Positions 1 to 64,000 of a stretch of 64,000 bases of DNA are shown one piece after another. The stretch lies in NCBI GenBank assembly GCA_937912225.1, contig CALDOJ010000034.1, forward strand, positions 556 through 64,555, in the 5' to 3' direction. How positions within the stretch are numbered: position 1 is the first letter of the stretch; each line of letters opens with the position of its first letter. The notes under the pieces are model-generated. The model saw only the letters and a program-made list of their open reading frames with translations. It had not been told where the DNA came from and searched no databases. The stretch comes from Candidatus Woesearchaeota archaeon (GTDB taxonomy: Archaea; Nanobdellota; Nanobdellia; Woesearchaeales; GCA-2686295). The position numbers were made by a program, and so were the translations under genes.

Positions 1-1457
1 GCTTCTTCTTTCATCTTTTCAATGTCCGCTTCTGAAAGGTTACTTGACGCAGTTATTTTGATGCTTTGTTCTTTTCCAGTTCCTAAATCTTTTGCATTTA
101 CATGAACTATTCCATTTGCATCAATATCAAATGTAACTTCTACTTGAGGTATTCCTCTTGGTGCTGGCGGTAGTCCTACTAAGTCAAATTGACCTAATAA
201 TTTATTATCAGCAGCCATGCTTCTTTCTCCTTGGAATACTCTGATTGTTACTGCTGTTTGATTATCGGCTGCAGTACTAAAGACTTGACTTTTCTTGCTT
301 GGAATAGTGGTGTTTCTTTCTATTAAACTAGTCATTACGCCTCCCAAAGTTTCAATTCCTAAACTTAGTGGTGTTACGTCTAATAGTAAAACATCTTTTA
401 CTTCTCCACCTAAGATTCCTGCTTGAATTGCAGCTCCTAATGCTACTGCTTCGTCAGGGTTTACGCTTTTATCCCCTTCTTTACCAGTAATAGTTTTTAC
501 TAAAGCTTCAACTGATGGAATTCTTGTACTTCCACCAACCAATATTACTTTGTTGATGTCACTTGAAGACATTTTCGCATCTTTTAGTGCTAATTGTGTT
601 GGAACTTTTAATCGTTCTAAGATTGGTTCTAGCATATTTTCGAATTCTGCTCTTGACAAATCCAAGTTTAAATGTTGTTTTTCTGCAATAAAAGGTATGT
701 TAACATTTGCTTTAACTTTTGTTGACAACTCAATTTTTAATTTTTCAGCTGCTTCTTTTAGTCTTTGCATCGCAGTTTTATCAGATGTTAAATCAATTCC
801 TTCTTTGTTTTTGAATTGTTCTGCCATCCAGTCTACTAGCATTTTATCAATATCATCTCCACCTAAGTTGTTATCTCCGTTTGTTGCTTTTACTTCAAAG
901 ACTCCATCTCCTAGTTCTAAAATTGATACGTCAAAGGTTCCGCCTCCAAAATCAAATACTAATATTGTATGATCATGTCCTTTGTCTAATCCGTATGCTA
1001 AGCTTGCTGCTGTTGGTTCGTTAATTATTCTTAAGACTTCTAATCCTGCAATTTTTCCTGCGTCTTTTGTTGCTTGTCTTTGACTATCTTCAAAGTATGC
1101 AGGAACTGTGATTACTGCTTGAGTTACTTCATGTCCTAAATATGCTTCTGCATCTTTTTTTAGTTTTTGAAGAACCATTGCACTAATTTCTTGTGGCGAG
1201 TAGTCTTTATCCCAAATTTTAGCTTTAAAATCTGAACCCATCTTTCTTTTAATACTTGAAACTGTGTGTTCTGGATTTGTAACTGCTTGGTTTCTAGCTA
1301 CTTGTCCTACTAATCTTTCTCCATCTTTAGTTACACTAACTACTGATGGCGTTGTTCTTTGTCCTTCAGCATTTGATATTATTATCGGCTTTCCACCTTC
1401 TAATACTGATACTGCTGAAAATGTTGTTCCTAAATCAATTCCAATTATTTTTCCCAT
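1..1457 (-). CDS. dnaK: Molecular chaperone DnaK (Hsp70). The C-terminal part runs off the window edge; the N-terminus is at 1457.
   Basis: Minus-strand translation gives [24 protein letters not shown]..., DLGGGTFD and the GQFDL...[16 protein letters not shown] hallmark motifs. The plus-strand ORFs listed here are antisense artefacts. Confidence 0.95.
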
Positions 1458-1543
1458 TTTATTTACCTCGTGTTTATTTTTTTAGATTCTATTTTTTCGA
1501 TACCATCAAAAAACTTTGTTTTTTGGGGGGTCCCAAAACACAG

Positions 1544-2005
1544 TTAGTGTTTTGATACTTTTACTTTTGAGTGCCTTAACACTTTATCTTTGATCATATA
1601 TCCTTTTTGTAATTCTTCAAGGACGGTGTTTGGTTCTTTTTTTGATTTCTCCGTTAATAATGCTTCATGAAGGTATGGATCAAATTGTTTGTTCACTGCA
1701 ATTATTGGCTGCAATCCTTTATCTTCCAGCATTTGTAATAGCTGAGCATATATTAGCTCCATTCCTTTTGAGAAATCTGTTTTTTCAGTGTTGCTTTTCA
1801 ATGCTAGTTCAAAGTTGTCTATTATTAATAGCAATTCTTTGATTAAGTTTTGTTCTGCTCGTTCTTTAAATTGAATTATTTCTTGTTCTGTTCGCTTTCG
1901 GTAGTTGTCAAACTCTGCTTGTAATCTTTGTAAGGTATCTATAAGTTCGCCTATCCTTCGATCTTTCTCGTCAATAGTTTGTTTTTTTATTGCTTTCTTA
2001 ACCAT
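1544..2005 (-). CDS. grpE: Nucleotide exchange factor GrpE
   Basis: 153 aa with a coiled-coil N-terminus and a GrpE-like C-terminus (KGLQPI...FDPYLHEAL). It lies directly upstream of dnaK on the same strand. Confidence 0.9.
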   Translation of the reverse strand: MVKKAIKKQTIDEKDRRIGELIDTLQRLQAEFDNYRKRTEQEIIQFKERAEQNLIKELLLIIDNFELALKSNTEKTDFSKGMELIYAQLLQMLEDKGLQPIIAVNKQFDPYLHEALLTEKSKKEPNTVLEELQKGYMIKDKVLRHSKVKVSKH

Positions 2006-2066
2006 TTCAAATCCTCTTTTCCGTTGACTTTAAATCAACGAAGTTTAAGTTAGGTAGTACCAAGGC

Positions 2067-2108
2067 ATATATAAAGCTTTCGATTTCGCAAATCATTTAT
2101 TAACTACT
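2067..2108 (-). promoter_or_regulatory. Putative archaeal-type promoter of grpE-dnaK: the AGTAGTTA box, a BRE-like cgaaag and the TATA box tttatata, read on the minus strand.
   Basis: The minus strand reads cagtagttaataaatgatttgcgaaatcgaaagctttatatat about 60-100 nt upstream of the grpE start. The same arrangement recurs at 35648 and 46812. Confidence 0.4.
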
Positions 2109-2162
2109 GTGCAGGAGTTAAAAAAAGAAACATTTATATATTAGAAGTATTAATAATAAAAT

Positions 2163-2834
2163 ATGAATTGGAAGAATATTCTTTTAACAAGCGTATTAAT
2201 AGCAACTACTCTATATAATTGCAAGCCACATACAGAATTAAAAATTAGTAACAACACTGGTAAAAAAACATTCATTTCTCAAGAAGAAGGAGAACAGGAT
2301 CTTCAAATATTAGCGCAATACAAAAATAAAGAAGATGCATGGATATATTTTGATGGAATGTGGGCTGATATTGGAACCAACATAACAAACAACAGTGTTA
2401 GCAAATCTAATAGTACAATTCTTAATGCAATCCCTGAAGATGTCTTGTCATCCATAACAATTCATGAATACCACACACATCCAGGTAACGAATTCATTAA
2501 CAATACCCCACCAGGACCAAGCGATTATAAATCTTTAGCTGAAAATAAAAAATTTCTAAGAGCACAGCGAAACGTTAATGTTGTTGGAAATGTAGTTACA
2601 GCAACAGGTGTTTGGACTTACGACTTAACTCGACATTTAACATATAAATTAACAAGTCCACAAGAACAATTACAAAAAAAAGTATCATCACAATTATCAG
2701 AACAAACATTCTACTTGGCAGGAAGAGTTTTCACAAATCCTGATTTAAACAAAGAAGAACAAATTCAATCATTTATAGACTCTATGAAAGTTGAAGGCGT
2801 ATTAATGCAATATAAACCGTTTGAAAAAAACTAA
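2163..2834 (+). CDS. Hypothetical secreted protein or lipoprotein with an HTHPG motif that resembles JAB/MPN
   Basis: N-terminal hydrophobic signal with Cys at residue 20 (LYNC), which looks like a lipobox. IHEYHTHPGNE...PSD resembles the JAMM H-x-H-P...S..D metal-binding motif, but the spacing is atypical. RBS and start are plausible. Confidence 0.5.
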   Translation: MNWKNILLTSVLIATTLYNCKPHTELKISNNTGKKTFISQEEGEQDLQILAQYKNKEDAWIYFDGMWADIGTNITNNSVSKSNSTILNAIPEDVLSSITIHEYHTHPGNEFINNTPPGPSDYKSLAENKKFLRAQRNVNVVGNVVTATGVWTYDLTRHLTYKLTSPQEQLQKKVSSQLSEQTFYLAGRVFTNPDLNKEEQIQSFIDSMKVEGVLMQYKPFEKN

Positions 2835-2839
2835 CTCAC

Positions 2840-3655
2840 TTATTCTTTAACAAAAACATTCAAGTCTTCTAACTCCATAGAATAAGGTATTAAATAATCC
2901 GTTCCTTTAGAAGAACCAGCCCAATTATAACCGTCATATGATAATCTCTCAGCAACCTCCATAAAAGGATTTGCAGGAGTGCCTATAACTATTGCACCAA
3001 AATTTAAAGGAATTGAAGGATAACGGTTTTCTAAAAAATCCAACACATCATGACCTCCCTTCATCAACAAAGTGTTTGTTGCACAATTATATTCAGGAAT
3101 AATCTCAGGTTTCTCAGCATCACCAGTAACTCGAAATGGCTTCTGAGATTCGTCAATTATATCTTGTGATTTTAAAGTACTAACTATATCGTTAATTCGC
3201 GCATCAGAGTAAGTATCTACATCCCACCACATATTAGGAACTTCTTCTTCTTGATAAAAACCAATATCCTGAAAAACAACTTTGTCAAAAATTCTTAACC
3301 AATAAAAATCAACTCCTGAAAAAGGATAATAACATTCGCCCTTAACAGATTCTGGCAGAAAAGAAGCAATGTTATCCAATACTCGAACAGCTTCGTTCAT
3401 TGCAGGATAACCTTCTTTTGCTTCTAAAGCTTCAAGTTCTCTATATCCATTCACATAACCAACCCATTCAACAGCAACAGCATTATGCATTCTAGAAATA
3501 AAATCTTGATCTTCAAGAGCTTTTTTTAAGTTACCATCATATTCGTTTCCAAGCATGTTTGTTGCAGTACTTAATGCTCGTTTATGAGCTGCTTTTATAC
3601 TCGATTCAAGGTTTATACGCTCAGCAGATTTAGTCATTGTGATTGTTAGGGCCAT
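2840..3655 (-). CDS. Hypothetical protein (271 aa)
   Basis: Long ORF with non-repetitive composition. Its start overlaps the stop of the upstream gene 3630..4442 by 26 nt in a different frame, which suggests a coupled pair or a frameshift. Confidence 0.55.
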   Translation of the reverse strand: MALTITMTKSAERINLESSIKAAHKRALSTATNMLGNEYDGNLKKALEDQDFISRMHNAVAVEWVGYVNGYRELEALEAKEGYPAMNEAVRVLDNIASFLPESVKGECYYPFSGVDFYWLRIFDKVVFQDIGFYQEEEVPNMWWDVDTYSDARINDIVSTLKSQDIIDESQKPFRVTGDAEKPEIIPEYNCATNTLLMKGGHDVLDFLENRYPSIPLNFGAIVIGTPANPFMEVAERLSYDGYNWAGSSKGTDYLIPYSMELEDLNVFVKE

Positions 3656-4442
3656 TTAGATATTTCTCTTTAAAAGCTTTAATTGGATGAATTGCTACAC
3701 TTGCTTTAATCGGATGAGCTAACCAATACAAAGCACCTCCAAGTTGTTTTACAGGAGTATAAATTTCTTCTTTACCACCAAACTCTTCAAGATGATCTTT
3801 GACATAAGTTTTGCCAGTTTTCTTTACATGATCAAGTTCAATTCTAGAAATATTATAACCTTCTCTTAAATCAGCTTTAAACTGTTGAAATGCATTCCTA
3901 GTATATATACTGTCTCTTTGAAGTTCAATAGGAGCGCCATACCATTGTTTAATTGCATTGCTTAATCCAGTAGTTAAAAAAACTGATTCTGAGCTTGGAT
4001 TAATTATATCTTCCATTAAATCTCTTATTGTTTGATTATGTTCGCCACACATACAGTTTATAACCGCTTTGTCAAGATCATTTTCTTCAGACATTAATTT
4101 AAACTGTCTTATTAATCGACCATTATCAAGCGTTAAAGGAAACTCTCTTCGATAATCATCTATTTTGTCTATGATTGATAATCCCATTTTATCACGCGCT
4201 TTTACATGTTCTAGAATTTCATTTGGAGAATAAAACTGTTTACCAGATTGTATTTTATCAGGAATTTGACCTAGTTTACCATAAGTATCAGAAAAGTTCC
4301 TAGTTTTTTTTCTTTCGTAACTATCAACCCATTCAGAAAGTCCGTCTTCAATTATTTGCTGTATTGCAGGATTATGAGAAGTTAAATCAGTTTCTCTAAT
4401 TAATTCAACAAGTTCGTCAAAAGTATGTTTTTCAGTCATCAA
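3630..4442 (-). CDS. Hypothetical protein (270 aa)
   Basis: Long ORF with a CMCGEH motif and no recognisable family. First gene of a two-gene minus-strand unit. Confidence 0.55.
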   Translation of the reverse strand: MMTEKHTFDELVELIRETDLTSHNPAIQQIIEDGLSEWVDSYERKKTRNFSDTYGKLGQIPDKIQSGKQFYSPNEILEHVKARDKMGLSIIDKIDDYRREFPLTLDNGRLIRQFKLMSEENDLDKAVINCMCGEHNQTIRDLMEDIINPSSESVFLTTGLSNAIKQWYGAPIELQRDSIYTRNAFQQFKADLREGYNISRIELDHVKKTGKTYVKDHLEEFGGKEEIYTPVKQLGGALYWLAHPIKASVAIHPIKAFKEKYLNGPNNHND

Positions 4443-4590
4443 GCATCACCTATTACTCGAAGGAATACAGAATAATTTATAAAACTATTTCTTAATAACC
4501 ACTTAAAAGTTAATAATAATTAAATCAACATAAATCATTTTAATAAAACACAAATTCAAAACCTTTTTAAATTATTGTCAATACAACACT

Positions 4591-5280
4591 ATGATGAGTC
4601 TGGAAAATCGAAATCAAAATATTCTTTTAACAGTAGATATCATTGTTTTCTCAGTTATGCATGATAAATTAAATGTTCTTCTTATCAAAAGAAAAAACCC
4701 TCCTTTTCAAGGAGAATACGCTTTACCAGGTGGTTTTGTGAAAGATGATGAAGATTTACAAGAAGCTGCTAGACGAGAGTTAGTTGAAGAAACTAATGTT
4801 AAAAACATTTTCATGAAAAAATTGAATGTTTATGGTAAAGTTGATAGAGACCCTAGAGGTAGAGTTGTAAGTGCAGCTTACATTGCTTTAATTGACCATG
4901 AAAAGTTTCAATTAAAAGCTACAACTGATGCTTTAAAAGCAGAATGGATTCCATATGAGCACATTAAAGTTTTAGCTTTTGATCATAAAAAAATTTTATC
5001 TGAAGCATTAAAAGAATTAAGATATGATGTTCAAACAACAAATATTGCATCCCAATTATTACCTAATAGATTTACACTCACAGAACTTCAAAGATTGTAT
5101 GAAACCATATTAAACCAAGAACTTGATAAAAGAAATTTCAGGAAAAAAATAAAAACTTTCGAGATTCTAAAACCATTGAATGAAACTAAGATGGAAGGCG
5201 CGCATAGACCTGCTCAATTATTTTCATTTAAAGAAAAAGATTATCAACCATTAAAGGATAAAATTAAAGTATTTCTTTAA
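4591..5280 (+). CDS. Nudix-related transcriptional regulator (NrtR-like): an N-terminal Nudix domain with a C-terminal winged helix
   Basis: Nudix box GGFVKDDEDLQEAARRELVEETNV. The C-terminal ~80 aa (FTLTELQRLYETILNQELDKRNFRKK) has the wHTH pattern of NrtR/ADP-ribose-responsive regulators. It sits next to the nadBAC operon. Confidence 0.65.
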   Translation: MMSLENRNQNILLTVDIIVFSVMHDKLNVLLIKRKNPPFQGEYALPGGFVKDDEDLQEAARRELVEETNVKNIFMKKLNVYGKVDRDPRGRVVSAAYIALIDHEKFQLKATTDALKAEWIPYEHIKVLAFDHKKILSEALKELRYDVQTTNIASQLLPNRFTLTELQRLYETILNQELDKRNFRKKIKTFEILKPLNETKMEGAHRPAQLFSFKEKDYQPLKDKIKVFL

Positions 5281-5282
5281 TT

Positions 5283-5855
5283 ATGAAAATGTATAGAAGA
5301 CTAAATGAGTTTTATAAAGCTCAAAAATGGAAAGAAAATCACCCTTTAACTAAACTTGGTAAAGTCTTTAAAATTATTACACTAACTTCTTTTTGTTATT
5401 TTGGTTTAAACACAGGCCATAATTTGTATCAAGATAAACAACTCATGTTTTCAGAAACAGGTCAAGAAATCATTCATCTTGAGAAAGTAAACCTTTCTTT
5501 AAACATGGAGAAAGCAAATCTTAAAAAAAATAACGCGAATTCTTATAGGTTAAATAATGCTTTTGAAGATTATGAATTAATTATTAATCAAGATTCAACT
5601 ATTAAAACTCAATTAAATGAACTTGCCGGCAGAAATGAATGTGAGAAAAAAATTGCAAGCATAGAATCAATAGTTTCAACTATTGAAGAAAAAGTTGATT
5701 CTTTGGAAAGTTCAGAACCTTATAAAGAAACATTAGACTCAATAAATAACAATACTAAAAAAAATGGTCTTATTGCTTTAATTTCATGTTTAGGTGTTTT
5801 CTTATCTTTGAAAATAGAAACTGTTGGCTATGAAAAAAAAGAACGAGAATATTAA
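5283..5855 (+). CDS. Hypothetical membrane-anchored coiled-coil protein
   Basis: 190 aa with an N-terminal hydrophobic segment, a coiled-coil middle and a C-terminal hydrophobic segment. It is spaced 2 nt from the preceding gene. Confidence 0.45.
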   Translation: MKMYRRLNEFYKAQKWKENHPLTKLGKVFKIITLTSFCYFGLNTGHNLYQDKQLMFSETGQEIIHLEKVNLSLNMEKANLKKNNANSYRLNNAFEDYELIINQDSTIKTQLNELAGRNECEKKIASIESIVSTIEEKVDSLESSEPYKETLDSINNNTKKNGLIALISCLGVFLSLKIETVGYEKKEREY

Positions 5856-5883
5856 TTCAAAATTAAATGTCGTTATAAAAAAA

Positions 5884-6279
5884 TTATTCTTTACTTCGTC
5901 TTGTTTGTATGTTCCAATCAGGCAAATCTTTTTCTAACAATCTTAATTGAGCAGTATTTATAGGCAGATTATAATGAAAGTCAAGACCTTCAAAAATCAT
6001 TAGTTGATATTTATGATGAGCTCTTACTTCGCCTGTTCCTCGTAGATGATACTCGTGACCAACAGGCGCTGGAACTTGACCGCTTATGCCTTTTAATGGC
6101 TCGCACATTTCATAACTAACTTCATTTTCATCAAGAAAAGATTTTAACATATCAGGATGTTGTACACCAACTTTGTCAAATATAATATAATTTTGTCCAC
6201 GCAGTTCTAACTGAACCACATTATTAATACATCTATCTTGAGGGGTGTTTACCATCTTGACTAAAGTTGGTTTGTTCAT
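5884..6279 (-). CDS. Hypothetical protein (131 aa)
   Basis: ORF with the His-rich motif HEYHLRGTGEVRAHH. No family assignment. Confidence 0.45.
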   Translation of the reverse strand: MNKPTLVKMVNTPQDRCINNVVQLELRGQNYIIFDKVGVQHPDMLKSFLDENEVSYEMCEPLKGISGQVPAPVGHEYHLRGTGEVRAHHKYQLMIFEGLDFHYNLPINTAQLRLLEKDLPDWNIQTRRSKE

Positions 6280-6358
6280 TTTAAATCTGTGAGTAAAATT
6301 TAATAAAAAGAATTAAAAATTCATATATAAAGATTTGCTTAATAAGAATAGAAAACAA

Positions 6359-6754
6359 TTATTCTATCATAGAAGTGTGCATGATCTCAATTACAAAATT
6401 AATGAACAAGTCTGGTAAGTCAAACCACAATTCAATATCAGACCAACCACCTTGTCTGAAAGTTAAACCTTTATTTTCAGCCCATTGTTTGATTTTTTCA
6501 ACATCTTCTTTATGAGTAGTTGATATGAATGCAATATGAGTATTAATTTTTTTTTCAATTGGAAGAATTTGTTGATCTTCAGTTTCAATTATTTGAATAT
6601 CAATAGATAGAGGTTTTTGTTGAAACATACACCATCGTTCATCTCCTTCTCTGTAAGTCATCTCGCAACCTAATTGTTCAAAGAGTTCTATAATTAATTC
6701 TAAACTATTTGGTCTTATATCATATGCAAAATGATGTAATTTTGAGTTCATCAT
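6359..6754 (-). CDS. Hypothetical protein, possibly VOC/glyoxalase-like
   Basis: 131 aa. The HHFAYDIRPNSLELIIELFEQLG beta-alpha pattern is weakly reminiscent of the VOC fold. Unverified. Confidence 0.4.
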   Translation of the reverse strand: MMNSKLHHFAYDIRPNSLELIIELFEQLGCEMTYREGDERWCMFQQKPLSIDIQIIETEDQQILPIEKKINTHIAFISTTHKEDVEKIKQWAENKGLTFRQGGWSDIELWFDLPDLFINFVIEIMHTSMIE

Positions 6755-6816
6755 TATTAGTTAGAAATCAATCTTTAAAAATTTTTAGAAAGAATAGACA
6801 TCCAATCTATATACTT

Positions 6817-6925
6817 AAAAACCACAATATTTATATATGGTAAGTGTTTAACTAACACTAAGATAATAAAACAACACTCATTTTTGCAAAAGACTAAGTG
6901 TAAAAAAAACAATAAGGCAATCAAA
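6817..6925 (+). repeat. Copy A of a ~105-nt conserved intergenic element. It has a TATA-like box followed by two inverted-repeat pairs built from AGTGT/ACACT half-sites.
   Basis: aaaaccacaatatttatatatggtaagtgtttaactaacactaagataataaaacaacactcatttttgcaaaagactaagtgtaaaa. It is near-identical to 16805-16912. It lies upstream of the operon that contains nadBAC. Confidence 0.75.
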
Positions 6926-6976
6926 AGCAATGCTTTTGGGTCTGGAAATAAAAAATAAAATTTCAAGGTGAAACAA

Positions 6977-7390
6977 ATGAGCAAAGAAAACTTGGTGGAA
7001 AAAGTCGTACAATACGTAAAACGTGCAGAACAAGAAAAAGACATCCCTTCATACCCAATAGATGAAGAAGACACTTACAAATACATAACAGGCAATTCTA
7101 GTGAACGAAGCAATGATCGAAGAACAGGAGGAATATACACTGGAAGATTCATTGATGTTGTAGCAACAATAGTTCAAAAATCTGATTTCTATGGTTTCTG
7201 GTGTAGCGAAGTTAACAATTCAAGCAACGGATACTTAATTCATTACAGACCTCAAATCGAAACAGTAAATGAAATTGAAGGACTTGACGACTATGTTATA
7301 AAAATACAAACTCTAGAAGAGGAAGCAGAGCAACTAGGTGTAAAACTAGAAGGATTAAACAAACAAATAGAAGAGAATTATTCAAAATAA
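6977..7390 (+). CDS. Hypothetical protein (138 aa). An alternative GTG start is at 6968.
   Basis: An ORF with a ggtga RBS before the ATG at 6977. First gene downstream of conserved element copy A. Confidence 0.5.
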   Translation: MSKENLVEKVVQYVKRAEQEKDIPSYPIDEEDTYKYITGNSSERSNDRRTGGIYTGRFIDVVATIVQKSDFYGFWCSEVNNSSNGYLIHYRPQIETVNEIEGLDDYVIKIQTLEEEAEQLGVKLEGLNKQIEENYSK

Positions 7391-7400
7391 AAACAAAGAG

Positions 7401-7679
7401 GTGAACATAAAAATGGTATTAAACGCGAACGAAGTGGAAAAGAAAACTACTGCAGATAAAATAAAAATTACTCGATTAGAAACTTTAATTGATAAAGCAT
7501 TAAAAAGAAATTTTCGAGGAAGTCATAGCTCAGTAATTTTTGAATATGAAACTGCAATAACTGCACTTAAACCATATCACTTACAAGAATTATTTAATGA
7601 ATATAGACAACAAGGTTGGGACGTTCAAGAACATTCAGACCAAAGAGAAGGAGAATACATCACTTTTTCAAAAAAATGA
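7401..7679 (+). CDS. Hypothetical protein (92 aa)
   Basis: ORF with RBS gaggtga, lying between the previous gene and nadB. Confidence 0.45.
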   Translation: MNIKMVLNANEVEKKTTADKIKITRLETLIDKALKRNFRGSHSSVIFEYETAITALKPYHLQELFNEYRQQGWDVQEHSDQREGEYITFSKK

Positions 7680-7784
7680 AAGAATTAACTAAAAGACTTA
7701 AAGATAAAACAATATTACTAGGTGCAAAATGAAACAAACAAAATTTAAAATTTTGGAACTTCAAAATTATGCTGAGGTGAAATT

Positions 7785-9407
7785 TTGAAACAAATTGAAT
7801 TTTTAATCATTGGAAGTGGAATTGCAGGCCTTCGAGCAGCAATCGAACTAAGCAAGCAAGGAAAGCAATCAACAATCATAACCAAAACAACTGTTGAAGA
7901 CTCAAATACAATGTATGCGCAAGGAGGAATTGCAGGAGTAGATCCTGTAAGAGTTGCAAATAACGAAGATAGTTTTGAATCACATGCGAATGATACAATT
8001 AACGCTGGTAAAGGATTAGTTAATGAAACAGTTGCACACAACTTTGCAAATCAAGCTTATGAAACAATTGATTTCTTAATGCAAGAAGGAGTTGAATTTA
8101 CTAAAAATGGCAAAAGTTATCCTTATGAATTACATCAAGAAGGAGGCCATGAACATCCTAGAATTTATTGCGTTGGAGACTTTACAGGTAAGGCAATTGA
8201 AGAAACACTTGTAGAAGTTGTAAAAGCAGATCCGAACATCACAATCCTAGAACAACACTCAGCAATCAACTTAATTACAAATGAAAAGTGCTTAGGCGCT
8301 TACGTCTTAAATAGGGAAACTGAAGAAATCGTCACAATCCAAGCGAAGAAAACTTTCTTAGCAACAGGAGGGGCAGGAAGGGTTTTTCAATACACAAGTA
8401 ACCCTCAAAATGCAACTGGCGATGGAATTGCAATGGCTTACAAAGCAGGTGCAAGAATCGCTAACATGGAATTCGTCCAATTCCACCCTAGCGTACTCTA
8501 CGAAGAAAACCCTAAAGACCCTTCAGAAAAAAGATTCTTATTAACTGAGGCTTTAAGAGGAGCAAAAATGGGTGGAATCTTAACAAATGATAAAGAATCA
8601 TTAGAAGATTTCGTGCTTAATTATAACCAAGAAGGATCACATTCAACAAGAGATATCGTTGCAAGAGCAATCGATACTGAAATGAAAACAAAAGGACTAA
8701 AGAATGTTTGGCTTAATGTAACGCCAGTTGTTACTGGCAAAAGCGAAGAATACATTAAAGAACATTTTCCAAAAATTTATGAGAAATGCTTAGAAAAAGG
8801 TATTGATATAACTAAAGAAGCAGCTCCAGTTGTTCCTGCAGCACATTATACTTGCGGAGGAGTCTTAGTTAATGAACATGGAGAAACAGACATTCCTAAT
8901 TTATATGCAATAGGTGAAGTTTCATACACAGGACTAATGGGTGCAAATAGACTTGCTTCAAACTCATTAACAGAAGGAGCACTTTATGGAAGACTTGCTG
9001 TAGAACACGCATTAGAAACAGCAGATAATGAAGAATATCAAACAATTGCAGATTGGGAAACTAGTCAAATTAAAGAAAACATTGATGTTGCAACTAGAAA
9101 CCAGTTTTGGGATACAACAAGACAAATAATGAGCAATATGTGTGGAATTGACAGAACTGCAGAGCGATTAAGTCTAGCATCAACTACAATTGATGCATTG
9201 GCTGACGCCGCAAATGAATTTTACTGGAATCACTTTCCAACAGCTGAAATCATTGAATTAAGAAATATAACACAAGTTGCAAAACTAATAGTTGATTCAG
9301 CAAAACAACGAAAAGAAAGCAGGGGCGGACATTACCGTTCAGACTTTCCAGAAATGAATGAAGATTACAATACAATAACAATAATTCAAAAAGAATTATT
9401 AAACTAA
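7785..9407 (+). CDS. nadB: L-aspartate oxidase
   Basis: TTG start after RBS gaggtga. FAD-binding GSGIAGL, and family motifs of the NadB/succinate dehydrogenase flavoprotein family (HYTCGG, RGGHYRSDFP). Confidence 0.9.
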   Translation: MKQIEFLIIGSGIAGLRAAIELSKQGKQSTIITKTTVEDSNTMYAQGGIAGVDPVRVANNEDSFESHANDTINAGKGLVNETVAHNFANQAYETIDFLMQEGVEFTKNGKSYPYELHQEGGHEHPRIYCVGDFTGKAIEETLVEVVKADPNITILEQHSAINLITNEKCLGAYVLNRETEEIVTIQAKKTFLATGGAGRVFQYTSNPQNATGDGIAMAYKAGARIANMEFVQFHPSVLYEENPKDPSEKRFLLTEALRGAKMGGILTNDKESLEDFVLNYNQEGSHSTRDIVARAIDTEMKTKGLKNVWLNVTPVVTGKSEEYIKEHFPKIYEKCLEKGIDITKEAAPVVPAAHYTCGGVLVNEHGETDIPNLYAIGEVSYTGLMGANRLASNSLTEGALYGRLAVEHALETADNEEYQTIADWETSQIKENIDVATRNQFWDTTRQIMSNMCGIDRTAERLSLASTTIDALADAANEFYWNHFPTAEIIELRNITQVAKLIVDSAKQRKESRGGHYRSDFPEMNEDYNTITIIQKELLN

Positions 9408-9456
9408 AGTCTCGGAGAGATTTAAGTAACAATTGTACAGAAGGAGGCATAAAAAA

Positions 9457-10365
9457 ATGGATGAGAAACAATTAGTAAAAGAAATTAAAAGGTTAAAAAA
9501 AGAAAAAAACGCAATTATTCTAGTGCATAATTATCAAAGACCAGAAATCTACCAAGTAGCAGATTTACTAGGAGATTCTTTAGAATTAGCAAAGAAAGCA
9601 GCTGAAACTGATAAAGACACAATAGTTTTTTGTGGAGTTCATTTTATGGCTGAAACAGCCAAATTATTGAATCCTTCAAAGAAAGTTTTACTGCCTGAAA
9701 TCAACGCAGGATGTCCAATGGCAGACATGGTAAAACCTGAAGATGTAGCTAGAATGAGAAAGGAACATCCAAAAGCAGTTGTTGCTTGCTACATTAATAC
9801 TACTGCTGAAACAAAAGCATTATGTGATATCTGTGTAACTTCAGCAAATGCAGTAGACGTAATTAACTCACTTGATGCAGATGAAGTAATTTTTGTTCCA
9901 GACATGAACTTGGGAAATTATGTTCAAAAGTTTACAAAGAAAAAAATGATTCCTTTCCAAGGATATTGTCACGTACACCATTCATTTGATGAAGAAAAAT
10001 TAAAACTTGCAAAAGAAAAATATCCTAAAGCAGTTGTAATAGCTCATCCTGAATGTCCTGAATTTATTTTAAAACATGCAGACGAAATTAGGTCCACTTC
10101 AGGCATGATTACTGCAGCAAGAGATAGTGACGCTCAAGAATTTTTAATTGCAACAGAACTTGGAATGATTGAAAGATTAAAACTTGAAGTTCCTGAAAAA
10201 ACCTTTTATTCAGCAGGAGCTATAAGAGTTTGTCCTAACATGAAAAAGACTTTTTTAGAATCAGTCTACAAAGCATTAAGAGATGATCAATACGAGATTG
10301 AAGTTCCAGAAGCAATTGCAACAAAAGCAGTTGAATGTGTTAACAGAATGATGAAGGTGAAATAA
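9457..10365 (+). CDS. nadA: Quinolinate synthase A
   Basis: RBS gaaggagg before MDEKQ. The ORF in the supplied track starts earlier, at 9433. NadA motifs and Cys ligands are present: FCGVHFMAE, AGCPMA, VFVPDMNLG, AHPEC. Confidence 0.9.
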   Translation: MDEKQLVKEIKRLKKEKNAIILVHNYQRPEIYQVADLLGDSLELAKKAAETDKDTIVFCGVHFMAETAKLLNPSKKVLLPEINAGCPMADMVKPEDVARMRKEHPKAVVACYINTTAETKALCDICVTSANAVDVINSLDADEVIFVPDMNLGNYVQKFTKKKMIPFQGYCHVHHSFDEEKLKLAKEKYPKAVVIAHPECPEFILKHADEIRSTSGMITAARDSDAQEFLIATELGMIERLKLEVPEKTFYSAGAIRVCPNMKKTFLESVYKALRDDQYEIEVPEAIATKAVECVNRMMKVK

Positions 10366-10366
10366 A

Positions 10367-11344
10367 ATGTTTGAACAAACAGCAGGAATGAGAATAGATA
10401 TGACCAATCAAGTTTATGATCAAAGTTGGCAATTAGAATTAAATGTTTCTGCACCAAAAAAGCCATTTGTTGATTATACAACCAGAGTTACTAACTTCAT
10501 CAATACAATGTTAGAAAATGATATTGGTGAAGGCGACTTAACAACTAAACTTGTTACAAATCCAAATCAGGAAGCTACAGCAATTATTAGCACTGAAGAA
10601 AATGGCGTTGTTGCAGGAATTGAAGAAGTAGTTAATTACTATGAAACTCATGGTGTTAAAGCCGTTCCTAAAGCAGAAGACGGAGATGTAGTTGAAAAAA
10701 ATCAAGAACTAATTTATCTTGAAGGTAAAGCACAATCTTTGTTAACACTTGAGCGAGTTGGGTTAAATATTATTAGACGAATGAGTGGCATTGCAACTTT
10801 AACAAGAGAATATGTTAATTTGTTAGAACCTTATAATACTCAGGTTGCAGGAACTAGAAAGACTAACTCTGAAGAATTATTGGAGAAAAAAGCAATCTAT
10901 CATGGAGGAGGATTAACTCATCGTTTAGGTTTAGACCAGCACATTATGATTAAGGATTGTCATTTAGATTTAATTGCTGCAGAAGGATATGAGCATCCAA
11001 TTACTGAAGCAGTAAACAGAGCTGAAGAAGTTCATTATAACACAATTGAAGTCGAGGTTAAAAATATTGGTGAAGCTGTTGAAGCTGCAAAAGCCATTTA
11101 TTCAGGGTTTGATATTGATAAACGATATGTTATAATGCTTGATAATATGCAACCAATTGAAATTACAGATACTCTTGAAGCACTTGGTAATTTGACCAGA
11201 GGAATTATCTTTGAAGCATCTGGCGGAATTAATCTTGATACTGCAGAAAGTTATGCTAAAACTGGAGTAGATGTTGTTTCTACCAGTCAAATTACTGAAC
11301 GAGCTATGCCTTTGAATATACATCAGAAGATAAAAATTAAATAA
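10367..11344 (+). CDS. nadC: Nicotinate-nucleotide pyrophosphorylase [carboxylating] (quinolinate phosphoribosyltransferase), with a ~40-aa N-terminal extension or a later true start
   Basis: LENDIGEGDLTT, AGTRKT, IMLDNM are classic NadC motifs. Its start overlaps the nadA stop. Confidence 0.9.
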   Translation: MFEQTAGMRIDMTNQVYDQSWQLELNVSAPKKPFVDYTTRVTNFINTMLENDIGEGDLTTKLVTNPNQEATAIISTEENGVVAGIEEVVNYYETHGVKAVPKAEDGDVVEKNQELIYLEGKAQSLLTLERVGLNIIRRMSGIATLTREYVNLLEPYNTQVAGTRKTNSEELLEKKAIYHGGGLTHRLGLDQHIMIKDCHLDLIAAEGYEHPITEAVNRAEEVHYNTIEVEVKNIGEAVEAAKAIYSGFDIDKRYVIMLDNMQPIEITDTLEALGNLTRGIIFEASGGINLDTAESYAKTGVDVVSTSQITERAMPLNIHQKIKIK

Positions 11345-11362
11345 AAAAATAAAAAAAATTAT

Positions 11363-11962
11363 TTATTCAAAAAGATTAGTTGGTGCAACACTTGTTCCTG
11401 CATCCGCTTCAAACATATCTCTGGTTTCAAATCCGAATATTCCGGCCATTATATTTGAAGGAAATTTTCTAACTTTCAAATTATAATTTTTTACAGCTTT
11501 ATTGAAAATATCTCTTTCAACTTTAATTCGGTTTTCAGTTCCAGCTAATTCATCTTGAAGTGATAAGAAATTTTCTGTAGCTTTTAATTCAGGGTATCTT
11601 TCTACATTAATATTTAATCCAGAAAATCCTGCTACTGCACTTTCAACTTGCATAGATGCTGCACTTACTTCTGCAGGTGTACTTGCTGATGCCATTGCTT
11701 GTTGTGCTGCAACTGCACTTGTTCTTACTGCAGCGATTTGAGTGTGTGTTTCTTGTTCAAATTCTACTGCTGCTTGTACCGTGTCAACTAGATTTGGAAT
11801 CAAATCTGCTCGTCTTTGATATGCTGTTTGTACGTTAGCCCATTTTTCATCAACAGTTTCATCAACTGTGATTAAACCATTGTACGAACCAATAACCATC
11901 AATATCAGCAAAGCTGCTACTCCTAGTACAATCCATAAAGTTCGATTATTTTTTTTTGCCAT
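11363..11962 (-). CDS. LemA family membrane protein
   Basis: An N-terminal TM helix followed by the LemA helical domain (DETVDEKWANVQTAYQRRADLIPNLV...). Confidence 0.85.
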   Translation of the reverse strand: MAKKNNRTLWIVLGVAALLILMVIGSYNGLITVDETVDEKWANVQTAYQRRADLIPNLVDTVQAAVEFEQETHTQIAAVRTSAVAAQQAMASASTPAEVSAASMQVESAVAGFSGLNINVERYPELKATENFLSLQDELAGTENRIKVERDIFNKAVKNYNLKVRKFPSNIMAGIFGFETRDMFEADAGTSVAPTNLFE

Positions 11963-12000
11963 TTTAATTCATCTCCTGTGAAATTAAATCTCAAAATTTT

Positions 12001-12303
12001 TTAAATTTTGTTGTTTGGTTTCACCTTTAATTTGTTCTTTTTTAAAGTCCCAAAAGCTTTGTTTTTGACTGCCTTTTTACCAAGTTCTGATAATTTATTA
12101 ATTTCTCCATCATCAAGCCACATGCCTTGACAAAATGGACAAACATCAATCACTATTTTATTTTTTTCTATTTTATCCAATTTTGAAGAACATCTTGGAC
12201 AGGTTAAATCATTATCATCCGATATTAATAATCTTTTCCCTAAGAAAATCCAAGATAGTTTTTGTTTGAGTTTACTTGTACCTGTTTCTTTTATTTCTGA
12301 CAT
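12001..12303 (-). CDS. Zinc-ribbon protein (zf-TFIIB-like, CPxC...CxxCxGxWxDxGE)
   Basis: CPRCSSKL...CPFCQGMWLDDGEINKL. The real start is probably MSEIKETG at 12303. The longer ORF in the track reads through the GC-rich Gly-codon repeat of the upstream gene. Confidence 0.65.
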   Translation of the reverse strand: MSEIKETGTSKLKQKLSWIFLGKRLLISDDNDLTCPRCSSKLDKIEKNKIVIDVCPFCQGMWLDDGEINKLSELGKKAVKNKAFGTLKKNKLKVKPNNKI

Positions 12304-12304
12304 T

Positions 12305-13138
12305 TTACCATCCTCCTCCGGCTCCGCCGCCGCCAAAACCACCGCCACCAAAGCCACCAAAGCTTCCACCGCCACCAAATCCTCCTCGTCCGCCTCTTAA
12401 CATTGAGGACGCAAGCATAGCAGCAAAGAAAAGATTTCCATTATCTTTTCTTGTTCCGTGTTTTCCTTGACCTTTTGCAGCAATTGATCTTATCATTGAC
12501 ATTATAAAAAATACTATTAAAAATATTAATCCAGGACTAATACCTGGTTGTGTTCTTGGTGTTGGAATTGCAACTTTATTTGTTAATTCGACTTGTAATT
12601 CATTTGCAATTTCATTTATTGCAGCCATACTACCTTCAAAATAAGATTCTTCTTTAAAATACGGAACTAATAATTCTCGCCCAATCCTACCAACTTTTGC
12701 ATCGTTAAAAATAGGCTCTAAACCTCTTCCAACATTAAACCAGTATGCTCTGTCTTCAACTGCAATTAATAATAATAAACCGTTGTTTGTTTCTGAATTA
12801 CCTAAGTTTTCATTAGAAATTTCTTGAGCAAACATTTGAATATCATAACCATCTAATGATTTGATAGTTACAATTGAAACTTCAGCTATTTTTGAATTAT
12901 AAATATTTAATAATGAACTGCTCAACAGTTCTTCTTGTGCATCAGAAAAGATATTCCCATAATCATTCACTAAATAAGTTATTTTTATTTCTGAAGGAGA
13001 TTCGGCAATAGTTAAAGGTATAACTAATAATAAAATTGTTAATAGAACTAAATATTTTGTTCTCATAAAGAAGAGTGCAGAAAGCATAATATAAAAAACT
13101 ATTGAATATTGTTTTTTTTTCAAAAAGTTATTAAACAA
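12305..13138 (-). CDS. TPM-domain (YgcG-like) membrane protein with a Gly-rich C-terminal tail
   Basis: Signal peptide (the probable true start is MRTKYLVLL near 13063), a TPM-like domain, a TM helix and a GGGGSFGGFGGGGFGGGGAGGGW tail typical of this family. It co-occurs with LemA, as is usual. Confidence 0.7.
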   Translation of the reverse strand: MFNNFLKKKQYSIVFYIMLSALFFMRTKYLVLLTILLLVIPLTIAESPSEIKITYLVNDYGNIFSDAQEELLSSSLLNIYNSKIAEVSIVTIKSLDGYDIQMFAQEISNENLGNSETNNGLLLLIAVEDRAYWFNVGRGLEPIFNDAKVGRIGRELLVPYFKEESYFEGSMAAINEIANELQVELTNKVAIPTPRTQPGISPGLIFLIVFFIMSMIRSIAAKGQGKHGTRKDNGNLFFAAMLASSMLRGGRGGFGGGGSFGGFGGGGFGGGGAGGGW

Positions 13139-13158
13139 ACTCGCGTCACTTTTTAGTT

Positions 13159-15258
13159 ATGAGTTCAGATTTAGATTACATAACAGTTCTTGAAGCTTTA
13201 CAAAGCATTCCTTTTAATGTTGGAAAGAAATTGTTATCAGATGTTTTAAGAGGAGATGATAAGAACGAGTCTGTTAAAAAGAATTTTTTGAATCGTTTAG
13301 ATACTTTTGGAACTCTCGCGTATGAACCTCATGAAATCAATGCCATAGTTGATAGATTAATATTAAATGGTTTAATTAAATCTGTTTCTTTGCCTGGAAA
13401 ATCTTTTTGGAAGGTTTTAGAGCTTACTCCTAAAGGCAGAGAAGAAATTCTTAATCCTACTTTACATAAGAAAAAGCTTTCAAATCATGTTAAACATTAT
13501 GAAACTAATATTACTGATAAAGATAGAACAGTATTTTCTGCTCTTGAGTCATTTTTGTCTAAATTTAATGATGGTCAGAAAAAAGCAATTATTAGTTCTA
13601 ATAAACACATTTTGTGTATTGCAGGTGCAGGTTCAGGAAAAACTACTGTTTTAACAAAGAGAATCGAGTTTTTAACAAAGTATAAATCAGTTAATCCTTC
13701 AAAAGTTTTAGCAATTACTTTTACTAGAAAAGCTCGTCAAGAAATGATGGCTCGTATTGGAAAGTTTGATCCTTTAGGAAAAATTAGAGTTGAAACTTTT
13801 AATTCGTTCTGTGAAAAAATATTGCAAAAACATAATGATTTGGTTTATGGCAAAAAAGTTCGAGTATTAGCCTATAGAGAAAAATTTTCTGTTATTAATA
13901 AAGCACTTGCTTCATTAAATACTAATATGAAACGAGCTGTTGCTTCATACTTTACAACTCAGCAAAGAAGTGGCCGGTCTGATGAACAATTAGCAAGTAT
14001 TTTCATGAACGATTGTTTTTTTATTAGAGATTATTTTAAATTTAAGAATTTGCCTTTATCTTCAAAATTATTTGAAGGTGCAGATTATAAAAACAAACCA
14101 AGCGCAGAATTAGTTTATCATGTTTCTAAATATATTGAGGAATTTATGAATGAAGAAGGATTGCGAGATTTTGCAGATCAATTATTAGATACTATGAATC
14201 TGTTTAGAGTCCATCCTGAGTTAATTCCAAAGTTCGAACATATTTTAATTGATGAATACCAAGATGTTAATTCTACTCAAATAGAATTTGTTGATATGTT
14301 AAATGTTTCAAATGTTTTTGCAGTTGGTGACCCTCGTCAATCAATCTTTGGATGGAGAGGCTCAGACATTAAATATATTTTAGGTTTTGAAGAAAAGTAT
14401 GAAGGTTGTGAAGTTGTATCTTTAGTTATGAACTATCGTTCTACAAAAGCAATTGTTGACTTAATGAATTCTGCAATTAAATCTTTAGGAATGAATGATT
14501 TAGAAAGCAGTTTTGAAGGTGAACGAGAATTGTCGTTGTTAAAATTTAGTTCTGAATATTCTGAATTTAATCATGTTGTTGAAGAAATTAAAAAATCAAC
14601 TGTTCCTAGAAAAGAAATATTTGTTTTAGCTAGAACCAATAAACAATTAAATGAATTATCCAATATGTTAAAGAATAATTTGATTGATCATGTTGTTAAA
14701 AGCGATGAGATGAAGTCTTCAATTCTTGCTGGAGCAAATCAAGTAACTCTTGCCACAATTCATGCAATTAAAGGTTTAGAAGCAGACTTAGTTTATGTTG
14801 TTGGTTGTAATGGTTCAAACTTTCCATGTAAAGGAAGCGAACATCCAATAATCGATCTTGTTAAAGTTGATGAATATGATAAAGAAGAAGAGGAAAAAAG
14901 ATTGTTTTATGTTGCAATTTCACGAGCTCGAAAGAAATTATGTTTATCTTATTCTGGAACTAGAGCTACAATGTTTATTACTGAAGAAATGCTGAAAATG
15001 TTAAAAGAAGAAAACAAAGTGATGACTGAAGACGAAGAAGGTTCTACTAAAGGGTTAGAAAGAAGATTAAAGGACTGGCGGTTGATGAAAGCAAAAGAGT
15101 TAGGAGTACCTGCTTACACAATCATGCACGACAAAACGATTATAGACATTCGAATGAAATTACCTCAGAGTTTACGAGAGTTAGAAGAAGTTTATGGCTT
15201 TGGACCAACTAAAATCATGAGGTATGGTGAAGAAGTATTGGGGCTTATTATTGGTTGA
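13159..15258 (+). CDS. UvrD/PcrA-family superfamily-1 DNA helicase with a C-terminal HRDC domain
   Basis: Walker A AGAGSGKTT, DEYQD motif, the VATIHAIKGLE and YVAISRAR helicase motifs, and an HRDC-like C-terminal domain (LGVPAYTIMHDKTIIDI...GFGPTKIMRYGEEVL). Confidence 0.85.
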   Translation: MSSDLDYITVLEALQSIPFNVGKKLLSDVLRGDDKNESVKKNFLNRLDTFGTLAYEPHEINAIVDRLILNGLIKSVSLPGKSFWKVLELTPKGREEILNPTLHKKKLSNHVKHYETNITDKDRTVFSALESFLSKFNDGQKKAIISSNKHILCIAGAGSGKTTVLTKRIEFLTKYKSVNPSKVLAITFTRKARQEMMARIGKFDPLGKIRVETFNSFCEKILQKHNDLVYGKKVRVLAYREKFSVINKALASLNTNMKRAVASYFTTQQRSGRSDEQLASIFMNDCFFIRDYFKFKNLPLSSKLFEGADYKNKPSAELVYHVSKYIEEFMNEEGLRDFADQLLDTMNLFRVHPELIPKFEHILIDEYQDVNSTQIEFVDMLNVSNVFAVGDPRQSIFGWRGSDIKYILGFEEKYEGCEVVSLVMNYRSTKAIVDLMNSAIKSLGMNDLESSFEGERELSLLKFSSEYSEFNHVVEEIKKSTVPRKEIFVLARTNKQLNELSNMLKNNLIDHVVKSDEMKSSILAGANQVTLATIHAIKGLEADLVYVVGCNGSNFPCKGSEHPIIDLVKVDEYDKEEEEKRLFYVAISRARKKLCLSYSGTRATMFITEEMLKMLKEENKVMTEDEEGSTKGLERRLKDWRLMKAKELGVPAYTIMHDKTIIDIRMKLPQSLRELEEVYGFGPTKIMRYGEEVLGLIIG

Positions 15259-15325
15259 ATAATTTCTACAATAATTAAAGATCATAAAAATAATAACTTC
15301 AAATTTATATTTCAAAGTTAATGTT

Positions 15326-16273
15326 CTATTTTTGATACTTTTTTCTTATCTCATCAACTGTTTTGATTGTATTTGGTTGTGCCATCAAGAATACTATATA
15401 AGAATATGCCATTGAGTGATATATTACTGCAAATTCTTTTTCATTACATTTGTTTGAAAGTTTTGGTCCTTCATCAAAGTATATTTTATTCCATAAGTGA
15501 TTAATTTCTGTAAATTCTTTAGTATTACTTTTGTGATACATTTTATAAAATAATTCATATAATTTTCCTGATTTTTCATATAGCGAAATTACTTCTTTGT
15601 TTATTTTTTCATCAGATTTTATTTTGTTTAACTTTTGATAAAGAAAATAATTATCATAGTTTGTTATAACTAGTCTTTCTAATAATAAATCTGCAAAAAC
15701 CTCTTCTATTCTTGAAATTAATGCTTGTTTATGTATTGCTCTTCTACAAAACAAAGAGAATCTTCTAGTATCAGATATTAATTGGTCCAGTAGTTTTTGA
15801 TTATCAAATTTATTCTTTATTATATCTTCTAATACAACTGTGTGAGTATACTTTATTATGTTTAATAATCGATCCATGATGGTTTTTACTTCTTTAATTG
15901 TTGGGTGTGCTGTTTCTGCAATTTTGCAATAGTTATCTTTTTGTTTAACAATTTCAAAACCATTCAGATTAGATACTATTTCTTGTATTATATTCATTGC
16001 ATCTTTATCTTCAAAAGTTATTTCTAAGATATCATCGCCTCGAAGATAATGATTTTCTATATTTATCCTGTAATAATGATCTATTCCTTTTTTTAAGTGT
16101 AAAGAAACTTTTTTTGATTCAGATATATTATCAGTTGTAATTTTTAATCCTTCTTCGTCTTCTAAAATTTCAACTTCATCAGATCCTTCAAGACTATGAT
16201 CTCTAATCCATTTAATTGGGAGAGTAACTGTGTATGCAGTTTTTTGTCGGGTAATTTTTCGTTTCATAGACAA
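15326..16273 (-). CDS. Hypothetical protein, possibly an AbrB-type N-terminal domain or a PhoU-like regulator
   Basis: 315 aa. The N-terminus YTVTLPIKWIRDHSL...EVEI resembles a swapped-hairpin AbrB/SpoVT domain. The rest is helical. Family unverified. Confidence 0.45.
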   Translation of the reverse strand: MSMKRKITRQKTAYTVTLPIKWIRDHSLEGSDEVEILEDEEGLKITTDNISESKKVSLHLKKGIDHYYRINIENHYLRGDDILEITFEDKDAMNIIQEIVSNLNGFEIVKQKDNYCKIAETAHPTIKEVKTIMDRLLNIIKYTHTVVLEDIIKNKFDNQKLLDQLISDTRRFSLFCRRAIHKQALISRIEEVFADLLLERLVITNYDNYFLYQKLNKIKSDEKINKEVISLYEKSGKLYELFYKMYHKSNTKEFTEINHLWNKIYFDEGPKLSNKCNEKEFAVIYHSMAYSYIVFLMAQPNTIKTVDEIRKKYQK

Positions 16274-16372
16274 GTATAAGTTTAACTCATTTATAAAGTT
16301 TTCCCGGGATATATAGGAAATATAATGGAATCATATATATTATTATGAATAACCACTATATTGTGATTAAAA

Positions 16373-16747
16373 ATGAAAGAAAAATTAACAAAAACATTAA
16401 CTAAAGGAGATCTTGAAGTAAATTGGGGTTTCAAAGAAAAATTATTTGTCGGATCTTTTTTTACACCTCAGATTATGTCTTTTTTAACAGGCGTAGGAGT
16501 TGCACTCAATGAAGAAAATGGTCCTGTAGGATTAGAAAATATGGTTTACTTATCAGTTCCTGTCATAGGTGGAATTGTAGCTGCACTTGGAACAGGTGTT
16601 GTTGCAATACCGTTAGGATATGCTTCGCATTCCTCTCCTTCAGATATAATAAAACCAATGGCTTTTATGGGCGGTGTTTATACTGCAACATCTTGTGTCG
16701 CATTAGGACTAGGGTACGGAATAGTTAAAGGAATTAAATATTTGTGA
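16373..16747 (+). CDS. Hypothetical small membrane protein
   Basis: 124 aa with several Gly-rich hydrophobic helices. Confidence 0.45.
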   Translation: MKEKLTKTLTKGDLEVNWGFKEKLFVGSFFTPQIMSFLTGVGVALNEENGPVGLENMVYLSVPVIGGIVAALGTGVVAIPLGYASHSSPSDIIKPMAFMGGVYTATSCVALGLGYGIVKGIKYL

Positions 16748-16804
16748 AAAAAATAGTTTAGTTCATTCTGAGCATTCAATCTCGTTCTACCACACTTATA
16801 TACT

Positions 16805-16912
16805 ACAAAACCACAATCTTTATATAGACTAAGTGTTTAACTAACACTAAGATAATAAACGCAACACTTATTCTTACGAAAGACTAAGTGTAAAACAAAC
16901 AATAACTAAACA
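16805..16912 (+). repeat. Copy B of the ~105-nt conserved intergenic element. It lies upstream of the radical SAM-nadE operon.
   Basis: aaaaccacaatctttatatagactaagtgtttaactaacactaagataataaacgcaacacttattcttacgaaagactaagtgtaaaac. It is about 85-90% identical to 6817-6925, with the same half-sites at the same spacing. Confidence 0.75.
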
Positions 16913-16918
16913 AAGAAA

Positions 16919-17032
16919 ATGACAAACATAACAACAAACGAAGAACTAAGAGACCTAGGAACTGTTCATGGTAAAGAAGGCAACTTCGCAGTTCTAATGG
17001 TGAACCAAGAGGTACAATTCGTACAAATATAG
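16919..17032 (+). CDS. Small upstream ORF (37 aa). Its stop codon directly abuts the GTG start of the radical SAM gene. It may be a leader peptide, a coupling ORF or a precursor peptide.
   Basis: Translates to MTNITTNEELRDLGTVHGKEGNFAVLMVNQEVQFVQI. The last 6 nt read TAG GTG: the stop at 17030-17032, then the GTG start at 17033-17035. The ORF is not in the supplied track because it is shorter than 60 aa. Confidence 0.3.
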   Translation: MTNITTNEELRDLGTVHGKEGNFAVLMVNQEVQFVQI

Positions 17033-17917
17033 GTGATTAAAACGAGAATACAAACATATAGCGTAATTGCAGGAAGCACAGCATGCAATGCTAAATGCCC
17101 ATACTGTGTTTCAAGAATGACACCAAAAGTTGGACTCGACTATAAAATCAGCGAGCCAAACTGGCGAAACTTTGAGAAAGGATGCGAATATGCAAAAGAC
17201 AGTGGAGTCTCAACAGTTTTAATCACAGGTAAAGGCGAGCCAACATTATTCCCTGATCAAATATCAGATTATTTAACTCATTTAGAGAATTACAAGTTCC
17301 CATTCATCGAAATGCAAACAAACGGTATAACATTAGCCAAACAACAAGAGAAAATGAAACCATACCTAAAAGACTGGTATGACAAGGGACTTACAACATT
17401 TGCAATCTCAATGGTTCATTACGATTCAAAGAAGAACAAAGAAATCTACGAACCTACTGCAAAAGAACACTACGAACTTGAAGATTTAATCAAAAACCTA
17501 CATGATGAAGGATTCTCAGTAAGATTAACAAATGTAATGGTTAAAGATTACATAGACAATCTTGAAGGAGTTTTAGATTTAATCAACTTTGCAAAAGAAA
17601 ACAAAGTCGAACAATTAACAGTAAGGTCAGTTGAATCACCAAACGAAGCAGAAGATGCAAGCGTAAAAGAATGGGCTGACGAAAGAAAAATAGAACAAGA
17701 AAAAGTTGACGAAATTAGAGATTTCTTAGACGAAAACGGAACCAGACTTCTAGAATTAGTTCATGGAGCAATTGTTTATGATTACGAAGGACAAAATATC
17801 TGTGTTAGCAACTGTCTAACAATGGATCCAAACGAAGAGCGAATCAGACAATTAATTTTCTTCCCAGACGGACATTTAAGATATGACTGGGCACATGAGG
17901 GGGCAATAATACTATGA
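17033..17917 (+). CDS. Radical SAM domain protein
   Basis: CNAKCPYC is the CX3CX2C motif, near the N-terminus. GKGEPTLFP is a glycine-rich SAM motif. GTG start. The 3' end overlaps the nadE start (ATGA). Confidence 0.75.
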   Translation: MIKTRIQTYSVIAGSTACNAKCPYCVSRMTPKVGLDYKISEPNWRNFEKGCEYAKDSGVSTVLITGKGEPTLFPDQISDYLTHLENYKFPFIEMQTNGITLAKQQEKMKPYLKDWYDKGLTTFAISMVHYDSKKNKEIYEPTAKEHYELEDLIKNLHDEGFSVRLTNVMVKDYIDNLEGVLDLINFAKENKVEQLTVRSVESPNEAEDASVKEWADERKIEQEKVDEIRDFLDENGTRLLELVHGAIVYDYEGQNICVSNCLTMDPNEERIRQLIFFPDGHLRYDWAHEGAIIL

Positions 17918-18804
17918 GACGAATAAAATTAGCAAGAATGAACCCAGAACAAGTTGCCAATGAAATTGGAGATTTCATCATTAACTACACATTCGGCTCA
18001 AAAGGAGGAGTAATGGGTTTGTCAGGAGGCGTTGATTCAACAACTGTTGCAGCATTAACAAAAAAAGCTTTTGACAGATATAATCAACACAACAAAAACC
18101 AACTAGAACTTGTTGGATACATGCTTCCTTCAGGAGTTAATAATAAAGAAGATACTAAAGACGGAGTTTATGTTGCAAACAAATTAGGCATCAGATATGA
18201 AATACAAAACATCGATGCAATCGTTAATTCTTACAAAACTACTAATCCCAAAACACTAGAAAATAATTTTCACAAAGGAAATCTAATGTCTGAAGTTCGA
18301 GCTTCAATTCTACACAGAAAAGCGGCAACTGAAGGAAAATCAGTAATTGGAACTGGTAATAAAGATGAAGATTTTGGAATTGGTTATTACACTTTATTTG
18401 GAGATGGTGCAGTTCATATGAGCCCAATCGGTAACTTACCAAAAAGATTAGTTAGAGAAATGGCAGCATACCTGGGATTTACAGAATTAGCTAACAGAAT
18501 TCCAACTGCAGGTCTAGAACCAGATCAAACTGACTTCAAAGATTTAGGTTACAGCTACGACGTTGTAGAACTAATCACTGAAGGAATAAATCAAGGATTC
18601 GAATATAACCAATTAATCAATCATGAACAAGTAATTCCATTAGTAAACAAAGAACTGGAGGCATACGAAAAAATGTACGAAACAAGAAAATTTAACTCTG
18701 TAGAAGACGTTGTAAATGACATATACAACAGACACGATTTAGCAAACATCAAAGCAAATATCATCAACCCACCAATTGCAGAAATAACATTAGAATACAG
18801 GTAA
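17914..18804 (+). CDS. nadE: NH3-dependent NAD+ synthetase
   Basis: PP-loop GLSGGVDSTTVAAL and NadE-type downstream motifs. Confidence 0.9.
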   Translation: MRRIKLARMNPEQVANEIGDFIINYTFGSKGGVMGLSGGVDSTTVAALTKKAFDRYNQHNKNQLELVGYMLPSGVNNKEDTKDGVYVANKLGIRYEIQNIDAIVNSYKTTNPKTLENNFHKGNLMSEVRASILHRKAATEGKSVIGTGNKDEDFGIGYYTLFGDGAVHMSPIGNLPKRLVREMAAYLGFTELANRIPTAGLEPDQTDFKDLGYSYDVVELITEGINQGFEYNQLINHEQVIPLVNKELEAYEKMYETRKFNSVEDVVNDIYNRHDLANIKANIINPPIAEITLEYR

Positions 18805-18868
18805 ATAAAATGCGACCCCAAACAAAAATAGAATTTTTGAAAATTCATAATTTCAAAAAGGTGAAACC

Positions 18869-19306
18869 ATGAATCAACCATACCCACTACCAGCAACAGA
18901 CGTAATAATAGAATACAAAAATTGTGTTAAAGAAGGAATTGTATTAATTACTAGAAAATATAATTCTAAAGGCAAAATTGCTTTACCTGGTGGACATGCA
19001 GAGCTTGGATTAACACTCGAAGATAACGCGGTAAAAGAAGCTAAAGAAGAAACTGGACTAGATGTAATAATTCAAAATCCAAACAGACCTTGGGTTTATT
19101 CTGATGGAAATAGAGATCCTCGAGGCCATTACATCAGCAATACTTACATCGCAACTGGAACCGGAACAATACAAGCAGGTGACGATGCTGCAACTGCAAC
19201 TCTTTACAGTTTAGATGAAGTTGTTAATCTGCTTGATAAAAATAAATTTGCATTCGATCATGAAGATATTGTAAAAGATTATCTAAGACATAGGAGGGTT
19301 CTATAA
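18869..19306 (+). CDS. Nudix hydrolase (ADP-ribose pyrophosphatase-like)
   Basis: Nudix box GGHAELGLTLEDNAVKEAKEETGL. It is adjacent to an NMNAT-like gene, as in NadM-Nudix fusions. Confidence 0.8.
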   Translation: MNQPYPLPATDVIIEYKNCVKEGIVLITRKYNSKGKIALPGGHAELGLTLEDNAVKEAKEETGLDVIIQNPNRPWVYSDGNRDPRGHYISNTYIATGTGTIQAGDDAATATLYSLDEVVNLLDKNKFAFDHEDIVKDYLRHRRVL

Positions 19307-19307
19307 A

Positions 19308-19922
19308 ATGAGTTTAGGAAGGACAGGTTTTATTGGAAGATTCAAACCATTACATTTGGGAGCTGCTTTAGCACTTGAAACATTATGCCAACAATCAGAT
19401 CACGTAATTATTGGTATTGGCAGTTCTAATAAATATAATGCTCGAAGTCCTTTTACAGCCGAAGAATCTGAAGATATGATTAATGCTGTTTTAGCAGAAT
19501 ATTCTAATTATGAAATTGTTAAAATCCCTGATTTTGCTCAAGAAGCGAAATATAGCGATGGTAATAAATGGAAAAGTTATATGATTCAAGAATTTGGAAC
19601 GCTCGATCATTTCGTTTCAGGAAATACTTATGTTTCAGATTTATTGTCAACTCATTACGATGTTATTCATCCCGCTTCTTTAATTCCTCCAGATGAACAA
19701 ATTCCAATTAGAGCAACAGAAGTTAGAATTAAAATGGCTCAAAACACTGTTTGGCAATCATTAGTTCCTGAAATAGTTGTTGATTATTTAGAGAATAACA
19801 ATCTTGTTGAAAGGTTTAGAAATGAGTTTGGTTTAGAAACACTTACTCACTTAATCAACCATCCAGATTATCTTACTGATGAGAGTACTTTAGCAGAAAA
19901 ATTACATACAACGGAGACATAA
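19308..19922 (+). CDS. Archaeal-type (NadM-like) nicotinamide-nucleotide adenylyltransferase homolog. It carries HLGA in place of the canonical HxGH.
   Basis: GRFKPLHLGAA compared with the archaeal NMNAT consensus GRFQPFHxGH. IRATEVR is the ISxTxIR-like C-terminal motif. Its start follows 1 nt after the Nudix stop. Confidence 0.6.
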   Translation: MSLGRTGFIGRFKPLHLGAALALETLCQQSDHVIIGIGSSNKYNARSPFTAEESEDMINAVLAEYSNYEIVKIPDFAQEAKYSDGNKWKSYMIQEFGTLDHFVSGNTYVSDLLSTHYDVIHPASLIPPDEQIPIRATEVRIKMAQNTVWQSLVPEIVVDYLENNNLVERFRNEFGLETLTHLINHPDYLTDESTLAEKLHTTET

Positions 19923-19923
19923 A

Positions 19924-20694
19924 ATGAGTTTACTAGGTAATTATGAAATCATAAAAGAAATCGCCGAAGGAGGTTTTAGTAGAATATTCCAAGGCAGACA
20001 TACAATTCTTAACGAGTATGCTTGTCTTAAACAAAATAAAGAAGCAACAAAAGATGATGTTGCTTTACTAGAGCTTGAAGCTAAACTTTTATGGAACCTT
20101 TCAGAACATCATTCTATTCCTTCAACAAAAGATTTTTTCAGACTTGGAAAACATAATTGTGTTATGGTGATGGATTATATTGAAGGTAAAACTATCGATC
20201 AAACTATTCCAGATGGCTCCCAAATGCATCCTGAAGAAGCTTGTTGGATTACTGAGCGATTACTCGGAGCATTATATTATGTTCATTATAATGGTGTTAT
20301 TCATTCAGATATTAAACCTCAAAATGTAATTATCGAACCAAAAAAACACGATATTAAACTAATAGATTTTGGACTTGCAACATTCAAACCAACTAGTGGT
20401 TCTAGACCTGTTGGTTACACAGCACAATATGCTGCCCCCGAAGTTTTAGATATGAAACCACCAATTCCTGAAAGTGATTTATATGGTGCAGGCATCATCA
20501 TGTTATATGCGCTAGGTGGAGATATTCCAACAAAATCTTTTCCAAAAAATACTCCAAAACCAATAGTTGAATTTTGCAATCCATTACTCAGATATGATCC
20601 TAAAGATAGACCTAATTGGGATAAAATAAATTTAATTGAAGAGCTGTCAGACGTTAGATACGAGGTTTTCGGAAGAAGACATTGTTCTGAATAA
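19924..20694 (+). CDS. Ser/Thr protein kinase (Hanks-type)
   Basis: Gly-rich loop region (EGGFSRIFQG), catalytic loop HSDIKPQNVII, DFG (IDFGLA) and APE (YAAPEV). Confidence 0.85.
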   Translation: MSLLGNYEIIKEIAEGGFSRIFQGRHTILNEYACLKQNKEATKDDVALLELEAKLLWNLSEHHSIPSTKDFFRLGKHNCVMVMDYIEGKTIDQTIPDGSQMHPEEACWITERLLGALYYVHYNGVIHSDIKPQNVIIEPKKHDIKLIDFGLATFKPTSGSRPVGYTAQYAAPEVLDMKPPIPESDLYGAGIIMLYALGGDIPTKSFPKNTPKPIVEFCNPLLRYDPKDRPNWDKINLIEELSDVRYEVFGRRHCSE

Positions 20695-20760
20695 AAAACG
20701 TATGACTGAGATTTGAGCTAGCGATAGCTCTACAATAAAAAACTAGTAGGAGGAGATAAA

Positions 20761-21759
20761 ATGTACGGATGGGGTTCAGACACCACCAGTTGGAAAGGAC
20801 CTAAGAAATACGAGTATGATTCTGCAAGGAGTCCATACTTGGATAAATTAGGATCTTCTTCCAAAGCAAAAGGTCCGAGAAGTTATATGTCTCGAAGTTC
20901 ACCAGATATGGATTTGGTAAACCCTCGAGGCAAAAATATTACCAGCGATAGTGAAAACCCTATTATTTTAGGTGTTGATGTGACTGGTTCTATGGCTACT
21001 TGGCCGGCAGAGATTTTTGATAGGTTGCCATTGTTCTACCAAACACTTTCCCAGTATCGGAAAGATGTAGAAATTAGTTTTGCAGCCATCGGAGACGCAT
21101 ACTGCGATAGTTACCCAATACAAGTTACGGATTTCACAAAGGAACTGGACTTGGAAAAAAAGCTAAATGCTTTATGCCCTGAAGGAGGCGGCGGAGGACA
21201 AGTTAGCGAGACTTACGAATTATTTGGACATTTTCTGTTAAATCATTGTGAGACTCCAAATGCTAAAACTCCATTCTTATTTTTATTTGGAGATGAAAAG
21301 TTCTACGACACCGTGAATCCAGATCAAATAGAACATTATATTGGTGATAAAGTGCAATCTGCACCTAATTCTAATGAGGTTTGGAAAGGGCTAATGCAAA
21401 AGTTCAATGTTTACTTGTTACATAAACCATACGGTTATGGTGATAGTTCAAGTGTTGACAAAGAAGTAGTTGATCATTGGGCTAAAGCAATTGGTAGACA
21501 ACGAATAATTGAGCTTCCTAGCAAGGAAAGAGCTGTTGATATTGCAATGGGAATTGTTGCAAAGCACTGGGGTAAATTCTCTGATTTTGGAGATAACTTG
21601 AGTGCAAGACAAGATTCTAGTTCTTCAGCTCCAGTGTATGATTCATTGAGGATGATAGATGACCCTTCAACGTCAAATCATTCTGTAGTGACGAGAAAAG
21701 CTAGTGGAGACAAAACTACATCATTAAGCGAAATGTTTGATGATGCTAAAAAACCATGA
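20761..21759 (+). CDS. vWA-domain protein
   Basis: MIDAS DVTGSM, a second MIDAS element (GGGGGQVSETY), and FLFGDE. The C-terminus is Ser-rich. Strong RBS (aggagg). Confidence 0.7.
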   Translation: MYGWGSDTTSWKGPKKYEYDSARSPYLDKLGSSSKAKGPRSYMSRSSPDMDLVNPRGKNITSDSENPIILGVDVTGSMATWPAEIFDRLPLFYQTLSQYRKDVEISFAAIGDAYCDSYPIQVTDFTKELDLEKKLNALCPEGGGGGQVSETYELFGHFLLNHCETPNAKTPFLFLFGDEKFYDTVNPDQIEHYIGDKVQSAPNSNEVWKGLMQKFNVYLLHKPYGYGDSSSVDKEVVDHWAKAIGRQRIIELPSKERAVDIAMGIVAKHWGKFSDFGDNLSARQDSSSSAPVYDSLRMIDDPSTSNHSVVTRKASGDKTTSLSEMFDDAKKP

Positions 21760-21825
21760 AGATGTTCAAAAAAATATTTTCAGGGTGCCAGAAAAATAAA
21801 GTTTTTCTGAGCATAAGTGAGGTAA

Positions 21826-22188
21826 ATGAAAATGGGAGATGAAATTGCAGATAGGGTTGCAGAAGCAAATTATTCCATAGTTACAACTACTAGAGCCAAA
21901 TATTTTGGAGAAGTAGTGCCTAATGGTGGAAAAGGAATAACTATAAATTCTGCGTATGAAGTGCAAGGTGAAAAAGAACCGCAGGCAGTTGCAATGGGTT
22001 TTATTAGAGGCAAACTCTATGGCGAAAACAAGAAAATCGAATTATCGGATGCTCTTGTTGAGTCCGTAACAGATGCTTTAGATGAGACTCGAATTTTGAA
22101 GACTTATGAAGCATTGCTACCTGAAGCAGAGAAACGAGCTCTTGGAATTATGACTTTCAAAGCGCTTGAAGACTTGCTTTCGAAATAA
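21826..22188 (+). CDS. Hypothetical protein (120 aa)
   Basis: ORF preceded by RBS gaggtaaatg. No family recognised. Confidence 0.45.
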   Translation: MKMGDEIADRVAEANYSIVTTTRAKYFGEVVPNGGKGITINSAYEVQGEKEPQAVAMGFIRGKLYGENKKIELSDALVESVTDALDETRILKTYEALLPEAEKRALGIMTFKALEDLLSK

Positions 22189-22226
22189 TTTTTTGAGGGG
22201 CTTTTCGCCCTTCTTTTTATTTTAAA

Positions 22227-23207
22227 ATGAAACTGAACATATTTAAAAAGGAAAACAAAGGTGAACTAAAAATGAAACATATAACAACAAAGATTTTAAC
22301 TAAACCTAAAGCAATAGTTACAATACCTCCATACGCTCCTTTCATCCACGAAGTATTACAGCACGAAGCTGTTTCTGGAATTAGATTAAATACTGTTATG
22401 CCAATTACTGAACCTTTAGAAGATGTTGTTGATAGATTAAATTCTGAAGCTTTAAGATATGGTAAAGAATTATGGGTTGATTTAAAATGTCGACAGTTAA
22501 GAGTTAAAACTTATGGCGTCCCCCCATTTACAGAAATCGAACTAACTCACAATATTAATGTTCGAACTCCTATTACCGCTTATTTTTCTGATGGTAAAGA
22601 ATCTGCCACTGTTTTAAGAGTTGATAAGAATCGATTAATAATGCAAGAAGGTCCTGGTAGAGTTGTTGGGCCTGGCGAATCAGTTAATATTCCTGATTAC
22701 TCTTTGCGTATTGAAGGTTTCTTTACGAATACTGATAAAGCCTATATTGAAGCTGGCAAACAAATTGGTTTTCATAATTATATGCTTTCATTTATTGAAG
22801 ATAAAAATGATAAATCTGAACTGTTAAAGCTTGACCCTAAGGCAATAATCGTTGAAAAAATTGAATCATTGAGAGGAATGGATTATGTTGTTAATGATTG
22901 GGATGGCTCAACAAATTTAATGACTGCAAGAGGAGATTTATATTTAGAATTAAAAATGCCTCATAAAATTGTTCAAGCTCAAGAAACCGTTATTAAAAAA
23001 AATCCTGCTGCGATTGTTGCATCAAGAATATTTAGTTCACTTGCTTATAATCTTGAACCTAGTTGTGAAGATATTGGCGATGTTGAAAACTTGTTAAGAA
23101 CAGGTTACAAAACTTTGATGTTTGGCGACGATATTTGTATGAAGCGAGAATCAATTATTAGTGGTTTAAATTTGTTTGAAACTATGAGTCGGAGGTATGA
23201 GAGATAA
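22227..23207 (+). CDS. Hypothetical protein (326 aa)
   Basis: Long ORF in an operon context. The N-terminal KAIVTIPP...GIRLN...VDLKCRQLR very weakly resembles the N-terminal strand of a PK/HpcH-type TIM barrel. Not assignable. Confidence 0.5.
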   Translation: MKLNIFKKENKGELKMKHITTKILTKPKAIVTIPPYAPFIHEVLQHEAVSGIRLNTVMPITEPLEDVVDRLNSEALRYGKELWVDLKCRQLRVKTYGVPPFTEIELTHNINVRTPITAYFSDGKESATVLRVDKNRLIMQEGPGRVVGPGESVNIPDYSLRIEGFFTNTDKAYIEAGKQIGFHNYMLSFIEDKNDKSELLKLDPKAIIVEKIESLRGMDYVVNDWDGSTNLMTARGDLYLELKMPHKIVQAQETVIKKNPAAIVASRIFSSLAYNLEPSCEDIGDVENLLRTGYKTLMFGDDICMKRESIISGLNLFETMSRRYER

Positions 23208-23209
23208 AA

Positions 23210-24268
23210 ATGGTTTACAAAAAAGATCAATACATCGGAACTTTACTTGGTTGTGCTATTGGAGATTCTCTTGGCATGCCTGTAGAGACTTGGAAGCCTG
23301 AACAAATTCGAAAGTATCATGGTAGAATTGAACGTCTTGTTGCACCAATCCCTCCCACTGATAAAGATGGTAAAGTTGTTTCTAAAGATGAGTATGGGAA
23401 GATTCGTCCAATTAGAGATTTTAAGAAAGGAGAATACACTGATGATACTATCCTAACTCTTGCTTTAGCCGAATCAATTATTGAAATGAAAGGTTTAGAT
23501 TTAAATCATATTGCAAAAACTCAATTAGAAGCTTTTCAAGCTAGAAGACAAAATGGCGGTTTTGGTTGGACTACTAAGACTGCTTTTGAAAAATTAGAAC
23601 AAAGTGAAAGTCCTTTAACAACTGGTTTACATGAAGGAATTGGTAATGCTCCTCCTATGAAAATGTCTCCAATTGGTTTGTACATGGATTCAACTGGTGA
23701 TGTTGATGGAGGCATTGAATATGCAAGACGAATTTCAGAAATGAGCCATCTTGATCCACGAGCAGTTGCTGCAGGTATTTTGCAAGCACGAATGATCTAT
23801 GAATTACTACAAGATAATTATACATCTCAATATAGCGATAAATTTATGGAGAAAATCATGAATCAAGTTAAAGAACATGAATTAAAATTAACTAGCAAAA
23901 ATAGTTTTATTGAAGAAGGAAGACTTCAAGATAAATTACAATGGATTAATTCTCATAAATATGCGCCCGATGCTGAAGCTTATGAAATTCTTGGTAATTC
24001 TAGTAAATCTCACGAATCTTATCCTTTCACAATTTTCATGTTTCAAAAGTATTGGAACGAACCAATAACCGGGTTGTTAGAAACTATTAATTACGGAGGA
24101 GATTGTGATACAACTGGTGCAATGTTTGGAGCTCTTGCTGGTGCAAAGCATGGAATGTTTTTCTCCAAAGATTGGATTCGTGATTTAAAAGATTCGGATA
24201 CAATTATTGAAGTGGCAGACAAATTTTACAACACAAAATTATATAAAGTTTTGAGGTTTCCAAAATGA
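23210..24268 (+). CDS. ADP-ribosylglycohydrolase family protein (ARH/DraG-like)
   Basis: N-terminal signature LGCAIGDSLGMPVE and C-terminal GGDCDTTGAMFGALAGAKHG. These are the two metal-binding motifs of the ARH family. Confidence 0.85.
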   Translation: MVYKKDQYIGTLLGCAIGDSLGMPVETWKPEQIRKYHGRIERLVAPIPPTDKDGKVVSKDEYGKIRPIRDFKKGEYTDDTILTLALAESIIEMKGLDLNHIAKTQLEAFQARRQNGGFGWTTKTAFEKLEQSESPLTTGLHEGIGNAPPMKMSPIGLYMDSTGDVDGGIEYARRISEMSHLDPRAVAAGILQARMIYELLQDNYTSQYSDKFMEKIMNQVKEHELKLTSKNSFIEEGRLQDKLQWINSHKYAPDAEAYEILGNSSKSHESYPFTIFMFQKYWNEPITGLLETINYGGDCDTTGAMFGALAGAKHGMFFSKDWIRDLKDSDTIIEVADKFYNTKLYKVLRFPK

Positions 24269-25278
24269 TGCCTATGAATAATAACAGCAGAATTCTGATC
24301 ATATCAAAAACTACTGAATTAGAAGCATATGAAATGATACATGGTGCAACTGTAGAAGAATATCTTGAAAGAACTAATAAAAACATTTTAGATCTTGAAC
24401 GAAGAAGAGATAGACATAATGAAAGTTTAGAAATGATTAGAGATGCTTTTGAAAGCAGAGGCGTAAGACCCGCAGTTTTTAGAAATCAAAGTATTACTAA
24501 AAGAGATTTACAACAAGACTGGGATTTCATTATACCTGTTGGTGGTGATGGAACTTACATGGACGCTGCAAGATATATTCTTGATGATACACCTTTATTT
24601 GGAATTAAATCAAATCCTTATTCTGCAGGAGGACATTATAACACTCATTTTTCAAATGCAGAAGAACATATTGCAAGATTATTTTCTGGCGATTTTAGTT
24701 TGGAACAAAGAACGCGTATTGAAGGTCGAGTAAAAAATGGTTATAACATTGTTGATTTAGCTTTAAACGAAATCATGGTGGGCGATAAAAATACTGCTGG
24801 TTTTGCAAAAGCAGACATACATATTAATGGCGAAGTTTATAGGACTGGTTCTTCAGGTGTTGTTGTTGCAACCTATAAAGGTTCTACTGGGTGGGCATAT
24901 AAAATACCAATCATAGAAGCAGATAATGAGCGACTTAATCCTATCAAAGAAGCTTTAAGAACTGCAGGATTAGAAGACGAAGCTAATAAAATTAGAATTG
25001 TTTCTGAAGATGCAGAATTTAAAGATGGAGAAGAAAATATTATAAGATATAAAGTTCGCGAAACAGGTCATGAAGGCTCAGGCATCGGTCATGATTATGG
25101 AATTTTAAAACCAGGAGAAGAAATGACAATTGTTTCTAAAATGTTTTCAGGCGGTAGTGCTATTTTTGACGGAAATAAAGAAACCATGTCAAGACACAGA
25201 GTTTATGACTTGCCTCTAAGTTCTGAAATAAAAATAAGAATTTCTGATAAACCATTATATGTTGTGCAGTTTGATTAG
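24265..25278 (+). CDS. NAD kinase homolog with a ~90-aa N-terminal extension
   Basis: GGDGT (IIPVGGDGTYMDAARY), NE motif (ALNEIMVGDK) and ATYKGSTGWAY, which resembles the TPTGSTAY substrate loop. Its start overlaps the ARH stop (ATGA). Confidence 0.75.
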   Translation: MMPMNNNSRILIISKTTELEAYEMIHGATVEEYLERTNKNILDLERRRDRHNESLEMIRDAFESRGVRPAVFRNQSITKRDLQQDWDFIIPVGGDGTYMDAARYILDDTPLFGIKSNPYSAGGHYNTHFSNAEEHIARLFSGDFSLEQRTRIEGRVKNGYNIVDLALNEIMVGDKNTAGFAKADIHINGEVYRTGSSGVVVATYKGSTGWAYKIPIIEADNERLNPIKEALRTAGLEDEANKIRIVSEDAEFKDGEENIIRYKVRETGHEGSGIGHDYGILKPGEEMTIVSKMFSGGSAIFDGNKETMSRHRVYDLPLSSEIKIRISDKPLYVVQFD

Positions 25279-25292
25279 AAAATAACACTAGC

Positions 25293-26678
25293 TCATTTTA
25301 GAATTGTAAAATCAATATCTGCTTTTTCACAAAAGTCGTGGTGGTTTTTATATAACCAAGTATTAACATTATTATTCTGTTGATTATTAAATAAAATATT
25401 AGAAGTAACTTCTCTTAGCATATCAACTTTTTCTTGGTCGTCTGCGTTTTCAAATTGACTTATGAATTTTGTTGTACTATGATAATTTCTTAATGATTCG
25501 TTCCAAGATAATCTTGGCTGTAATTCATGTATAATTGCATCATCAGTTGATGGATAAACCATGAACTCTGCTAGTTCAGGACTTAAATTTGCAACATATT
25601 GTCTTCTTACATCTGAATTAAGAACTCTTTCAAAATAATTTTTTGATTTGTCTAAGTTGTTTAATAAAGTTTTAAACTCCAGATGATTGCCATTATTAGA
25701 ATCTGCTCCTGCTCTAACTGCTGTTTCATATAATTCATTTAAATTCTTTATTCTTCGTTCTAGAATTGAAGGACTTGCATCATAAAATCCTAAATCGACA
25801 AGTTCGATTAAAGTTTTTTGATGTTCGTTCCCATTAAGAACTTCAAGCTCTTTAGGACTTGCATCAACAAATGGATTCATTCCGAAATAAACAACTGCGT
25901 TCTTTGCTTTTTTTGTTGAATATAAATAAAATAAAGTACTATCTTCAGTTCTTATAACACAAGAATTTGTTGAAGCTGAAAACACTTTTGTATCTGGAAC
26001 TTCATACCTTGATAATGAACCAAGCTTTTTTCGTAGTTTCATTGCTTTAGTTGCTAAATCACTAATTTTACTCGGGTTTAATAACGCATTTTTAGGATTG
26101 GATTTTAATTGTTCTAATAACTCAGTAATTTCTAAGAATTTATCAACTGTTCCTAAAGGAGTGTCTAAGACCATTGATAAATCATAAGCTCCTGTTTTAA
26201 ATTTTTCAGGAAATAAATGTGCTTCAGTTAAATCAAGATTTCCTCTTTTACTAGTAACTGTTCCAACTAAACCTTCATGGATTCCAAAATCTCTAATTAA
26301 TGTTTCACCGCTAGTATAAACATTTTCTATTAAAGGATTTAAATATGATCGAGTACTTGAAATGTGATCTGACATTAACTGTCGTAAAGATAAAAAAATA
26401 ACTTTATTTTCTTTATCAGAATAATCAAATCCGCCTGAAATATCAATTGCTTTTGGCAAATTAGCATCAACTTTTACGTCTAAAATATCTGCTAAATGTT
26501 GTTTCTCATCTCCTTTAACAGAATAAAGAGAAGGCAGTTTTACTGTTAAAGATTTCTGTGGTAATAATGATGAGAATTCTAAAAAATCTTGCTCTAGCTG
26601 ATTAGTATGCATTCCATCGCTGCCTTCAGCTATGGTTTTTAATCGCTGTAATCGCATAAGATCTTTTAATCCTTTCAT
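25293..26678 (-). CDS. Hypothetical protein (461 aa). Last gene of the minus-strand supercluster.
   Basis: Long non-repetitive ORF with a 10-nt gap to the upstream gene. No recognisable family. Confidence 0.6.
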   Translation of the reverse strand: MKGLKDLMRLQRLKTIAEGSDGMHTNQLEQDFLEFSSLLPQKSLTVKLPSLYSVKGDEKQHLADILDVKVDANLPKAIDISGGFDYSDKENKVIFLSLRQLMSDHISSTRSYLNPLIENVYTSGETLIRDFGIHEGLVGTVTSKRGNLDLTEAHLFPEKFKTGAYDLSMVLDTPLGTVDKFLEITELLEQLKSNPKNALLNPSKISDLATKAMKLRKKLGSLSRYEVPDTKVFSASTNSCVIRTEDSTLFYLYSTKKAKNAVVYFGMNPFVDASPKELEVLNGNEHQKTLIELVDLGFYDASPSILERRIKNLNELYETAVRAGADSNNGNHLEFKTLLNNLDKSKNYFERVLNSDVRRQYVANLSPELAEFMVYPSTDDAIIHELQPRLSWNESLRNYHSTTKFISQFENADDQEKVDMLREVTSNILFNNQQNNNVNTWLYKNHHDFCEKADIDFTILK

Positions 26679-26688
26679 GTTTATCTAC

Positions 26689-28431
26689 CTATTTTGATCT
26701 TTTTCCATCTTTTTCAAGATTTTTCAAGAATCTTGTACTAGCATCATTAATTCTTGCTTCTTGAGATGCAGCAGTGATTTCAGTTCTTGTTTGAATATAA
26801 TCATCAAATTTTCCAAGAACAATCTTATAAGTTATATTTTTCAATTGTTCATTTCGATAAGCCATATGTTTATCAAAAGTTGCACCTATTAAAGTATCTG
26901 GAAGATCATAATCACTTCCTAATGATCTTAATACGTGACCAACTTCACGATTGCTTAAAGGAGAATCTAATATGTATTGTCCTATCTCAGCCCATTGTTT
27001 ATCTTTAATTGGAATTTCATCACTTCCTTTAGTAATTGTTCTTCGTGCTAATTCTGCAAAGTCAGTCGGGTCATCAAATCTTTTCATTTCAACAATTTCA
27101 TCAAATAATCTGCTTTGAGTAGCATCATCAATTCCTTCAATATAATTAGCATCCATGATTGACATGAACTTTCCGTTTTTTGGAATCATAGTTCCATCAA
27201 ACATTTTAAAGTAAATTCCTAAAGTGTTCTTCTGTTCAGCTGATAAATTAGGGTCATTTCTTGACTGAAAAATTGTATCTGCATCAGCCACATACATAAC
27301 AACTGCTCCAGGGAATGCTTTAATTTGTTCGCCTAATGCAGCCAATTTATTAGATGTTTGATTTTGATAATGAGATGCGTAATCAGTAATACTGTGTGTC
27401 ATAACCCATAAAGGTAAATTATTTTGTCTACAAAGATCTGCAAAAGACCTTAAGTAACCATGAGAAATAAAAGTTTTCCCACTTCCAGGTCCACCAAATG
27501 TGAATATTGTAGATGCTGGTTTATGAGGATTCATTTGTTTTTCTTGGTCATATGCAGATAATTTTTTCATATTCTCCCAAATAACAGATCCTAATTTTGG
27601 AGAACCGTCAAGATAAGTTCCCTCCCCACCTATTACATCTTCTTTTGTTATTGGCATAATTTTATCATCAATAACTACTTGATTGAACTTTCGACTAAAA
27701 TCGTCTTTTGTTATTGAAAAATTACCATATCGAAGTTTTAAATCACTAACTTTATTTTTAGCAGCTATATCTTCAAAAGATTCCCAACTAAACTGATTTA
27801 CCCACGAAGTAAATACTGCTTGTAATGTGTTTTTTAAATTGTCATCAGTTACTTCTTTTCCTTTATTCTGTTGTTGAGTAATAACTCTTGTCAAATCTTC
27901 TGTTGTCATAGTTGTTAATACAGAAGTTAAAGCATCTCGTTCTTTACTCGTTTCATATCTTGTTCCAAAAGCAAAAGTTTTGTCTATATCTGCTTTGTTT
28001 GTTCCTAATAATGCTAATCCAACATGACCAGCAAAGTTTAAAGCATATCTATTTGAAAAAAGTATTGCATCACTTGTTTGTTTTTCTAATTCATAAGTTG
28101 CTTTAGAAGCACTTTTAGATTGTGTTTCTCTAGCTTCAACAAATCCTTTTTGCGAATCTAATCTTCTTTCAAGTGTTATAACATCCATATCTTTTCTTAA
28201 TTCTAAAGCCGCAGCTCTAAAAACACCAACTGATTTTTCAAATACTTCTAAATAATTTATTTGATCAACAGTGTTTCTTGTACCATTTGATAAAGAGTCG
28301 ACAACTAAAGAATAAAGAGTATTTTCTTTTAGTAATCTTTGAGCAGGTTTTCTAACTCCACTAATTAATTCTTTAACATGATCTTGTTCCGAGATAATTT
28401 TTTCATTTAAATCAATTTCATTATTACTCAT
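26689..28431 (-). CDS. Protein with a C-terminal classical AAA ATPase domain and a novel ~270-aa N-terminal region
   Basis: Walker A FTFGGPGSGKTF, Walker B VVMYVADAD, and IMDANYIEGIDDATQSRLFDEI, which resembles the sensor-1/Arg-finger region of classical AAA proteins. Confidence 0.7.
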   Translation of the reverse strand: MSNNEIDLNEKIISEQDHVKELISGVRKPAQRLLKENTLYSLVVDSLSNGTRNTVDQINYLEVFEKSVGVFRAAALELRKDMDVITLERRLDSQKGFVEARETQSKSASKATYELEKQTSDAILFSNRYALNFAGHVGLALLGTNKADIDKTFAFGTRYETSKERDALTSVLTTMTTEDLTRVITQQQNKGKEVTDDNLKNTLQAVFTSWVNQFSWESFEDIAAKNKVSDLKLRYGNFSITKDDFSRKFNQVVIDDKIMPITKEDVIGGEGTYLDGSPKLGSVIWENMKKLSAYDQEKQMNPHKPASTIFTFGGPGSGKTFISHGYLRSFADLCRQNNLPLWVMTHSITDYASHYQNQTSNKLAALGEQIKAFPGAVVMYVADADTIFQSRNDPNLSAEQKNTLGIYFKMFDGTMIPKNGKFMSIMDANYIEGIDDATQSRLFDEIVEMKRFDDPTDFAELARRTITKGSDEIPIKDKQWAEIGQYILDSPLSNREVGHVLRSLGSDYDLPDTLIGATFDKHMAYRNEQLKNITYKIVLGKFDDYIQTRTEITAASQEARINDASTRFLKNLEKDGKRSK

Positions 28432-28433
28432 TT

Positions 28434-29567
28434 TTATACCTCTATAATTCTTATTTGTGTTCCTAACACTGAATCAGCCACTCTTGAAGAATATTTTGCA
28501 GGAGTTATAATCATTTCATCTCTCCAGTCTTCTCGATATATGACTTGTGCTAGTTCTTTTCCTTTTGTTTTATGATTAGGAGCGTAAGTGTATTGTCTTG
28601 AAAATCTTAAAAATCCTGCTTCCGGGTCTTCTTCTAATAATTCTTTTGTTATTGGTAATTGTGGAATTTCATTCGATCCTGTTTGATATTTTGTTTCAAA
28701 AGGACCTATTAAGGATTTTGATACATGAACTGGATGTAAACTTTCAAAGCCTTCATCTATTTTTTTTAAAACATACCATGCAGCTAAACTATCAGAATTA
28801 AATTTTAGTGCAGATCTTAACTGATTAGTTAATTGATATTCACCATTACTATCTTTTTCAATATGTGTTTCTCTAATATCCTGCCATAAATCTATAGTGT
28901 ATGCTTGAAACATTCCAGATGCTAATGAATAATTTACGAACGAGATATTAAATTGAGTTTCTCCAGCGAATGATTTTAATTTTGTAATTGTAGGTTTCAA
29001 ATCACTTGACTCCCAACCTAATAGAGTTGCATCTTTTAGTTGTTCAAGATAATTTATTCTCATAGCTTGTTTATGAATATCTTCAGCTACTCCGCCCACA
29101 TTTCCAATTTCAACATCATCTTGTAATAATAATCTGTCAAGATTTTGAGCTAATTTTGTAAAAGAAGGTAATTTTTTTAGTTTGTCTGGTGCAGATTTTT
29201 TTAGTTTGTTTAAAGCTATAAAATCGAATTGCCAAGGTAAACCTGACGAAGCGTTTATGTTTGCTTCTTCAAAATACCCTTTATTCTTTGAAGGATCATC
29301 TTTAGAAGTTTGCCAATCTAACCATTGATATTCTTCTCTTACAGTTTGAACCATGTTTGAAAGAGTTTTATAAGTGTTAGTAAACTTTGGTAACCTTTGC
29401 CAATCCCAATCTTTTCTTTTTGCAAAGTCTTCCATAGTTTTGAAATGATCAGCTTCTTTTTCAAAAACTAAATTTTGAGCTAATACGCCTAGAAATTTAT
29501 CTATTTGACTCAAGTAACGTGATTGTTCATCTCCTATTAATTTATGTTCTCTCACAACTCTTGTCAT
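28434..29567 (-). CDS. Hypothetical protein (377 aa)
   Basis: Long ORF with an aggtataaaaatg RBS. Trp-rich. No family. Confidence 0.6.
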   Translation of the reverse strand: MTRVVREHKLIGDEQSRYLSQIDKFLGVLAQNLVFEKEADHFKTMEDFAKRKDWDWQRLPKFTNTYKTLSNMVQTVREEYQWLDWQTSKDDPSKNKGYFEEANINASSGLPWQFDFIALNKLKKSAPDKLKKLPSFTKLAQNLDRLLLQDDVEIGNVGGVAEDIHKQAMRINYLEQLKDATLLGWESSDLKPTITKLKSFAGETQFNISFVNYSLASGMFQAYTIDLWQDIRETHIEKDSNGEYQLTNQLRSALKFNSDSLAAWYVLKKIDEGFESLHPVHVSKSLIGPFETKYQTGSNEIPQLPITKELLEEDPEAGFLRFSRQYTYAPNHKTKGKELAQVIYREDWRDEMIITPAKYSSRVADSVLGTQIRIIEV

Positions 29568-29595
29568 TTTTGCACCTCTTTAAAAATAAATTTAA

Positions 29596-29626
29596 AAAAT
29601 GCTCAGCAGATAATCTGCTGGCATGC
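29596..29626 (-). terminator. Candidate intra-operon terminator or attenuator: a hairpin followed by a T-tract on the minus strand
   Basis: The minus strand reads gccagcagattatctgctgagcattttttaaatttattttt. This is a 6-bp stem (cagcag/ctgctg), a 5-nt loop and a T-run. It lies between the stop of 29667..30896 and the start of 28434..29567. Confidence 0.3.
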
Positions 29627-29666
29627 TCAAAACTAAAAATTTCTGAGCAAAAAATAAAAAATAACT

Positions 29667-30896
29667 TCACTGATGCGTTGCATAGTGAGGTTGTTCTGGA
29701 ATAGCAGATAATCTTTGCTGGTTCTCTGCCCATTCCATCTTTTGATTGTTAAGGTCTTTCATAAAGCCTTGAACTTGTTGAGTTACAGCTTCTGCTTTAT
29801 CAACATCATAGATAGGAGTTTTTAATAAATCAAAAACCTCTGCAGCTAAATGCGTAGTTAAATGTGCATTAGCTTCCATTAACTGTTGTGATTTAGCAGC
29901 AACTTCTACTAAAGTCTTTTTAATATCTAAAGCAGCAACACCGGCTGAAGCAATCTTTCCTTGTATTTTAAATACAGGAACCATATCTTCCATTGCGTGT
30001 TTATATTTAATTTCAAGTTCGCTCATTGAGTCTATCAAAGCATTGATAGCTACATAGTTTGCTTTTGAAGCAGCTGCAGCTCCTTTTGCTGATTGAACTC
30101 CTTCTGCCGAGTCTAATATTTCTCTTCTAATACTAGAAACTACTCCATCTGCAGATAATTTTCCATCCAGAACTCCATATTTCATGTCTAAGACTTGAGT
30201 CATTTCACTTGTCAATCTGTCTACAGATTTCAAATCACTTGATTCTTTTGCTACTTGTATTTGACTTTCATAATCAACAAGAACTGTTTCAATATCTTTT
30301 AGTTCTGTTTGTAATTTCTCAACTTCACTCTTTGCTTGTTCCATATCAGAAGAAGTATATAATCCATTTTTCAGACTATCAATTAATTTTTGATCAAGAG
30401 ATTTCATATGAGCAACATTTTCAACTTGCATTGATTCTGCATTTGCTCTTCCATCAATTGCGTTTTGATATTGGTCTCCTAAGACTTCAGCTATACGATC
30501 AACCATGTATTCTAATGCATCTCCTTTTTTTCCAGCTGCATCAATTTTCATTTGTCTAGCTTTTCCTTTTCGTCCAATAAATTCATTGAATTTAATTCTA
30601 ATACCTTCTCCAGTAGTATATAATTTCTTTGAACCAATTAATGTTTGAAAATTAACATTTAATTTTCCATATGTTTCTGCTAATTCAACCATATCTAGTT
30701 GTAAAGCAGCCATTTCTTTGTGAATAGCACCAGTACTTGTTTGTGTTGAAGAAGGCACTTTACCTAATCTTTTTTTGTCCATTTCTAGTGTTTCTTCTGA
30801 TGCGTCAAACGCTTCATACACTTCTTCTTTAGAAGTTGATTTTTCAACTTTATATTTATCAGTTAGTTCTTCCAATTTTGTTTTTTGTTCACTCAT
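29667..30896 (-). CDS. Long coiled-coil protein (409 aa), all alpha-helical. A TelA- or PspA-like architecture is possible but unproven.
   Basis: Heptad-rich sequence throughout. Strong RBS (aggaggaataaaatg). It has its own promoter-like region upstream. Confidence 0.6.
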   Translation of the reverse strand: MSEQKTKLEELTDKYKVEKSTSKEEVYEAFDASEETLEMDKKRLGKVPSSTQTSTGAIHKEMAALQLDMVELAETYGKLNVNFQTLIGSKKLYTTGEGIRIKFNEFIGRKGKARQMKIDAAGKKGDALEYMVDRIAEVLGDQYQNAIDGRANAESMQVENVAHMKSLDQKLIDSLKNGLYTSSDMEQAKSEVEKLQTELKDIETVLVDYESQIQVAKESSDLKSVDRLTSEMTQVLDMKYGVLDGKLSADGVVSSIRREILDSAEGVQSAKGAAAASKANYVAINALIDSMSELEIKYKHAMEDMVPVFKIQGKIASAGVAALDIKKTLVEVAAKSQQLMEANAHLTTHLAAEVFDLLKTPIYDVDKAEAVTQQVQGFMKDLNNQKMEWAENQQRLSAIPEQPHYATHQ

Positions 30897-30963
30897 TTTA
30901 TTCCTCCTAATATACTCTTTTTTTTATAAAATATCGAAAATATACTCTTTTTTATCACTGCGA

Positions 30964-30990
30964 AGTAGTTATTATATATAAATGTTTCTA
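30964..30990 (-). promoter_or_regulatory. Putative promoter of the 29667..30896 unit, with a TATA box, a BRE-like box and an inverted AGTAGTTA 8-mer
   Basis: The minus strand reads agaaacatttatatataataactacttcg. Two 14-bp direct repeats (aaaaaagagtatat) sit in the downstream 5' leader at about 30905-30960. Confidence 0.35.
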
Positions 30991-32421
30991 TTAAAAGTCT
31001 TTAATATCATATAAACCACCTATTGCACTGCCAACATCCCTGATCATACCGCCCGCGAATTGCCCGTTTGAAACAGGAACAACTTTAGTATCAGGTCCTG
31101 CAGCCATTCCAATTTCTTTAGTTATAGCCCGAGTACTTGAGTTTCCATCAATTAAAAACAATCTAAGCATGATTTCAGGACAATCTCGAAATTTAGAAGC
31201 TGAATTAATAGCTGCTTCAACAGAATCAGGCGCTCCATCACTAATTAAATAAGCAATAGAAGGACCTTTGCCTTGCAATACGTTAAACAACCAATCTAAA
31301 GCTAAATGAGTAGGTGTGCCACCATAAGGATGCACATTCTTCATCAAATCAGCAGTAGAAACAGGCCTAACTGAATCTTGACTATAAACAGATAAATAAA
31401 CATTATTCGAAGGATTTAATTGTCTCATCAAAGAATGATTAGCAAGAACAGTCTTTTGAGCCATAGAAAAACGATCACCCTCCATACTACCACTAAGATC
31501 AAGACTCATAGCAGTATCAATAGATACTTTAGTAGACTCAAAACTCTGCGATTTACCAACAATTAAATAAGGAAATTGAGGCTTTCTATAACCTCTTGTA
31601 CGAGAATAAATAGTAGATTGAACCCAATCAACATCAGATAATTCAGATAAATCTTCCATTTCATCCCAATGATCAACTACACCATCATAAGTTCTTTTTA
31701 AGTTTGACATGAACCCAGAATGACCGTCAGATGTCTCAATACCTTTAACAATTTCATCCAAAAAGATATCTTCTAAAGACTTCACAATTTGTTGCTCATC
31801 AAACTGCAGAACACCAGATTCATTAGATACATATTCAGAACTTTCAATAAAAGTTTTAAGTTTCTCTTTAGCAATTCTTGTAGCATCTGTTTTAATATTA
31901 ACTTCAGATTTTTGATCTTCCAGTTTAGATTCAATATCACCCTTCTTATTCTCAAATTCATCAGCAATGTTTCGAGTTTGTTCTTCTTTTTCAGTTATAC
32001 TCTGTTGATAAGCATCAGAAGCACCAACTAAATAATCATTAGCGCCACGCACAGCATCAGTATTATTAAGCAAAGTTTGTTCTGCTTGACTTAAAGCTAA
32101 AAGTTCATCTGTAAGATTAGCATCATAAACTTCTTGAATACTATCCCTAGTTTCAATTGCATAGGCTTCAATCATTTTATCAGTTTTTTTTGCATACCAA
32201 CCTTTGAAAACTTTTTTTCCAACAGCAAGTCTAAGACGAGCAGAACCAGATAAATCAAGAAAATCATGAACTATTTCACGAAAAACTGTTTCAGATTTAT
32301 AACGATTAGAAAAACGTTCAATAAACTCTTCTAATTGAGGAACTTGAGAAATACCACTAAAAGAACTAACAGGTTCTTGACCTTCATTCACAATTTCATC
32401 TATTTTATCTTCCATTTTCAA
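30991..32421 (-). CDS. Protein with a coiled-coil N-terminus and a C-terminal vWA domain
   Basis: MIDAS LDLSGSM, GGTPTHLALDW and ISDGAPD in the last ~190 aa. The N-terminal ~270 aa is a helical coiled coil. Confidence 0.75.
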   Translation of the reverse strand: MKMEDKIDEIVNEGQEPVSSFSGISQVPQLEEFIERFSNRYKSETVFREIVHDFLDLSGSARLRLAVGKKVFKGWYAKKTDKMIEAYAIETRDSIQEVYDANLTDELLALSQAEQTLLNNTDAVRGANDYLVGASDAYQQSITEKEEQTRNIADEFENKKGDIESKLEDQKSEVNIKTDATRIAKEKLKTFIESSEYVSNESGVLQFDEQQIVKSLEDIFLDEIVKGIETSDGHSGFMSNLKRTYDGVVDHWDEMEDLSELSDVDWVQSTIYSRTRGYRKPQFPYLIVGKSQSFESTKVSIDTAMSLDLSGSMEGDRFSMAQKTVLANHSLMRQLNPSNNVYLSVYSQDSVRPVSTADLMKNVHPYGGTPTHLALDWLFNVLQGKGPSIAYLISDGAPDSVEAAINSASKFRDCPEIMLRLFLIDGNSSTRAITKEIGMAAGPDTKVVPVSNGQFAGGMIRDVGSAIGGLYDIKDF

Positions 32422-33227
32422 AATAATTTATAATTAAGTACTTTCCAGACTTTTCTACCAAATCGATAAATAGGCCCGTCTTTTTGTTCAGTAGCAGTTT
32501 TTCGTTGCCAAAAATGTTTCTTCTCAACTAAAGTATCAAGAGTTTCACCTTCTAAAGGATCAATCTCCCCTTTAACAGTTGCAAGATCTAAAGCTCTTTG
32601 AATATTAGAACTCCCATAATAAGCAAAACTTTGATCTGCATAAGCAGGATCCATACTGGAAACATCAAGATGACTTACACGTTTCTTTCGTTTAGCTTTT
32701 TTCTTTTCAGGACCTGAATAACCATCTTGTAAAGCATCATTAATTCTCATAAGTTTTTCATAAGCTTCACGACCGCCAACTGCTTGTAATTTCTCTTCAA
32801 TTCTCGCCCTCATTTCATTAAGACGAGCTTGAGCAGCAGTATACGCTTTATTTGATGAATCAACTTTAGAATCGGCGTCTCTTTTAGCTCTTTCTTTATC
32901 AGCAACTTCTTTACCAAGAGTTTGTTCAATTTCAAAAAGAACTTGTTCTTTTTCAAATTCTTCTGCAGCAATAGCTTTTTTTTGTTGATAATCAAGCTTA
33001 TCAAGTGCAGCATCTTTTTGAAACTCAAGATTCTCAGCGATTTGTTCAGATAACTGTTCAATAATACTATAATCATTAAGAATCGCATCAACAGCATTTG
33101 TTGCAGAAGAGCCATTCTTCCAAGCATCAACCATTGCACGCTTAATAACTTCGTCTATATTAGAAAAATCAATAGGCGGAATACGAAATAATGCACAATC
33201 CGCTAACCTATAATCGCTAAGTCTCAT
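32418..33227 (-). CDS. Coiled-coil protein (269 aa) with a basic patch
   Basis: Helical with a KKKAKRKKR stretch. It overlaps the next gene by 4 bp. The Lys/Leu-rich ORF inside it in another frame is spurious. Confidence 0.55.
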   Translation of the reverse strand: MRLSDYRLADCALFRIPPIDFSNIDEVIKRAMVDAWKNGSSATNAVDAILNDYSIIEQLSEQIAENLEFQKDAALDKLDYQQKKAIAAEEFEKEQVLFEIEQTLGKEVADKERAKRDADSKVDSSNKAYTAAQARLNEMRARIEEKLQAVGGREAYEKLMRINDALQDGYSGPEKKKAKRKKRVSHLDVSSMDPAYADQSFAYYGSSNIQRALDLATVKGEIDPLEGETLDTLVEKKHFWQRKTATEQKDGPIYRFGRKVWKVLNYKLF

Positions 33228-33237
33228 TGTTCAGAGA

Positions 33238-35532
33238 TTACTTTTCTCCACCAATTTCACAACTAGTGTTCTCTCTGCTCTTCATAAAATACTCCATCGA
33301 TGTAATTAATTCAGAAACAGTTATTTCACCAAAGTTTGGTTGTTGTCTAAACAAGTAATCCATGAAAGGAAACATTATTTTTGCTTCTTGTTGTCTCTTT
33401 GAAGGATTCGGACTATAAGCCTGTTTAACTTGGTTAAAATTAGCAGTTGCAACTTCAACATTATTTTCATATGAATCTAATTCTTGAATTAAATTATCTT
33501 CAATTTCAGGAATTTGAGTCTTTGCAATAGCAACTTCTTTATAAGCTCTGCACCACCAAGTATCTTCTTCTCGATTCAAGACATCATTAAAATTGTTCTC
33601 AACCCATCCAATAAGTGCCTCTTTAGAACTAATATCCGCGTCACGAGTACTTTCTTGAACTCTAGAACAAAAAGCGAATTGAATACCAGAAATAGCATAT
33701 TCTGCAGTTGCAACTTCAGGAGCTTCTTCATAAAACAATTTATCAAGAGTTAATTGTGCTCTTGCAGCATCTAATGCATCAAACTTTGCACGATTACTTC
33801 CAGTTTCTTTTTGCTTTCCAGCACCAGTATATTCTGCTCTAAATTTTAAAAATAAAGCATCAACTGCTCGTTCAATAATTACAGGCATTTGAACCTTTCT
33901 AATTGATAACTCACCATTATCTCTGTGCGTATCTCCAACGTCATAAGATTCAACTTCATTTGCTTCTTTATGATAACCTTTTCTAGTAATACTATAACTA
34001 GTATCTTCATCTGTTGGATAACGAATAGCCATAAGAGCCATTCGATCATTCAAAGGACCAGTAAACACAGTATGATCATTCGCAGTTCCAATTATTAAAG
34101 CATCCGCAGGATATTCAAATCTTAATTGATCAGGTTTAATAGTTTCATCTTCAAGCGCTTTTAACATGCTACTATAAGCTTGAGGTCTTAACTTATCCAT
34201 CTCATCAAAAAATGCAATGCCATTATTTGTTCTTACAAGCAAACCTGCATGAAATCCTTCAGGATCGAAGTCACTTTCTCGTTTACCAGTTGTAGTACCA
34301 TCAAGTTTAGGAGTTTTATAACCTGCCAAATCCATTCGTTTTAAACCTTCAGTTCCTTCTGAACTTTCAATACCCATACCTTTACCATACTTTGCAACTT
34401 TGACTTTTACATCTTTAGCAGCAGGTTTTTTGAAAAAACCAGTATCTTTAAAATTAGGGTCGTAAGAAATTTTACATTCAGGACAAGCATCAATTATTTT
34501 TGAAAAGTCCTCATCAAAAAGACTATAAGGATTACATTGTGCTTGACAACCATCAACAATGAAAATAACTTCTTGTTGTTGTGCAATATCAATAATATCT
34601 GCACTAATTTGCGATTTTCCACCACCCGGAGGACCATAGAAAACAAAGTCTTTTCCAAGTAATAAAGCCTTTACAACTCTTTCGGCTCTTTTTGTACTAA
34701 TAACAGTTTTTGGAAAGAATTCGCCAAGAACATATCTTTTAATTTCTTCTTCTTTATCAGCAGGAACTATTTGTCCTAAACTAGAAGCTTGAATATCTTC
34801 ATAATGACCATTAATTCCTAATTTAAAGTTAGTTCTTCTTCCTTGTTTAGCAATAGGTTCATCAAACTCGACATCTATTGTATTACGAGAAGGCACATAA
34901 TGTTTAAGCATAGCAGTTGCTCCCGCCTCAATTTTAATTCCACCACTAATTCGTTCAGAATTAGAATCCCAAACACTTGATGCATCAAATCCTTTTTTAA
35001 ATCTGATCTTATGTCCAAGTTTTTTATCAGCAACAACTTCATCATCAAGAGAATAACCAACAGTTATAGTTCTCTTTCCAGGAAATAGTTTTAAATTATT
35101 CAAAGGAACATATAATCCATGTTCATCATTAAGAGCACCATTCAAATTATTAGCACCTTCAAATCCTTTATTAAATTCAATTCCAACTAAAGGTACTCCT
35201 CTAGTAGTTATTGGCGTTTTAATAACTCCCTTCATACCAGCTATAGGTCGCCCTTCATAATTAGACATTGCTTCAACTTTCATTCCTTCTTGAGCATACT
35301 TCATTATTTCCTCAGCACCAGTTACTAATGGAGGAACTTTTTCAGTTATACTGTTGAATGCAGAATTCCATTTTCCAAGCATTTCATCATTTATTTGCGG
35401 TACAATTGTTTTGAGAATTGACTCTAATCTTCTACGAGTGATTAAAGCGAGATGTGTTGAAGAAGTTTTTGGAACAACTCCTAAATTTACTAAATCTTTT
35501 CCTGTTTTGACCTTAAGGTAATCTTCAAGCAT
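33238..35532 (-). CDS. AAA+ ATPase of the ChlI/MCM/ComM-like clade. A Cys4 zinc-ribbon insertion lies between Walker A and Walker B.
   Basis: Walker A FYGPPGGGKSQ, CQAQCNPY...CPECK insertion, Walker B IAFFDEMDKL, sensor-1 IIGTAN and Arg-finger-like LNDRMALMAIRY. RBS ggaggcg. A promoter sits upstream. Confidence 0.8.
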   Translation of the reverse strand: MLEDYLKVKTGKDLVNLGVVPKTSSTHLALITRRRLESILKTIVPQINDEMLGKWNSAFNSITEKVPPLVTGAEEIMKYAQEGMKVEAMSNYEGRPIAGMKGVIKTPITTRGVPLVGIEFNKGFEGANNLNGALNDEHGLYVPLNNLKLFPGKRTITVGYSLDDEVVADKKLGHKIRFKKGFDASSVWDSNSERISGGIKIEAGATAMLKHYVPSRNTIDVEFDEPIAKQGRRTNFKLGINGHYEDIQASSLGQIVPADKEEEIKRYVLGEFFPKTVISTKRAERVVKALLLGKDFVFYGPPGGGKSQISADIIDIAQQQEVIFIVDGCQAQCNPYSLFDEDFSKIIDACPECKISYDPNFKDTGFFKKPAAKDVKVKVAKYGKGMGIESSEGTEGLKRMDLAGYKTPKLDGTTTGKRESDFDPEGFHAGLLVRTNNGIAFFDEMDKLRPQAYSSMLKALEDETIKPDQLRFEYPADALIIGTANDHTVFTGPLNDRMALMAIRYPTDEDTSYSITRKGYHKEANEVESYDVGDTHRDNGELSIRKVQMPVIIERAVDALFLKFRAEYTGAGKQKETGSNRAKFDALDAARAQLTLDKLFYEEAPEVATAEYAISGIQFAFCSRVQESTRDADISSKEALIGWVENNFNDVLNREEDTWWCRAYKEVAIAKTQIPEIEDNLIQELDSYENNVEVATANFNQVKQAYSPNPSKRQQEAKIMFPFMDYLFRQQPNFGEITVSELITSMEYFMKSRENTSCEIGGEK

Positions 35533-35647
35533 TTTTTACGCCTCCAAAAATGTTAATTTTTGAGATTCCAGAAAGCTCTGCTTTCCGATAACCTCCTAAA
35601 AAATAATATATTTTAAACATGTTTTTACTCTTAGAATAAGATTATAG

Positions 35648-35676
35648 TATATAAATGTTTCGATTTGTAACTACTA
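35648..35676 (-). promoter_or_regulatory. Putative promoter of the AAA+/vWA unit: the AGTAGTTA box, a BRE-like cgaaac and the TATA box tttatata
   Basis: The minus strand reads cttaatagtagttacaaatcgaaacatttatatac, about 115 nt upstream of the ATG at 35532. Confidence 0.4.
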
Positions 35677-35698
35677 TTAAGTGATAATAAATTGGGTC

Positions 35699-36835
35699 TT
35701 AGAAATAATTCCTAATCATATCAGTAAAAGCCCTAGCAATATTATTCAACTGCCTTTTTTCAAACTTTGTTTCAGCAAGAGTTTGACCCTCTAAAGGTTT
35801 ATCAGAACCTACACCAGCAAAGAAATATCTTACTGCATCAACACCATCATAATGATTATGATAACTAGCCATAGGGCCCCATTCCATATCAATAGTTGTA
35901 GCACCAAGATCTCTTGCTTCTTCTAACACAACTCTTTTTTGTCTTAAGATTGATGCAGTATTCAAAGTCGAACCTTCATGAAATGAACCAACATATTTTT
36001 CAAGCATTTCCGTAGCTTTAGGATTAATTAATAATTGATTATTAATTGGATAAATTGTTTGTAAATTATCCTTCAATAATTTCTCATCCATAAATCCTGT
36101 TGGTACAAATACATCTCCAACATTAGCTTTTGAATCTAAAACTCCAACTTTACCATAATGAAAAATATTAACCCACGCACCCAATACTTCATTATTAGTT
36201 GCTAAACAAAATTGTTCTATAACATTCTTTGCCTGGTCAGCAAAAACATAATCAAAATTAACAGCAAAATATCCGCCCATGTCAAGCAATCTGTAATTCA
36301 AAAAATCATTTTTTATTTCATCAATTACTTCAATACCTTCATCTAATGGAAAATTATCAAACGGTCCAAAAATAACATTTAAAACACCATCATGAGTAAA
36401 CTCTTCAACATCCAATCTATCATAAGCCTCATTTACAAGTTCAAATGCTAAATCTCTAAATCTTGCACTTGCAAATTTTTGTTCGCCACCAAAATGTTTT
36501 ATATCCCAGTTTAGTTTTTGTTCTGTTGCTCTTCCTAAAATACCAAAATGATGCCTGATTCTATCATAACGTATATCGCCTTTAGTATTTATTACATGAA
36601 GCGTTCCTGTTGCTTCATCATAGAAATTGCTTTCAACAGAAGCAATTGGTTTAAACTTGAGAAAGCCCCCCATCTCAGGTTCTACTTCCTCTGGTTTAAA
36701 TCCATTATGAAGAACTAAATGTTCTAAGTTCTCAAGTTGTTTTGCCCTGATTGCCTCATCAGGATGCAGTTGTCTATCAACAGTATATTGCACTCTTTTT
36801 TCATCATCCATTAAATCTGTATATATATCAGTCAT
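35699..36835 (-). CDS. Phosphorylase-superfamily (PNP/MTAN-like) nucleosidase-domain protein with an N-terminal extension
   Basis: VGDVFVPTGFM (resembles GDVVV), ATTIDMEWGPMA (resembles the VEMEAAA catalytic-region motif) and FFAGVGSD (resembles RAISD), all in the C-terminal half. Confidence 0.65.
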   Translation of the reverse strand: MTDIYTDLMDDEKRVQYTVDRQLHPDEAIRAKQLENLEHLVLHNGFKPEEVEPEMGGFLKFKPIASVESNFYDEATGTLHVINTKGDIRYDRIRHHFGILGRATEQKLNWDIKHFGGEQKFASARFRDLAFELVNEAYDRLDVEEFTHDGVLNVIFGPFDNFPLDEGIEVIDEIKNDFLNYRLLDMGGYFAVNFDYVFADQAKNVIEQFCLATNNEVLGAWVNIFHYGKVGVLDSKANVGDVFVPTGFMDEKLLKDNLQTIYPINNQLLINPKATEMLEKYVGSFHEGSTLNTASILRQKRVVLEEARDLGATTIDMEWGPMASYHNHYDGVDAVRYFFAGVGSDKPLEGQTLAETKFEKRQLNNIARAFTDMIRNYF

Positions 36836-36836
36836 T

Positions 36837-37037
36837 TTAATAGTAAGTATTCCTCATTCTTCTTTCTCTTCTGCCAGAGCCATATAAATTAAAATGGTCT
36901 CCTGCTTTATCCCAAATAGCTCCAGCTCCAGCTCCAAGAGCAGTATATCCTAAAAGAACTAATCCAAATAAGCCTATACGGAATTTGTTTAAATTAGATC
37001 CTGCTTTAAAGTTCATTTCATAACCATCCATAGCCAT
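36837..37037 (-). CDS. Small membrane protein (66 aa)
   Basis: One Gly/Ala-rich TM helix (IGLFGLVLLGYTALGAGAGAIW). Its stop is 1 nt from the downstream start. Confidence 0.4.
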   Translation of the reverse strand: MAMDGYEMNFKAGSNLNKFRIGLFGLVLLGYTALGAGAGAIWDKAGDHFNLYGSGRRERRMRNTYY

Positions 37038-37070
37038 TTTTTATTTAATAATTCGTTTCAATATATAAAG

Positions 37071-37850
37071 CTACCTATTTTTACCACTCTTTAGTGGTTT
37101 ATTCAAATATTTTTGCATATGATTGAAAGGATCGTCATAACAAAGACAACCAAGAGGAGTTAAAAAATCAGAGAATGTTTGTGCATAAGCAACCAAATCA
37201 CTTATTAAATCTTTATGGTCTTGAAAATTTTGATAAACAACTTCTCTGCCAACAACTCTACCTTTGTTAAGTTCAGATTTATTAATACAATGATCTTTAA
37301 TTAACCAATCAATTGTTTCAGTATCATTAGGATCAAAAATAGCACCAAAATCAATTTGATTAATTTTCAAATCACCAGTTAATAAAACATTAACAGCTCG
37401 CCTATCTTTCAAAGCTAAAGTGTTAACAAGCTCCATTGAATAACCAAAACTATATGCAACTTCCAATTCTTTACCTTCAGGAACATAAAATTTTTTGCCA
37501 GGAAGACCTTCCATCATGACGAGATTTTCATTATGAAGGCCATCCCAAGTAATAAAATTGTGATTCGCACCAGCCAAAATATTATCCAAAGCCATACCAA
37601 GAGCTTCTCTAGAAGCACCTTCCAAAGAAGTTTTAACATAAACATCTTTCTTAGAACCGTTCTTAAGAACAGCTTCATACTTATCAACAGAATAACCAGT
37701 TTTAATTTCAGAAACGTGTTTGAACTTCACAGGTTTTTCACCAAACAAAACACCAGATAATTGTTTAATTCTTCGCGTACGATAATTAAAATGACTAGGT
37801 GCAGGCGGAAGACGAACACGACCAAGAAGTTTATCCAAATCAACATTCAT
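37071..37850 (-). CDS. PI3/PI4-kinase-like atypical kinase-fold protein, group A paralog 6
   Basis: DVYVK Lys, alphaC Glu (SREALGM), catalytic loop ALKDRRAVNVLL and IDFGAIF. Confidence 0.7.
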   Translation of the reverse strand: MNVDLDKLLGRVRLPPAPSHFNYRTRRIKQLSGVLFGEKPVKFKHVSEIKTGYSVDKYEAVLKNGSKKDVYVKTSLEGASREALGMALDNILAGANHNFITWDGLHNENLVMMEGLPGKKFYVPEGKELEVAYSFGYSMELVNTLALKDRRAVNVLLTGDLKINQIDFGAIFDPNDTETIDWLIKDHCINKSELNKGRVVGREVVYQNFQDHKDLISDLVAYAQTFSDFLTPLGCLCYDDPFNHMQKYLNKPLKSGKNR

Positions 37851-38605
37851 CGAGCAACCCCCAAATAATCACACATATAAACAAACGGATCATCACAAAC
37901 AGGTTTTTGAACACAAGTGAAATCTTCAAAAGACCTTGCATAAACAATTAAATCTTCAATTAAATTTTTATTATCTTTAAAATTTTGACGCACCACTTCT
38001 TTACCAGCAACTCGTCCTTTATTTAATTGAACAGAATCCATACTATGAAAATCAATTAAATATTCAATAGAACCATTATCACCAGGATAAAAAAGCGAAC
38101 CAAAATCAATATGATTAATATTAAAGGTTTCAGTTAACAAAACATTAGTAACCCATCTATCTTTAAGAGATAAAGCATTTACTAATTCCATCGAATATCC
38201 AAGATTAAAAGCAACTTCTTTTTCTTTGCCTTTTGGCACATAAAAATCCTCTCCAGGAAGATTTTCCATCACCAGATTATGATTACCAAAACGATCATCC
38301 CATAAAAAATAATTATGACCTGCATCTTGCAACATATTTGCCAAAGTCATTCCAAGCGCTTCTTTGTAAACACCTTCCCAAGACTGTTTAACATAAAAAT
38401 CCTTTTTTGAACCATCTTGAAAAGTAGCTTTATACATATGAACAGTTGATGCATGACCAAGATCACAAGAATGACTAATTTTCTTAGGCATTTCATCAAA
38501 TAATAAACTAGATAATTGTTTAATTCTACGCTTATAAGTATTAACATTAAAAGGCTCAGGAAGTTCAACAATTCCAAGATGTTTATCTAAAACAATATCA
38601 GTCAT
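37847..38605 (-). CDS. PI3/PI4-kinase-like atypical kinase-fold protein, group A paralog 5
   Basis: DFYVK, LKDRWVTNVLL and IDFGSLF. 4-bp overlaps on both sides. Confidence 0.7.
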   Translation of the reverse strand: MTDIVLDKHLGIVELPEPFNVNTYKRRIKQLSSLLFDEMPKKISHSCDLGHASTVHMYKATFQDGSKKDFYVKQSWEGVYKEALGMTLANMLQDAGHNYFLWDDRFGNHNLVMENLPGEDFYVPKGKEKEVAFNLGYSMELVNALSLKDRWVTNVLLTETFNINHIDFGSLFYPGDNGSIEYLIDFHSMDSVQLNKGRVAGKEVVRQNFKDNKNLIEDLIVYARSFEDFTCVQKPVCDDPFVYMCDYLGVAR

Positions 38606-39399
38606 CGAGAAACCCCCAAATAAAGTTTCATATGAGTAAAAGGATCATCTAAAATATAATCATCCTCTTCAGAACACATTTTCTTAGAAAAATAATTAAC
38701 CATTGATTCAATCTCAGGTTGATATTTTAAAAAATTATTACGAATAAGTTTATAGCCATCAATTGTTCCTTCAGAAACAGCATCTTCATCTAAATGAAAC
38801 CATTTAATATGGTAATCTCCTTGAAATAAATCCTTATGATAAAATAAACAATCATTATCAAGATGTCGAACAGCTCCTTTTTCAGATACTAGTATGTTTC
38901 CAGCATGTCGATCATCTAATGCTAAAGTTCTAGCCAATTCTAAAGCAATGCCAAAAGAATAACTAATTTCAGTTTTTAGAGTTTCAGGAAAACCCAATCT
39001 AGAACCTCGCAGTTGATCAATAACAATCATTCTTTCAGGAGTTGAATCATCTAAAGAATCTGAATAAAGAAATTTTTGTTCTTCACCAAGTAATAAATTC
39101 TGTAAAGTTATGCCAACCGCTTCAAACAAAGGATGAGATTTTGGTTCTTTTGCAAAGAAAGTTTCTGAACGTCCATTTTCAAGCAAGATATTAAAACCTG
39201 TAATAGTAGTATAAATCTCCTTTAACATAGCAATACCAAAACTTTTAATTGAAGCTATTTCATCAACTGAAACACCATATAAATCTGATGCAACTTTCTT
39301 TTGAAGAGCTAAATCCTCATGAAAAGTTTTAAGACTGGGAAGAGCAACTTCATAACTAAACAATTCTTTTACAGTATCAGAAAGTTCAGGCAAACTCAT
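38602..39399 (-). CDS. PI3/PI4-kinase-like atypical kinase-fold protein, group A paralog 4. Its DFG position is degenerate.
   Basis: TFFAKEP, LDDRHAGNILV and HLDNDCLF, which has no DFG. Confidence 0.7.
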   Translation of the reverse strand: MSLPELSDTVKELFSYEVALPSLKTFHEDLALQKKVASDLYGVSVDEIASIKSFGIAMLKEIYTTITGFNILLENGRSETFFAKEPKSHPLFEAVGITLQNLLLGEEQKFLYSDSLDDSTPERMIVIDQLRGSRLGFPETLKTEISYSFGIALELARTLALDDRHAGNILVSEKGAVRHLDNDCLFYHKDLFQGDYHIKWFHLDEDAVSEGTIDGYKLIRNNFLKYQPEIESMVNYFSKKMCSEEDDYILDDPFTHMKLYLGVSR

Positions 39400-40148
39400 C
39401 GCTTAACCCCCAGATAATCACACATGTAAGCAAACGGATCATTCAAAACATCAGGTCTTGAAGCAAAAGGTATTTGTTCATCAACCCAATCAACAACCAT
39501 TTTAATATCATCTTTATTATCAATAAATCGTTGACGAATAGCTTCATGAGCTGAAAGTCTTCCTTTGTTAAATTTACGACGACTTAAACCATAAGCATCT
39601 GCAACTTTCGCACCAGTTATCAAATCTTTTTCATCAAATAAACATTCATAATCAATATGTCTGATAGTTCCTCTCCCATCAACTAATAAGTTTCCAGTAT
39701 TTCTATCTTTTAAATGCAAAACCATTTCTAATTCTGAAGCCACACCAAGATTAAAACTGGCTCTTTTCTTACGACCTACATTTTTAAAAATTCTTCCAGG
39801 AATCGCTTCCATCAAAATAGAACTAGGATCTGTTGTATAATCATCAAGTTGAGGAATTGCATAACTCCAATTCTCACCAGTTAAAACATTGTTCAAATAC
39901 CAACCAAGTCCTTCTAATAAAGAACCTGTATGAAAACAATCTTTAACATAAAAAGTCTTATTAGAACCATCACCCAAAGTTAATTCATAACCTTTAATCA
40001 TTTCTTGATTAGTAATTAAACTACTAGAAACAATTTTTTCATCAATACCAAATAAAGCTTTAGGAACATCAGCCATTCTTTTCTCAGAATATACATCATA
40101 AAAAGAAGGAACATCTCCAATCCGAAGTAATTTTTCAGGCGAAGTCAA
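39396..40148 (-). CDS. PI3/PI4-kinase-like atypical kinase-fold protein, group A paralog 3
   Basis: TFYVKD, LKDRNTGNLLV and HIDYECLF. Confidence 0.7.
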   Translation of the reverse strand: MTSPEKLLRIGDVPSFYDVYSEKRMADVPKALFGIDEKIVSSSLITNQEMIKGYELTLGDGSNKTFYVKDCFHTGSLLEGLGWYLNNVLTGENWSYAIPQLDDYTTDPSSILMEAIPGRIFKNVGRKKRASFNLGVASELEMVLHLKDRNTGNLLVDGRGTIRHIDYECLFDEKDLITGAKVADAYGLSRRKFNKGRLSAHEAIRQRFIDNKDDIKMVVDWVDEQIPFASRPDVLNDPFAYMCDYLGVKR

Positions 40149-40936
40149 TTTATTTCACCCTCTAATTTTTGTTTTATATAATCAAAAGGAGAAATAGTTT
40201 CAAACAATTCAGATCTTAATAAACCATCATAAGCCCAGTTAGCCAAATCGCGAATTAGTTCTTCATTAGTTTTGAAATTAACTCTCATCTCTTCACGAGC
40301 ATCAAGTCTGCCTTTTTCAAATTCCTCTTCAGAATAACCACTATTCTTAACTAATTGTTTACCAGTTCGATCATCCCAACCAGCCCAAAATAATGCTCCA
40401 AAATCTATATTACGAATTACTAAGTTATCATCAATTAACATATTAGGACTTCTTCGATCAGCAAGATTTAAAATTTTGGCAGATTCAAAAGCCCGACCCA
40501 TTGAATAAGAAATTTCAGTTAAGAAATCATAATTAACATTAAAAGTTGTTCCAGGAACTTCATCCATAATAACCACATTAATAAAATTATCAAGCAAATC
40601 CAATTTATTAACTAACATCAAGAAATTTCTGTCTTCACCAGTTAATAGATTATTCAAAGTAATACCAACTGCTTCTTGAAACGCACCAGTCACATAGCAA
40701 TCTTCTTCTTCTTTAACATAATAAGTTTTAGAAGTTCCATCTTTAAGCATTAATTTATGACCTGCAACGTTCGAATTTCCAGATGCAAAAGGTTCATCAA
40801 TAAGAATATCGTCTGAATCAACCCCATACATTTCTCTAGCAACATATCTGCCTAAATTTTGAGAATCAAGAAGAGTAACTTCATCAGTAAAAGGCCTATA
40901 ATTCAACAAGTCTTTCATTCTATCTGGAAAACTCAT
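40145..40936 (-). CDS. PI3/PI4-kinase-like atypical kinase-fold protein, group A paralog 2
   Basis: TYYVKE, LADRRSPNMLI and IDFGALF. Confidence 0.7.
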   Translation of the reverse strand: MSFPDRMKDLLNYRPFTDEVTLLDSQNLGRYVAREMYGVDSDDILIDEPFASGNSNVAGHKLMLKDGTSKTYYVKEEEDCYVTGAFQEAVGITLNNLLTGEDRNFLMLVNKLDLLDNFINVVIMDEVPGTTFNVNYDFLTEISYSMGRAFESAKILNLADRRSPNMLIDDNLVIRNIDFGALFWAGWDDRTGKQLVKNSGYSEEEFEKGRLDAREEMRVNFKTNEELIRDLANWAYDGLLRSELFETISPFDYIKQKLEGEIN

Positions 40937-41736
40937 TTCTCAGCCTCCAAATAAAGTTTCATATAAGAAAAAGGATCTTCAATATGCTTTTCATCATCCA
41001 AATATTGCAAACCAGATTGTTCGCTAAAATATGTTAATACATCTTTAATTAATGATTCATTATCTAAAAAATTTTTAACAATTATTTTTCTTGCATCTGA
41101 TTGTCCTTGTGAAACTAATTCTGCATCAAGTCCCAGAACATATCCTCCTTTAAAAATATCTTTTAACATTCCAAGATTCCAAGAATATTCTTTATTAAAA
41201 ATAGTTTCATAATCAACATTTCTAATAATAGAATTTTCACAAATAACCAAATTTGAATTATTACGGTCGGTTAAAGAAAGAGTTTTAGCCAATTCTAAAC
41301 TAGCACCAAAACTTTGACTCATATTAGTACTAGCATCATTAAAATATGTCACACTAGTTCCAATATCTTCCATAGCAACATAACCAAATTTCCAATCACC
41401 AGTTTCAGATCTGCTAGCAACAAAGTTATGGTTTTCACCTAAAAGAATATTGCTTAAAGTCCAACCAACAGCTTCACTTAAAGAACTTTCAAGACATTTC
41501 TTATAATAAAATTGTTTAATTAAACCATCCTTAAAAAGAGTTTCATATACTCGAGTGTTAGGAGACCAAACAGTATCTAAGAAATTAACAGTTATAATTT
41601 CTGATTCAGGAACACCATAAAGTGAACTTGCAACAGACTCCATAATATCAGGATTATTTTTAACTTTTGAAAAATCTGGAAGAGAGGTTAACCTAAGTAA
41701 ATCTTCAATCTTTGTTTGAGTTGATTGTTTAGTCAT
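40933..41736 (-). CDS. PI3/PI4-kinase-like atypical kinase-fold protein, group A paralog 1
   Basis: QFYYKK, LTDRNNSNLVI and VDYETIF. Confidence 0.7.
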   Translation of the reverse strand: MTKQSTQTKIEDLLRLTSLPDFSKVKNNPDIMESVASSLYGVPESEIITVNFLDTVWSPNTRVYETLFKDGLIKQFYYKKCLESSLSEAVGWTLSNILLGENHNFVASRSETGDWKFGYVAMEDIGTSVTYFNDASTNMSQSFGASLELAKTLSLTDRNNSNLVICENSIIRNVDYETIFNKEYSWNLGMLKDIFKGGYVLGLDAELVSQGQSDARKIIVKNFLDNESLIKDVLTYFSEQSGLQYLDDEKHIEDPFSYMKLYLEAEK

Positions 41737-42224
41737 TTTATTCGACGATATTCAAAAACATTTTTTTTTAAGTATAATTGCATATGACTTGGTAAATGTT
41801 CACCAATCTGATTTATTGCATCAGGCGATTGGTTATGAATAAGTAAACTATGTAAAGCTTCAACAGGAATATTTTGAAATGAAATAAATTCTCTAAAATA
41901 ATCAGTCGATTTTCTATAAGGATTTCTTTCAATACCTAACTCCTGAGCAAATTTTTCAGCCATAGATTCATAACCCGAATATTTGAACAATTCACTATTT
42001 TCTTTAATATAATTATTATCAAGAACGAATCCAGTACTACCACCCCAAAAATCTACATTTGCTTTTTTTGGCATTGGAAATTTTTCTTCCCAATAAGCAA
42101 AACAAATTCTATCATTAGATGATTCAAAATAATTTTTATTACCTGTTTCAGAAGGTAATCTTAAACCTTCACTAAGTATAGGAAGGACAGATATCACTTC
42201 AGTCATATGTGTCAATATCGGCAT
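41733..42224 (-). CDS. Small paralog family member 3 (~163 aa, unknown domain)
   Basis: Alignment with its two paralogs places the true start at MPILTHMTEV, 1 nt after the upstream stop. Conserved motifs are THxT, LPSETGN, DRI(C/S)F, NIPVE(A/G) and a C-terminal HMQLYL...YRRIK. Confidence 0.6.
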   Translation of the reverse strand: MPILTHMTEVISVLPILSEGLRLPSETGNKNYFESSNDRICFAYWEEKFPMPKKANVDFWGGSTGFVLDNNYIKENSELFKYSGYESMAEKFAQELGIERNPYRKSTDYFREFISFQNIPVEALHSLLIHNQSPDAINQIGEHLPSHMQLYLKKNVFEYRRIK

Positions 42225-42225
42225 T

Positions 42226-42750
42226 TTATTTAATCCTCCGATAAAATGAGTCATCAGTTTGTTTAGTATATAATCCCATATGTGCTGGCAAAATTGATTT
42301 AATTTTTTGAAATTCTTCTGTCTCAAGAGATAATATTGTATTAAATCTAGAATCTAAAAATAAACTGTGAATTCCTTCTACAGGAATATTTTCAAAAGAT
42401 ACTACTTCATTAAAATTAAATCTTGGAACTTCTAAGTCTATAACTTCCATTCCTTGTCTATTTGCATAATCAATTACTTCTTCACTCTTAGTAATATAAC
42501 ATTTGAATTCGTCTTTATTTTCAGATATGTACTTTGGGTCTAAAACTAAATTAATGTCATTATTCCAACCGCTTAAATAAGTATTTTCGCTTTCTAAATC
42601 TAAATCAGGATTACATGAAAAACTTATTCTATCTGTAGGAAAAAACCAATCCCAATTACTATTACCTGTTTCTCGTGGTTTTTTAATCCCATTTTTAAAA
42701 ATAGGTTCTAGATATTCCAGATAAGTTGAATGTGATAAAACTCCGTTCAT
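42226..42750 (-). CDS. Small paralog family member 2 (174 aa, unknown domain)
   Basis: KPRETGNSNW, DRISF, NIPVEG, AHMGLY...FYRRIK. Confidence 0.6.
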   Translation of the reverse strand: MNGVLSHSTYLEYLEPIFKNGIKKPRETGNSNWDWFFPTDRISFSCNPDLDLESENTYLSGWNNDINLVLDPKYISENKDEFKCYITKSEEVIDYANRQGMEVIDLEVPRFNFNEVVSFENIPVEGIHSLFLDSRFNTILSLETEEFQKIKSILPAHMGLYTKQTDDSFYRRIK

Positions 42751-43256
42751 TTCATCCTCCGATAAAATAAATCATCTGTTTGTTTTGAATATAATCGAAT
42801 ATGAGCAGGTGCTTGTTTTTGAATTTCATTAATTTCAGATTTTGAATCTGATTGGTGAAATAATGCATATAATCCTTCAACAGGAATATTTGCAAATGAA
42901 ACTACTTCATTAGGAACTTCATGTTTGGTTGGATTTTTAATAGTCCTAATTCCAAGTTCTTTGATAAATGTTTGAAAAATATCTTCACGCGCAGGTTCTG
43001 CTTCAAAATTATTCAAATTATCTTTTAAGTAATCAGGATCGACAAAGAATCCAGTTCTTTCTCCATACCAAAAATCATTAAAACCAATACTTGTTTTTGG
43101 AAAAGGTGTTTCTTCAGGATGAAGTAAAAAGCTTATTCTATCACTCGCAGAATACTCTGGCCAATTACAATTACCAGTTTCAGAAGGTAATTTTAATCCT
43201 TCTTTAAGTATTAAAGGCACATATACATTCCGTGTTGCATGAGTTAGAATTGTCAT
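42747..43256 (-). CDS. Small paralog family member 1 (~170 aa, unknown domain)
   Basis: The true start is probably MTILTHATRN. LPSETGNCNW, DRISF, NIPVEG, AHIRLY...FYRRMK. Confidence 0.6.
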   Translation of the reverse strand: MTILTHATRNVYVPLILKEGLKLPSETGNCNWPEYSASDRISFLLHPEETPFPKTSIGFNDFWYGERTGFFVDPDYLKDNLNNFEAEPAREDIFQTFIKELGIRTIKNPTKHEVPNEVVSFANIPVEGLYALFHQSDSKSEINEIQKQAPAHIRLYSKQTDDLFYRRMK

Positions 43257-43257
43257 T

Positions 43258-44160
43258 TTATTCTCGCAACACCTCGGCCTTTGATGAATTTGTATAAGAA
43301 TGAATACTATTATGAGGATCGTAATCGAAGTTAGCACCTCTATGAACTGCATAATTAAGAAGCTCTTGAATTAAACCTTGATTAATGGCAATATTTTTAG
43401 CAATTAGTTCTCTGCCAAATAACTTACCAGCTTCAAATTGTTCTTCTTCACAATCTGAAAGCGTAATATCATAACATGGATCAACTTGTAAGCCTACTTC
43501 TTCACAAAAAATTGTGCTAAAATCAATAGGCACAATAGTTTCATCATCACCTAAAATAATATTCTCATCATGTCTATCATCTAAACCTAAAGCAGTTGAT
43601 AGTTCTGAAGCAACACCATAATTAAAAGATTCTTTATCTGAAAAAATATAACCCCTTTCCATATTTGCAAAAGTTTTCCCAGGAATTCCAACTGATAAAA
43701 AAGTTCCAGTTTCTTCACAAGCAGCAAATCTATAAGTTTCAGTTTCATTATCTGAAGATAAAATATCTCCAAGAACACTTCCTAAAGCATCTACTATAAT
43801 CGGCCTTTGCCAAGCAGGTTTAGCATAAAAATCGCTCTTTGTACCATCTTTAAATTCTACAAGAAAACGAGCATAGAAATCACAATCTTCATAAAAAAAA
43901 TTAGAATCTTTTTCAATTGAAACAACTGATTCTGGTTCACAAGAATATAAAGAAGCAGCAACATCAACCATGTCTGCAGTTCCTGAAACTATATTAATAA
44001 TATGTGGTAAATCTTTCAAGCTTAACATTGAACGTAAATAATTTTCAGGTAAATCACCATTCCAAACAGTTTCAGGTTTATGATAAGCTAAAGGTAAACG
44101 TTCATATTCTTCTAAATAACTTGACAGGTCTGAATTGTTTGAATTTTGTGTGTTAGTCAT
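43258..44160 (-). CDS. PI3/PI4-kinase-like atypical kinase-fold protein, group B paralog 3
   Basis: SDFYAKP, LGLDDRHDENIIL and PIDFSTIF. The start is probably MTNTQNS. Confidence 0.7.
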   Translation of the reverse strand: MTNTQNSNNSDLSSYLEEYERLPLAYHKPETVWNGDLPENYLRSMLSLKDLPHIINIVSGTADMVDVAASLYSCEPESVVSIEKDSNFFYEDCDFYARFLVEFKDGTKSDFYAKPAWQRPIIVDALGSVLGDILSSDNETETYRFAACEETGTFLSVGIPGKTFANMERGYIFSDKESFNYGVASELSTALGLDDRHDENIILGDDETIVPIDFSTIFCEEVGLQVDPCYDITLSDCEEEQFEAGKLFGRELIAKNIAINQGLIQELLNYAVHRGANFDYDPHNSIHSYTNSSKAEVLRE

Positions 44161-44161
44161 T

Positions 44162-45652
44162 TTATTCTTGCATTGACCTCCTGTGCGCACTAACATAAGA
44201 ATCTATACTTTCTTCAGGTTTATGAGTAAAAGATGCGTTTTTATGATGTGCATAAGCAATCAACTGATGTATTACGCCTTTATTTTGTTCATAATTCTTC
44301 GTAATCATTTCTAATCCCATTTGTCTTCCTGCTTTAACCATTTCTGCATTAGCAGGTTCTTCATGACTACAAGAATATTCACTAGTTGAAGAAGTACGAA
44401 ACAAAGTTCCAAAATCAATAGGAATAACCATATCATCATCTGCAATCATAATATTTTGATCGTGCCGATCAGTTAATCCTAAAGCTCTTGATAATTCTAT
44501 TGCAACTCCATAATTAAATGCTGCTTGATCTGAAAAATCTTCTCCCTTATGTTTAAAGGTCGTAGCAGAAATTCCAGTTGAAGCACAAGTTTTATTTTCT
44601 TCGCAACCTATAAATGAGTAAGTAGTTTTTGGAAGATGACCTTTAGTTAGAATATAAGCTAAAGTATTACCAAGTGTTTCAGAAACTACTGATCCTTCCC
44701 AATTTTTTTTAAGATAAAAATCACTTTTCACACCATTTTTAAAATCTATAAAAAAATGATTAACAGTACCATAACCAAATTTTCTATCTTTCTTAATTGA
44801 TTTAATAGATTTAATATCACAAGAATATAATTTTGCAGCAATTTCTTTACGCTGTTTATAAGTTCCCATACCAACACTATAATAAAATCCAACATCAGCA
44901 GATATATCAGGCAAATCAACTAAACCCAATATTTCTCGAAGAACTTCTTCAGAAGTTTCACCAGTCCATACAGGATCAGGTATTGACTCTGGTTCTGGTT
45001 TAGGTTCAGGTAATTTAATTTCAACAGGATCAGGCCTATCAACAACCATTCCAATATTTTGCAAAGGAACTTCTTCTTTAGGTAACTTAAGTATAGCGCC
45101 TAAATCATAAGGATTTTGAAATCCAAATATATTAAGAAAACCATAAGGCTTATTAACATGATAAGGATTAACTGCAGGTTCTTGTTCTTTTCCTGCAATA
45201 ATATCTTCAAGTAAAAGAGGATTATCAACCACATATCTAATTTGTTTTTCATTTTGTTCTTGTTTATTATTCATACCGTGCAAGAATTTTTTATCTTTTT
45301 CTCGCAGACCACCATAAGGTTGAATCTTTGGGTTTACCAAAAGCTCCATATTTCTAATAAAACCAAAATCATAATTAATAAGTTCAACTTTTTCTTTCTT
45401 GGGTTGTTTATGCACAAGCTTTTCTTTACGATCAACAGGAGCAAAATCTAAAAGAGGATCAACTAAATCTTGTTGAAGATAATTTATGGCATTATCAGGA
45501 TTAATACCACCCATTGCATACATCATAGCGCCAGCCAAAGGTAACATCATATTTCTGGCTCTATTTAGTCCTCGATGTTCTGCATTTTCATTAGACTTTT
45601 TTTTAGGAGAGTTATGAGATTCTTTGTTTAATCTTTGTTTAAGTATCATCAT
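44162..45652 (-). CDS. PI3/PI4-kinase-like atypical kinase-fold protein, group B paralog 2, with a ~200-aa basic or low-complexity N-terminal extension
   Basis: SDFYLKK, LGLTDRHDQNIMI and IPIDFGTLF. Confidence 0.7.
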   Translation of the reverse strand: MMILKQRLNKESHNSPKKKSNENAEHRGLNRARNMMLPLAGAMMYAMGGINPDNAINYLQQDLVDPLLDFAPVDRKEKLVHKQPKKEKVELINYDFGFIRNMELLVNPKIQPYGGLREKDKKFLHGMNNKQEQNEKQIRYVVDNPLLLEDIIAGKEQEPAVNPYHVNKPYGFLNIFGFQNPYDLGAILKLPKEEVPLQNIGMVVDRPDPVEIKLPEPKPEPESIPDPVWTGETSEEVLREILGLVDLPDISADVGFYYSVGMGTYKQRKEIAAKLYSCDIKSIKSIKKDRKFGYGTVNHFFIDFKNGVKSDFYLKKNWEGSVVSETLGNTLAYILTKGHLPKTTYSFIGCEENKTCASTGISATTFKHKGEDFSDQAAFNYGVAIELSRALGLTDRHDQNIMIADDDMVIPIDFGTLFRTSSTSEYSCSHEEPANAEMVKAGRQMGLEMITKNYEQNKGVIHQLIAYAHHKNASFTHKPEESIDSYVSAHRRSMQE

Positions 45653-46773
45653 TGCACCTCTTTTTCTAAACTAGAACTCTTAACATTAGTAGCATAAGAA
45701 CTAAGAACAGTTTCGGGTTTTTCTGAAAAATCTGCACCAAGATGTTGAGCATAAGATATAAGTTCAGATATTAAGCCTTTATGTCGTTCATAATTACTTG
45801 CAATTACTTCTCTGGCTTTTAATTTACCTTCTTCAATTAAATCAGTATTTGTTGGTTTAACCGCACCAAAATCATGATACCGTTCATAATTAGGAGGATT
45901 TTCAGGACCAAATATAGTATCAAAATCGATTTGTACAACAACATCATCAGATCTTAAAAGAGTATTAAGATCGTGTCTATCACGCAGGCCTAAAGCAAGC
46001 GATAATTCTACTGCCATGCCATAACTTAAAGTTGCTTTATCAGAAAACTCTTCAGGTTTAACATCTTTAAACATCTTACCTTCAATTCCAACTGATGCAA
46101 AAGTTCCTGTTTCTTCACATGCTGCAGATTGATATGTGTCTTTAAGAGTTTCATCTCCTAAAAGATTCAATAAAGCATTTCCTAAAGCATCCACGATTAC
46201 TGGTGCATTCCAGGAAGGTTTTACATAGAAATCACTTTCAGTTCCATCATCAAACTTGACTAAAAAACGGCCGTAATTATTTCTGTTTGAAAAATTAAAA
46301 TTTCCATCTTGAACAATGGAAACAACTTCATCAGGTTTACATCCATATACGGTTGAAGCGAGTTCTACCAAATCAGTTTCGCCTGAAACAATTTCTCTAC
46401 TATCAGGCAAATTAACTAAACCTAATAATCCTTGTAATTTTTCTTCAGGAATACTTCCAATCCAAGTAGCAGGATGTTTATTAGATTTAAGAGGATTACG
46501 AGAAGAATACTTCTGTATTGTGTTTCTATGTTTTAAATTTTCATCAAAATATTCTAAATATAATTCTAAATTTTCAAAAGTTAATCGATTATCAATAGCC
46601 CTAACTATTTCAGAATGATATTGAGCCATTAATTGATCTTTATCAGTATGTACTTCTTCGTCAGAAAAATCATCTTCAGGAGAAAGTATACTCAGACGTT
46701 CTAAAGCAGGATCTACATAAGGTAAAAACAATTCAACTGGATTATAACATTCAAATAAATTGGCTTTAAGCAT
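45649..46773 (-). CDS. PI3/PI4-kinase-like atypical kinase-fold protein, group B paralog 1. First gene of the array.
   Basis: SDFYVKP, LGLRDRHDLNTLL and QIDFDTIF. Confidence 0.7.
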   Translation of the reverse strand: MLKANLFECYNPVELFLPYVDPALERLSILSPEDDFSDEEVHTDKDQLMAQYHSEIVRAIDNRLTFENLELYLEYFDENLKHRNTIQKYSSRNPLKSNKHPATWIGSIPEEKLQGLLGLVNLPDSREIVSGETDLVELASTVYGCKPDEVVSIVQDGNFNFSNRNNYGRFLVKFDDGTESDFYVKPSWNAPVIVDALGNALLNLLGDETLKDTYQSAACEETGTFASVGIEGKMFKDVKPEEFSDKATLSYGMAVELSLALGLRDRHDLNTLLRSDDVVVQIDFDTIFGPENPPNYERYHDFGAVKPTNTDLIEEGKLKAREVIASNYERHKGLISELISYAQHLGADFSEKPETVLSSYATNVKSSSLEKEVQ

Positions 46774-46811
46774 TCAAATACCTCTTTTTACACCATTTAT
46801 AGCAGTTTTAC

Positions 46812-46840
46812 TATTTAAATGTTTCGTTTTTTAACTACTT
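46812..46840 (-). promoter_or_regulatory. Putative promoter of the 12-gene array: the AGTAGTTA box, a BRE-like cgaaac and the TATA-like box tttaaata
   Basis: The minus strand reads gttactataaagtagttaaaaaacgaaacatttaaatag, 40-70 nt upstream of the ATG at 46773. Confidence 0.4.
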
Positions 46841-46919
46841 TATAGTAACAACATTAAATACATTTAAATATAACCAACCATTACCAAATAAAAAAACCAA
46901 TATTTAAGGTGATGAAATT

Positions 46920-47792
46920 ATGGAAATTGGAACCTATGCAATATACGACAAAGATACTCAATTAATCGGATTTGGTGAAGGCAGATTCAATGTAAAAGGA
47001 GATGATTTAAATCTTACAATAGATGTTTTAGCAAAAGAATTAGATGTACAAACAGAAAGACAAACTCTTCTAAATCCAAAATTCAAAGAAGGAGAAATAG
47101 TTGAATTAAATTCAGGAGACTATAAAATTAAAGTCGAAGGAAAAACAGAATTAGATCACATAGTAACTGGAGCTAACGCAAATATCAAATACAAACAAAA
47201 AGGAAATTCTTCATCAATAAACATTTCAAGCGGCTCAGTAGTCATAATTAATGGCTCAGTAGTTTCAGGAAATATGCAACAATCAATCGGTTCAAATATG
47301 GAACCTCAAAACTTAGAAGTTTATGGAAATAATGCAGATATCAAATTCAAATCAGGAGCAAGTTCATTATCAGTTTACGGAGATAATTGCAAAGCTAAAA
47401 CTGACGTTGGAAGTGGACAATTTTATGGAACAGGAGAATCAATGAAAGTAAAAATAGATGCAGGAAGCGGAAAAACAACAGTCGAAGGAGATAACGCAAA
47501 TGTTGATGTTGATGCAGGAAGCGGAGATGTAACTGTCAAAGGAAAATATGCAACCGTAAAAGTAGATGCAGGAAGTGCAAAAGTTTTTGTTGAAGGAGAA
47601 CGTGCAGAAATCAACACGGATTTAGGAAGTGGACAAGTTCATTACACAGGCAATAACGGAATACTCGATTTAGACTTTGGTAGTGGAAAATTATATTTGA
47701 ACGGAGATAACAACGATGTAACTGTTGATGGGTCAAGAAGTCCAAAACACCATGTTGTTGATAATGGGAAAAATAACAATATTCACGACTAA
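46920..47792 (+). CDS. Beta-strand repeat protein (DUF4097/toast-rack-like repeats)
   Basis: About 19-residue repeats of the form xxDxGSGxVxVxG: DAGSGKTTVEGDNANVDVDAGSGDVTVKG, DAGSAKVFVEG, DLGSGQVHYTG, DFGSGKLYLNG. Confidence 0.6.
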   Translation: MEIGTYAIYDKDTQLIGFGEGRFNVKGDDLNLTIDVLAKELDVQTERQTLLNPKFKEGEIVELNSGDYKIKVEGKTELDHIVTGANANIKYKQKGNSSSINISSGSVVIINGSVVSGNMQQSIGSNMEPQNLEVYGNNADIKFKSGASSLSVYGDNCKAKTDVGSGQFYGTGESMKVKIDAGSGKTTVEGDNANVDVDAGSGDVTVKGKYATVKVDAGSAKVFVEGERAEINTDLGSGQVHYTGNNGILDLDFGSGKLYLNGDNNDVTVDGSRSPKHHVVDNGKNNNIHD

Positions 47793-47885
47793 TTATTTTT
47801 TATTTCAATTTTCTTAAACCTATAAAGCACTCGCACTGGACACAAGCCCGCAGAGTATTTAAACAAATAATTCTAAAAAACCATT

Positions 47886-48983
47886 ATGAACAAATGGGAA
47901 AAAGCAAAGATTCTTGGAGCTGCTGGAAGCTATGATTCATGCGGTCCAAAGATGTGCGAAGTTAACATCAAAGAAGGACTTGGAGGAATTTATCATGCAC
48001 AAGCAGAACATAAGGATTGTCGAATCTTCAAGACCCTTATGGATAATCGTTGTACATTTGATTGCAAGTATTGCGCAAACGCAGCAGGTTGCAAAAAAAA
48101 ACCTGCAAGCTACGAACCTGAAGAACTTGCTCAAGTATTCACATTCCTGGAAAAAAATCTAAAAGTGGATGGACTCTTTCTTAGCTCCGCCATCACTGGC
48201 AACCCCGACCAAGTCTCGGAAAAGATGTTAGACGCCGTCCGTCTTCTAAGAAACAAATATCATTTCCGAGGCTACGTCCACTTTAAGGTATTACCAGGAA
48301 CAAGTTACGACTTAATTAAACAAGCAGCAGAACTCAGCAATAGAATGAGCATCAATGTTGAAGCACCCAACAAACAAGTTTTATCAGAGTTATCAACAAA
48401 TAAAGATTTTAAAATAGATATCTTAAGAAGACAGGCTTGGATTTCAAAAATGAATCTTAGAAGCGGACAAACAACCCAAATGATAATCAATAATTTAGCA
48501 ACTGACAAAGATGTTCTAAAAATGGTTGATTGGGAATACAAAAATATTGAACTAAAAAGAATGTACTTTTCAGCATTCAAACCAGTGAAAGGAACAGCTT
48601 TACAAAATGAAGCTCCAGAAACACAACTAAGAGAAGCACATCTTTACAACGTTGATTTTTTAATGAGACAATATGATTTTAAAGTAAAAGAATTTAATCC
48701 AATTCTTGATAACGGAATGCTTCCAAGAGAAGACCCAAAACTAGCATTAGCAAAAGCAAACTTTGACTCACACATCGATATTAATCAAGCTTCATACCAA
48801 GAACTAATTCGAATTCCAGGTATTGGACCAACAACTGCACAAAGAATATTAAATTCCAAAACTAAAATTAAAAAATATGAAGATTTACATAAATTAGGTG
48901 GATGGGTTAAAAGAGCAAAACCATTCATAGAAGTAGGCGGTAAAAGACAACAAATGCTCAACGCTTACTATCAAAAAGCTTGA
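47886..48983 (+). CDS. Radical SAM protein with a C-terminal helix-hairpin-helix motif, putatively DNA-associated
   Basis: CTFDCKYC is the CX3CX2C motif. The C-terminal IRIPGIGPTTAQRIL is an HhH. Confidence 0.7.
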   Translation: MNKWEKAKILGAAGSYDSCGPKMCEVNIKEGLGGIYHAQAEHKDCRIFKTLMDNRCTFDCKYCANAAGCKKKPASYEPEELAQVFTFLEKNLKVDGLFLSSAITGNPDQVSEKMLDAVRLLRNKYHFRGYVHFKVLPGTSYDLIKQAAELSNRMSINVEAPNKQVLSELSTNKDFKIDILRRQAWISKMNLRSGQTTQMIINNLATDKDVLKMVDWEYKNIELKRMYFSAFKPVKGTALQNEAPETQLREAHLYNVDFLMRQYDFKVKEFNPILDNGMLPREDPKLALAKANFDSHIDINQASYQELIRIPGIGPTTAQRILNSKTKIKKYEDLHKLGGWVKRAKPFIEVGGKRQQMLNAYYQKA

Positions 48984-49009
48984 GTTAGCTTTTTGGGAGT
49001 CCCAAAAAT

Positions 49010-49714
49010 TCAATAGGATTTTTGATGACTGTTGAGAATATTATTAACTTCTCTAAAATCATTTATAAAATAATCCGCATATTCACGCATCATTTCAGAT
49101 TCATGAGTTCCTGAATTCACAACAATTGACAAACCAACTTTTTCTAAAACAGGAATGTCACTTTTACTATCACCAAAATAAGCTATTTCTGAAAAATCAA
49201 GTCCATAAGGAATTAATTCTTTTTCAAGCGAACCAACTTTATCCCACATATCAACTGCTTTAACAGTCCCATCAAAAACATCTCCAGAAATACCTAGTTC
49301 ATTAACAACTGCAAAAGAAAATTTACCAGGAAAATCTTGCATAATTTTATCAGAAACTAAAGTAAAACTAGCACTCAAAATACCATGAATATAATCACCG
49401 TTTAAACCAGAAATAAAATCTTCAAAACCAGCAGTATAAGGTAATTTTCCATCAGGATAAAGAGCGTCTTTAGCTTTTTGAACTGGAAAACCTTTAAGCA
49501 AAGCAGAATCCGCTTTCGTCCATTCAATAATATCTTGAGGCCTTGGATAATAATAATCTAAATGCTCTCTCCAAGTAGTTTTTTGAGGTTCTGGCAAGAT
49601 ACCACCAATCGCATCCCAAGAACTCTTAAATTTAGAAGTTACATACTGAACAGAAGTCCCGTCTAAATCAAAAACTAATGCTTTAATATGTGAATAATCA
49701 GTCATAAAAATCAA
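49010..49714 (-). CDS. HAD-superfamily hydrolase
   Basis: Motif I ALVFDLDGT and a distal GDSKSD motif. Confidence 0.75.
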   Translation of the reverse strand: MIFMTDYSHIKALVFDLDGTSVQYVTSKFKSSWDAIGGILPEPQKTTWREHLDYYYPRPQDIIEWTKADSALLKGFPVQKAKDALYPDGKLPYTAGFEDFISGLNGDYIHGILSASFTLVSDKIMQDFPGKFSFAVVNELGISGDVFDGTVKAVDMWDKVGSLEKELIPYGLDFSEIAYFGDSKSDIPVLEKVGLSIVVNSGTHESEMMREYADYFINDFREVNNILNSHQKSY

Positions 49715-49737
49715 GAATTAGAATTCTTATTTAAACC

Positions 49738-50979
49738 TTAGTGGTTCTGAACAAGATCTTCATTCCCTTTTACTTCAACAACTTTGTAGAATTTATCGTT
49801 CATCCGACATTTAGGAACTTTAAAAGTAATTAAATCCCCTTTCTTAACAACAGAAACAAATTTATCATTCAGCACCATCTCAGGCATTTGTCCTTCAATA
49901 ACACCTGTTGTTGGCCCCATCACATAGAACACATCGCCTTTTGCAATTGAATTTGATTCAATTTTAACTTCTGCAACTCCAGATTTCGAATAATAATTAG
50001 AAATCTTTCCAAGCAACATTTTTCGAGTTGTTGCTTTTGAGCCATAAACACCAGCCCATGCATGAATTGGTTTACCCATATAAAAGCCAGTTTCAAAACC
50101 ACGATTGTAAACTCGCTCCATTTTTGTAATCAATTCTTTTTTCTTTTTTTCAGTTAGTTTTTTAGCAATGTGTAAATCAATTGCTTCTCGGTATGCTTCA
50201 ACTACTCCTTTAACATATTCAGGAGAACGAGCACGACCTTCAATTTTAAAAACTGAAATTCCAGAGTCAATAATTTGCTCAATTATTGGCATTGTACACA
50301 TATCTTTTGGAGACATTACATACTGGTTGTCTAACTCCAACTCTACATCTTCTTCAACATCAGTGATTTTATACTTACGTCTGCAAACTTGTATGCATTC
50401 GCCACGATTAGCAGATTTATCACAAGTAATTTGAGACATAAAACATCTGCCTGAAACTGCAATACACATCGCACCATGAATAAAACATTCAATTTCAGCA
50501 TCTAACTTCTCTTTCTTAATCTGAGCAATAATTTTCTTAATTTGTTCTAAATCTAACTCTCTAGCTAAAACAAATCTTTTAATTCCAAAATCATAATAAA
50601 ATTTTAAAGCTTCAAAATTAGCAACTGATGCTTGAGTTGAAAGATGTAATTCTAAACCAAGAGCTTTAGCTTTTTGTAAAACCATTAAATCCCATGCAAT
50701 AATTGCATCAACTCCAGTATCTTTTGCAGCCTGCAAAGTTTTATCCAACAAAGAATCTTCATTTGGATAAATAATGCTATTAACAGTCAAGTAAACTCGA
50801 ACTTTTTTTGCATGAGCTCGAATTACTGCTTCTTTTAACTCTTCAAAAGAAAAGTTTGAACTACCTAAAGTTCGCATATTTAATTCTTGACATCCTAAAT
50901 AAACAGAATCTGCACCTGCATCTATTGCTGCTTGTAAAGATTCAAAATTTCCAACCGGAGCTAAAAGTTCAGGAGCCAT
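49738..50979 (-). CDS. Peptidase U32 family protein
   Basis: N-terminus MAPELLAPVGNFESLQAAIDAGADSVYLG, which is the U32 signature region. Confidence 0.8.
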   Translation of the reverse strand: MAPELLAPVGNFESLQAAIDAGADSVYLGCQELNMRTLGSSNFSFEELKEAVIRAHAKKVRVYLTVNSIIYPNEDSLLDKTLQAAKDTGVDAIIAWDLMVLQKAKALGLELHLSTQASVANFEALKFYYDFGIKRFVLARELDLEQIKKIIAQIKKEKLDAEIECFIHGAMCIAVSGRCFMSQITCDKSANRGECIQVCRRKYKITDVEEDVELELDNQYVMSPKDMCTMPIIEQIIDSGISVFKIEGRARSPEYVKGVVEAYREAIDLHIAKKLTEKKKKELITKMERVYNRGFETGFYMGKPIHAWAGVYGSKATTRKMLLGKISNYYSKSGVAEVKIESNSIAKGDVFYVMGPTTGVIEGQMPEMVLNDKFVSVVKKGDLITFKVPKCRMNDKFYKVVEVKGNEDLVQNH

Positions 50980-51022
50980 AGTAAAAAGAAAAAAAGAGTA
51001 TTTTTAAACTTTTACTTAAAGC

Positions 51023-51727
51023 TCATCTAAAAACATTCCAATCTAAAACTATATCCAGAGTTTTAAAAACATTACCTTTGCTTAATCCATAATCTGTTAA
51101 ATATTCAATTGTTTCAACTGGCTCCTTAGCTCCAGAATAATCAAGAACCCGTTTTACATCCATAATTCCATCTAAATTTAAATCACAAGATTCTTCCAAA
51201 ACAAGTTTTTTTTTCGTTTGAATTTTTTGTCTAACACAGAAGAGCTCCCCTTCTTCATATAATTTAGCATTAATAGTATCTTGTTCTAATCCTAAGTTAT
51301 AATCTTGAACTTGAATAGTATCTCCAAGAATAATAAATTCTAATTTTTCTCTTTTACCAGTCTCATCATAAAATCTGTTTGTTTTGTAAGAAATAGAATC
51401 TCCAACATTATAAGTGACTAATTTTTGAGTAACTCCATTTTTATATTCAGATTCTTCAACAACAGAAGATTCGCCATAAAAATAAGTTTTTTTCATAACA
51501 CCTTCTTCACGAGTGCCTGTTCTTTCAATTGCTTGTTTAACTCCTCGAACAATAGATGTATCAATAATAATATTTTCTTGAGCAAAAGATAAAGATTCAA
51601 ATAACAAGAACGAAGCAGTCATCAACCTCAATAACCCTTGTTTAAGAGTCATAAAAAAACAATAATAGACCAAACTATAAAAAGATTTATCAAAATCACA
51701 ATACATAACGTTTATAAACATAAGCAA
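51023..51727 (-). CDS. Hypothetical secreted or membrane-anchored protein
   Basis: 234 aa with an N-terminal hydrophobic signal. No family. Confidence 0.45.
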   Translation of the reverse strand: MLMFINVMYCDFDKSFYSLVYYCFFMTLKQGLLRLMTASFLLFESLSFAQENIIIDTSIVRGVKQAIERTGTREEGVMKKTYFYGESSVVEESEYKNGVTQKLVTYNVGDSISYKTNRFYDETGKREKLEFIILGDTIQVQDYNLGLEQDTINAKLYEEGELFCVRQKIQTKKKLVLEESCDLNLDGIMDVKRVLDYSGAKEPVETIEYLTDYGLSKGNVFKTLDIVLDWNVFR

Positions 51728-51750
51728 CTAATTATAGTTAAAGAGAAAAA

Positions 51751-52644
51751 ATGACTATATTAGCATCAATACTAGAAGTTGTTCTTAACAGCTTACAAAA
51801 AATAATTCTAATAGCAATTATTCTTTTTTTAACTGCAACCATTGCCAAATTAATGAATATGTTGCTTCATAAATCATTTCAAAAAGCCTCTAAGAGATTA
51901 AAAATTGATCACACAAAATACTCGTTTATTAAACATCTAACCTCAGGAGTAATTTATCTAATAGGAATAAGTATCGCAATCTATGTAATACCATCATTAA
52001 GAGCATTATCAGTTTCTTTACTTGCAGGAGCAGGAATACTGGCAGTAGTAATTGGTTTTGCTTCACAACAAGCATTTGCAAATGTTATTAGCGGAATATT
52101 CATCGTTATATTCAAACCTTTCAGAGTCGGAGACAGGATTAATATTGGCGTAACTTCTGAAATGAGAGGAATTGTTGAAGATATCACTTTAAGACACACA
52201 GTTATTAGAAATTTTGAAAATAAAAGAATAATAGTTCCAAACTCAATTATCAGCAATGAAACAATTGAAAACTCAACTATTGGTGATGAAAAGATTTGTA
52301 AATGGGTTGATTTTGGAATTAGTTATGATTCAAATGTTGATAAAGCAAAGAAAATAATTATGGAAGAAGCAGTTAAACATCCAGAACATATCGATAATCG
52401 AAGCGAAGAAGAAAAAAACAACAATGATCCAATTGTCAGAGTAAGAGTTGTCTCATTTGGAGATTCGTCAGTTAATTTAAGAGCTTATGTTTGGTGTTCA
52501 AATGCAACAGCCGCTTTTAAACTTGGATGTGATTTAAATGAAAGTGTAAAAAAACGATTTGACAAAGAAGGAATTGAAATCCCATTCCCTTATCGAACTA
52601 TTGTTTTTAAAGATAATAAAACTAAAAAGAAACTTAACAAATGA
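51751..52644 (+). CDS. Mechanosensitive ion channel, MscS family
   Basis: TM helices followed by ANVISGIFIVIFKPFRVGDRINIG...GIVEDITLRHTVIR, which is the MscS beta-domain pattern. Confidence 0.8.
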   Translation: MTILASILEVVLNSLQKIILIAIILFLTATIAKLMNMLLHKSFQKASKRLKIDHTKYSFIKHLTSGVIYLIGISIAIYVIPSLRALSVSLLAGAGILAVVIGFASQQAFANVISGIFIVIFKPFRVGDRINIGVTSEMRGIVEDITLRHTVIRNFENKRIIVPNSIISNETIENSTIGDEKICKWVDFGISYDSNVDKAKKIIMEEAVKHPEHIDNRSEEEKNNNDPIVRVRVVSFGDSSVNLRAYVWCSNATAAFKLGCDLNESVKKRFDKEGIEIPFPYRTIVFKDNKTKKKLNK

Positions 52645-53576
52645 TTGAAATAAGATATTTAGATGGAACAATAAAAAAAGCAGAGTTTTCAAATTTAAAG
52701 AAGCTTCTTAGATTTCCTGTTTGGGTTGACTGCACCAACATAACTAAAGAAGAATCTGAAAATTTAAGAAAAGAATTTGGACTCCATTCATTAACAACTG
52801 AAGATTTATACAATTCAAATACTAGAATAAAAATTGAAGAATTTTCAGAATATTTATTCTCAGTATTTTACAATATAAATGAACAACACGAACTAATGGA
52901 AATGGATTTCATCATAGGGAAAAACTTCTTAATTACAAATCATAAAAAACCAATAGAAACATTTGAAACATTAAAAAAAGATGAGGAAAAACTTTCTTTA
53001 CTATTCAAAAAAGGACTTGATTTTTTGTTTCATCGATTGCTTGATAAAGAAATAGATGAATACTTCACAGCAATAGAAAAACTGGAAGATAATATAGAAC
53101 AATTAGAAGAAGCCGCAATTAATCGAGCAAGACCTGAACTATTAAGCAGAATTTTAAAACTTAAAAGAATGGTTGTACATATAAAAAGAGTTACAACAAC
53201 TCAAAGAGATAAAACAGGACTTCTAGCAAAAAGCAATTACAAACAAATATCAAAAAGAGCAGAACCATACTTTAGAGACATTTATGATCACGCAATAAGA
53301 GTTTCAGACATAATAGATAATAACAGAGAATCAATTGGAAACGCTTTTGACGTTTATATGTCTACAATGTCTAACAATATGAACGAAGTGATGAAAGTAT
53401 TAAGTATTATTGCAACAATTGCACTCCCATTAACAGTTATATCAGGAATCTATGGAACTAATTTTACAATTCTACCAGGAGCAAGTTTTCCATATGGATT
53501 TTGGTCTATGATTTTAGTAATGATATTAATGGGTCTTGGAATGATGTGGTTTTTTAAAAAAAGAAACTGGTTCTAA
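52641..53576 (+). CDS. CorA-family divalent cation transporter with GTN in place of GMN
   Basis: A cytoplasmic coiled-coil domain, then two C-terminal TM helices and YGTNF at the GMN position. Its start overlaps the upstream stop. Confidence 0.75.
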   Translation: MIEIRYLDGTIKKAEFSNLKKLLRFPVWVDCTNITKEESENLRKEFGLHSLTTEDLYNSNTRIKIEEFSEYLFSVFYNINEQHELMEMDFIIGKNFLITNHKKPIETFETLKKDEEKLSLLFKKGLDFLFHRLLDKEIDEYFTAIEKLEDNIEQLEEAAINRARPELLSRILKLKRMVVHIKRVTTTQRDKTGLLAKSNYKQISKRAEPYFRDIYDHAIRVSDIIDNNRESIGNAFDVYMSTMSNNMNEVMKVLSIIATIALPLTVISGIYGTNFTILPGASFPYGFWSMILVMILMGLGMMWFFKKRNWF

Positions 53577-53599
53577 AAAAAAAAAAAAGTTAAAAAAAA

Positions 53600-55750
53600 T
53601 TACAATTTTTTCAACTTCAACAATAAAGAATTACTTACAACACTAACACTACTTAAAGCCATGGCTCCTCCAGCAATCATTGGATTTAAAAAACCCAGCG
53701 CTGCAAATGGAATACCAACTGTGTTGTAAATTAAAGCCCAGAACATATTCTGACGAATCTTAGACATAGTCATCTTACTTAACTTAATAGCTTTAGCAAC
53801 ATCTAACAAGTCATCTCGCATCAAAACAACATTACCTGTCTCCATTGCAACGTCAGTTCCTGAACCCATTGCAATACCAATGTCTGCTTGAGCAAGAGCA
53901 GGTGCGTCATTTATTCCATCGCCAACCATTGCAACCTTGCCTTTAGCCTGAAGTTTTTTAACATAACCAGCTTTTTCTTCAGGTAAGACTTCTGCAAAGA
54001 CATTTCTAATGCCTGCTTGTTTAGCAATTGCATTAGCAGTACGAGTATTATCGCCAGTAATCATATAAACATCCAACTTCATATCATGCAACATTTTAAC
54101 TGCTTGTTTTGAACTGTCTTTAATAGTATCAGCAACAGCAATCAAACCAAGTAGTTTTCTGCCATCAGATAAAAGCATAACTGTTTTTCCAGCATACTCT
54201 AAACGTTGAATATTTTCAACATGTTTCTTGTACAAAATCTTATTTATATCCATCAACTTAACATTTCCAAAAAAGTAATTTTTCGAATCAATAACACCAG
54301 TTATTCCGTGTCCAGGAATCGCTTCGAAGTGAGATGTGCTTTTCAAACTAAGACCTTCAGCTTCTTTAACAATTGCTTCAGCTAAAGGATGTTCACTACC
54401 TTTTTCTAAACTAGCAGCAAGAATTAAAAATTCTTCTCTAGGTTTTTCAAAAGCAATAACATCAGTAACTTCAGGCTCGCCTTTAGTAATAGTTCCAGTT
54501 TTATCAAATATAACTGACTTAATCTTATGAGCAGTTTCTAAAGCTTCACCACCTTTGATTAGAATACCATTAGTAGCGCCTTTTCCAGTACCAACCATTA
54601 TAGCTGTAGGAGTTGCAAGACCAAGCGCACAAGGACAAGCTATAACTAATACTGCAACGCTTGCTAAAAGCGAAGTTCTAAAATCAGCTCCAACAATAAA
54701 GAACCAGACTGAAAAAGTAATAATTGCAATCACTAAAACAACCGGTACAAAATAACCTGCAATCATATCTGCAAATCTTTGAATAGGAGCTTTACTGCCT
54801 TGAGCATCTTCAATTAATTTAATGATTTGAGCAAGAGTAGTATTCGCACCAACCTTTGTAGCTTTAAAAGTAAAATAACCATGTTTGTTAATAGTCGCAC
54901 CAATGACTTCATCACCAAGAGATTTTTCAACAGGAATACTTTCGCCAGTAACCATTGATTCGTCAATTGAAGTTTGACCTTCAACAATCATTCCATCAAC
55001 AGGAATTTTCTCACCAGGTTTAACAATTACAAGATCACCTTCAACAACTTCATCAACAGGAATACTAATTTCTTTATTATCTCGAATAACAAGAGCTTCC
55101 TTTGGTTTTAAACCAACTAATCGTTTTATAGCTTCAGAAGTTTTACCTTTAGCTCTAGCTTCTAATAGTCTTCCAAAAACAACAATAGTGATTAAAACAG
55201 CACTCGCTTCAAAATATTGATGACCCATACCAGATATAACTGCATAAACACTGTAAAAGTAAGCAGCACTCGTACCCATTATAACAAGTGTATCCATGTT
55301 TGCACTAAATCCTTTTAATGCATTAATCGCACTTTTATACATTGGCCAAGCAACGAAGAATTGAACTGGCGAAGCCAATATCCACATAATATAATTTTGA
55401 AATGGAACAGGATTATTCATAAAGAACATTCCTAAAATAAAAGTAGGAAGAGCAAAAACTAAACCAGTATAAAATTCGTTCTTTAATTGTCTAATTTCAT
55501 TTTCTTTTTTCTTTGCATCTTTTTTAAAATCAGTTTGTTCAATTTCACAAGCACCATAACCTTTTTTTTTAACAACTTCAATAAGTTCGTTAACAGAAAT
55601 TTTTGACTCATCAAATTCAACAGATGCTTTGTTAGTTGTAAGGTTCACGTTAGCAGTCACACCATCAAGTCTATTCAAAGCTCTATCAATCAGAGTTGAA
55701 CAACTAGCACAATGCATACCAGTAATGTCTAAAACTATTTTCTTAACCAT
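53600..55750 (-). CDS. copA: Copper/heavy-metal translocating P1B-type ATPase
   Basis: N-terminal HMA (GMHCASC), TM CPC (ACPCALG), DKTGTIT, the GDGINDAP hinge and the [14 protein letters not shown] region. Confidence 0.9.
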
Positions 55751-55752
55751 TT

Positions 55753-56181
55753 TTATACAAACCTATGTCTTCCATCAACGATATCCTTCACATTTATTAA
55801 AATGTTGTCTCCTTTAACTGTGTGTGGCAAATAACTTGGCCAGCAACCATAACCTTTATTCTCAGTTCCTAAACCATCAATATCAAAAACTCGTCCACAA
55901 TTATTACAAACTATATCAGTTCCTTGTTGTTTATAACCTTTGCTTCCACCACAAACATCACATGCATCAAATGCAGTTCTAACTTCCCCATCAGTTCCTT
56001 TAACAGCAAAGTATCTGATAGTTACACTTCCGACCTTGTGTTCATAAAAACTTACTTCTTCAGACAAATCTGAAATCGGTATTGAAACTACATCTGCATT
56101 ATTAGTTACTTGACCAGTTGGTGAAGAACTACAAGCAGTAATTAACAATAATAAAGCCAATATAAATATCATTTGTTTCAT
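55753..56181 (-). CDS. Lipoprotein with a Cys4 metal-binding motif
   Basis: The probable start is MKQMIF with lipobox [13 protein letters not shown]...CNNCG is a zinc-ribbon-like motif. Proteins of this type often sit next to HMA membrane proteins. Confidence 0.5.
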
Positions 56182-56182
56182 T

Positions 56183-57649
56183 TTATCTTCCTCCACCGCA
56201 GCCACAGCCACCACTTCCACTACCACCACAAGACCCACCTACAGGATCAGGAACGCTGTTCAATTCTTTTTCTACAGCAGCAGCATCTTCTAAGTTAATA
56301 TCTTCTTTTACAATAAAAGTTCCTGGAATCATACCCATCCAACAAGACCAAGATATTACTCCTTCATTTTCAGGCGTAAATTCAATTGTTTGTAAACCTT
56401 GTTTAATATCAAAGTTTAAACCATACTTTGGAACTTGAATTGCATTATTACAACCATTTATTTCCCTGCCGTCAATTACCCATTTAACAGGAACACCTTT
56501 TTTCAAAACAAACTTGTCTGGTTCCCAACCATATCTGTCAACAGTCATTTCAATTACCTGATATCCGCCTTCCATCTTGATAACATTCCCGGTCGAACTT
56601 GCCGAACTTGCTGAAACTGATGCAACTAAAGTGTTAACATCAAAACCTGAACCTGTTAAAGCCAAACCTCTGTTAACCATTATAACACCAAGCACTATAA
56701 CAATTGCACCAGATAACTTTAAAATTTTATGAGTGGCTTTTTTTGAAATATAACTAGTAATAAAACCAAAACCTAAAAGTACAGGTAAAGTTCCAAGACC
56801 GAATATGAATAATAATTTTGCACCTTCAATCATACTACCAGTTCCAGCAGCCATAATATACATTGCTTGTAAAGGTCCGCAAGCTATTAATAAACCATTT
56901 AATAAACCAATAACCAGGGGACTGGAAGACTCAGACTTTTTCTTGAACACATATTTATTCAGGAATTGGGGTGTTTTGAATGATAGCTTTCTAAGAGCGG
57001 GAAATATATTCAACATTTTTAATCCAAAAAGAACTAAAAATAAACCTGCAAATATTCCAGCAAAACCCCTCATCATTGGTGTGAATGCAAATATTGAACC
57101 AATTAAACCAAAAATCGCTCCAATAATAGTATAAGATAATGTTTTTCCAAGTCCATACATAGCATGAGACTTATGAGGTTTAACTCCTTGTTTAGCATCT
57201 TTGGTAGTATATCCAACAACAAATCCTCCACACATACCAACACAATGAAAACCAGTCAATAAACCTACTACAAATAATAAACCATAACCCATGTTTTGAG
57301 TTAATTCAGGCATATTAATACCGTCAACAAAGTTAAATAAAAAGTAAGCTGCAATTAATAAACCAACAGCAGAAAATATCCAACCAAACAATTTATCAAC
57401 ATTTAATTTATTAGAAGAATTACCTTTTTCATCTAAAACATAACAAACATAATTCTTCTCTTCAATCTTATCAAGAATGATATCTAAGTCAGTTTTTTTA
57501 TCGTCATATGTTACATAACCTGTTTCAGTACTTAAATCAAACTCAACAGCTTTAACACCTTTAACTTTCAAAACTTGACGTTTAATTATTTTTTCACAAC
57601 TCTCACAAAACGTTCCTTCCGCGATAAACCCCTTTTTTACAATCATCAT
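56183..57649 (-). CDS. Polytopic membrane protein with an N-terminal HMA-like domain. The membrane domain is a DsbD/CcdA- or TauE-like permease type. The tail is Cys/Gly-rich.
   Basis: N-terminal CESCEKI ferredoxin-like metal-binding fold, at least 6 TM helices with a CVGMCGG Cys pair in a TM helix, and a C-terminal GSCGGSGSGGCGCGGGR. Confidence 0.55.
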   Translation of the reverse strand: MMIVKKGFIAEGTFCESCEKIIKRQVLKVKGVKAVEFDLSTETGYVTYDDKKTDLDIILDKIEEKNYVCYVLDEKGNSSNKLNVDKLFGWIFSAVGLLIAAYFLFNFVDGINMPELTQNMGYGLLFVVGLLTGFHCVGMCGGFVVGYTTKDAKQGVKPHKSHAMYGLGKTLSYTIIGAIFGLIGSIFAFTPMMRGFAGIFAGLFLVLFGLKMLNIFPALRKLSFKTPQFLNKYVFKKKSESSSPLVIGLLNGLLIACGPLQAMYIMAAGTGSMIEGAKLLFIFGLGTLPVLLGFGFITSYISKKATHKILKLSGAIVIVLGVIMVNRGLALTGSGFDVNTLVASVSASSASSTGNVIKMEGGYQVIEMTVDRYGWEPDKFVLKKGVPVKWVIDGREINGCNNAIQVPKYGLNFDIKQGLQTIEFTPENEGVISWSCWMGMIPGTFIVKEDINLEDAAAVEKELNSVPDPVGGSCGGSGSGGCGCGGGR

Positions 57650-57864
57650 TCCACCTCGAAGCCTTCGCCTCTAATCACAGTTTTAACTCTTTCTTCAGTT
57701 ATTTCGTTAGCATCAAAATCTACTGTTACTCGCTGATCAGGATTTGAAGCTTTAACACTAGTTACACCTTCCTCTTCTGATAAAGCATCTTCAATAAGCA
57801 TTTCACAAGCATGACAAGTCATACCATTTACGAAAAATATTTTTTCCATTGTAAAAACCTCCAT
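57646..57864 (-). CDS. copZ: Copper chaperone CopZ-like HMA protein
   Basis: 72 aa with GMTCHACE, which is the MxCxxC motif. Confidence 0.8.
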   Translation of the reverse strand: MEVFTMEKIFFVNGMTCHACEMLIEDALSEEEGVTSVKASNPDQRVTVDFDANEITEERVKTVIRGEGFEVE

Positions 57865-57981
57865 TGCAGATTAATAATCAAGCCTTTATTAATACCATTC
57901 GATGAAAAAAAGAACGCCTAAAACGTTTGAAACCAGAGAATTATCGTCCCAGAACGTTTAATAATGATTTTTTAGAACTTG

Positions 57982-58500
57982 TTATTTTGAAGAATTACTC
58001 CTAATATGATGCCTATAATAACCAATAATATTACCTAATAAGAAGTTTCCCTCTACAATAACACCCATTGGAGAGAAAATTATTGCATTATAAACTATTA
58101 TTAGAGATGTACCAACCATCATCAATCTTCTCATTAGTTTGTGATTTGCTTGAAAGTTTCCAATCATGAAAATACACGAACCTGCATAAATTATTAAGTC
58201 ATACATTTCAACGTAAGTAAAGATTAAAACTAAAGTATTTATAATTAAGAACAAATAAAGATATTTTTTATTTGTTGAGAAATAACAAACAATAAATCTT
58301 AATACTGCAAAAAATACAATTATTCCAGCAGCAACTTTTCCTAATAAAAAGTAATGAGCACTTATTAAACTTGCAGAAATAACAAAACTCAAATAAATTG
58401 ATTTCCTATTATTAAACTGCATTCCTAAGAAATCAAAGCCCATTGCAAAGAGCATTAGTATTTGAGAAAGAATAAAAGATAATGTGAAATCAATCATCAT
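57982..58500 (-). CDS. Hypothetical integral membrane protein
   Basis: 172 aa with 5-6 hydrophobic helices. Confidence 0.45.
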   Translation of the reverse strand: MMIDFTLSFILSQILMLFAMGFDFLGMQFNNRKSIYLSFVISASLISAHYFLLGKVAAGIIVFFAVLRFIVCYFSTNKKYLYLFLIINTLVLIFTYVEMYDLIIYAGSCIFMIGNFQANHKLMRRLMMVGTSLIIVYNAIIFSPMGVIVEGNFLLGNIIGYYRHHIRSNSSK

Positions 58501-58504
58501 TTTT

Positions 58505-59035
58505 TTAGAACTTTTTTCTTAAGAATACTTCATTAGTTTTTCCAGACTTTTTTCGACTAATGATTTCTTTTTCTTCTAAGCTTTTTAAAAGTAATGATAA
58601 TGATGTTTTTGACATGCCAGTTCGATAACGAAGAGTTGATTGTGTAATACCTTCTTGTTCGTGAACCGCTTTTAGAACTATTTGTTCTTCAGAATCAAAT
58701 CCTCCTAAAAATGCCGTGAAATGATCTTTTTTTGTAGCTTCTTTTAATGCTGAAGAAACTTTTACTTGGTGTTCTTCCAGAACTTTTTGTGTTTTATCAA
58801 ATAAAAGCAGATAGATTCCAAGAATTATTAATGCTAATGAAATAACTCCTCCAATGATATAAACTGAGAAATCCCTGTCCTGATGAAGACAAGTACCATC
58901 AGCCAAATAACAAGTACCCATTTCATCAACAAAAGCATTGATGTAAACATCTTCTTTTGCTTTAAACATAAAGACGAGAATTGACAACAATATTCCAAAT
59001 ATTAAAATTGCAACCCCTATTTGTTTTTGATTCAT
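58505..59035 (-). CDS. Membrane-anchored winged-HTH regulator (MarR/ArsR-like)
   Basis: N-terminal TM helix, a Cys pair (CYLADGTC), a second TM helix and a C-terminal wHTH (ITQSTLRYRTGMSKTSLSLLLKSLEEKEII). Confidence 0.55.
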   Translation of the reverse strand: MNQKQIGVAILIFGILLSILVFMFKAKEDVYINAFVDEMGTCYLADGTCLHQDRDFSVYIIGGVISLALIILGIYLLLFDKTQKVLEEHQVKVSSALKEATKKDHFTAFLGGFDSEEQIVLKAVHEQEGITQSTLRYRTGMSKTSLSLLLKSLEEKEIISRKKSGKTNEVFLRKKF

Positions 59036-59103
59036 TAACTATAGAAAAGTCTGAACTGTTTAAAAAAGTTTGCTAAAAAAGAATTAAACTGTTTAAAACC
59101 AGA

Positions 59104-59424
59104 TTATTTACCATCAGAAATAAACACATGATAAGTAATATCTTTAAGTTCAATCATTAAAGCACCATTTTCATAACCAGAATAATGTGCAGGATTATTT
59201 TCAATTCTTTTAAGATTAACAAATAAAGATTGTCCACCTTTCATTTGCAAATACACATCTAAACCTTCTTGCGAAGCAATAATAGGATTTTTTCTTTTAT
59301 GTTTGAGAGTAACATAATCATTTAATTCTTTTAATCTAAGTTCTAAAGAAGATAGTTTCATTTCATCATTTAACGGAATAGGCATTCCTTGATCAGTCCA
59401 TTCCATAGCCAAATATTTAAACAT
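59104..59424 (-). CDS. Hypothetical protein (106 aa)
   Basis: ORF with a normal composition. Confidence 0.4.
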   Translation of the reverse strand: MFKYLAMEWTDQGMPIPLNDEMKLSSLELRLKELNDYVTLKHKRKNPIIASQEGLDVYLQMKGGQSLFVNLKRIENNPAHYSGYENGALMIELKDITYHVFISDGK

Positions 59425-59519
59425 TATAAAAGAAGAATCAGGAATAACATTTAAATGTTACTATTTGGTGGTGGTTATTTTCCACAATATTTAAATAGTT
59501 AATTTGGTTTTCTAACAAA

Positions 59520-60059
59520 ATGAATTCCTTAGAAAAAGAAATCGAATTAATGCAAAAAGAAGGATTCTTAAAACGAGCATTCAAAGTAAAAGGTAAAAAT
59601 GTCCCACACATGTTACTAAGTGGAGGACTTGCAATTGCCGCAAGATATTTCTACGCAAAACACGCAGGAGAAGCAGGAATGAGTGATGAAGCGCTAGCCC
59701 CAATGGCAACCTTAGTTGATATTGGTGTTTTCTGGGGAACATATCTTCCACAAATAGCTTATAAAGAACGAAAAGAAATGAAAGAAAAAGGAAAATATGT
59801 GGTATCAAAAATCGCAAAAAAAGTAGTTGCGTTCGGAGGATTATTTGGACAAAGTGAAATATTCTACACCGGAATAAGCATAGCTCTTCAATACACCTTT
59901 CAAAAAATGGAAATCTCTCCTGAAAATGCCTCATTAATGATTCAAATACCAGCAGTATTATTCTTTTCGGGAGCGATGCCCCTAATGGAATACTCATCAA
60001 AAGTAGGGTCAGAATATTTATTTAAAGCATTTAAGAAACAACCAAAACCTTACAAATAA
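59520..60059 (+). CDS. Hypothetical protein (179 aa), probably membrane-associated
   Basis: Its composition is more protein-like than that of the overlapping antisense ORF 59581..60000. Confidence 0.45.
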   Translation: MNSLEKEIELMQKEGFLKRAFKVKGKNVPHMLLSGGLAIAARYFYAKHAGEAGMSDEALAPMATLVDIGVFWGTYLPQIAYKERKEMKEKGKYVVSKIAKKVVAFGGLFGQSEIFYTGISIALQYTFQKMEISPENASLMIQIPAVLFFSGAMPLMEYSSKVGSEYLFKAFKKQPKPYK

Positions 60060-61259
60060 TTATCTTCTTCGGCCTCTATTAAAGCCTTTATTTCTAAAAC
60101 TATTCTTTTTCTTCTTAACAAAAGAAGATTGTTTAATAGGTGCTTTTTGAAAAGTTGGAACATCTTCTTTTGGAACATTCAAATCAGAATGCATTCTAAA
60201 AATATTAGAGAAATTATTATGGTCCATCGGAGCTAGAATGTTAATTACTTTTCCATCTTTACCTGCTCTTGCAGTTCGACCAATTCGGTGAACATATTCT
60301 TTAGGGTCACCAGGAATATCATAATTGTAAACATGCGAAACACCAGGAATATCTAAGCCTCTTGCAGCAACATCAGTACAAACTAAAATTGTTTCTTTTC
60401 CTGATTTAAAGTCTTCCATTGAAGAACTTCTTTTAGCTTGAGTAAAACCACCATGAATAGCAATAGCATTTAATTTATTGAATTTTAAATTCTTAGCTAA
60501 GAAATCTGCTTGATTTCTAGTATTACAAAATATCAATACTAAACCAGAATGTTCTTCTCCAAGAAGATGAACTAATAATGAGAACTTCATATGGTCTCGC
60601 ACATCATAATAAATTTGTTTAAGCTTTGTAGGATCTACTTGAGCTTTGGCTCTTATAGAAATAGGATCTTTCATATATTTGTTTTTAATTTTTTGAATAT
60701 CTTCAGATAGTGTTGCTGAGAAAAGAAGTGTTTGTCTATATTTTGGGCATTTAGCAATGATTTTATTAACTTCATCAATGAAACCCATATCAACCATCCT
60801 GTCTGCTTCATCCAAAACCAACATTTTAACTTTAGTTAAATTAACGGTTTTTCTTTCAATATGATCAAGAATTCTTCCAGGTGTTGCAACAACTACATCT
60901 GCAGTTGTTAACTTGTTAATTTGAGGATTAATTGCTACACCACCATAAACAGGTGTGACTCTCAAAAATTTATATTGAGAGAATTCTGCTAAAGCTTCAC
61001 AAACTTGTTCTGCCAGTTCTCTAGTAGGAGTTAAAACTACTGCTTGTAAACCCTTACCTTTGTCAATATTCTGAATAATTCCACAACCAAAAGCTAAAGT
61101 TTTACCACTGCCAGTTTCAGATTGGCCAATCACATCTTTTCCTTCAAGAATAGGCGGGATTGATTTTTCTTGAATATAAGTAGGTGTTTCAAAATCCTTA
61201 TCTTCAAGAGTACGTAGTATCTCTTCAATAATACCCAATTTTCTAAAAGCTTCAACCAT
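60060..61259 (-). CDS. DEAD-box ATP-dependent RNA helicase
   Basis: Q-motif region, motif I QSETGSGKT, DEAD (VLDEADRM), SAT and HRIGRTARAG. The C-terminal tail is basic. Confidence 0.9.
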   Translation of the reverse strand: MVEAFRKLGIIEEILRTLEDKDFETPTYIQEKSIPPILEGKDVIGQSETGSGKTLAFGCGIIQNIDKGKGLQAVVLTPTRELAEQVCEALAEFSQYKFLRVTPVYGGVAINPQINKLTTADVVVATPGRILDHIERKTVNLTKVKMLVLDEADRMVDMGFIDEVNKIIAKCPKYRQTLLFSATLSEDIQKIKNKYMKDPISIRAKAQVDPTKLKQIYYDVRDHMKFSLLVHLLGEEHSGLVLIFCNTRNQADFLAKNLKFNKLNAIAIHGGFTQAKRSSSMEDFKSGKETILVCTDVAARGLDIPGVSHVYNYDIPGDPKEYVHRIGRTARAGKDGKVINILAPMDHNNFSNIFRMHSDLNVPKEDVPTFQKAPIKQSSFVKKKKNSFRNKGFNRGRRR

Positions 61260-61265
61260 AAGAAA

Positions 61266-61457
61266 TCACAATTTTGTTACTTTTGTAGCTACAAGTCCTC
61301 TATCGCCTTCATTCCCTTCAAATTCAACTTCATCATTATCGGCTAGAGCTACTTGGTCAACGATGTTTGATAAATGAACAAAATACGCATTTCCATCGTC
61401 TCCATTAATAAATCCAAATCGTTTCTCTGAGTTAAAATATTTTACTTTTCCTTTCAT
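61266..61457 (-). CDS. Cold-shock domain protein (CspA-like)
   Basis: MKGKVKYFNSEKRFGFI carries the RNP1-like FGFI motif. The longer ORF in the track includes an unlikely N-terminal extension. Confidence 0.75.
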   Translation of the reverse strand: MKGKVKYFNSEKRFGFINGDDGNAYFVHLSNIVDQVALADNDEVEFEGNEGDRGLVATKVTKL

Positions 61458-61569
61458 TTGTTTATTCCTCTTAAATGTATTTTTATAAATTAAAAAAAAC
61501 TCTTTATTAATAAAGGCTTCGGATTTCTGTAGCACAAGCTTTTTATAAATAACTAAACTCAAGAAAAAC

Positions 61570-62133
61570 ATGGATTTGTTCAAAGAAAAAATAATTATTC
61601 TGTGGGATACGGAATTTACTTGCTGGAAAGGTTGTAAAGAAAATGGTTGGGATAAAGAAAGGAATCAATTCAGAGAATTCATACAAATTGCTTTAATTAA
61701 AGTAGATATAAACACGATGAATATAATTAATGAATTCCAAACTTTTGTAAAACCAATTAAGAACCCACAATTATCAGATTATTGCACTAATCTAACGCAT
61801 ATAGAACAAGACATTATTGATGAAGCCGACACATTTGATAAAGTGCAACCTGCAATGTTAAATTTTATTGGCAATACAAAATGTTATTCTTTTGGTCAAG
61901 ATTTTAAAGTATTATACGAAAATCAAGAGATTAATAATTTGAATAATCCTTTTAAAGACCAATTCTTTGACTTAAGAATTATGCTTATAGAAGAAGGTTA
62001 TGATGTGAAAAGTTATTGTAGCGGAACACTTTCAGAACTCTTTGGAATAAAATCAGAATTTCATACTCATGATGCGGTTGGTGATGCAAAAACAGTTTTA
62101 ATTGCATTAAAAGAATTAAAAAAGAAACTTTAA
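61570..62133 (+). CDS. DEDDh 3'-5' exonuclease (DnaQ/oligoribonuclease-like)
   Basis: Exo motif I ILWDTEFT and exo motif III HTHDAVGDA. Confidence 0.7.
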   Translation: MDLFKEKIIILWDTEFTCWKGCKENGWDKERNQFREFIQIALIKVDINTMNIINEFQTFVKPIKNPQLSDYCTNLTHIEQDIIDEADTFDKVQPAMLNFIGNTKCYSFGQDFKVLYENQEINNLNNPFKDQFFDLRIMLIEEGYDVKSYCSGTLSELFGIKSEFHTHDAVGDAKTVLIALKELKKKL

Positions 62134-63245
62134 GTCTTGCCCTTTCTAACAATTTGTAAATGAGGATAAGCAATTTCAATATTTTTTTCTTGTTTAACTG
62201 CATCTAAGAACGCGAGAAATATTTCAGTTTTGTTCTTCGAGATTTTATCATAAGGCGTAAAGAACTGAGCAATTAACTGGATTGCTGAATCTAACAAATC
62301 AATTCTAATTCTTGGTTTAAATTCTTCATCAAACTTTTGAAGTTCTAAATCAATTTGTTCTCGCTCAATTTGAAGTTTTTTTGCTTCTTCATCAGCTTCC
62401 TTACTATCAATACCTTCATATTTTGTTAATAACCCACTAATAAAAGCGTTAACTTTTTTTCTTTGAACATTAAGATTTCGTTTGTAATGACTTTTATTCT
62501 TCCGAGTCAAATCAATAATAATTTCACGCAATAATTTTCTTGCTTTATGATAATCGCTCTCATAAGTAATAGTTATACTTATTTCTTCAACCAGATAGTT
62601 ATAATTTTTAGTATAATTCTGAACTTCCGAAGTTAAAACTAGTTCATTAGGAAAAGTTACTATTTTACCACTAGACCTGTCCGAACGCTCTAATAATCCG
62701 TCCAAAACAGTATTCATAACTTGAATTTCTTTTACATCGCCTCTTATTTCTCCAACTTTTATACGATCACCTTCAGAGTAAACATGCTTCAGAATAATTG
62801 TAACCCAACCAACAAAATTCAAAATTGGTTTTTGTAATGCAAAAGTAATTCCAAAACCAATTAAACCAAAGGAAGCCAGTAATCCAAGAACATTTCCAAA
62901 GATTAAAGAAACCGCGGCAAATATAAACAAAACCCACCAAGCAAAAGTTACTAATTTTGAAATCCTTTTATAGTCATTTTCTTTATGAAGATTTTTATAA
63001 ACACTCATCAATAAACGTTTTATTAAAAAAGCATCAATTAACTTAAAAAAAAGGAATAACATTCCAATCAAGAATAATTTTGTAGCATAAGGCATCATGT
63101 GACCAAGCAGCCAAGCAAGATGTTTCATAATAAAACTCAAATAATTATACTCTGTAGTCACTAATAAAACCAGCATTATAACTAGAACAAGAACTAACCA
63201 AAATAAAGTATTCAGAAATTTAAACTTATTTTTGTTTCCCCTCAC
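62130..63245 (-). CDS. MscS-family mechanosensitive channel
   Basis: N-terminal TM helices and GDRIKVGEIRGDVKEIQVMNTVL, the MscS beta-domain motif. Confidence 0.7.
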   Translation of the reverse strand: MRGNKNKFKFLNTLFWLVLVLVIMLVLLVTTEYNYLSFIMKHLAWLLGHMMPYATKLFLIGMLFLFFKLIDAFLIKRLLMSVYKNLHKENDYKRISKLVTFAWWVLFIFAAVSLIFGNVLGLLASFGLIGFGITFALQKPILNFVGWVTIILKHVYSEGDRIKVGEIRGDVKEIQVMNTVLDGLLERSDRSSGKIVTFPNELVLTSEVQNYTKNYNYLVEEISITITYESDYHKARKLLREIIIDLTRKNKSHYKRNLNVQRKKVNAFISGLLTKYEGIDSKEADEEAKKLQIEREQIDLELQKFDEEFKPRIRIDLLDSAIQLIAQFFTPYDKISKNKTEIFLAFLDAVKQEKNIEIAYPHLQIVRKGKT

Positions 63246-63326
63246 AAATGAGAACTAAATCTTCAAAGTATATATATTTTACGAAAAGAAAACAATTAAA
63301 TATCTCCCAATCAAAACACTATACTT

Positions 63327-63938
63327 ATGCATAATAATTTCACAAATATAAATAAATTATTCTCAACTGTAAAACACTATTTTTATGAACACCCAATAAT
63401 AAAATTCATCTTATTAATAATAATAATACTCAGTTATCTTTCCCTATCAATTATAAAATTTGGTGGAAAAGAAGGATTTTTAATCAGTGCATTAACTTGG
63501 AGTTTCTTTGTTTTATGCACTCCAATTGCAGATGCAGGATTTCTACTCGATTTACCAATAAGAATTTTTACCGGAATAAAGATGATTTATTCGGAAATAA
63601 TTGTGTGGATAATAGCAATTGGAATTAATTTGTTCACAATGTCCAACAACCCATTAATTTATGAAGATACAATCATCCTCTCATTATTCCACCACATCAT
63701 ATCACACCCCATTCCATATGCATCAATAATAATCTTGTCAGGAATAGGAACATTTCTTTCATTGTTATTTGGAGATGAAATAATAGATGTTTCTTACGAA
63801 GAAAAAGAAGTTCGAGAACACCACCTAAAACATAGACACAAACACCACCTTGTAATATTAATATTCTTGTTCATAATAATATTCATCATATATGATTTAC
63901 TTCTAAATAAATTAGGAATGCACATCCCATTACTTTAA
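63327..63938 (+). CDS. Hypothetical integral membrane protein
   Basis: 203 aa with multiple TM helices and a His-rich C-terminus. Confidence 0.45.
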   Translation: MHNNFTNINKLFSTVKHYFYEHPIIKFILLIIIILSYLSLSIIKFGGKEGFLISALTWSFFVLCTPIADAGFLLDLPIRIFTGIKMIYSEIIVWIIAIGINLFTMSNNPLIYEDTIILSLFHHIISHPIPYASIIILSGIGTFLSLLFGDEIIDVSYEEKEVREHHLKHRHKHHLVILIFLFIIIFIIYDLLLNKLGMHIPLL

Positions 63939-64000
63939 CGAAGAAATTCTAATGCAAATGTCCAGGAACTAATAAAGTTACTAATAACACAATTGCAACA

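Follow-up and report, generated by a model that had tools for sequence, protein, structure and literature searches.

A palindromic promoter element, very probably a transcription-factor binding site, in a Woesearchaeota genome and its distant relatives

A 20-bp inverted repeat, TWAYYACT-N4-AGTRRTWA, recurs at promoters of a Woesearchaeota genome, at constrained distances from the TATA box. In the stretch of 64,000 nucleotides analysed here (the window), the eight best matches to this element all lie at promoters, and the element is found again at orthologous promoters of relatives that share about 50% protein identity. Its palindromy, the fixed TATA distances, and the matching promoters of distant relatives make it a very probable binding site for a transcription factor. 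The candidate transcription-factor site of the initial annotation, proposed from a recurring 8-mer, is thereby borne out. The operator is new, and its kind is already known.

The 8-mer, AGTAGTTA, had been described on the minus strand of three promoters, upstream of BRE-like and TATA boxes, and in inverted form downstream of such a core at a fourth promoter. All four copies are located as described (Table 1). Its restriction to these promoters holds for the exact 8-mer, but not for the palindrome, degenerate copies of which are present at four more promoters (sites 5 to 8). The window contains nine copies of AGTAGTTA versus 2.46 expected (none of 100 shuffles reached nine), and four of the nine fall in intergenic DNA, which makes up 5% of the window. 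While the 8-mer is, thus, more frequent in the window than shuffling predicts, this excess fails multiple testing: 48% of the dinucleotide-shuffled intergenic sets yield some 8-mer (with at least two G/C) that recurs in at least four regions. The raw 8-mer count was, therefore, discarded as evidence.

The surroundings of the 8-mer are more informative. AGTAGTTA is the consensus half-site of the inverted repeat, which has an 8-4-8 structure and an overall consensus that can be written by halves as TAACTACT-N4-AGTAGTTA. Each of the four intergenic copies has an inverted partner 4 nt away, scoring in the top 0.05-0.2% of all 8-mers; next to the five coding copies, the partner half-sites are random. 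A 20-bp matrix was trained on the four original sites, with sites 5, 6, 7, and 8 outside the training set. Its next-ranked matches are precisely these four new sites, three of them intergenic and one abutting an intergenic promoter, while shuffled windows give 0.93 matches at the matrix threshold. The spacer length is fixed, as pairs of half-sites with 2, 3, 5, or 8 nt between them give new matches only in coding DNA, and promoter matches come from the 4-nt version alone. ACT-N4-AGT (6 of 14 intergenic) also heads the G/C-containing entries enriched in intergenic DNA when gapped palindromes are listed without bias, although this enrichment is borderline (about 0.13) within the window after Bonferroni correction. 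Two of the window sites read TTATCACT-N4-AGT..., or AGTGATAA in reverse.

Table 1. Operator sites of the window and the promoter elements that accompany them.
Feature	Position	Strand	Sequence	Setting
Site 1	2101-2120	+ / -	TAACTACTgtgcAGGAGTTA (+), TAACTCCTgcacAGTAGTTA (-)	Exact 8-mer at 2101-2108 (-) and partner matching 7 of 8 bases; between divergent promoters of grpE (-) and 223-aa gene 2163-2834 (+)
grpE promoter	2068-2088	-	cgaaat-cgaaag-c-TTTATATA	TATA at 2068-2075, 25 nt from operator edge, non-canonical
BRE/TATA core, 223-aa gene	2127-2140	+	GAAACATTTATATA	TATA 12 nt from operator edge, canonical
Site 2	35668-35687	-	TTATCACTtaatAGTAGTTA	Exact 8-mer at 35668-35675 (-); 12 nt upstream of TATA of 764-aa AAA ATPase gene 33238-35532
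BRE/TATA, AAA gene	35648-35662	-	CGAAAC-A-TTTATATA	AAA gene promoter
Sequence downstream of 8-mer, site 2	35648-35667		caaat-CGAAAC-A-TTTATATA	
Site 3	46832-46851	-	TTGTTACTataaAGTAGTTA	Exact 8-mer at 46832-46839 (-); symmetrically between divergent promoters, 12 nt to - TATA and 11 nt to + TATA
BRE/TATA, kinase-like array	46812-46826	-	CGAAAC-A-TTTAAATA	Promoter of 45649-46773, first gene of the array
Sequence downstream of 8-mer, site 3	46812-46831		aaaaa-CGAAAC-A-TTTAAATA	
TATA box, divergent gene	46863-46870	+	TTTAAATA	Gene 46920-47792
Site 4	30952-30971		TAACTACTtcgcAGTGATAA (gene orientation)	Inverted 8-mer at 30964-30971 (+); starts 3 nt downstream of TATA of 409-aa gene 29667-30896 (-)
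BRE/TATA core, 409-aa gene	30975-30988	-	aGAAAC-A-TTTATATA	Promoter of 409-aa gene
Site 5	37081-37100	-	AAACCACTaaagAGTGGTAA	11 nt upstream of TTTATATA (37062-37069); inside last codons of gene 37071-37850; promoter for 66-aa ORF 36837-37037 and gene 35699-36835
Site 6	16350-16369		TAACCACTatatTGTGATTA	9 nt past ATATATAT box, ends 3 nt before ATG of 124-aa membrane-protein gene 16373-16747 (+); divergent from AbrB-domain gene 15326-16273
Site 7	4496-4515	-	TATTAACTtttaAGTGGTTA	12 nt upstream of TTTATAAA (4476-4483); promoter of - strand operon 3630-4442 / 2840-3655
Site 8	59458-59477		TTACTATTtggtGGTGGTTA	12 nt upstream of TTTAAATA (59490-59497), promoter of gene 59520-60059 (+); also 2 nt from - TATA of operon 59104-59424 / wHTH gene 58505-59035, BRE overlapped

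At all sites, CGAAAC-A-TTTAWATA or close variants, as expected of an archaeal core promoter, are found 20-115 nt upstream of start codons. The operator occupies two kinds of position relative to this core. In class 1, 11-13 nt separate its proximal edge from a TATA box further downstream, which leaves about 5 nt to the BRE; in class 2, it begins 1-3 nt past the TATA box. When the sites of the window and of its relatives are taken together, a TATA-like box is found 11-13 nt from one edge in 15 out of 20, and the operator starts 1-3 nt past the TATA box in 5 out of 20. Of the three upstream copies of the 8-mer, two have the fixed position claimed for it (5 nt to the BRE, 12 nt to the TATA box), but not the one at grpE, which on the minus strand is separated by 12 nt from a first box (cgaaat) and by 18 nt from a second one (cgaaag). 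Site 6 appears to occupy a repressor-type position, and its promoter assignment is the least certain of the eight. The mRNA of the 223-aa gene next to site 1 is probably leaderless, since its ATG comes only 22 nt after the TATA box.

The orthologous cluster is found in metagenome-assembled genomes of other Woesearchaeota, at about 42-50% protein identity. The cluster loci of these relatives contain seven matches scoring 14 bits or more in 106 kb, versus three in 994 kb of bacterial control DNA, which corresponds to an about 22-fold enrichment. Five of the seven strong matches belong to promoters of the cluster or to the one heading the conserved cluster block; strong matches are found at the AAA gene in loci L073, L075, and L078, at the orthologue of the 409-aa gene in L073, and at 70-89 of L073. 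Weaker copies of the palindrome accompany the 409-aa orthologue in L074, L078, and L080, and, in L073, L078, and L080, the element at this gene is placed downstream of the TATA box, as it is in the window. The operator class at the AAA gene differs by genome (upstream in the window and L073, downstream in L075 and L078). This counts against the regulator reading, since a sign fixed by position would mean opposite regulation of the AAA orthologues. In L078, the element also stands at a Peptidase_C11 operon. A matrix built from the relatives alone has AGTAGTTA as its consensus half-site again, although the relatives were scanned with the window-trained matrix, so that the two data sets are only partly independent.

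The operator system is not universal in the clade, because three Woesearchaeota loci of about 20 kb each (L081, L083, and L084) contain no sites, a fourth of that size (L082) contains two moderate ones, and the high-GC relative L079, which has the cluster, contains none. Strain variants (L001-L006) are uninformative for conservation, being 99.7-100% identical to the window, and the extra 9 kb offered by L001 hold no further palindrome site. When metagenome contigs were scanned with the AAA protein of 764 aa, the sole match was a fragment of 1.1 kb from the same organism, and the genes flanking the sites have no homologue in the relatives' loci. In IMG/VR, the perfect palindrome gives 44 matches, about the chance level by a rough estimate for which the expected count was not computed, and the composite of palindrome and TATA box gives none, with no viral link. 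A literature search on Woesearchaeota promoter motifs found nothing relevant.

With one copy upstream of grpE, the initial annotation had proposed a tie between the novel cluster and the heat-shock operon grpE-dnaK, in which a regulator of stress or heat shock would act on both through this box. Besides this copy, 25 nt upstream of the grpE TATA box, such co-regulation could draw on the products of the cluster, as MoxR-like AAA ATPases and vWA proteins are often stress-linked, and on the ability of a single operator between divergent promoters to affect both. Nevertheless, the spacing, the grpE promoters of relatives, and the unrelated targets of other sites fail to support this tie, and we consider it improbable. 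The 25-nt distance occurs at none of the other 19 sites, and the canonical layout at 2101-2120 (half-site, N5, aGAAAC-A-TTTATATA) faces the 223-aa gene instead of grpE. When orthologous grpE promoters are compared, those of two Woesearchaeota loci (L007 and L012) are devoid of the palindrome; the window and L012 share, instead, TTGGTAYTACCTA and GTTGA-N7-TCAAC downstream of the grpE TATA box. No further site was found in the 9 kb that hold dnaK, dnaJ, and their neighbours. Four of the eight window sites serve unrelated genes of unknown function, several of which encode membrane proteins, and the element is, thus, not confined to grpE and the cluster. The comparison rests on loci from a contig scan with GrpE, which gave no close relative (the best hits, at 51% and 47%, are Woesearchaeota, and the others are Firmicutes-like bacteria), and these loci were used solely as negative controls.

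Known archaeal heat-shock sites lead to the same appraisal. Both the Phr site (TTTA / TGGTAA / AAAA, which covers the start site) and the HSR1 site (CTAAC-N5-GTTAG) (PMC9133787) resemble site 1 in that a candidate regulator site is found at a chaperone operon promoter. However, the palindrome matches neither of them in sequence or spacing, and the grpE site precedes the TATA box by 25 nt instead of covering the start, and is absent from related grpE promoters. It is TTGGTAYTACCTA, conserved in grpE promoters, that recalls the TGGTAA box of Phr. The heat-shock link of the element is, thus, weak, and the grpE-dnaK promoter would be a secondary target at most.

We favour, with reasonable confidence, a 20-bp inverted-repeat operator of a dimeric winged-helix regulator that acts by position, in the manner of TrmBL1 and the Thermococcales glycolytic motif (TGM). 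The reader would recognise the element as double-stranded DNA and is most likely a winged-helix transcription factor acting as a dimer. The regulatory sign can be proposed from precedent: binding at class-1 sites would recruit or stabilise TFB/TBP and, thus, activate, by analogy with TrmBL1/Tgr, Halobacterium TrmB, and TFB-RF1, while binding at class-2 sites, where the element spans the stretch up to the transcription start, or over the BRE, would block RNA polymerase or TFB and repress. One operator between divergent genes could serve both promoters. The centre of the putative regulon would be a conserved Woesearchaeota cluster, which encodes AAA-764, a 269-aa protein, a 476-aa vWA protein, then proteins of 409 aa and 377 aa, AAA-580, and a protein of 461 aa. 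In this genome, where the MoxR-AAA/vWA cluster is expanded with an array of PI3/PI4-kinase-like paralogues, the regulon would also take in this array. Further predicted members are several genes of unknown function, some of them for membrane or secreted proteins. A broader version, in which a TrmBL2-like protein reads TAACTACT-N4-AGTAGTTA throughout Woesearchaeota (DPANN), as a clade-wide regulon, and switches the MoxR-AAA/vWA cluster together with surface and membrane proteins on or off depending on position, is speculative and, taken as a whole, rather unlikely.

The closest known counterpart is the TGM, TATCAC-N5-GTGATA, which is bound by TrmBL1 in P. furiosus and by Tgr in T. kodakarensis (PMC4706686). 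Both are palindromes of about 19-20 bp with CAC/ACT...AGT/GTG half-sites, both occur either before the BRE/TATA or after the TATA box, and in both one site can serve two divergent promoters. However, the spacing is one base longer here (TATCAC-N6-GTGATA, in two half-sites, or TACT-N4-AGTA), so that the TGM consensus itself is not present, and the consensus half-site is AGTAGTTA instead of GTGATA. The host is a DPANN archaeon (Woesearchaeota), and the targets are the AAA/vWA cluster, PI3/PI4-kinase-like genes, and small membrane proteins, whereas those of the TGM concern sugar uptake, glycolysis, and gluconeogenesis. TrmBL1/Tgr is, moreover, a known binder, while the binder here is only a candidate. 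TrmB-family sites activate when upstream of the promoter and repress when downstream (PMC4158304, PMC4706686). The TrmB motifs, TACT-N3-AGTA for the Pyrococcus/Thermococcus TM operon and TACT-N7-8-GAGTA for Halobacterium salinarum TrmB (PMC4158304), have in common with the present operator a TACT/AGTA inverted-repeat core, a dimeric winged-helix reader (predicted here), and a position that would set activation or repression. They differ by the spacer, here of 4 nt, and by the half-sites, here extended to 8 nt; moreover, neither a sugar-binding TrmB gene nor sugar genes are found nearby. The site from which TFB-RF1 (PF1088) activates is immediately upstream of the BRE (PMC5937170). Like the sites of this factor and of Ptr2-type activators, class-1 sites stop about 5 nt short of the BRE, a distance that is kept rigidly, as would be expected if a bound dimer contacts TFB or TBP. 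Nevertheless, the TFB-RF1 motif is TCTG-N5-CAGA and acts at weak BREs, whereas the best sites here adjoin consensus-like BREs (CGAAAC) and are also used downstream of the TATA box.

Other explanations of the recurrence have to be weighed against this regulator-operator reading. The element could mark a promoter class that is read by a paralogue of a basal factor (TFB/TBP) or by an abundant chromatin protein (e.g., a nucleating TrmBL2). Its density is indeed high, as eight sites in 64 kb amount to about a third of the intergenic promoter regions, the 11-13 nt distance to the TATA box is very rigid, and a core, GAAACATTTAWATA, is common to the four promoters with the exact 8-mer and absent from the rest of the window's intergenic regions; in addition, the candidate factor discussed below has the chromatin protein TrmBL2 as its closest solved relative (PMC4877046). 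However, an extension of the core promoter would hardly be expected after the TATA box, or in either orientation, as observed here. The relatives' housekeeping regions (RNA polymerase, ribosomal proteins, EF-2, and replication genes) are devoid of the element, and the window contains no second TFB/TBP gene, but only a TFIIB-type zinc-ribbon ORF (12001-12378). This possibility is judged to have a small probability, on a par with that of the heat-shock regulator. A duplicated promoter cassette in a paralogue-rich cluster, without any dedicated binding protein, would account for the likeness of sites 2 and 3 over about 45 nt, including an identical CGAAACATTTA, and would suit the many tandem paralogues of the cluster. 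It is less probable still: the half-sites are kept while the 4-nt spacers and flanks differ, site 4 has the element on the opposite side of the TATA box, four more sites stand outside the cluster beside unrelated genes, and the element recurs at 45-50% protein identity, where neutral DNA would be saturated with changes.

The recurrence might also reflect chance or the composition of AT-rich intergenic DNA, as the shuffle result for 8-mers and the borderline corrected enrichment of ACT-N4-AGT would allow, but this reading is strongly disfavoured and very improbable in view of partner half-sites in the top 0.2%, newly recovered sites that are solely at promoters, the constrained spacing, and the enrichment in relatives. 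Finally, the inverted repeat might form a hairpin in RNA or DNA that, for instance, terminates the upstream gene or marks a processing site. Sites 2, 4, and 5 lie between same-strand genes, and site 5 folds at -7.3 kcal/mol (z = -4.3). The seven other sites, however, fold at only -0.3 to -3.3 kcal/mol, five of them no better than shuffles (z -0.33 to +0.12), and energies this weak led to the rejection of a hairpin or terminator role. Furthermore, the two halves each approach the consensus, with no covariation that would preserve pairing (TTATCACT / AGTAGTTA leaves two mismatches), and most sites are upstream of the TATA box in divergent regions and, therefore, would not be transcribed, which leaves the hairpin as the least credible of these explanations.

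DPANN archaea are uncultured, with small genomes and few regulators, and Woesearchaeota are host-dependent. To our knowledge, almost nothing has been established about gene regulation in DPANN archaea. An operator with a rigid BRE/TATA geometry, conserved at about 50% protein identity, offers a concrete handle, because its putative regulon can be read directly from metagenome-assembled genomes. It also provides evidence for a dedicated control of the conserved AAA/vWA cluster, whose function is unknown, and it corrects the tempting, though unsupported, idea that this cluster belongs to a heat-shock regulon. If the proposed factor proves right, this would be the first defined pair of transcription factor and operator, with its regulon, in these uncultured, host-dependent archaea, and a sequence-specific role would be attributed to a member of a family known elsewhere as a non-specific chromatin protein.

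The likeliest cognate factor, a testable if tentative candidate, is a clade-wide TrmBL2-like protein of the TrmB family; this assignment is possible, though its odds fall short of even. The protein is widespread in Woesearchaeota/Nanoarchaeota (at least about 8000 homologues scored, the best 120 of which share at least 58% identity), and its closest solved relative is PDB 5bpd (E = 1e-17, full length). An operator-like 20-mer is found at the canonical position in the promoter of its gene in L082 (top 0.005% of the background) and L084 (0.018%), but not in L083. TrmBL2 of Thermococcales (PF0496/TK0471), a chromatin protein and global repressor, has the same length as the Woesearchaeota candidate, aligns with it over the full length, and is, like it, highly conserved across its own clade (PMC4877046). 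Its binding extends over coding as well as intergenic DNA and shows little sequence preference (PMC4877046), whereas the operator described here is discrete and position-constrained; moreover, the link between candidate and operator comes from two promoters only. The motif spacing, 1 nt off that of known TrmB motifs, counts against a TrmB-family reader, and neither the window nor L001 contains a TrmB gene.

Several other DNA-binding proteins were considered as the factor. NrtR (4591-5280) was ruled out because a different palindrome, AGTGTT-N5-AACACT, precedes the NAD operons (nadBAC and nadE/nadM), where TWAYYACT-N4-AGTRRTWA is not found. AbrB/MazE-domain proteins and the HTH_20 protein of L078 were set aside, as they show no homology between genomes. 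The membrane-anchored MarR/DUF7343 wHTH protein encoded at 58505-59035, behind site 8, was demoted; the promoters of its orthologues in L081 and L082 have no palindrome. This protein is itself very conserved (58-69% identity among the homologues listed), and its gene travels with heavy-metal ATPase and thiol genes.

The initial annotation had proposed the 8-mer AGTAGTTA, shared by the grpE-dnaK promoter and promoters of a novel gene cluster, as a candidate transcription-factor site. All of its promoter positions were confirmed, three on the minus strand and one inverted. Sites 2 and 3 have the common layout AGTAGTTA-N5-CGAAAC-A-TTTA(T/A)ATA, while the grpE site reads AGTAGTTA-N12-cgaaat-cgaaag-c-TTTATATA, and the inverted copy of the fourth site begins 3 nt past aGAAAC-A-TTTATATA. 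The 8-mer does recur beyond expectation (nine copies in the window against 2.46 expected), with four of the nine in intergenic DNA, which makes up 5% of the window. Nevertheless, the count is not enough by itself, because in 48% of dinucleotide shuffles of the intergenic regions one 8-mer or another with two or more G/C turns up in at least four regions.

When the four sites were aligned, an inverted partner half was found 4 nt upstream in each (TAACTCCT-gcac-AGTAGTTA, TTATCACT-taat-AGTAGTTA, TTGTTACT-ataa-AGTAGTTA and TTATCACT-gcga-AGTAGTTA), the halves being kept and the 4-nt spacers varying. A half-site matrix derived from these sites was used to search the entire window for half-site pairs 4 nt apart. 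It yielded sites 5 to 8, of which three are intergenic and one lies in the final codons of a gene, with a TATA box directly downstream. Matrix scores fall steeply past the top eight sites, and shuffled windows give 0.93 matches at the same threshold; with spacers of 2, 3, 5 or 8 nt, every new match in the window was in coding DNA. When all gapped 3- and 4-mer palindromes were listed without bias, ACT-N4-AGT came first among those that contain G/C and are enriched between genes (6 of 14). For the four intergenic copies of the 8-mer, the partner half ranks among the best-scoring 0.05-0.2% of all 8-mers; for the five coding copies its score is random. Spacer specificity, shuffles, the palindrome list and the partner scores therefore establish that the 8-mer is the consensus half of a 20-bp putative operator, TWAYYACT-N4-AGTRRTWA.

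Palindrome sites and other features of the window and of related loci
Feature	Position (strand)	Sequence	Remark
Site 1	2101-2120	8-mer at 2101-2108 (-)	canonical AGGAGTTA-aaaaa-aGAAAC-A-TTTATATA towards gene 2163-2834 (+)
Site 2	35668-35687	8-mer at 35668-35675 (-)	
Site 3	46832-46851	8-mer at 46832-46839 (-)	symmetric between two divergent promoters, TATA boxes at 12 nt and 11 nt
Site 4	30952-30971	inverted 8-mer at 30964-30971 (+)	
Site 5	37081-37100	TTACCACTctttAGTGGTTT	matrix scan, next best after training sites
Site 6	16350-16369	TAACCACTatatTGTGATTA	as site 5
Site 7	4496-4515	TAACCACTtaaaAGTTAATA	as site 5
Site 8	59458-59477	TTACTATTtggtGGTGGTTA	as site 5; 12 nt from + strand TATA box, overlaps BRE of - strand promoter
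L073, AAA gene		TAATTACTggggAGTGGTTA	11 nt upstream of TATA
L073, 409-aa orthologue		TAACTACTaaagGGTAACAA	downstream of TATA
L074, 409-aa orthologue		TTACTACTttttAATAGTCA	12 nt upstream
L075, AAA gene		TTACTACTaaagAGTTATAA	3 nt downstream
L078, AAA and 409-aa promoters			palindromes at both, 1-2 nt downstream
Promoter core	2127-2140, 30975-30988, 35648-35661, 46812-46825	GAAACATTTA(T/A)ATA	
Seven-gene core	25293-35532		
Direct repeat	30900-30950 (-)	aaaaaagagtatatt x2	
31-codon ORF	35525-35620 (-)		
Common grpE elements	2051-2063 and 2023-2039 (-); L012 ~4740-4790		
OLD-family gene	L001 12543-14123		
Kinase-like array	37071-46773 (-)		
Three paralogues in array	41733-43352		
Nudix/NrtR-type gene	4591-5280		
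~100-nt blocks	within 6755-6967 and 16748-17032		
Operon into nadB/nadA/nadC	7785-11344		
Radical-SAM/nadE operon	17033-19922		
MarR/DUF7343 gene	58505-59035		
TrmBL2-like gene with replication genes	L083 9784-13123; L084 8200-10801		

For 20 palindrome sites, eight from the window and 12 from relatives, we measured how far away the nearest TATA-like box lies. In 15 of the 20, a TATA box lies 11-13 nt from one palindrome edge, so that the palindrome ends some 5 nt before the BRE; in five, the palindrome begins 1-3 nt downstream of the TATA box. The fixed position relative to TATA that had been claimed thus holds for sites 2 and 3, whose layout is identical, and fails for the grpE copy, located 25 nt from its TATA box, a spacing found at no other site. 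Site 1 is canonically placed for the divergent gene, which encodes a 223-aa protein without a Pfam family and with a signal-peptide-like N-terminus.

Within window intergenic DNA, the promoter core GAAACATTTA(T/A)ATA occurs only at the four exact-8-mer promoters; it also follows operator-like sites at TrmBL2-like gene promoters in L082 and L084, two ~20-kb loci of other Woesearchaeota, and may define a separate class of strong promoters. The 409-aa gene has a direct repeat, present twice, between site 4 and its start codon. A 31-codon ORF (read by eye only) begins about 27 nt beyond the AAA promoter's TATA box and ends in a stop that overlaps the start codon of AAA (ATGcTTGA); it may be an upstream ORF, leaderless and coupled to the AAA gene.

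The suggestion that the motif ties the novel cluster to the heat-shock operon was not borne out, given the non-canonical spacing at grpE and a comparison of orthologous chaperone-operon promoters, in which the grpE promoters of two Woesearchaeota (L007 and L012) lack the palindrome. The window and L012 grpE promoters (GrpE identity 47%) have in common TTTATATA-N4-TTGGTA(C/T)TACCTA followed by GTTGA-N7-TCAAC, downstream of TATA. These elements, which lie in a repressor-type position, are candidates for a chaperone-specific operator or leader element, and better ones for such an operator than the 20-bp palindrome; the former contains a GGTA-N-TACC palindrome, and its TGGTA core recalls the Phr site (PMC9133787). 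The divergent operator at site 1 could still affect grpE. Just left of the window, in the strain variant L001, a gene for an OLD-family ATPase/TOPRIM nuclease (AAA_15, AAA_21, OLD-like_TOPRIM) lies between dnaK and dnaJ.

The window is 99.7-100% identical to aquatic-metagenome contigs, including one 105.7-kb ENA contig, and strain variants at this identity were uninformative for comparison. Genome and metagenome scans were dead ends, as were the IMG/VR scans. The nearest relatives of the window proteins belong to Woesearchaeota, Pacearchaeota and Nanoarchaeota MAGs, at only ~50% identity or below. A seven-gene AAA/vWA core (AAA-764, 269 aa, vWA-like 476 aa, 409 aa coiled coil, 377 aa, AAA-580 and 461 aa) is kept across Woesearchaeota/Pacearchaeota MAGs (L073, L074, L075, L077, L078, L079 and L080). 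Its sub-operons, 764-269-476 and 409-377-580-461, vary in order and orientation, and are divergent in L079. The window-trained matrix located palindromes at orthologous promoters in these relatives and, in L078, two near-perfect sites at unrelated promoters, one (TAACTACTttatAGTAGTAA) lying 12 nt before the TATA box of a Peptidase_C11 operon and one symmetric and divergent. Matches of at least 14 bits number seven in 106 kb of cluster loci versus three in 994 kb of bacterial control loci (~22-fold enrichment), all seven at promoters, and a matrix built from the relatives' sites alone again has AGTAGTTA as its consensus half-site. The palindrome is absent from the high-GC, cluster-bearing L079 and from both grpE loci (L007 and L012). 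Among four housekeeping loci (~20 kb each) from other Woesearchaeota, L081, L083 and L084 also lack it and L082 has two moderate sites; no homology was found between genomes among the genes flanking the sites. Because neutral intergenic DNA is saturated with changes at 45-50% protein identity, conservation at orthologous promoters implies selection on the palindrome. As a palindrome half, at a constrained TATA distance and kept at relatives' orthologous promoters, the 8-mer stands as a candidate transcription-factor site.

Besides the core, the window carries an array made up of nine or more paralogous genes (250-496 aa) with a GLxDRHxxN ... IDFG motif and weak Pfam matches to PI3_PI4_kinase (E = 9e-7 and 1e-3); inside the array lie three paralogous genes (174-201 aa). 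No such array was seen in the loci of the relatives, where only the seven-gene core occurs.

Since seven of the eight window palindromes are poor hairpins (-0.3 to -3.3 kcal/mol; five of these no better than shuffles, z -0.33 to +0.12) and the majority of palindromes lie upstream of the TATA box, the motif is probably recognised in double-stranded form, and its dyad symmetry suggests a dimeric reader. The half-sites resemble the TrmB-family operators TACT-N3-AGTA and TATCAC-N5-GTGATA, with a spacing one base longer, and the palindrome probably works like a TGM/TrmB-type operator; it falls outside the TGM regulon because it differs from it in consensus, in spacing and in targets. When bound upstream of BRE/TATA, TrmBL1/Tgr and Halobacterium TrmB act as activators; bound downstream of TATA, they repress by blocking RNA polymerase recruitment, and in divergent pairs one site can activate one promoter and repress the other (PMC4706686, PMC4158304), while TFB-RF1 activates through TFB recruitment from a site just upstream of BRE (PMC5937170). 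The two position classes match these arrangements, and by analogy upstream palindromes would activate and downstream ones repress. Orthologous genes change class between genomes, which would entail opposite regulation of orthologues and fits this position logic less comfortably. A literature search found no description of Woesearchaeota promoter motifs; the palindrome constitutes a new position-dependent palindromic putative operator in archaea, of a kind already known. It offers a clean, testable regulon prediction for a lineage that is still poorly understood, and singles out the conserved AAA/vWA cluster as a putative regulated unit.

Among candidate factors, the NrtR-like gene was excluded, as the NAD operons are preceded by a different palindrome, AGTGTT-N5-AACACT, directly after the TATA box ahead of nadBAC and nadE/nadM. 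A membrane-anchored MarR/DUF7343 wHTH protein, encoded in the operon behind site 8, was demoted: its promoter lacks the palindrome in two relatives, and its neighbours are heavy-metal ATPase and thiol-redox genes. It is far more conserved than GrpE or the AAA protein (58-69% identity in the best 120 of 392 Woesearchaeota/Nanoarchaeota homologues). A better lead is a TrmB-family protein with TrmBL2 architecture, widespread in the clade, whose closest solved relative is PDB 5bpd (E = 1e-17, full length). In L082 and L084, the promoter of its own gene carries an operator-like 20-mer before AGAAACATTTAAATA, placed exactly at the canonical position and ranking in the top 0.005% and 0.018% of background; none was found at the L083 promoter. 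We regard this protein as a possible cognate factor, an assignment held rather tentatively because it is not encoded in the window.

Two intergenic regions have a common ~100-nt block, and each has a TATA box, immediately after it the perfect palindrome AGTGTT-taact-AACACT, then 'gactaagtgtaaaa'; one region precedes the operon running into nadB/nadA/nadC and the other an operon with radical-SAM, nadE, NUDIX and nucleotidyltransferase genes. Together with the Nudix and NrtR-type winged-helix gene, the blocks suggest an archaeal NrtR regulon that controls NAD synthesis. The MarR/DUF7343 protein has two N-terminal membrane helices with a C-x6-C loop between them, its gene and the L081/L082 counterparts adjoin heavy-metal P-type ATPase, HMA, DsbD-like, glutaredoxin or thioredoxin genes, and one possible role for it is that of a membrane-tethered sensor of metals or redox state. 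In L083 and L084, the TrmBL2-like gene adjoins cdc6/orc1 and PolD genes; because the 590-nt gap between it and the replication genes in L084 holds ATT and ATA repeats, it probably lies there beside a replication origin.

Follow-up and report, generated by a model that had tools for sequence, protein, structure and literature searches.

Two operons for NAD biosynthesis lie in the window, by which we mean the whole 64,000-nt stretch of DNA analysed here, and each is preceded by a copy of the same short element (Table 1). The gene content of both operons is as the preliminary description had it, judged by Pfam, NCBIfam and the list of open reading frames (ORFs). The first copy ends 62 nt before the ATG at 6977; the second ends 14 nt before a 37-codon ORF (16919-17032) and 128 nt before the GTG at 17033. 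Both copies contain a TATA box followed by two predicted operators, which we call O1 and O2, and the gene for a putative regulator, nrtR, lies 1.5 kb upstream of the first copy.

Table 1. Features of the window, and leader hairpins in related loci (L numbers are our locus designations).
Feature	Position	Strand	Basis or remark
TATA-like box of nrtR promoter, TTTTTAAA	4564..4571	+	Read from sequence; adjoins operator as in relatives' nrtR promoters
nrtR operator (predicted), TTATTGT-CAATACA-ACACTAT	4572..4592	+	12/14 match plus GT-N7-AC core
nrtR, Nudix domain plus NrtR winged-helix DNA-binding domain	4591..5280	+	Pfam NUDIX 3.4e-19, NrtR_WHD 4.7e-26
Cassette copy 1	6807..6915	+	Pairwise alignment, repeat search
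BRE-like element plus TATA, CCACAATA-TTTATATA	6822..6837	+	TATA at 6830-6837; identical CCACAATATTTAAATA at 59482-59497
O1, 21-bp NrtR operator (predicted), TAAGTGT-TTAACTA-ACACTAA	6841..6861	+	13/14 match to clade motif
Spacer and start of 5' leader	6862..6894	+	Orphan ACACT 6874-6878, T5 run 6882-6886
O2, second 21-bp NrtR site (predicted), TAAGTGT-AAAAAAA-ACAATAA	6895..6915	+	12/14 match
Operon 1: orf137, orf92, nadB, nadA, nadC (de novo NAD synthesis)	6977..11344	+	Pfam, ORF list
Cassette copy 2	16796..16905	+	TATA 16819-16826, O1 16830-16850, O2 16885-16905
Operon 2: 37-codon ORF, radical SAM, nadE, Nudix, NMNAT-like, Ser/Thr kinase, orf332	16919..21759	+	Pfam, NCBIfam
Unrelated promoter, same BRE/TATA CCACAATATTTAAATA, no operator	59482..59497	+	TATA-to-start-site calibration
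Leader hairpin plus T5-T8 in relatives	L006 3700-3751; L009 4439-4480; L180 2180-2239; L208 4049-4129; L210 4161-4220; L212 6937-6991		Between two NrtR operators

The two near-identical copies claimed earlier are real: 96 of 110 aligned columns are identical (87%), with a single 1-nt indel. Their best boundaries lie about 10 nt to the left of those first drawn and enclose direct copies of 109 nt (copy 1) and 110 nt (copy 2), with unrelated sequence on both sides. The copies share a fully identical 30-nt core, TAAGTGTTTAACTAACACTAAGATAATAAA, that the rest of the window lacks; chance would yield none there even with 3 mismatches. A repeat search of the 64-kb window returned no third full copy, and a third place, at 59482-59497, has only 16 nt in common with the element (CCACAATATTTAAATA).

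Divergence between the copies is unevenly distributed. The TATA box, O1 and O2 together are identical at 49 of 50 positions and the remainder at 47 of 60 (Fisher p = 0.003), with about half of the 13 differences outside the sites falling in the spacer between O1 and O2 (7 or 8 of 34 columns). Counting against a promoter-operator cassette, conservation is also high (21/23 identical) in the 23 nt that precede the TATA box. One difference in 50 against 13 in 60 argues for selective constraint on the protein-binding parts of a duplicated cassette. Both copies, we conclude, come from the duplication of one cassette, in which nothing but the TATA box, O1 and O2 has stayed constant since.

A sharp-edged block of about 109 nt with unrelated flanks and internal inverted repeats could also be a MITE-like mobile or recombinogenic element, as was suggested earlier, or a neutral recent duplication without a regulatory role. 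However, there are only two copies in 64 kb, both oriented toward NAD operons and fixed in place before them; their inverted repeats are internal rather than terminal, no target-site duplication is present, and divergence is concentrated outside the TATA box, O1 and O2. In other genomes, homologous cassettes occupy the same position (nrtR, then a NAD operon), and across 80 genomes most sites precede NAD genes, as detailed below. Copy number, position and the pattern of divergence exclude a MITE, and we assign next to no probability to either version of this explanation.

Each copy carries a canonical archaeal BRE/TATA arrangement, CCACAAT-TTTATATA, and TTTATATA is kept in every orthologous element. 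The preliminary description had named a ttatata box at the 5' edge as the TATA-like element; that box is present at 6807-6814, but the canonical archaeal TATA is the second box, TTTATATA. The 5' box (CTATATAC or TTATATAC) occurs at the edge of both copies (6807-6814 and 16796-16803), 23 nt upstream of the canonical TATA, and ATATAT-type boxes are also found 17-30 nt upstream of the TATA in three related loci (L204, L206 and L208).

The 16-mer shared with the unrelated promoter calibrates the distance from TATA to start site. At that promoter (stretch 59482-59522), CCACAATATTTAAATA stands 22 nt before the leaderless ATG of the gene at 59520, and the sequence TTTAWATA is found 21-24 nt before the ATG at five window genes, this one included, which implies leaderless mRNAs. 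The gene at 59520 and the four further TTTAWATA genes thus identify the shared 16-mer as a BRE/TATA promoter core. Transcription from the element should accordingly start 22-25 nt after the TATA, at 6859-6862 in copy 1 and near 16849 in copy 2; the leaderless TATA-to-ATG spacing places this predicted start site at the 3' end of O1.

The promoter type agrees with the likely origin of the DNA. The closest homologues of the window NrtR (50-72% identity) are labelled Woesearchaeota or Nanoarchaeota, and a 105-kb aquatic metagenome contig encodes an identical NrtR protein. On a syntenic contig (L208), a gene for TFIIB/TFB accompanies nrtR, pncB, pncA, the radical SAM gene, nadE, Nudix, NMNAT, the kinase gene, orf332 and a pyruvate-kinase-like gene. 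Sigma-70-like matches in the window are at chance level (83 vs 85.6). By these sequence relationships the host is an archaeon of the Woesearchaeota/Nanoarchaeota (DPANN), and the operators would therefore act on a TATA/TFB-type rather than a sigma-70 promoter.

O1 is identical in both copies, begins 3 nt downstream of the TATA and fills the interval between TATA and predicted start site. O2 follows 54-55 bp downstream of O1 (about five helical turns), at roughly +35 to +55 in the leader, and combines one consensus half-site with one variant half-site around an A-rich centre. The 33-34-nt spacer between them forms no stable structure when folded alone. The published NrtR operator signature is a 21-bp palindrome with a GT-N7-AC core (PMC2330246), and O1, O2 and the nrtR operator all conform to it. 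In a scan of the window that demanded the GT and AC core bases and no fewer than 12 matches among the 14 arm positions, five sites turned up; chance predicts 0.2, and none of 200 dinucleotide shuffles gave more than two. All five (O1 and O2 of both copies, and 4572-4592) lie in three promoters, those of nrtR and the two NAD operons. The nrtR operator overlaps the ATG at 4591, implying autoregulation, and the same layout of TATA, operator and ATG precedes nrtR in other loci (L016:9937, L009:3591 and L076:9984).

Two inverted repeats had been noted in the element, AGTGTT-N5-AACACT and AACACT-N17-AAGTGT, and both are present. The first is the core of O1 and extends to 21 bp. The second, which pairs an orphan ACACT of the spacer with the left arm of O2, did not hold up as an operator, being unconserved in relatives; as far as sequence can tell, only its 3' arm is functional, as the left half of O2. 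The orphan ACACT (6874-6878) was also considered as part of a third operator and rejected, as it is weakly conserved and no partner half-site stands at N7. A near-match, AAAGTGTTTGTTGCACAATTA, occurs at 3069-3089 inside an ORF on the minus strand (2840-3655) and is probably a chance match.

The identification of the 4591-5280 product as an NrtR-like Nudix/winged-helix regulator is upheld by Pfam and by matches in the PDB (BtAraR, 1.7e-42; Shewanella NrtR, 2e-28). Its best NCBIfam match, 'ADPR responsive transcriptional repressor', falls under the cut-off (183 vs 400 bits). Two motifs of the DNA-binding domain, DKRNFRK and GAHRPA, are invariant across the clade that has the operator motif. The Nudix box is nearly intact (G-x5-E-x7-RELVEETNV, with only the last Gly changed), whereas those of BtAraR and Shewanella NrtR are degenerate. 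Because the catalytic residues are kept, the window NrtR may also hydrolyse its effector; the protein is thus possibly an active ADP-ribose hydrolase besides a repressor.

We compared 80 loci retrieved by alignment of NrtR homologues from a collection with one genome per species, 11 of them archaeal and the rest from bacteria of many phyla. The motif TTAGTGTA-N5-TACACTAA is the consensus of 44 sites, with invariant arms and a variable centre. Around the nrtR start (270 bp) it occurs 2.03 times per kb, against 0.032 times per kb elsewhere, a 64-fold difference, and shuffled upstream regions contain none. It stands at the nrtR start in 33 loci whose GC contents range from 30% to 68%, including both bacteria of 60-68% GC and Woesearchaeota, and is found beside nrtR in cyanobacterial, planctomycete, verrucomicrobial, acidobacterial and proteobacterial loci. 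Over the 1.2 Mb of the 80 loci, 67 of 82 strong sites (82%) lie no more than 400 bp upstream of nrtR (44), pncB (20), nadA (2) or pncA (1). In these loci the sites are therefore not scattered at random places, which would have told against the earlier proposal. The signature match, the motif enrichment and the conservation at orthologous loci together support the earlier proposal of an NrtR regulon with palindromic operators.

These comparisons also bear on whether the palindromes might be operators of some regulator other than the 4591-5280 product. The window does encode further unannotated proteins, and the pairing of NrtR with these sites is predicted here from sequence. However, the motif co-occurs with nrtR homologues in many phyla, usually in the promoter of nrtR itself, and fits the published signature of the NrtR family, and DKRNFRK and GAHRPA do not vary across the clade that shares it. 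A different regulator is thus exceedingly unlikely.

In Woesearchaeota loci the 21-bp site follows the TATA after 0-4 nt, and two promoter types can be distinguished. In the short type the ATG comes 1-6 nt after the site (nrtR in L016, L009 and L076; nadA in L016 and L025), so that the operator fills the TATA-to-start-site interval of a leaderless gene. The long type, to which the window copies belong, has the order TATA, O1, leader, O2, Shine-Dalgarno sequence and ATG (L204, L210, L211/L154, L006, L009, L180, L206, L208 and L212) and lies mostly between nrtR and pncB or nadE. Two of these elements (L204 and L211) align over their full length with the two window copies; the TATA, the O1 arms and O2 are invariant among the four, and the spacer is poorly conserved. 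Nearly the same O2 sequence recurs in L006, L009, L204, L211 and L212, loci that were fetched through the protein and not the site.

Spacing is less constant than sequence. In relatives O1 and O2 are 23 to 125 bp apart, with a short-spacer class at 52-55 bp (about five turns), so a cooperative complex of fixed geometry is unlikely as a general feature; on the same range, helical phasing of the two sites was rejected as a rule. Metagenome contigs were also scanned for the exact O2 pattern, TAAGTGTAAAANNNACAATAA, giving at least 119 matches. Among the matches listed, 115 of 119 were chance occurrences with no O1 nearby; L154, L155 and L180 were useful, and a further locus (L092) was discarded as an unrelated tandem repeat.

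The element might instead be a cis-regulatory leader RNA, a riboswitch or attenuator whose AGUGU/ACACU hairpins sense a NAD-related ligand or a protein, and this structured-leader alternative had been raised before. Two hairpins can indeed be drawn, the copy 2 fold is better than those of its shuffles (z = -4.6), the few differences between copies inside hairpin 2 preserve pairs (U-G to C-G), and the leaders of relatives contain some hairpin. Against this, shuffling copy 1 gives folds of comparable stability (z = -1.1), and the stems of copy 2 are the operator arms. A consensus fold of four homologous elements reaches only -3.85 kcal/mol with an unfavourable covariation term (+0.5), and the spacer of relatives ranges from 2 to 104 nt with no conserved sequence. 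Arms that are conserved in sequence across phyla around variable centres are what a protein-bound palindrome, and not an RNA stem, would show. Additionally, O1, which would be hairpin 1, lies between the TATA and the predicted start site and would thus be mostly untranscribed. Searched with the Rfam models, those of the NAD+ riboswitches included, the window gave no match that reached the gathering threshold; with the cut-off relaxed to E <= 10, neither copy nor its surroundings gave a relevant one. With no Rfam match, no covariation and O1 upstream of the predicted start, we reject a riboswitch; an RNA leader of any of these kinds is highly unlikely.

Archaeal repressors such as MDR1, LrpA, Phr and NrpR occupy the DNA immediately after the TATA box and so keep RNA polymerase from being recruited, a typical mode of repression in archaea. 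O1 shares that geometry, overlapping the interval from TATA to start site, and since the protein families differ, the likeness is one of mode of action only. We consider each copy to be, very probably, an archaeal promoter-operator cassette that is predicted to be controlled by NrtR and to drive a NAD biosynthesis operon. TBP and TFB would bind CCACAAT-TTTATATA, and dimers of the 4591-5280 protein would bind O1, O2 and the third site, in the promoter of nrtR itself. NrtR on O1 would block recruitment of RNA polymerase, and NrtR on O2 may add to the repression, either cooperatively or as a roadblock. By analogy with NrtR of Synechocystis and Shewanella, a NAD-derived nucleotide such as ADP-ribose would release NrtR, so that nadBAC, nadE-NMNAT and nrtR are induced. 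The nearly intact Nudix box speaks indirectly for such a release; we count against the effector analogy that the solved relative closest by sequence is the arabinose-responsive BtAraR. Promoters with two NrtR sites are known experimentally, from Shewanella prs-nadV and Bacteroides BT0356.

One feature of the relatives falls outside this account and counts against it. In six of them (L006, L009, L180, L208, L210 and L212) a GC-rich, terminator-like hairpin followed by T5-T8 stands between O1 and O2, the T-run ending 8-10 nt before O2. These leader hairpins range from -13 to -24 kcal/mol (z = -1.4 to -5.5), and their sequences are unrelated between lineages. Such a terminator-like signal in the 5' leader, standing at a constant distance from an operator, points to NrtR-coupled attenuation, to a terminator shared with nrtR or to a second, weak promoter; no one of these accounts for every case. 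As a terminator of nrtR the arrangement was rejected, because L154/L211 have nrtR upstream but neither hairpin nor T-run, and in some loci other T-runs precede the TATA.

O2 and the T-run 8-10 nt upstream of it could accordingly form a separate module, either a leader terminator that depends on NrtR or a weak second promoter starting inside O2. Besides the six relatives, the T5 of copy 1 (9 nt before O2), the A-rich O2 centre conserved in most lineages, the Shine-Dalgarno sequence that usually adjoins O2 in relatives and the use of hairpin plus T-run signals at gene ends in this organism (22195-22213) speak for such a module. However, the T-run of copy 2 is interrupted, L154/L211 have no T-run, the window spacers alone form no stable hairpin, and the T-run bears little resemblance to the TTTAWATA boxes that serve elsewhere in the genome. 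A roadblocked polymerase is expected to stall about 14-18 nt before the site, and this position falls at the start of the T-run rather than its end. Internal O2-like sites between genes also occur without a T-run (L025:2990 and L206:12253). Thus, we regard a separate module as unlikely. A more specific version for DPANN NrtR promoters is quite unlikely: O2-bound NrtR would couple occupancy to premature termination, or the TATA/O1 promoter would yield a short NrtR-controlled leader RNA, and the window copies would be reduced versions, copy 1 with T5 and copy 2 with a run that has decayed. On this reading, the leaders of these promoters would add a second layer of control.

The cassettes resemble bacterial NrtR regulons (NrtR standing for Nudix-related transcriptional regulator, here of NAD metabolism; Rodionov et al. 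2008, PMC2330246) in having a regulator with the same two domains, a 21-bp GT-N7-AC palindrome, targets that comprise de novo and salvage NAD genes together with nrtR, chromosomal linkage of nrtR and tandem sites (as at prs-nadV). They differ in their DPANN host, in an operator between archaeal TATA and start site rather than overlapping -35/-10, in a second operator that lies in the leader 52-125 bp on (against 24-30 bp between the tandem sites of the bacterial loci compared here) and in the almost intact Nudix catalytic residues of the window NrtR. The element belongs to the NrtR regulon family in every testable respect, outside the bacterial scope in which the family was originally described: its host is of the Woesearchaeota/Nanoarchaeota rather than bacterial, with a TATA/BRE promoter and leaderless genes, a departure that concerns scope, not mechanism. 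The available literature that was searched describes NrtR as bacterial, and we found no archaeal NrtR regulon or operator there; one database survey of NrtR states that its search set included archaeal sequences.

The solved structure closest by sequence is BtAraR of Bacteroides thetaiotaomicron (PDB 5BS6, PMC4666351), a member of the NrtR family and likewise a dimer covering about 25 bp at a two-site promoter. In contrast to the window protein, it responds to L-arabinose and serves sugar utilisation, and its Nudix box reads RVLAEL against RELVEE here, where the context is NAD metabolism only. NAD+ riboswitches (nadA motif class I and pnuC motif class II), NadR and NiaR control the same kinds of genes (nadA, pnuC, pncB and nadBAC). 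The NadR operator, TGTTTA-N6-TAAACA, differs in sequence from the window operators, and no NadR or NiaR gene was found among the ORFs scanned around both operons (3.5-22 kb).

Our data thus provide a testable regulon for uncultivated DPANN archaea, in which gene regulation is almost uncharacterised, consisting of a regulator, an operator (TTAGTGTA-N5-TACACTAA), three target promoters and a predicted start site. One regulator-operator pair is common to many bacterial phyla and to archaea almost unchanged, and in archaea it is fitted into the interval from TATA to start site. Because the mechanism is conventional, the regulon is of value for annotation and comparison, not as a new concept. Additionally, the radical SAM enzyme, the Ser/Thr kinase, orf332 and the small ORFs are marked as candidates for NAD-related functions.

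Several of these genes recur around NAD operons. The block from nadE to orf332 (nadE, Nudix, NMNAT, Ser/Thr kinase and orf332) is conserved in Woesearchaeota NAD operons (L006, L007, L009, L016, L025 and L208), and the radical SAM gene often accompanies it; in the window (17033-23207) and in L208 a pyruvate-kinase-like gene follows orf332. The 37-codon ORF (MTNITTNEELRDLGTVHGKEGNFAVLMVNQEVQFVQI) ends in a TAG stop directly next to the GTG with which the radical SAM gene begins, an arrangement suggestive of translational coupling or of a precursor peptide. This ORF has no family match, and relatives lack it in front of their radical SAM gene; in these, pncA precedes that gene, and the ORF was rejected as a pncA relic because it has no similarity. 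In the first operon, orf137 and orf92 are unrelated to the small ORFs that follow the L180 element, and no other locus encodes a homologue of either. Behind these two lineage-specific small ORFs (137 and 92 aa), the first operon holds a complete de novo NAD pathway (nadB, nadA and nadC) in a DPANN archaeon. Elsewhere in the window, at 37071-46773 on the minus strand, lie arrays of paralogous genes, mostly of about 250-375 aa (one of 496 aa), with many families of direct repeats (D1-D9, D13 and D14).

Follow-up and report, generated by a model that had tools for sequence, protein, structure and literature searches.

Four adjacent genes on the minus strand of the window (the whole 64,000-nucleotide stretch of Woesearchaeota DNA that we analyzed) make up the unvarying half of a seven-gene cluster, predicted to encode a cytoplasmic system, which is present in a subset of DPANN archaea (Woesearchaeota and Pacearchaeota). 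The cluster pairs a remote relative of the bacterial stress protein TelA with two different AAA-type ATPases. It had not been described before (our literature search did not find it), and so far it is known only from some tiny DPANN archaea.

Two linked blocks of genes

The first-pass annotation listed four genes encoding proteins of 409, 377, 580, and 461 amino acids, and these are minus-strand open reading frames that span exactly 25293-30896. They encode an all-helical protein of 409 amino acids (29667..30896), an orphan protein of 377 amino acids with a predicted alpha+beta fold (28434..29567), a divergent classical AAA ATPase of 580 amino acids (26689..28431), and, last in the block, an orphan of 461 amino acids (25293..26678). 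Each has full-length orthologs, with 30-55% identity, in about 15-17 or more other contigs from Woesearchaeota or Pacearchaeota, so we consider all four to be real genes. Every complete locus keeps them in one order across that range of identity, which supports the earlier proposal that the four genes form one module.

Three more minus-strand genes lie upstream: a 764-aa AAA+ protein of the chelatase/MoxR type (33238..35532), a 269-aa adaptor (32418..33227), and a 476-aa protein with a von Willebrand factor A (vWA) domain (30991..32421). Each block contains genes spaced by -4 to 10 nt (the adaptor and vWA genes overlap by 4 nt), which points to translational coupling. The three-gene block adjoins the four-gene block in 16 of the 17 informative loci, either upstream (11 loci), downstream (4 loci), or divergently (1 locus). 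Adjacency that is kept through three arrangements is a signature of selection for linkage, and this co-conservation supports the earlier suggestion that the module works with the upstream AAA+/vWA unit. A proposed link to a nearby kinase array fared differently: the first 21 loci contain neither the array nor a 378-aa gene nor the converging NAD-kinase and ARH genes. No gene family other than these seven recurs in the neighborhood, and what look like additional ones are antisense shadows of conserved genes. In other genomes, the neighbors are housekeeping genes (enolase, Rpr2, FtsZ, DNA ligase, EF-1alpha, and MutS). We found about 60 full-length clusters at 50% identity and 17 GTDB species representatives; so rare a family is more likely to have an accessory than a core function. 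None of the seven proteins has a predicted transmembrane segment.

The 409-aa protein, its putative expression signals, and TelA

The 409-aa gene is preceded by a gap of 94 nt (30897..30990, minus strand). The gap contains two TATA-like boxes (TTTATATATAAT at 30971-30982 and TTTATAAAAA at 30921-30930), a GGAGG at 30903-30907, and two exact copies of a 12-mer (AAAGAGTATATT, at 30909-30920 and 30939-30950). Judging from these motifs, it is plausible that the gap is an archaeal promoter, and to that extent the promoter-like region that the first-pass annotation had placed at about 30964-30990 stands. (A scan for bacterial sigma-70 promoters showed no enrichment, but this is irrelevant because the organism is an archaeon.) According to gene coordinates, a gap of roughly 60-220 nt also precedes the gene in orthologous loci with the vWA gene upstream.

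The intergenic region after the 409-aa gene (29568..29666, minus strand) resembles an attenuator or terminator, with a double oligo-T at 29649-29664, two hairpins, and a T6 run at 29594-29599. The second stem-loop (CAGCAGA-TTA-TCTGCTG, at 29604-29620) is followed by AGCATTTTTT and matches the internal hairpin with a T-tract that had been noticed at about 29596-29626. In a comparison with shuffled sequences, the folding of the 103-nt stretch comprising the intergenic region and the stop codon (29568-29670) beat every shuffle (z = -4.0). The hairpins are not conserved in the 15 orthologous loci that we compared. Right after the gene's stop codon, at least two runs of T5-7 are found in the window and in 7 of those 15 loci, and a single run is found in 3 more. 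Recurring oligo-T at this site is what one would expect for a structural subunit that is made in excess.

As had been suggested, the 409-aa protein seems to be long and all-helical. The AlphaFold model, whose confidence is only low to moderate (pLDDT of 60.8), has a disordered N-terminus and is otherwise almost wholly helical (residues 127-177, 182-218, and 222-323), with long helical hairpins. Generic coiled coils make up its top 50 fold matches. The family stands alone and has few members (81 matches among 1.84 billion representatives). A variable linker precedes a conserved tail, whose [PA]H[YF] motif begins exactly 7 residues from the C-terminus in 26 of 40 members.

The first-pass annotation likened this protein to TelA or PspA. 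For the C-terminal third, several comparisons favor TelA. Among 1.84 billion proteins, the family profile finds (E = 3.5e-5) a bona fide TelA, which itself matches Pfam PF05816 with E = 1.8e-34. With hhalign, the family aligns to this protein over residues 192-390 at 95.5% (E = 1.5e-8) and to a TelA alignment at 81.5% (E = 1.1e-5), while six helical or unrelated controls gave 0.1-2.5%. Conversely, when we searched 811 open reading frames with a TelA HMM, the top eleven hits were ten full-length members of the 409-aa family and a partial second copy in one locus (L011). The region most like TelA (residues 284-394; 29715..30047, minus strand) includes an IP(V/I/L)(F/W)(K/R)xQ motif that is common to TelA. 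We conclude that the C-terminal third is remotely homologous to TelA. As for PspA, hhalign against the E. coli protein gave only 0.3%, and neither the PDB sequence search nor the top 50 fold matches included PspA, Vipp1, or ESCRT-III.

Like TelA and its relatives KlaB, YaaN, and YceH (PF05816, toxic anion resistance protein), the 409-aa protein has about 400 residues and is all-helical and soluble, and its C-terminal ~110-200 residues align, including the shared motif in its general form, IP(x)(F/W)(K/R)xQ. But the window's own protein has no match to Pfam's TelA model (only 2 of 40 family members have one, and those are weak), hhalign against KlaB alone gave just 2.7%, and the N-terminal two thirds are unrelated. 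Also, TelA is bacterial or phage-borne, whereas the 409-aa protein is archaeal and is coupled to two ATPases; to our knowledge, no such coupling has been described for TelA. The usual partners of TelA (XpaC, KlaA/C, TerD/TerC, and YceG) are absent from the conserved neighborhood. The homology to TelA therefore carries little function over.

The two ATPases and their partners

The 580-aa protein begins with a novel domain (the N-domain, residues 1-270; 27622-28431, minus strand) and continues with a single AAA module (residues ~300-500; 26932-27534, minus strand). As the first-pass annotation stated, the module is a classical AAA domain: Pfam's AAA model (PF00004) matches residues 312-448 with 29.2 bits (the cut-off is 21.2), and the sequence has Walker A (GGPGSGKT) at 27472..27495 and a D-A-D Walker B, with alanine at the position of the catalytic glutamate, at 27277..27285 (both minus strand). 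We found 68 full-length homologs, and those that are named are all from DPANN archaea. In the 33 that we aligned, Walker A with K319, D383 of Walker B, the sensor-1 asparagine (N429), and two arginines (R441 and R495) are invariant; the residue after D383 is alanine in 32 and valine in 1, and never glutamate. Against PDB, the family profile matched Cdc48/VAT, Afg2, Msp1, and katanin (E = 1e-8 to 1e-5). A specific affinity to Vps4 or katanin had been proposed, but we find no support for it: the scores of Cdc48/VAT and Afg2 equal or exceed those of Msp1 and katanin, and the 60 best PDB matches do not include Vps4. The same search found nothing in residues 1-227, so the N-domain is novel at the sequence level, which agrees with the earlier claim for the first ~270 residues.

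The protein thus shares PF00004, Walker A, the sensor-1 asparagine, and the arginine of the second region of homology (SRH) with classical AAA proteins (Cdc48/VAT, Afg2, Msp1/ATAD1, katanin, and Vps4). It differs from them in its unique N-domain, in having just one AAA module, in the replacement of the Walker B glutamate by alanine, and in lacking MIT, Vps4_C (neither was found with Pfam), or Cdc48 N-domains. Furthermore, where aromatic-hydrophobic-Gly is usual in the pore-loop region, this protein has a conserved DYASHYQN, and the invariant R495 lies in LSNRE, at a position that we take to be alanine in classical AAA proteins.

The 764-aa AAA+ protein, which has an N-domain of ~280 residues, matches Pfam's Mg_chelatase (25.9 bits) and AAA_5 (23.1 bits), both above the cut-offs. 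Nine of 11 family members match both models, and the family's best PDB match is BchI/ChlI. Four cysteines between Walker A and Walker B (C329, C333, C350, and C353) are invariant. The 476-aa protein has a helical N-terminal half and a C-terminal vWA domain with an intact MIDAS (D308-x-S310-x-S312, T369, and D395 are invariant in its family); VWA_2 matches 9 of 13 members (best E = 2.4e-6), and PDB gave weak vWA matches. In the adaptor, a conserved motif at the N-terminus (ADCxLFRxPP) is followed by a coiled coil, then by a variable linker, and at the C-terminus by a cationic amphipathic helix, whose hydrophobic moment reaches 0.93 in the window's protein (best 12-mer) and 0.53-0.95 in orthologs. 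An adjacent Mg-chelatase/AAA_5-type AAA+ and a vWA protein with intact MIDAS are also found in BchI/BchD, NorQ/NorD, RavA/ViaA, and CbbQ/CbbO. Compared with those pairs, this AAA+ is far larger and has the N-domain and the four-cysteine insert, a coiled-coil adaptor gene lies between AAA+ and vWA, and the client appears to be the TelA-like block.

For the 377-aa protein, AlphaFold2 gave a confident model (pLDDT of 93.8 and pTM of 0.92, with 55 homologs). Foldseek found no good PDB match to this model (best E = 0.038; TM of 0.20 or less for the ten best-ranked), so the fold is apparently new. Neither Pfam (run on 55 family members) nor a PDB sequence search with the family gave a match. The invariant residues include D150, E203, D271, H278, and Q341, and H281 and E351 are nearly invariant. 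Orthologs of the 461-aa protein directly follow the AAA gene in 16 loci. This protein had no match in Pfam, NCBIfam, PADLOC, or PHROG, its family profile had none among PDB sequences, and comparisons with YceG and with the 377-aa protein found no relation. For two of the seven proteins, we could infer no role.

Possible functions of the cluster

Our tentative explanation, for which we would claim somewhat less than an even chance, is that the cluster encodes a soluble, membrane-proximal machine for assembly and remodeling or for envelope stress. The first-pass annotation's phrase for the four genes, a remodeling or stress module, is a reasonable reading. In the scheme that we infer for oligomerization, membrane location, binding partners, and physiological role, the TelA-like protein would be made in excess, due to its own promoter and the oligo-T terminator directly after its gene, and would form an oligomeric assembly at the inner face of the membrane. 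The divergent AAA protein and its dedicated partners, the 377-aa and 461-aa proteins, would bind this assembly, possibly via the conserved C-terminal PHYA tail. Because the catalytic glutamate is missing, the AAA protein might be an ATP-bound switch or a very slow unfoldase that governs how the assembly forms and comes apart. The adaptor's predicted amphipathic helix, which is what suggests an association with the membrane, would bring the chelatase/MoxR-type AAA+ and its vWA-MIDAS partner there, and this pair would load, anchor, or remodel the assembly, as MoxR/vWA pairs do with their clients. The role would be to protect or reshape the cell membrane. MoxR/vWA pairs are established remodeling chaperones (PMC9976466, PMC13036017), and TelA and a vWA protein were proposed to build sub-membrane structures in Ter systems (PMC7824862).

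A less likely, but still serious, alternative is a system for anti-viral defense or inter-cellular conflict. The vWA protein would then serve, with the ATPases, as the sensor of invasion, and one orphan (the 377-aa or the 461-aa protein) as the effector. Ter systems, which include TelA and vWA, are implicated in resistance to phages and xenobiotics (PMC7824862), and vWA-MoxR conflict systems are already known (PMC7159879). The sporadic distribution, small family, and variable genomic context (with extra genes inserted in L037 and L038) would fit, as would the window's ADP-ribosylglycohydrolase, NAD-kinase-like gene, kinases, and kinase-like array beside the cluster. However, the Ter stress-response and vWA-MoxR systems, which share TelA-like, vWA, and AAA+ parts and a patchy distribution with this one, differ in that TerD, TerB, TerC, PRTase/HAD, and recognizable effector modules are absent from the conserved neighborhood here. 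No PADLOC model matched the cluster beyond noise, NCBIfam matched nothing, neither NCBIfam nor Pfam revealed an effector domain, and we found no copies on viral contigs. Elsewhere the neighbors are housekeeping genes rather than defense islands, and gene order is strict at 30-55% identity, without the module shuffling that is typical of defense systems.

We think it unlikely that the cluster is a functional analog of ESCRT-III/Vps4, with the 409-aa protein polymerizing on membranes and the AAA protein reading its tail and disassembling it for scission, budding, or repair. As in ESCRT-III/Vps4 and PspA/PspF, a gene for a helical protein is linked to one for an AAA-type ATPase, and the helical protein has a conserved tail motif, which here follows a variable linker and is set a constant number of residues from the C-terminus. 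The ATPase is a member of the classical clade, with the SRH sequence SRLFD, presumably nearer to the RR(L/F) of Msp1, katanin, and Vps4 than to RPGRFD. Also, ESCRT-III is reported from all archaeal lineages except DPANN (PMC7619361), which makes a substitute plausible. But the comparisons described above gave no detectable homology of the 409-aa protein to PspA or ESCRT-III, and the ATPase, without MIT or Vps4_C, is neither Vps4 nor a PspF-type bEBP. The absence of the catalytic glutamate in all its homologs argues against a processive disassemblase, and FtsZ is encoded near the cluster in one locus (L003), so division does not need the seven-gene system. Similarly improbable is a set of chaperones for maturation or cofactor insertion, like BchI/BchD, CobS/CobT, or NorQ/NorD, with the 377-aa protein as the matured enzyme. 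Metal insertion into client enzymes is a known function of MoxR/vWA pairs (PMC9976466, PMC13036017), the chelatase-like AAA+ and vWA-MIDAS pair is present, and the 377-aa protein has conserved acidic residues and histidines (D150, E203, D271, H278, H281, and E351). Yet its fold is unlike that of any known metalloenzyme, its gene travels with the other block rather than with the AAA+/vWA pair, and the TelA-like protein, the second AAA, and the amphipathic adaptor would be left unexplained. Finally, the first-pass annotation had raised the case that the four genes are unrelated neighbors without a common function. We found no point in favor of this and consider it very improbable: it is contradicted by the conserved order and adjacency in every complete locus, at 30-55% identity.

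A conserved cluster of seven genes

The 409-, 377-, 580-, and 461-aa genes are ORFs on the minus strand of the window (29667-30896, 28434-29567, 26689-28431, and 25293-26678, respectively), exactly where the first-pass annotation had placed them. All four ORFs are genuine genes. (The window lacks tRNA genes and is AT-rich, with a GC content of ~31%.) For the 580-aa protein, we found 68 full-length homologues that share 30-54% identity with it, and where the source is named, it is nearly always labelled as Woesearchaeota, Pacearchaeota, or Nanoarchaeota, which places the window in a DPANN archaeon. The 42 homologues of the 409-aa protein and the 59 homologues of the 377-aa protein come from the same kind of sources, and an identical copy of the 409-aa protein is present on 20 contigs from aquatic metagenomes. 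The phyletic distribution was estimated from pattern-based scans and cluster counts. One contig (locus L020) is labelled as Candidatus Uhrbacteria, a CPR bacterium, and ends in the C-terminal half of a 580-aa orthologue (10001-10855; 54% identity). Either the contig was mis-binned or the gene was passed from one episymbiont lineage to another.

We used tblastn to compare fourteen proteins from the window to 21 loci that were fetched via homologues. The order 409-377-580-461 is identical in every complete locus, which contradicts the idea that the homologues are scattered and unlinked in other genomes. In 16 of the 17 informative loci, these four genes adjoin a block of three (30991-35532 in the window, minus strand) that encodes a 764-aa AAA+ protein of the chelatase/MoxR type, a 269-aa adaptor, and a 476-aa vWA protein, so the co-conservation with the upstream AAA+/vWA genes that the first-pass annotation had raised does hold. 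In 11 loci, the window among them, the block of three lies upstream with the same orientation; in 4 it directly follows the four genes, and in 1 it is divergent. Where it follows them, all seven genes are arranged head to tail and spaced by -10 to +18 nt. When we clustered all of the ORFs from 17 loci, the seven families were the sole conserved neighbours, and the next clusters were antisense shadows of both ATPase genes. Because the two blocks adjoin across loci and no other neighbour recurs, the unit is seven genes. The four genes that had been described as a distal module are invariant together, but they are only half of this unit.

In locus L011, the three-gene block is absent within 10 kb. 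This locus, the sole one without the block in that range, also has, just upstream of the full 409-aa gene, a second but partial copy that covers the C-terminal region of the protein (6580-7395). Two divergent members of the system have additional unannotated genes: L037 has four small ones (335, 164, 165, and 189 aa) between the vWA gene and the TelA-like gene (6032-8603), and L038 has two (420 and 491 aa) upstream of the AAA+ gene (1664-4403). Profile comparisons ruled out paralogy among the seven families.

The seven proteins and their expression signals

The 409-aa protein had been likened to membrane-stress proteins of the TelA or PspA type. It is modelled, with moderate confidence (pLDDT 60.8), as almost entirely helical with long hairpins. 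Comparing the model to PDB with Foldseek gave generic coiled coils only; in BFVD, two phage "tellurite resistance" proteins were at ranks 10 and 35. The window protein had nothing meaningful in Pfam and no match to TelA (PF05816; gathering score 30 bits) at E ≤ 0.1, and 2 of 40 family members matched the TelA model below the gathering score (best E = 0.0059). The family is small and isolated: its profile found just 81 proteins among 1.84 billion representatives, and nothing meaningful among PDB sequences.

Among the weakest significant matches in that search of 1.84 billion proteins (E = 3.5e-5) was a bona fide TelA (PF05816, E = 1.8e-34), which itself has matches among plasmid genes (klaB, yaaN, and "toxic anion resistance"). 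Aligning the 409-aa family to this protein with hhalign gave 95.5% (E = 1.5e-8 over 194 columns), and aligning it to seven annotated bacterial TelA proteins together with the bona fide TelA gave 81.5% (E = 1.1e-5, residues 284-394). Six controls from other helical or unrelated families, including PspA from E. coli, gave 0.1-2.5%; KlaB alone gave only 2.7%. In the reverse direction, a TelA HMM was searched against 811 ORFs, and the top eleven were ten full-length members of the 409-aa family and the partial second copy in L011. The matches that we inspected align to the same region of TelA. These profile comparisons indicate that the 409-aa protein is remotely homologous to TelA, with the similarity limited to the C-terminal third to half. 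The TelA half of the earlier guess thus stands as remote homology, found in both directions, albeit short of Pfam's threshold, but the PspA half does not: hhalign against E. coli PspA gave 0.3%, which rules out that identity. Nor did the family's profile find PspA, Vipp1, Snf7, or CdvB chains in PDB at E ≤ 10. PspA_IM30 and Snf7 are absent from the window protein's Pfam matches, and of the 134 families matched across 40 members, neither is among the 25 that recur most often.

The usual gene partners of TelA (XpaC, KlaA/KlaC, and TerD/TerC/YceG) are absent from the conserved neighbourhood, where only the seven system genes recur. A relation of the 377- or 461-aa proteins to YceG was ruled out by comparison. 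What looks like a docking peptide, a [PA]H[YF] motif, follows a variable linker in 26 of 40 members of the 409-aa family and begins exactly seven residues short of the C-terminus.

Residues ~300-500 of the 580-aa protein are a classical-clade AAA module (PF00004, 29.2 bits against a cut-off of 21.2). In an alignment of 33 sequences, the Walker A residues G313, P315, G316, G318, and K319 never vary, nor do sensor-1 (N429) and the SRH arginine (R441); T320 is present in 32. In Walker B, D383 is invariant, but position 384 is alanine in 32 sequences and valine in one, and never glutamate. AAA proteins that lack the Walker B glutamate are expected to bind ATP with little or no hydrolysis. Because residue 384 is never glutamate, we predict this behavior for the 580-aa protein, unless D385 (present in 29 of 33) substitutes. 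In the pore-loop region, the sequence DYASHYQN is conserved. The classical AAA domain with a D-A-D Walker B that had been reported from the sequence is present, but its likeness to Vps4 is not borne out: Pfam finds neither MIT nor Vps4_C in the protein, and the family profile's 60 best PDB matches do not include Vps4. (The single sequence found nothing in PDB; the family profile did match.) For this module, Msp1 and katanin score no better than Cdc48/VAT/Afg2. Residues 1-270 had no match, in keeping with the earlier description of this part as novel.

Two of the seven proteins are orphans. The 377-aa protein is modelled as alpha+beta with very high confidence (pLDDT 93.8, pTM 0.92), yet the model had no significant fold match in PDB (best E = 0.038). 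No Pfam match was found in 55 members of the family, and the family's profile found nothing meaningful among PDB sequences. Judging from the model, the fold is apparently new. The 461-aa protein had no match in the libraries that we searched, and its family profile also found nothing meaningful among PDB sequences.

The 764-aa protein (33238-35532, minus strand) is a Mg-chelatase/AAA_5-type AAA+, and the 476-aa protein (30991-32421, minus strand) has a C-terminal vWA domain with an intact MIDAS (DxSxS...T...D). The same three-gene block thus pairs an AAA+ of the MoxR/chelatase type with a nearby MIDAS-bearing vWA partner. Four cysteines of the 764-aa protein (C329, C333, C350, and C353) are invariant and lie between Walker A and Walker B, which suggests a zinc-ribbon insert in the ATPase core. 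Residues 30-168 of the vWA protein, in its helical N-terminal half, have a weak family-profile match to the BAR domain of amphiphysin (3sog, E = 0.0067); this could be helical bias. The 269-aa protein has a coiled coil, a variable linker, and then a conserved cationic amphipathic helix at the very C-terminus. None of the seven proteins has transmembrane segments.

Within each of the two blocks, genes are spaced by -4 to 10 nt. A gap lies ahead of the 409-aa gene in the window and also, as we read the gene coordinates, in the orthologous loci that have the vWA gene upstream. The gap contains archaeal TATA-like boxes and a GGAGG, which agrees with the promoter-like region noted there by the first-pass annotation. 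(A scan for sigma-70 promoters showed no enrichment and is uninformative, as the organism is an archaeon.) The 12-mer AAAGAGTATATT occurs exactly twice in the gap (30909-30920 and 30939-30950, minus strand; 30 nt apart), and these are its sole exact copies in the window. It may be a regulator's site or chance in AT-rich DNA. Downstream of the 409-aa gene, a hairpin with a T-tract that had been noted in the intergenic region before the 377-aa gene is present (29604-29620), and 29568-29670 folds unusually well (z = -4.0). The hairpin does not recur in orthologous loci, so its conservation is ruled out; the T-tracts alone recur. Runs of T5-7, which are the usual archaeal termination signal, follow the 409-aa gene at least twice in the window and in 7 of 15 loci, and once in 3 more. 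Because a gap precedes this gene and T5-7 runs follow it, the signals would fit a 409-aa subunit that is made in excess over its partners.

Possible functions of the system

The superfamilies represented among the components are known (TelA-like, classical AAA, and chelatase/MoxR AAA+ with vWA), but their combination matches no known system in the comparison made here. Unlike Ter systems, the seven-gene system does not have TerD, TerB, or TerC in its conserved neighbourhood (17 loci). It is neither a Psp nor an ESCRT system, nor any of the PADLOC systems. NCBIfam has no family for six of the seven proteins, and literature searches for TelA with Vps4 in archaea, DPANN with MoxR/vWA, and Woesearchaeota AAA/vWA/coiled-coil proteins found no description of the cluster. 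The cluster is coherent, conserved, and unnamed, and we can only infer its function.

We tentatively suggest that the system may be a soluble, membrane-proximal machine for assembly or remodelling. The TelA-like protein would form an assembly under the membrane, and the glutamate-less AAA protein and the two orphan proteins would act as an ATP-dependent switch on that assembly. The chelatase-type AAA+/vWA pair would be tethered by the amphipathic helix of the 269-aa adaptor and would load or remodel the assembly by contacting it through the MIDAS, in the manner of MoxR/vWA pairs. Such pairs remodel client proteins (PMC9976466, PMC13036017), and for Ter systems, it has already been proposed that TelA and a vWA protein make up structures beneath the membrane (PMC7824862).

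A role in conflict or defence would suit the patchy distribution of the system, but it seems doubtful to us, given the housekeeping neighbours in other genomes and the lack of an effector domain or a viral copy. No PADLOC-DB 2.0 model matched significantly (the best matches, with E = 1e-4 to 0.05, were on generic P-loop stretches), and 2.9 million viral contigs held no relatives of the 580-aa AAA protein. In PHROGs, one P-loop family of unknown function matched. A phage origin was ruled out, as none of 50,697 phage records matched the region in blastn. That the four genes are adjacent by chance is hardly credible in the face of the synteny, and it is quite improbable that the proteins are a chaperone set for cofactor insertion.

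An analogue of ESCRT-III/Vps4 would be attractive in that, according to a 2025 review, DPANN is the sole archaeal group without ESCRT-III (PMC7619361). But the 580-aa AAA is not Vps4 and lacks the catalytic base, no ESCRT-III-like partner was detected (409-aa family profile against PDB; hhalign against PspA), and all of the homology tests were negative, so we consider such an analogue very unlikely. A bolder idea, which we also think unlikely, is that the cluster specifies a hitherto unrecognised machine, peculiar to DPANN, that remodels membranes or is cytoskeletal, and in which a TelA-like polymer under two ATPases would take the role that ESCRT-III/Vps4 has in other archaea, in processes such as membrane scission, repair, or building the contact to the host cell. 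If this were true, proteins of the TelA family would, as a rule, form polymers that remodel membranes.

DPANN genomes are ~1 Mb, so a conserved 10-kb cluster is roughly 1% of coding capacity. (The two longest contigs with the system are 1.07 and 1.36 Mb.) The cluster ties the TelA family, which is mechanistically unexplained, to two ATPases and a vWA-MIDAS protein, and so offers an experimental route to the role of TelA. For structural biology, it provides a confidently modelled protein with no fold match in PDB and a natural AAA ATPase without the catalytic glutamate. If the system does act on membranes, as in the membrane-proximal machine that we suggest, it would bear on how DPANN cells maintain or reshape their envelope.

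Neighbouring genes in the window

Upstream of the cluster, a 9.7-kb co-directional run (37071-46773, minus strand) contains nine paralogous kinase-like genes (25-52% identity) with weak matches to the catalytic loop of PI3_PI4_kinase. The run is interrupted at 41733-43352 by three paralogous genes of 174-201 aa. Between this array and the system, directly upstream of the 764-aa AAA+ gene, is a 378-aa protein with matches to DUF6909 and nucleoside phosphorylase (PNP_UDP_1) (35699-36835, minus strand). Converging on the four-gene block from the other side is a run of genes (19924-25278, plus strand) for a Ser/Thr protein kinase, two unknowns, a pyruvate-kinase-barrel-like protein, an ADP-ribosylglycohydrolase (ARH), and an NAD-kinase-like protein; together they might serve in nucleotide or ADP-ribose signalling. 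The pyruvate-kinase-barrel-like, ARH, and NAD-kinase-like genes are not beside the system in the 21 other loci. Linkage to the kinase array, which had been raised along with that to the AAA+/vWA genes, did not hold up: tblastn found the array in none of the 21 loci, and linkage to the 378-aa gene or to the NAD-kinase and ARH genes is ruled out in the same way. Farther away, a plus-strand gene (13159-15258) encodes a UvrD-type helicase with an N-terminal RQC domain and a C-terminal HRDC domain, which is a RecQ-like decoration on a UvrD core.
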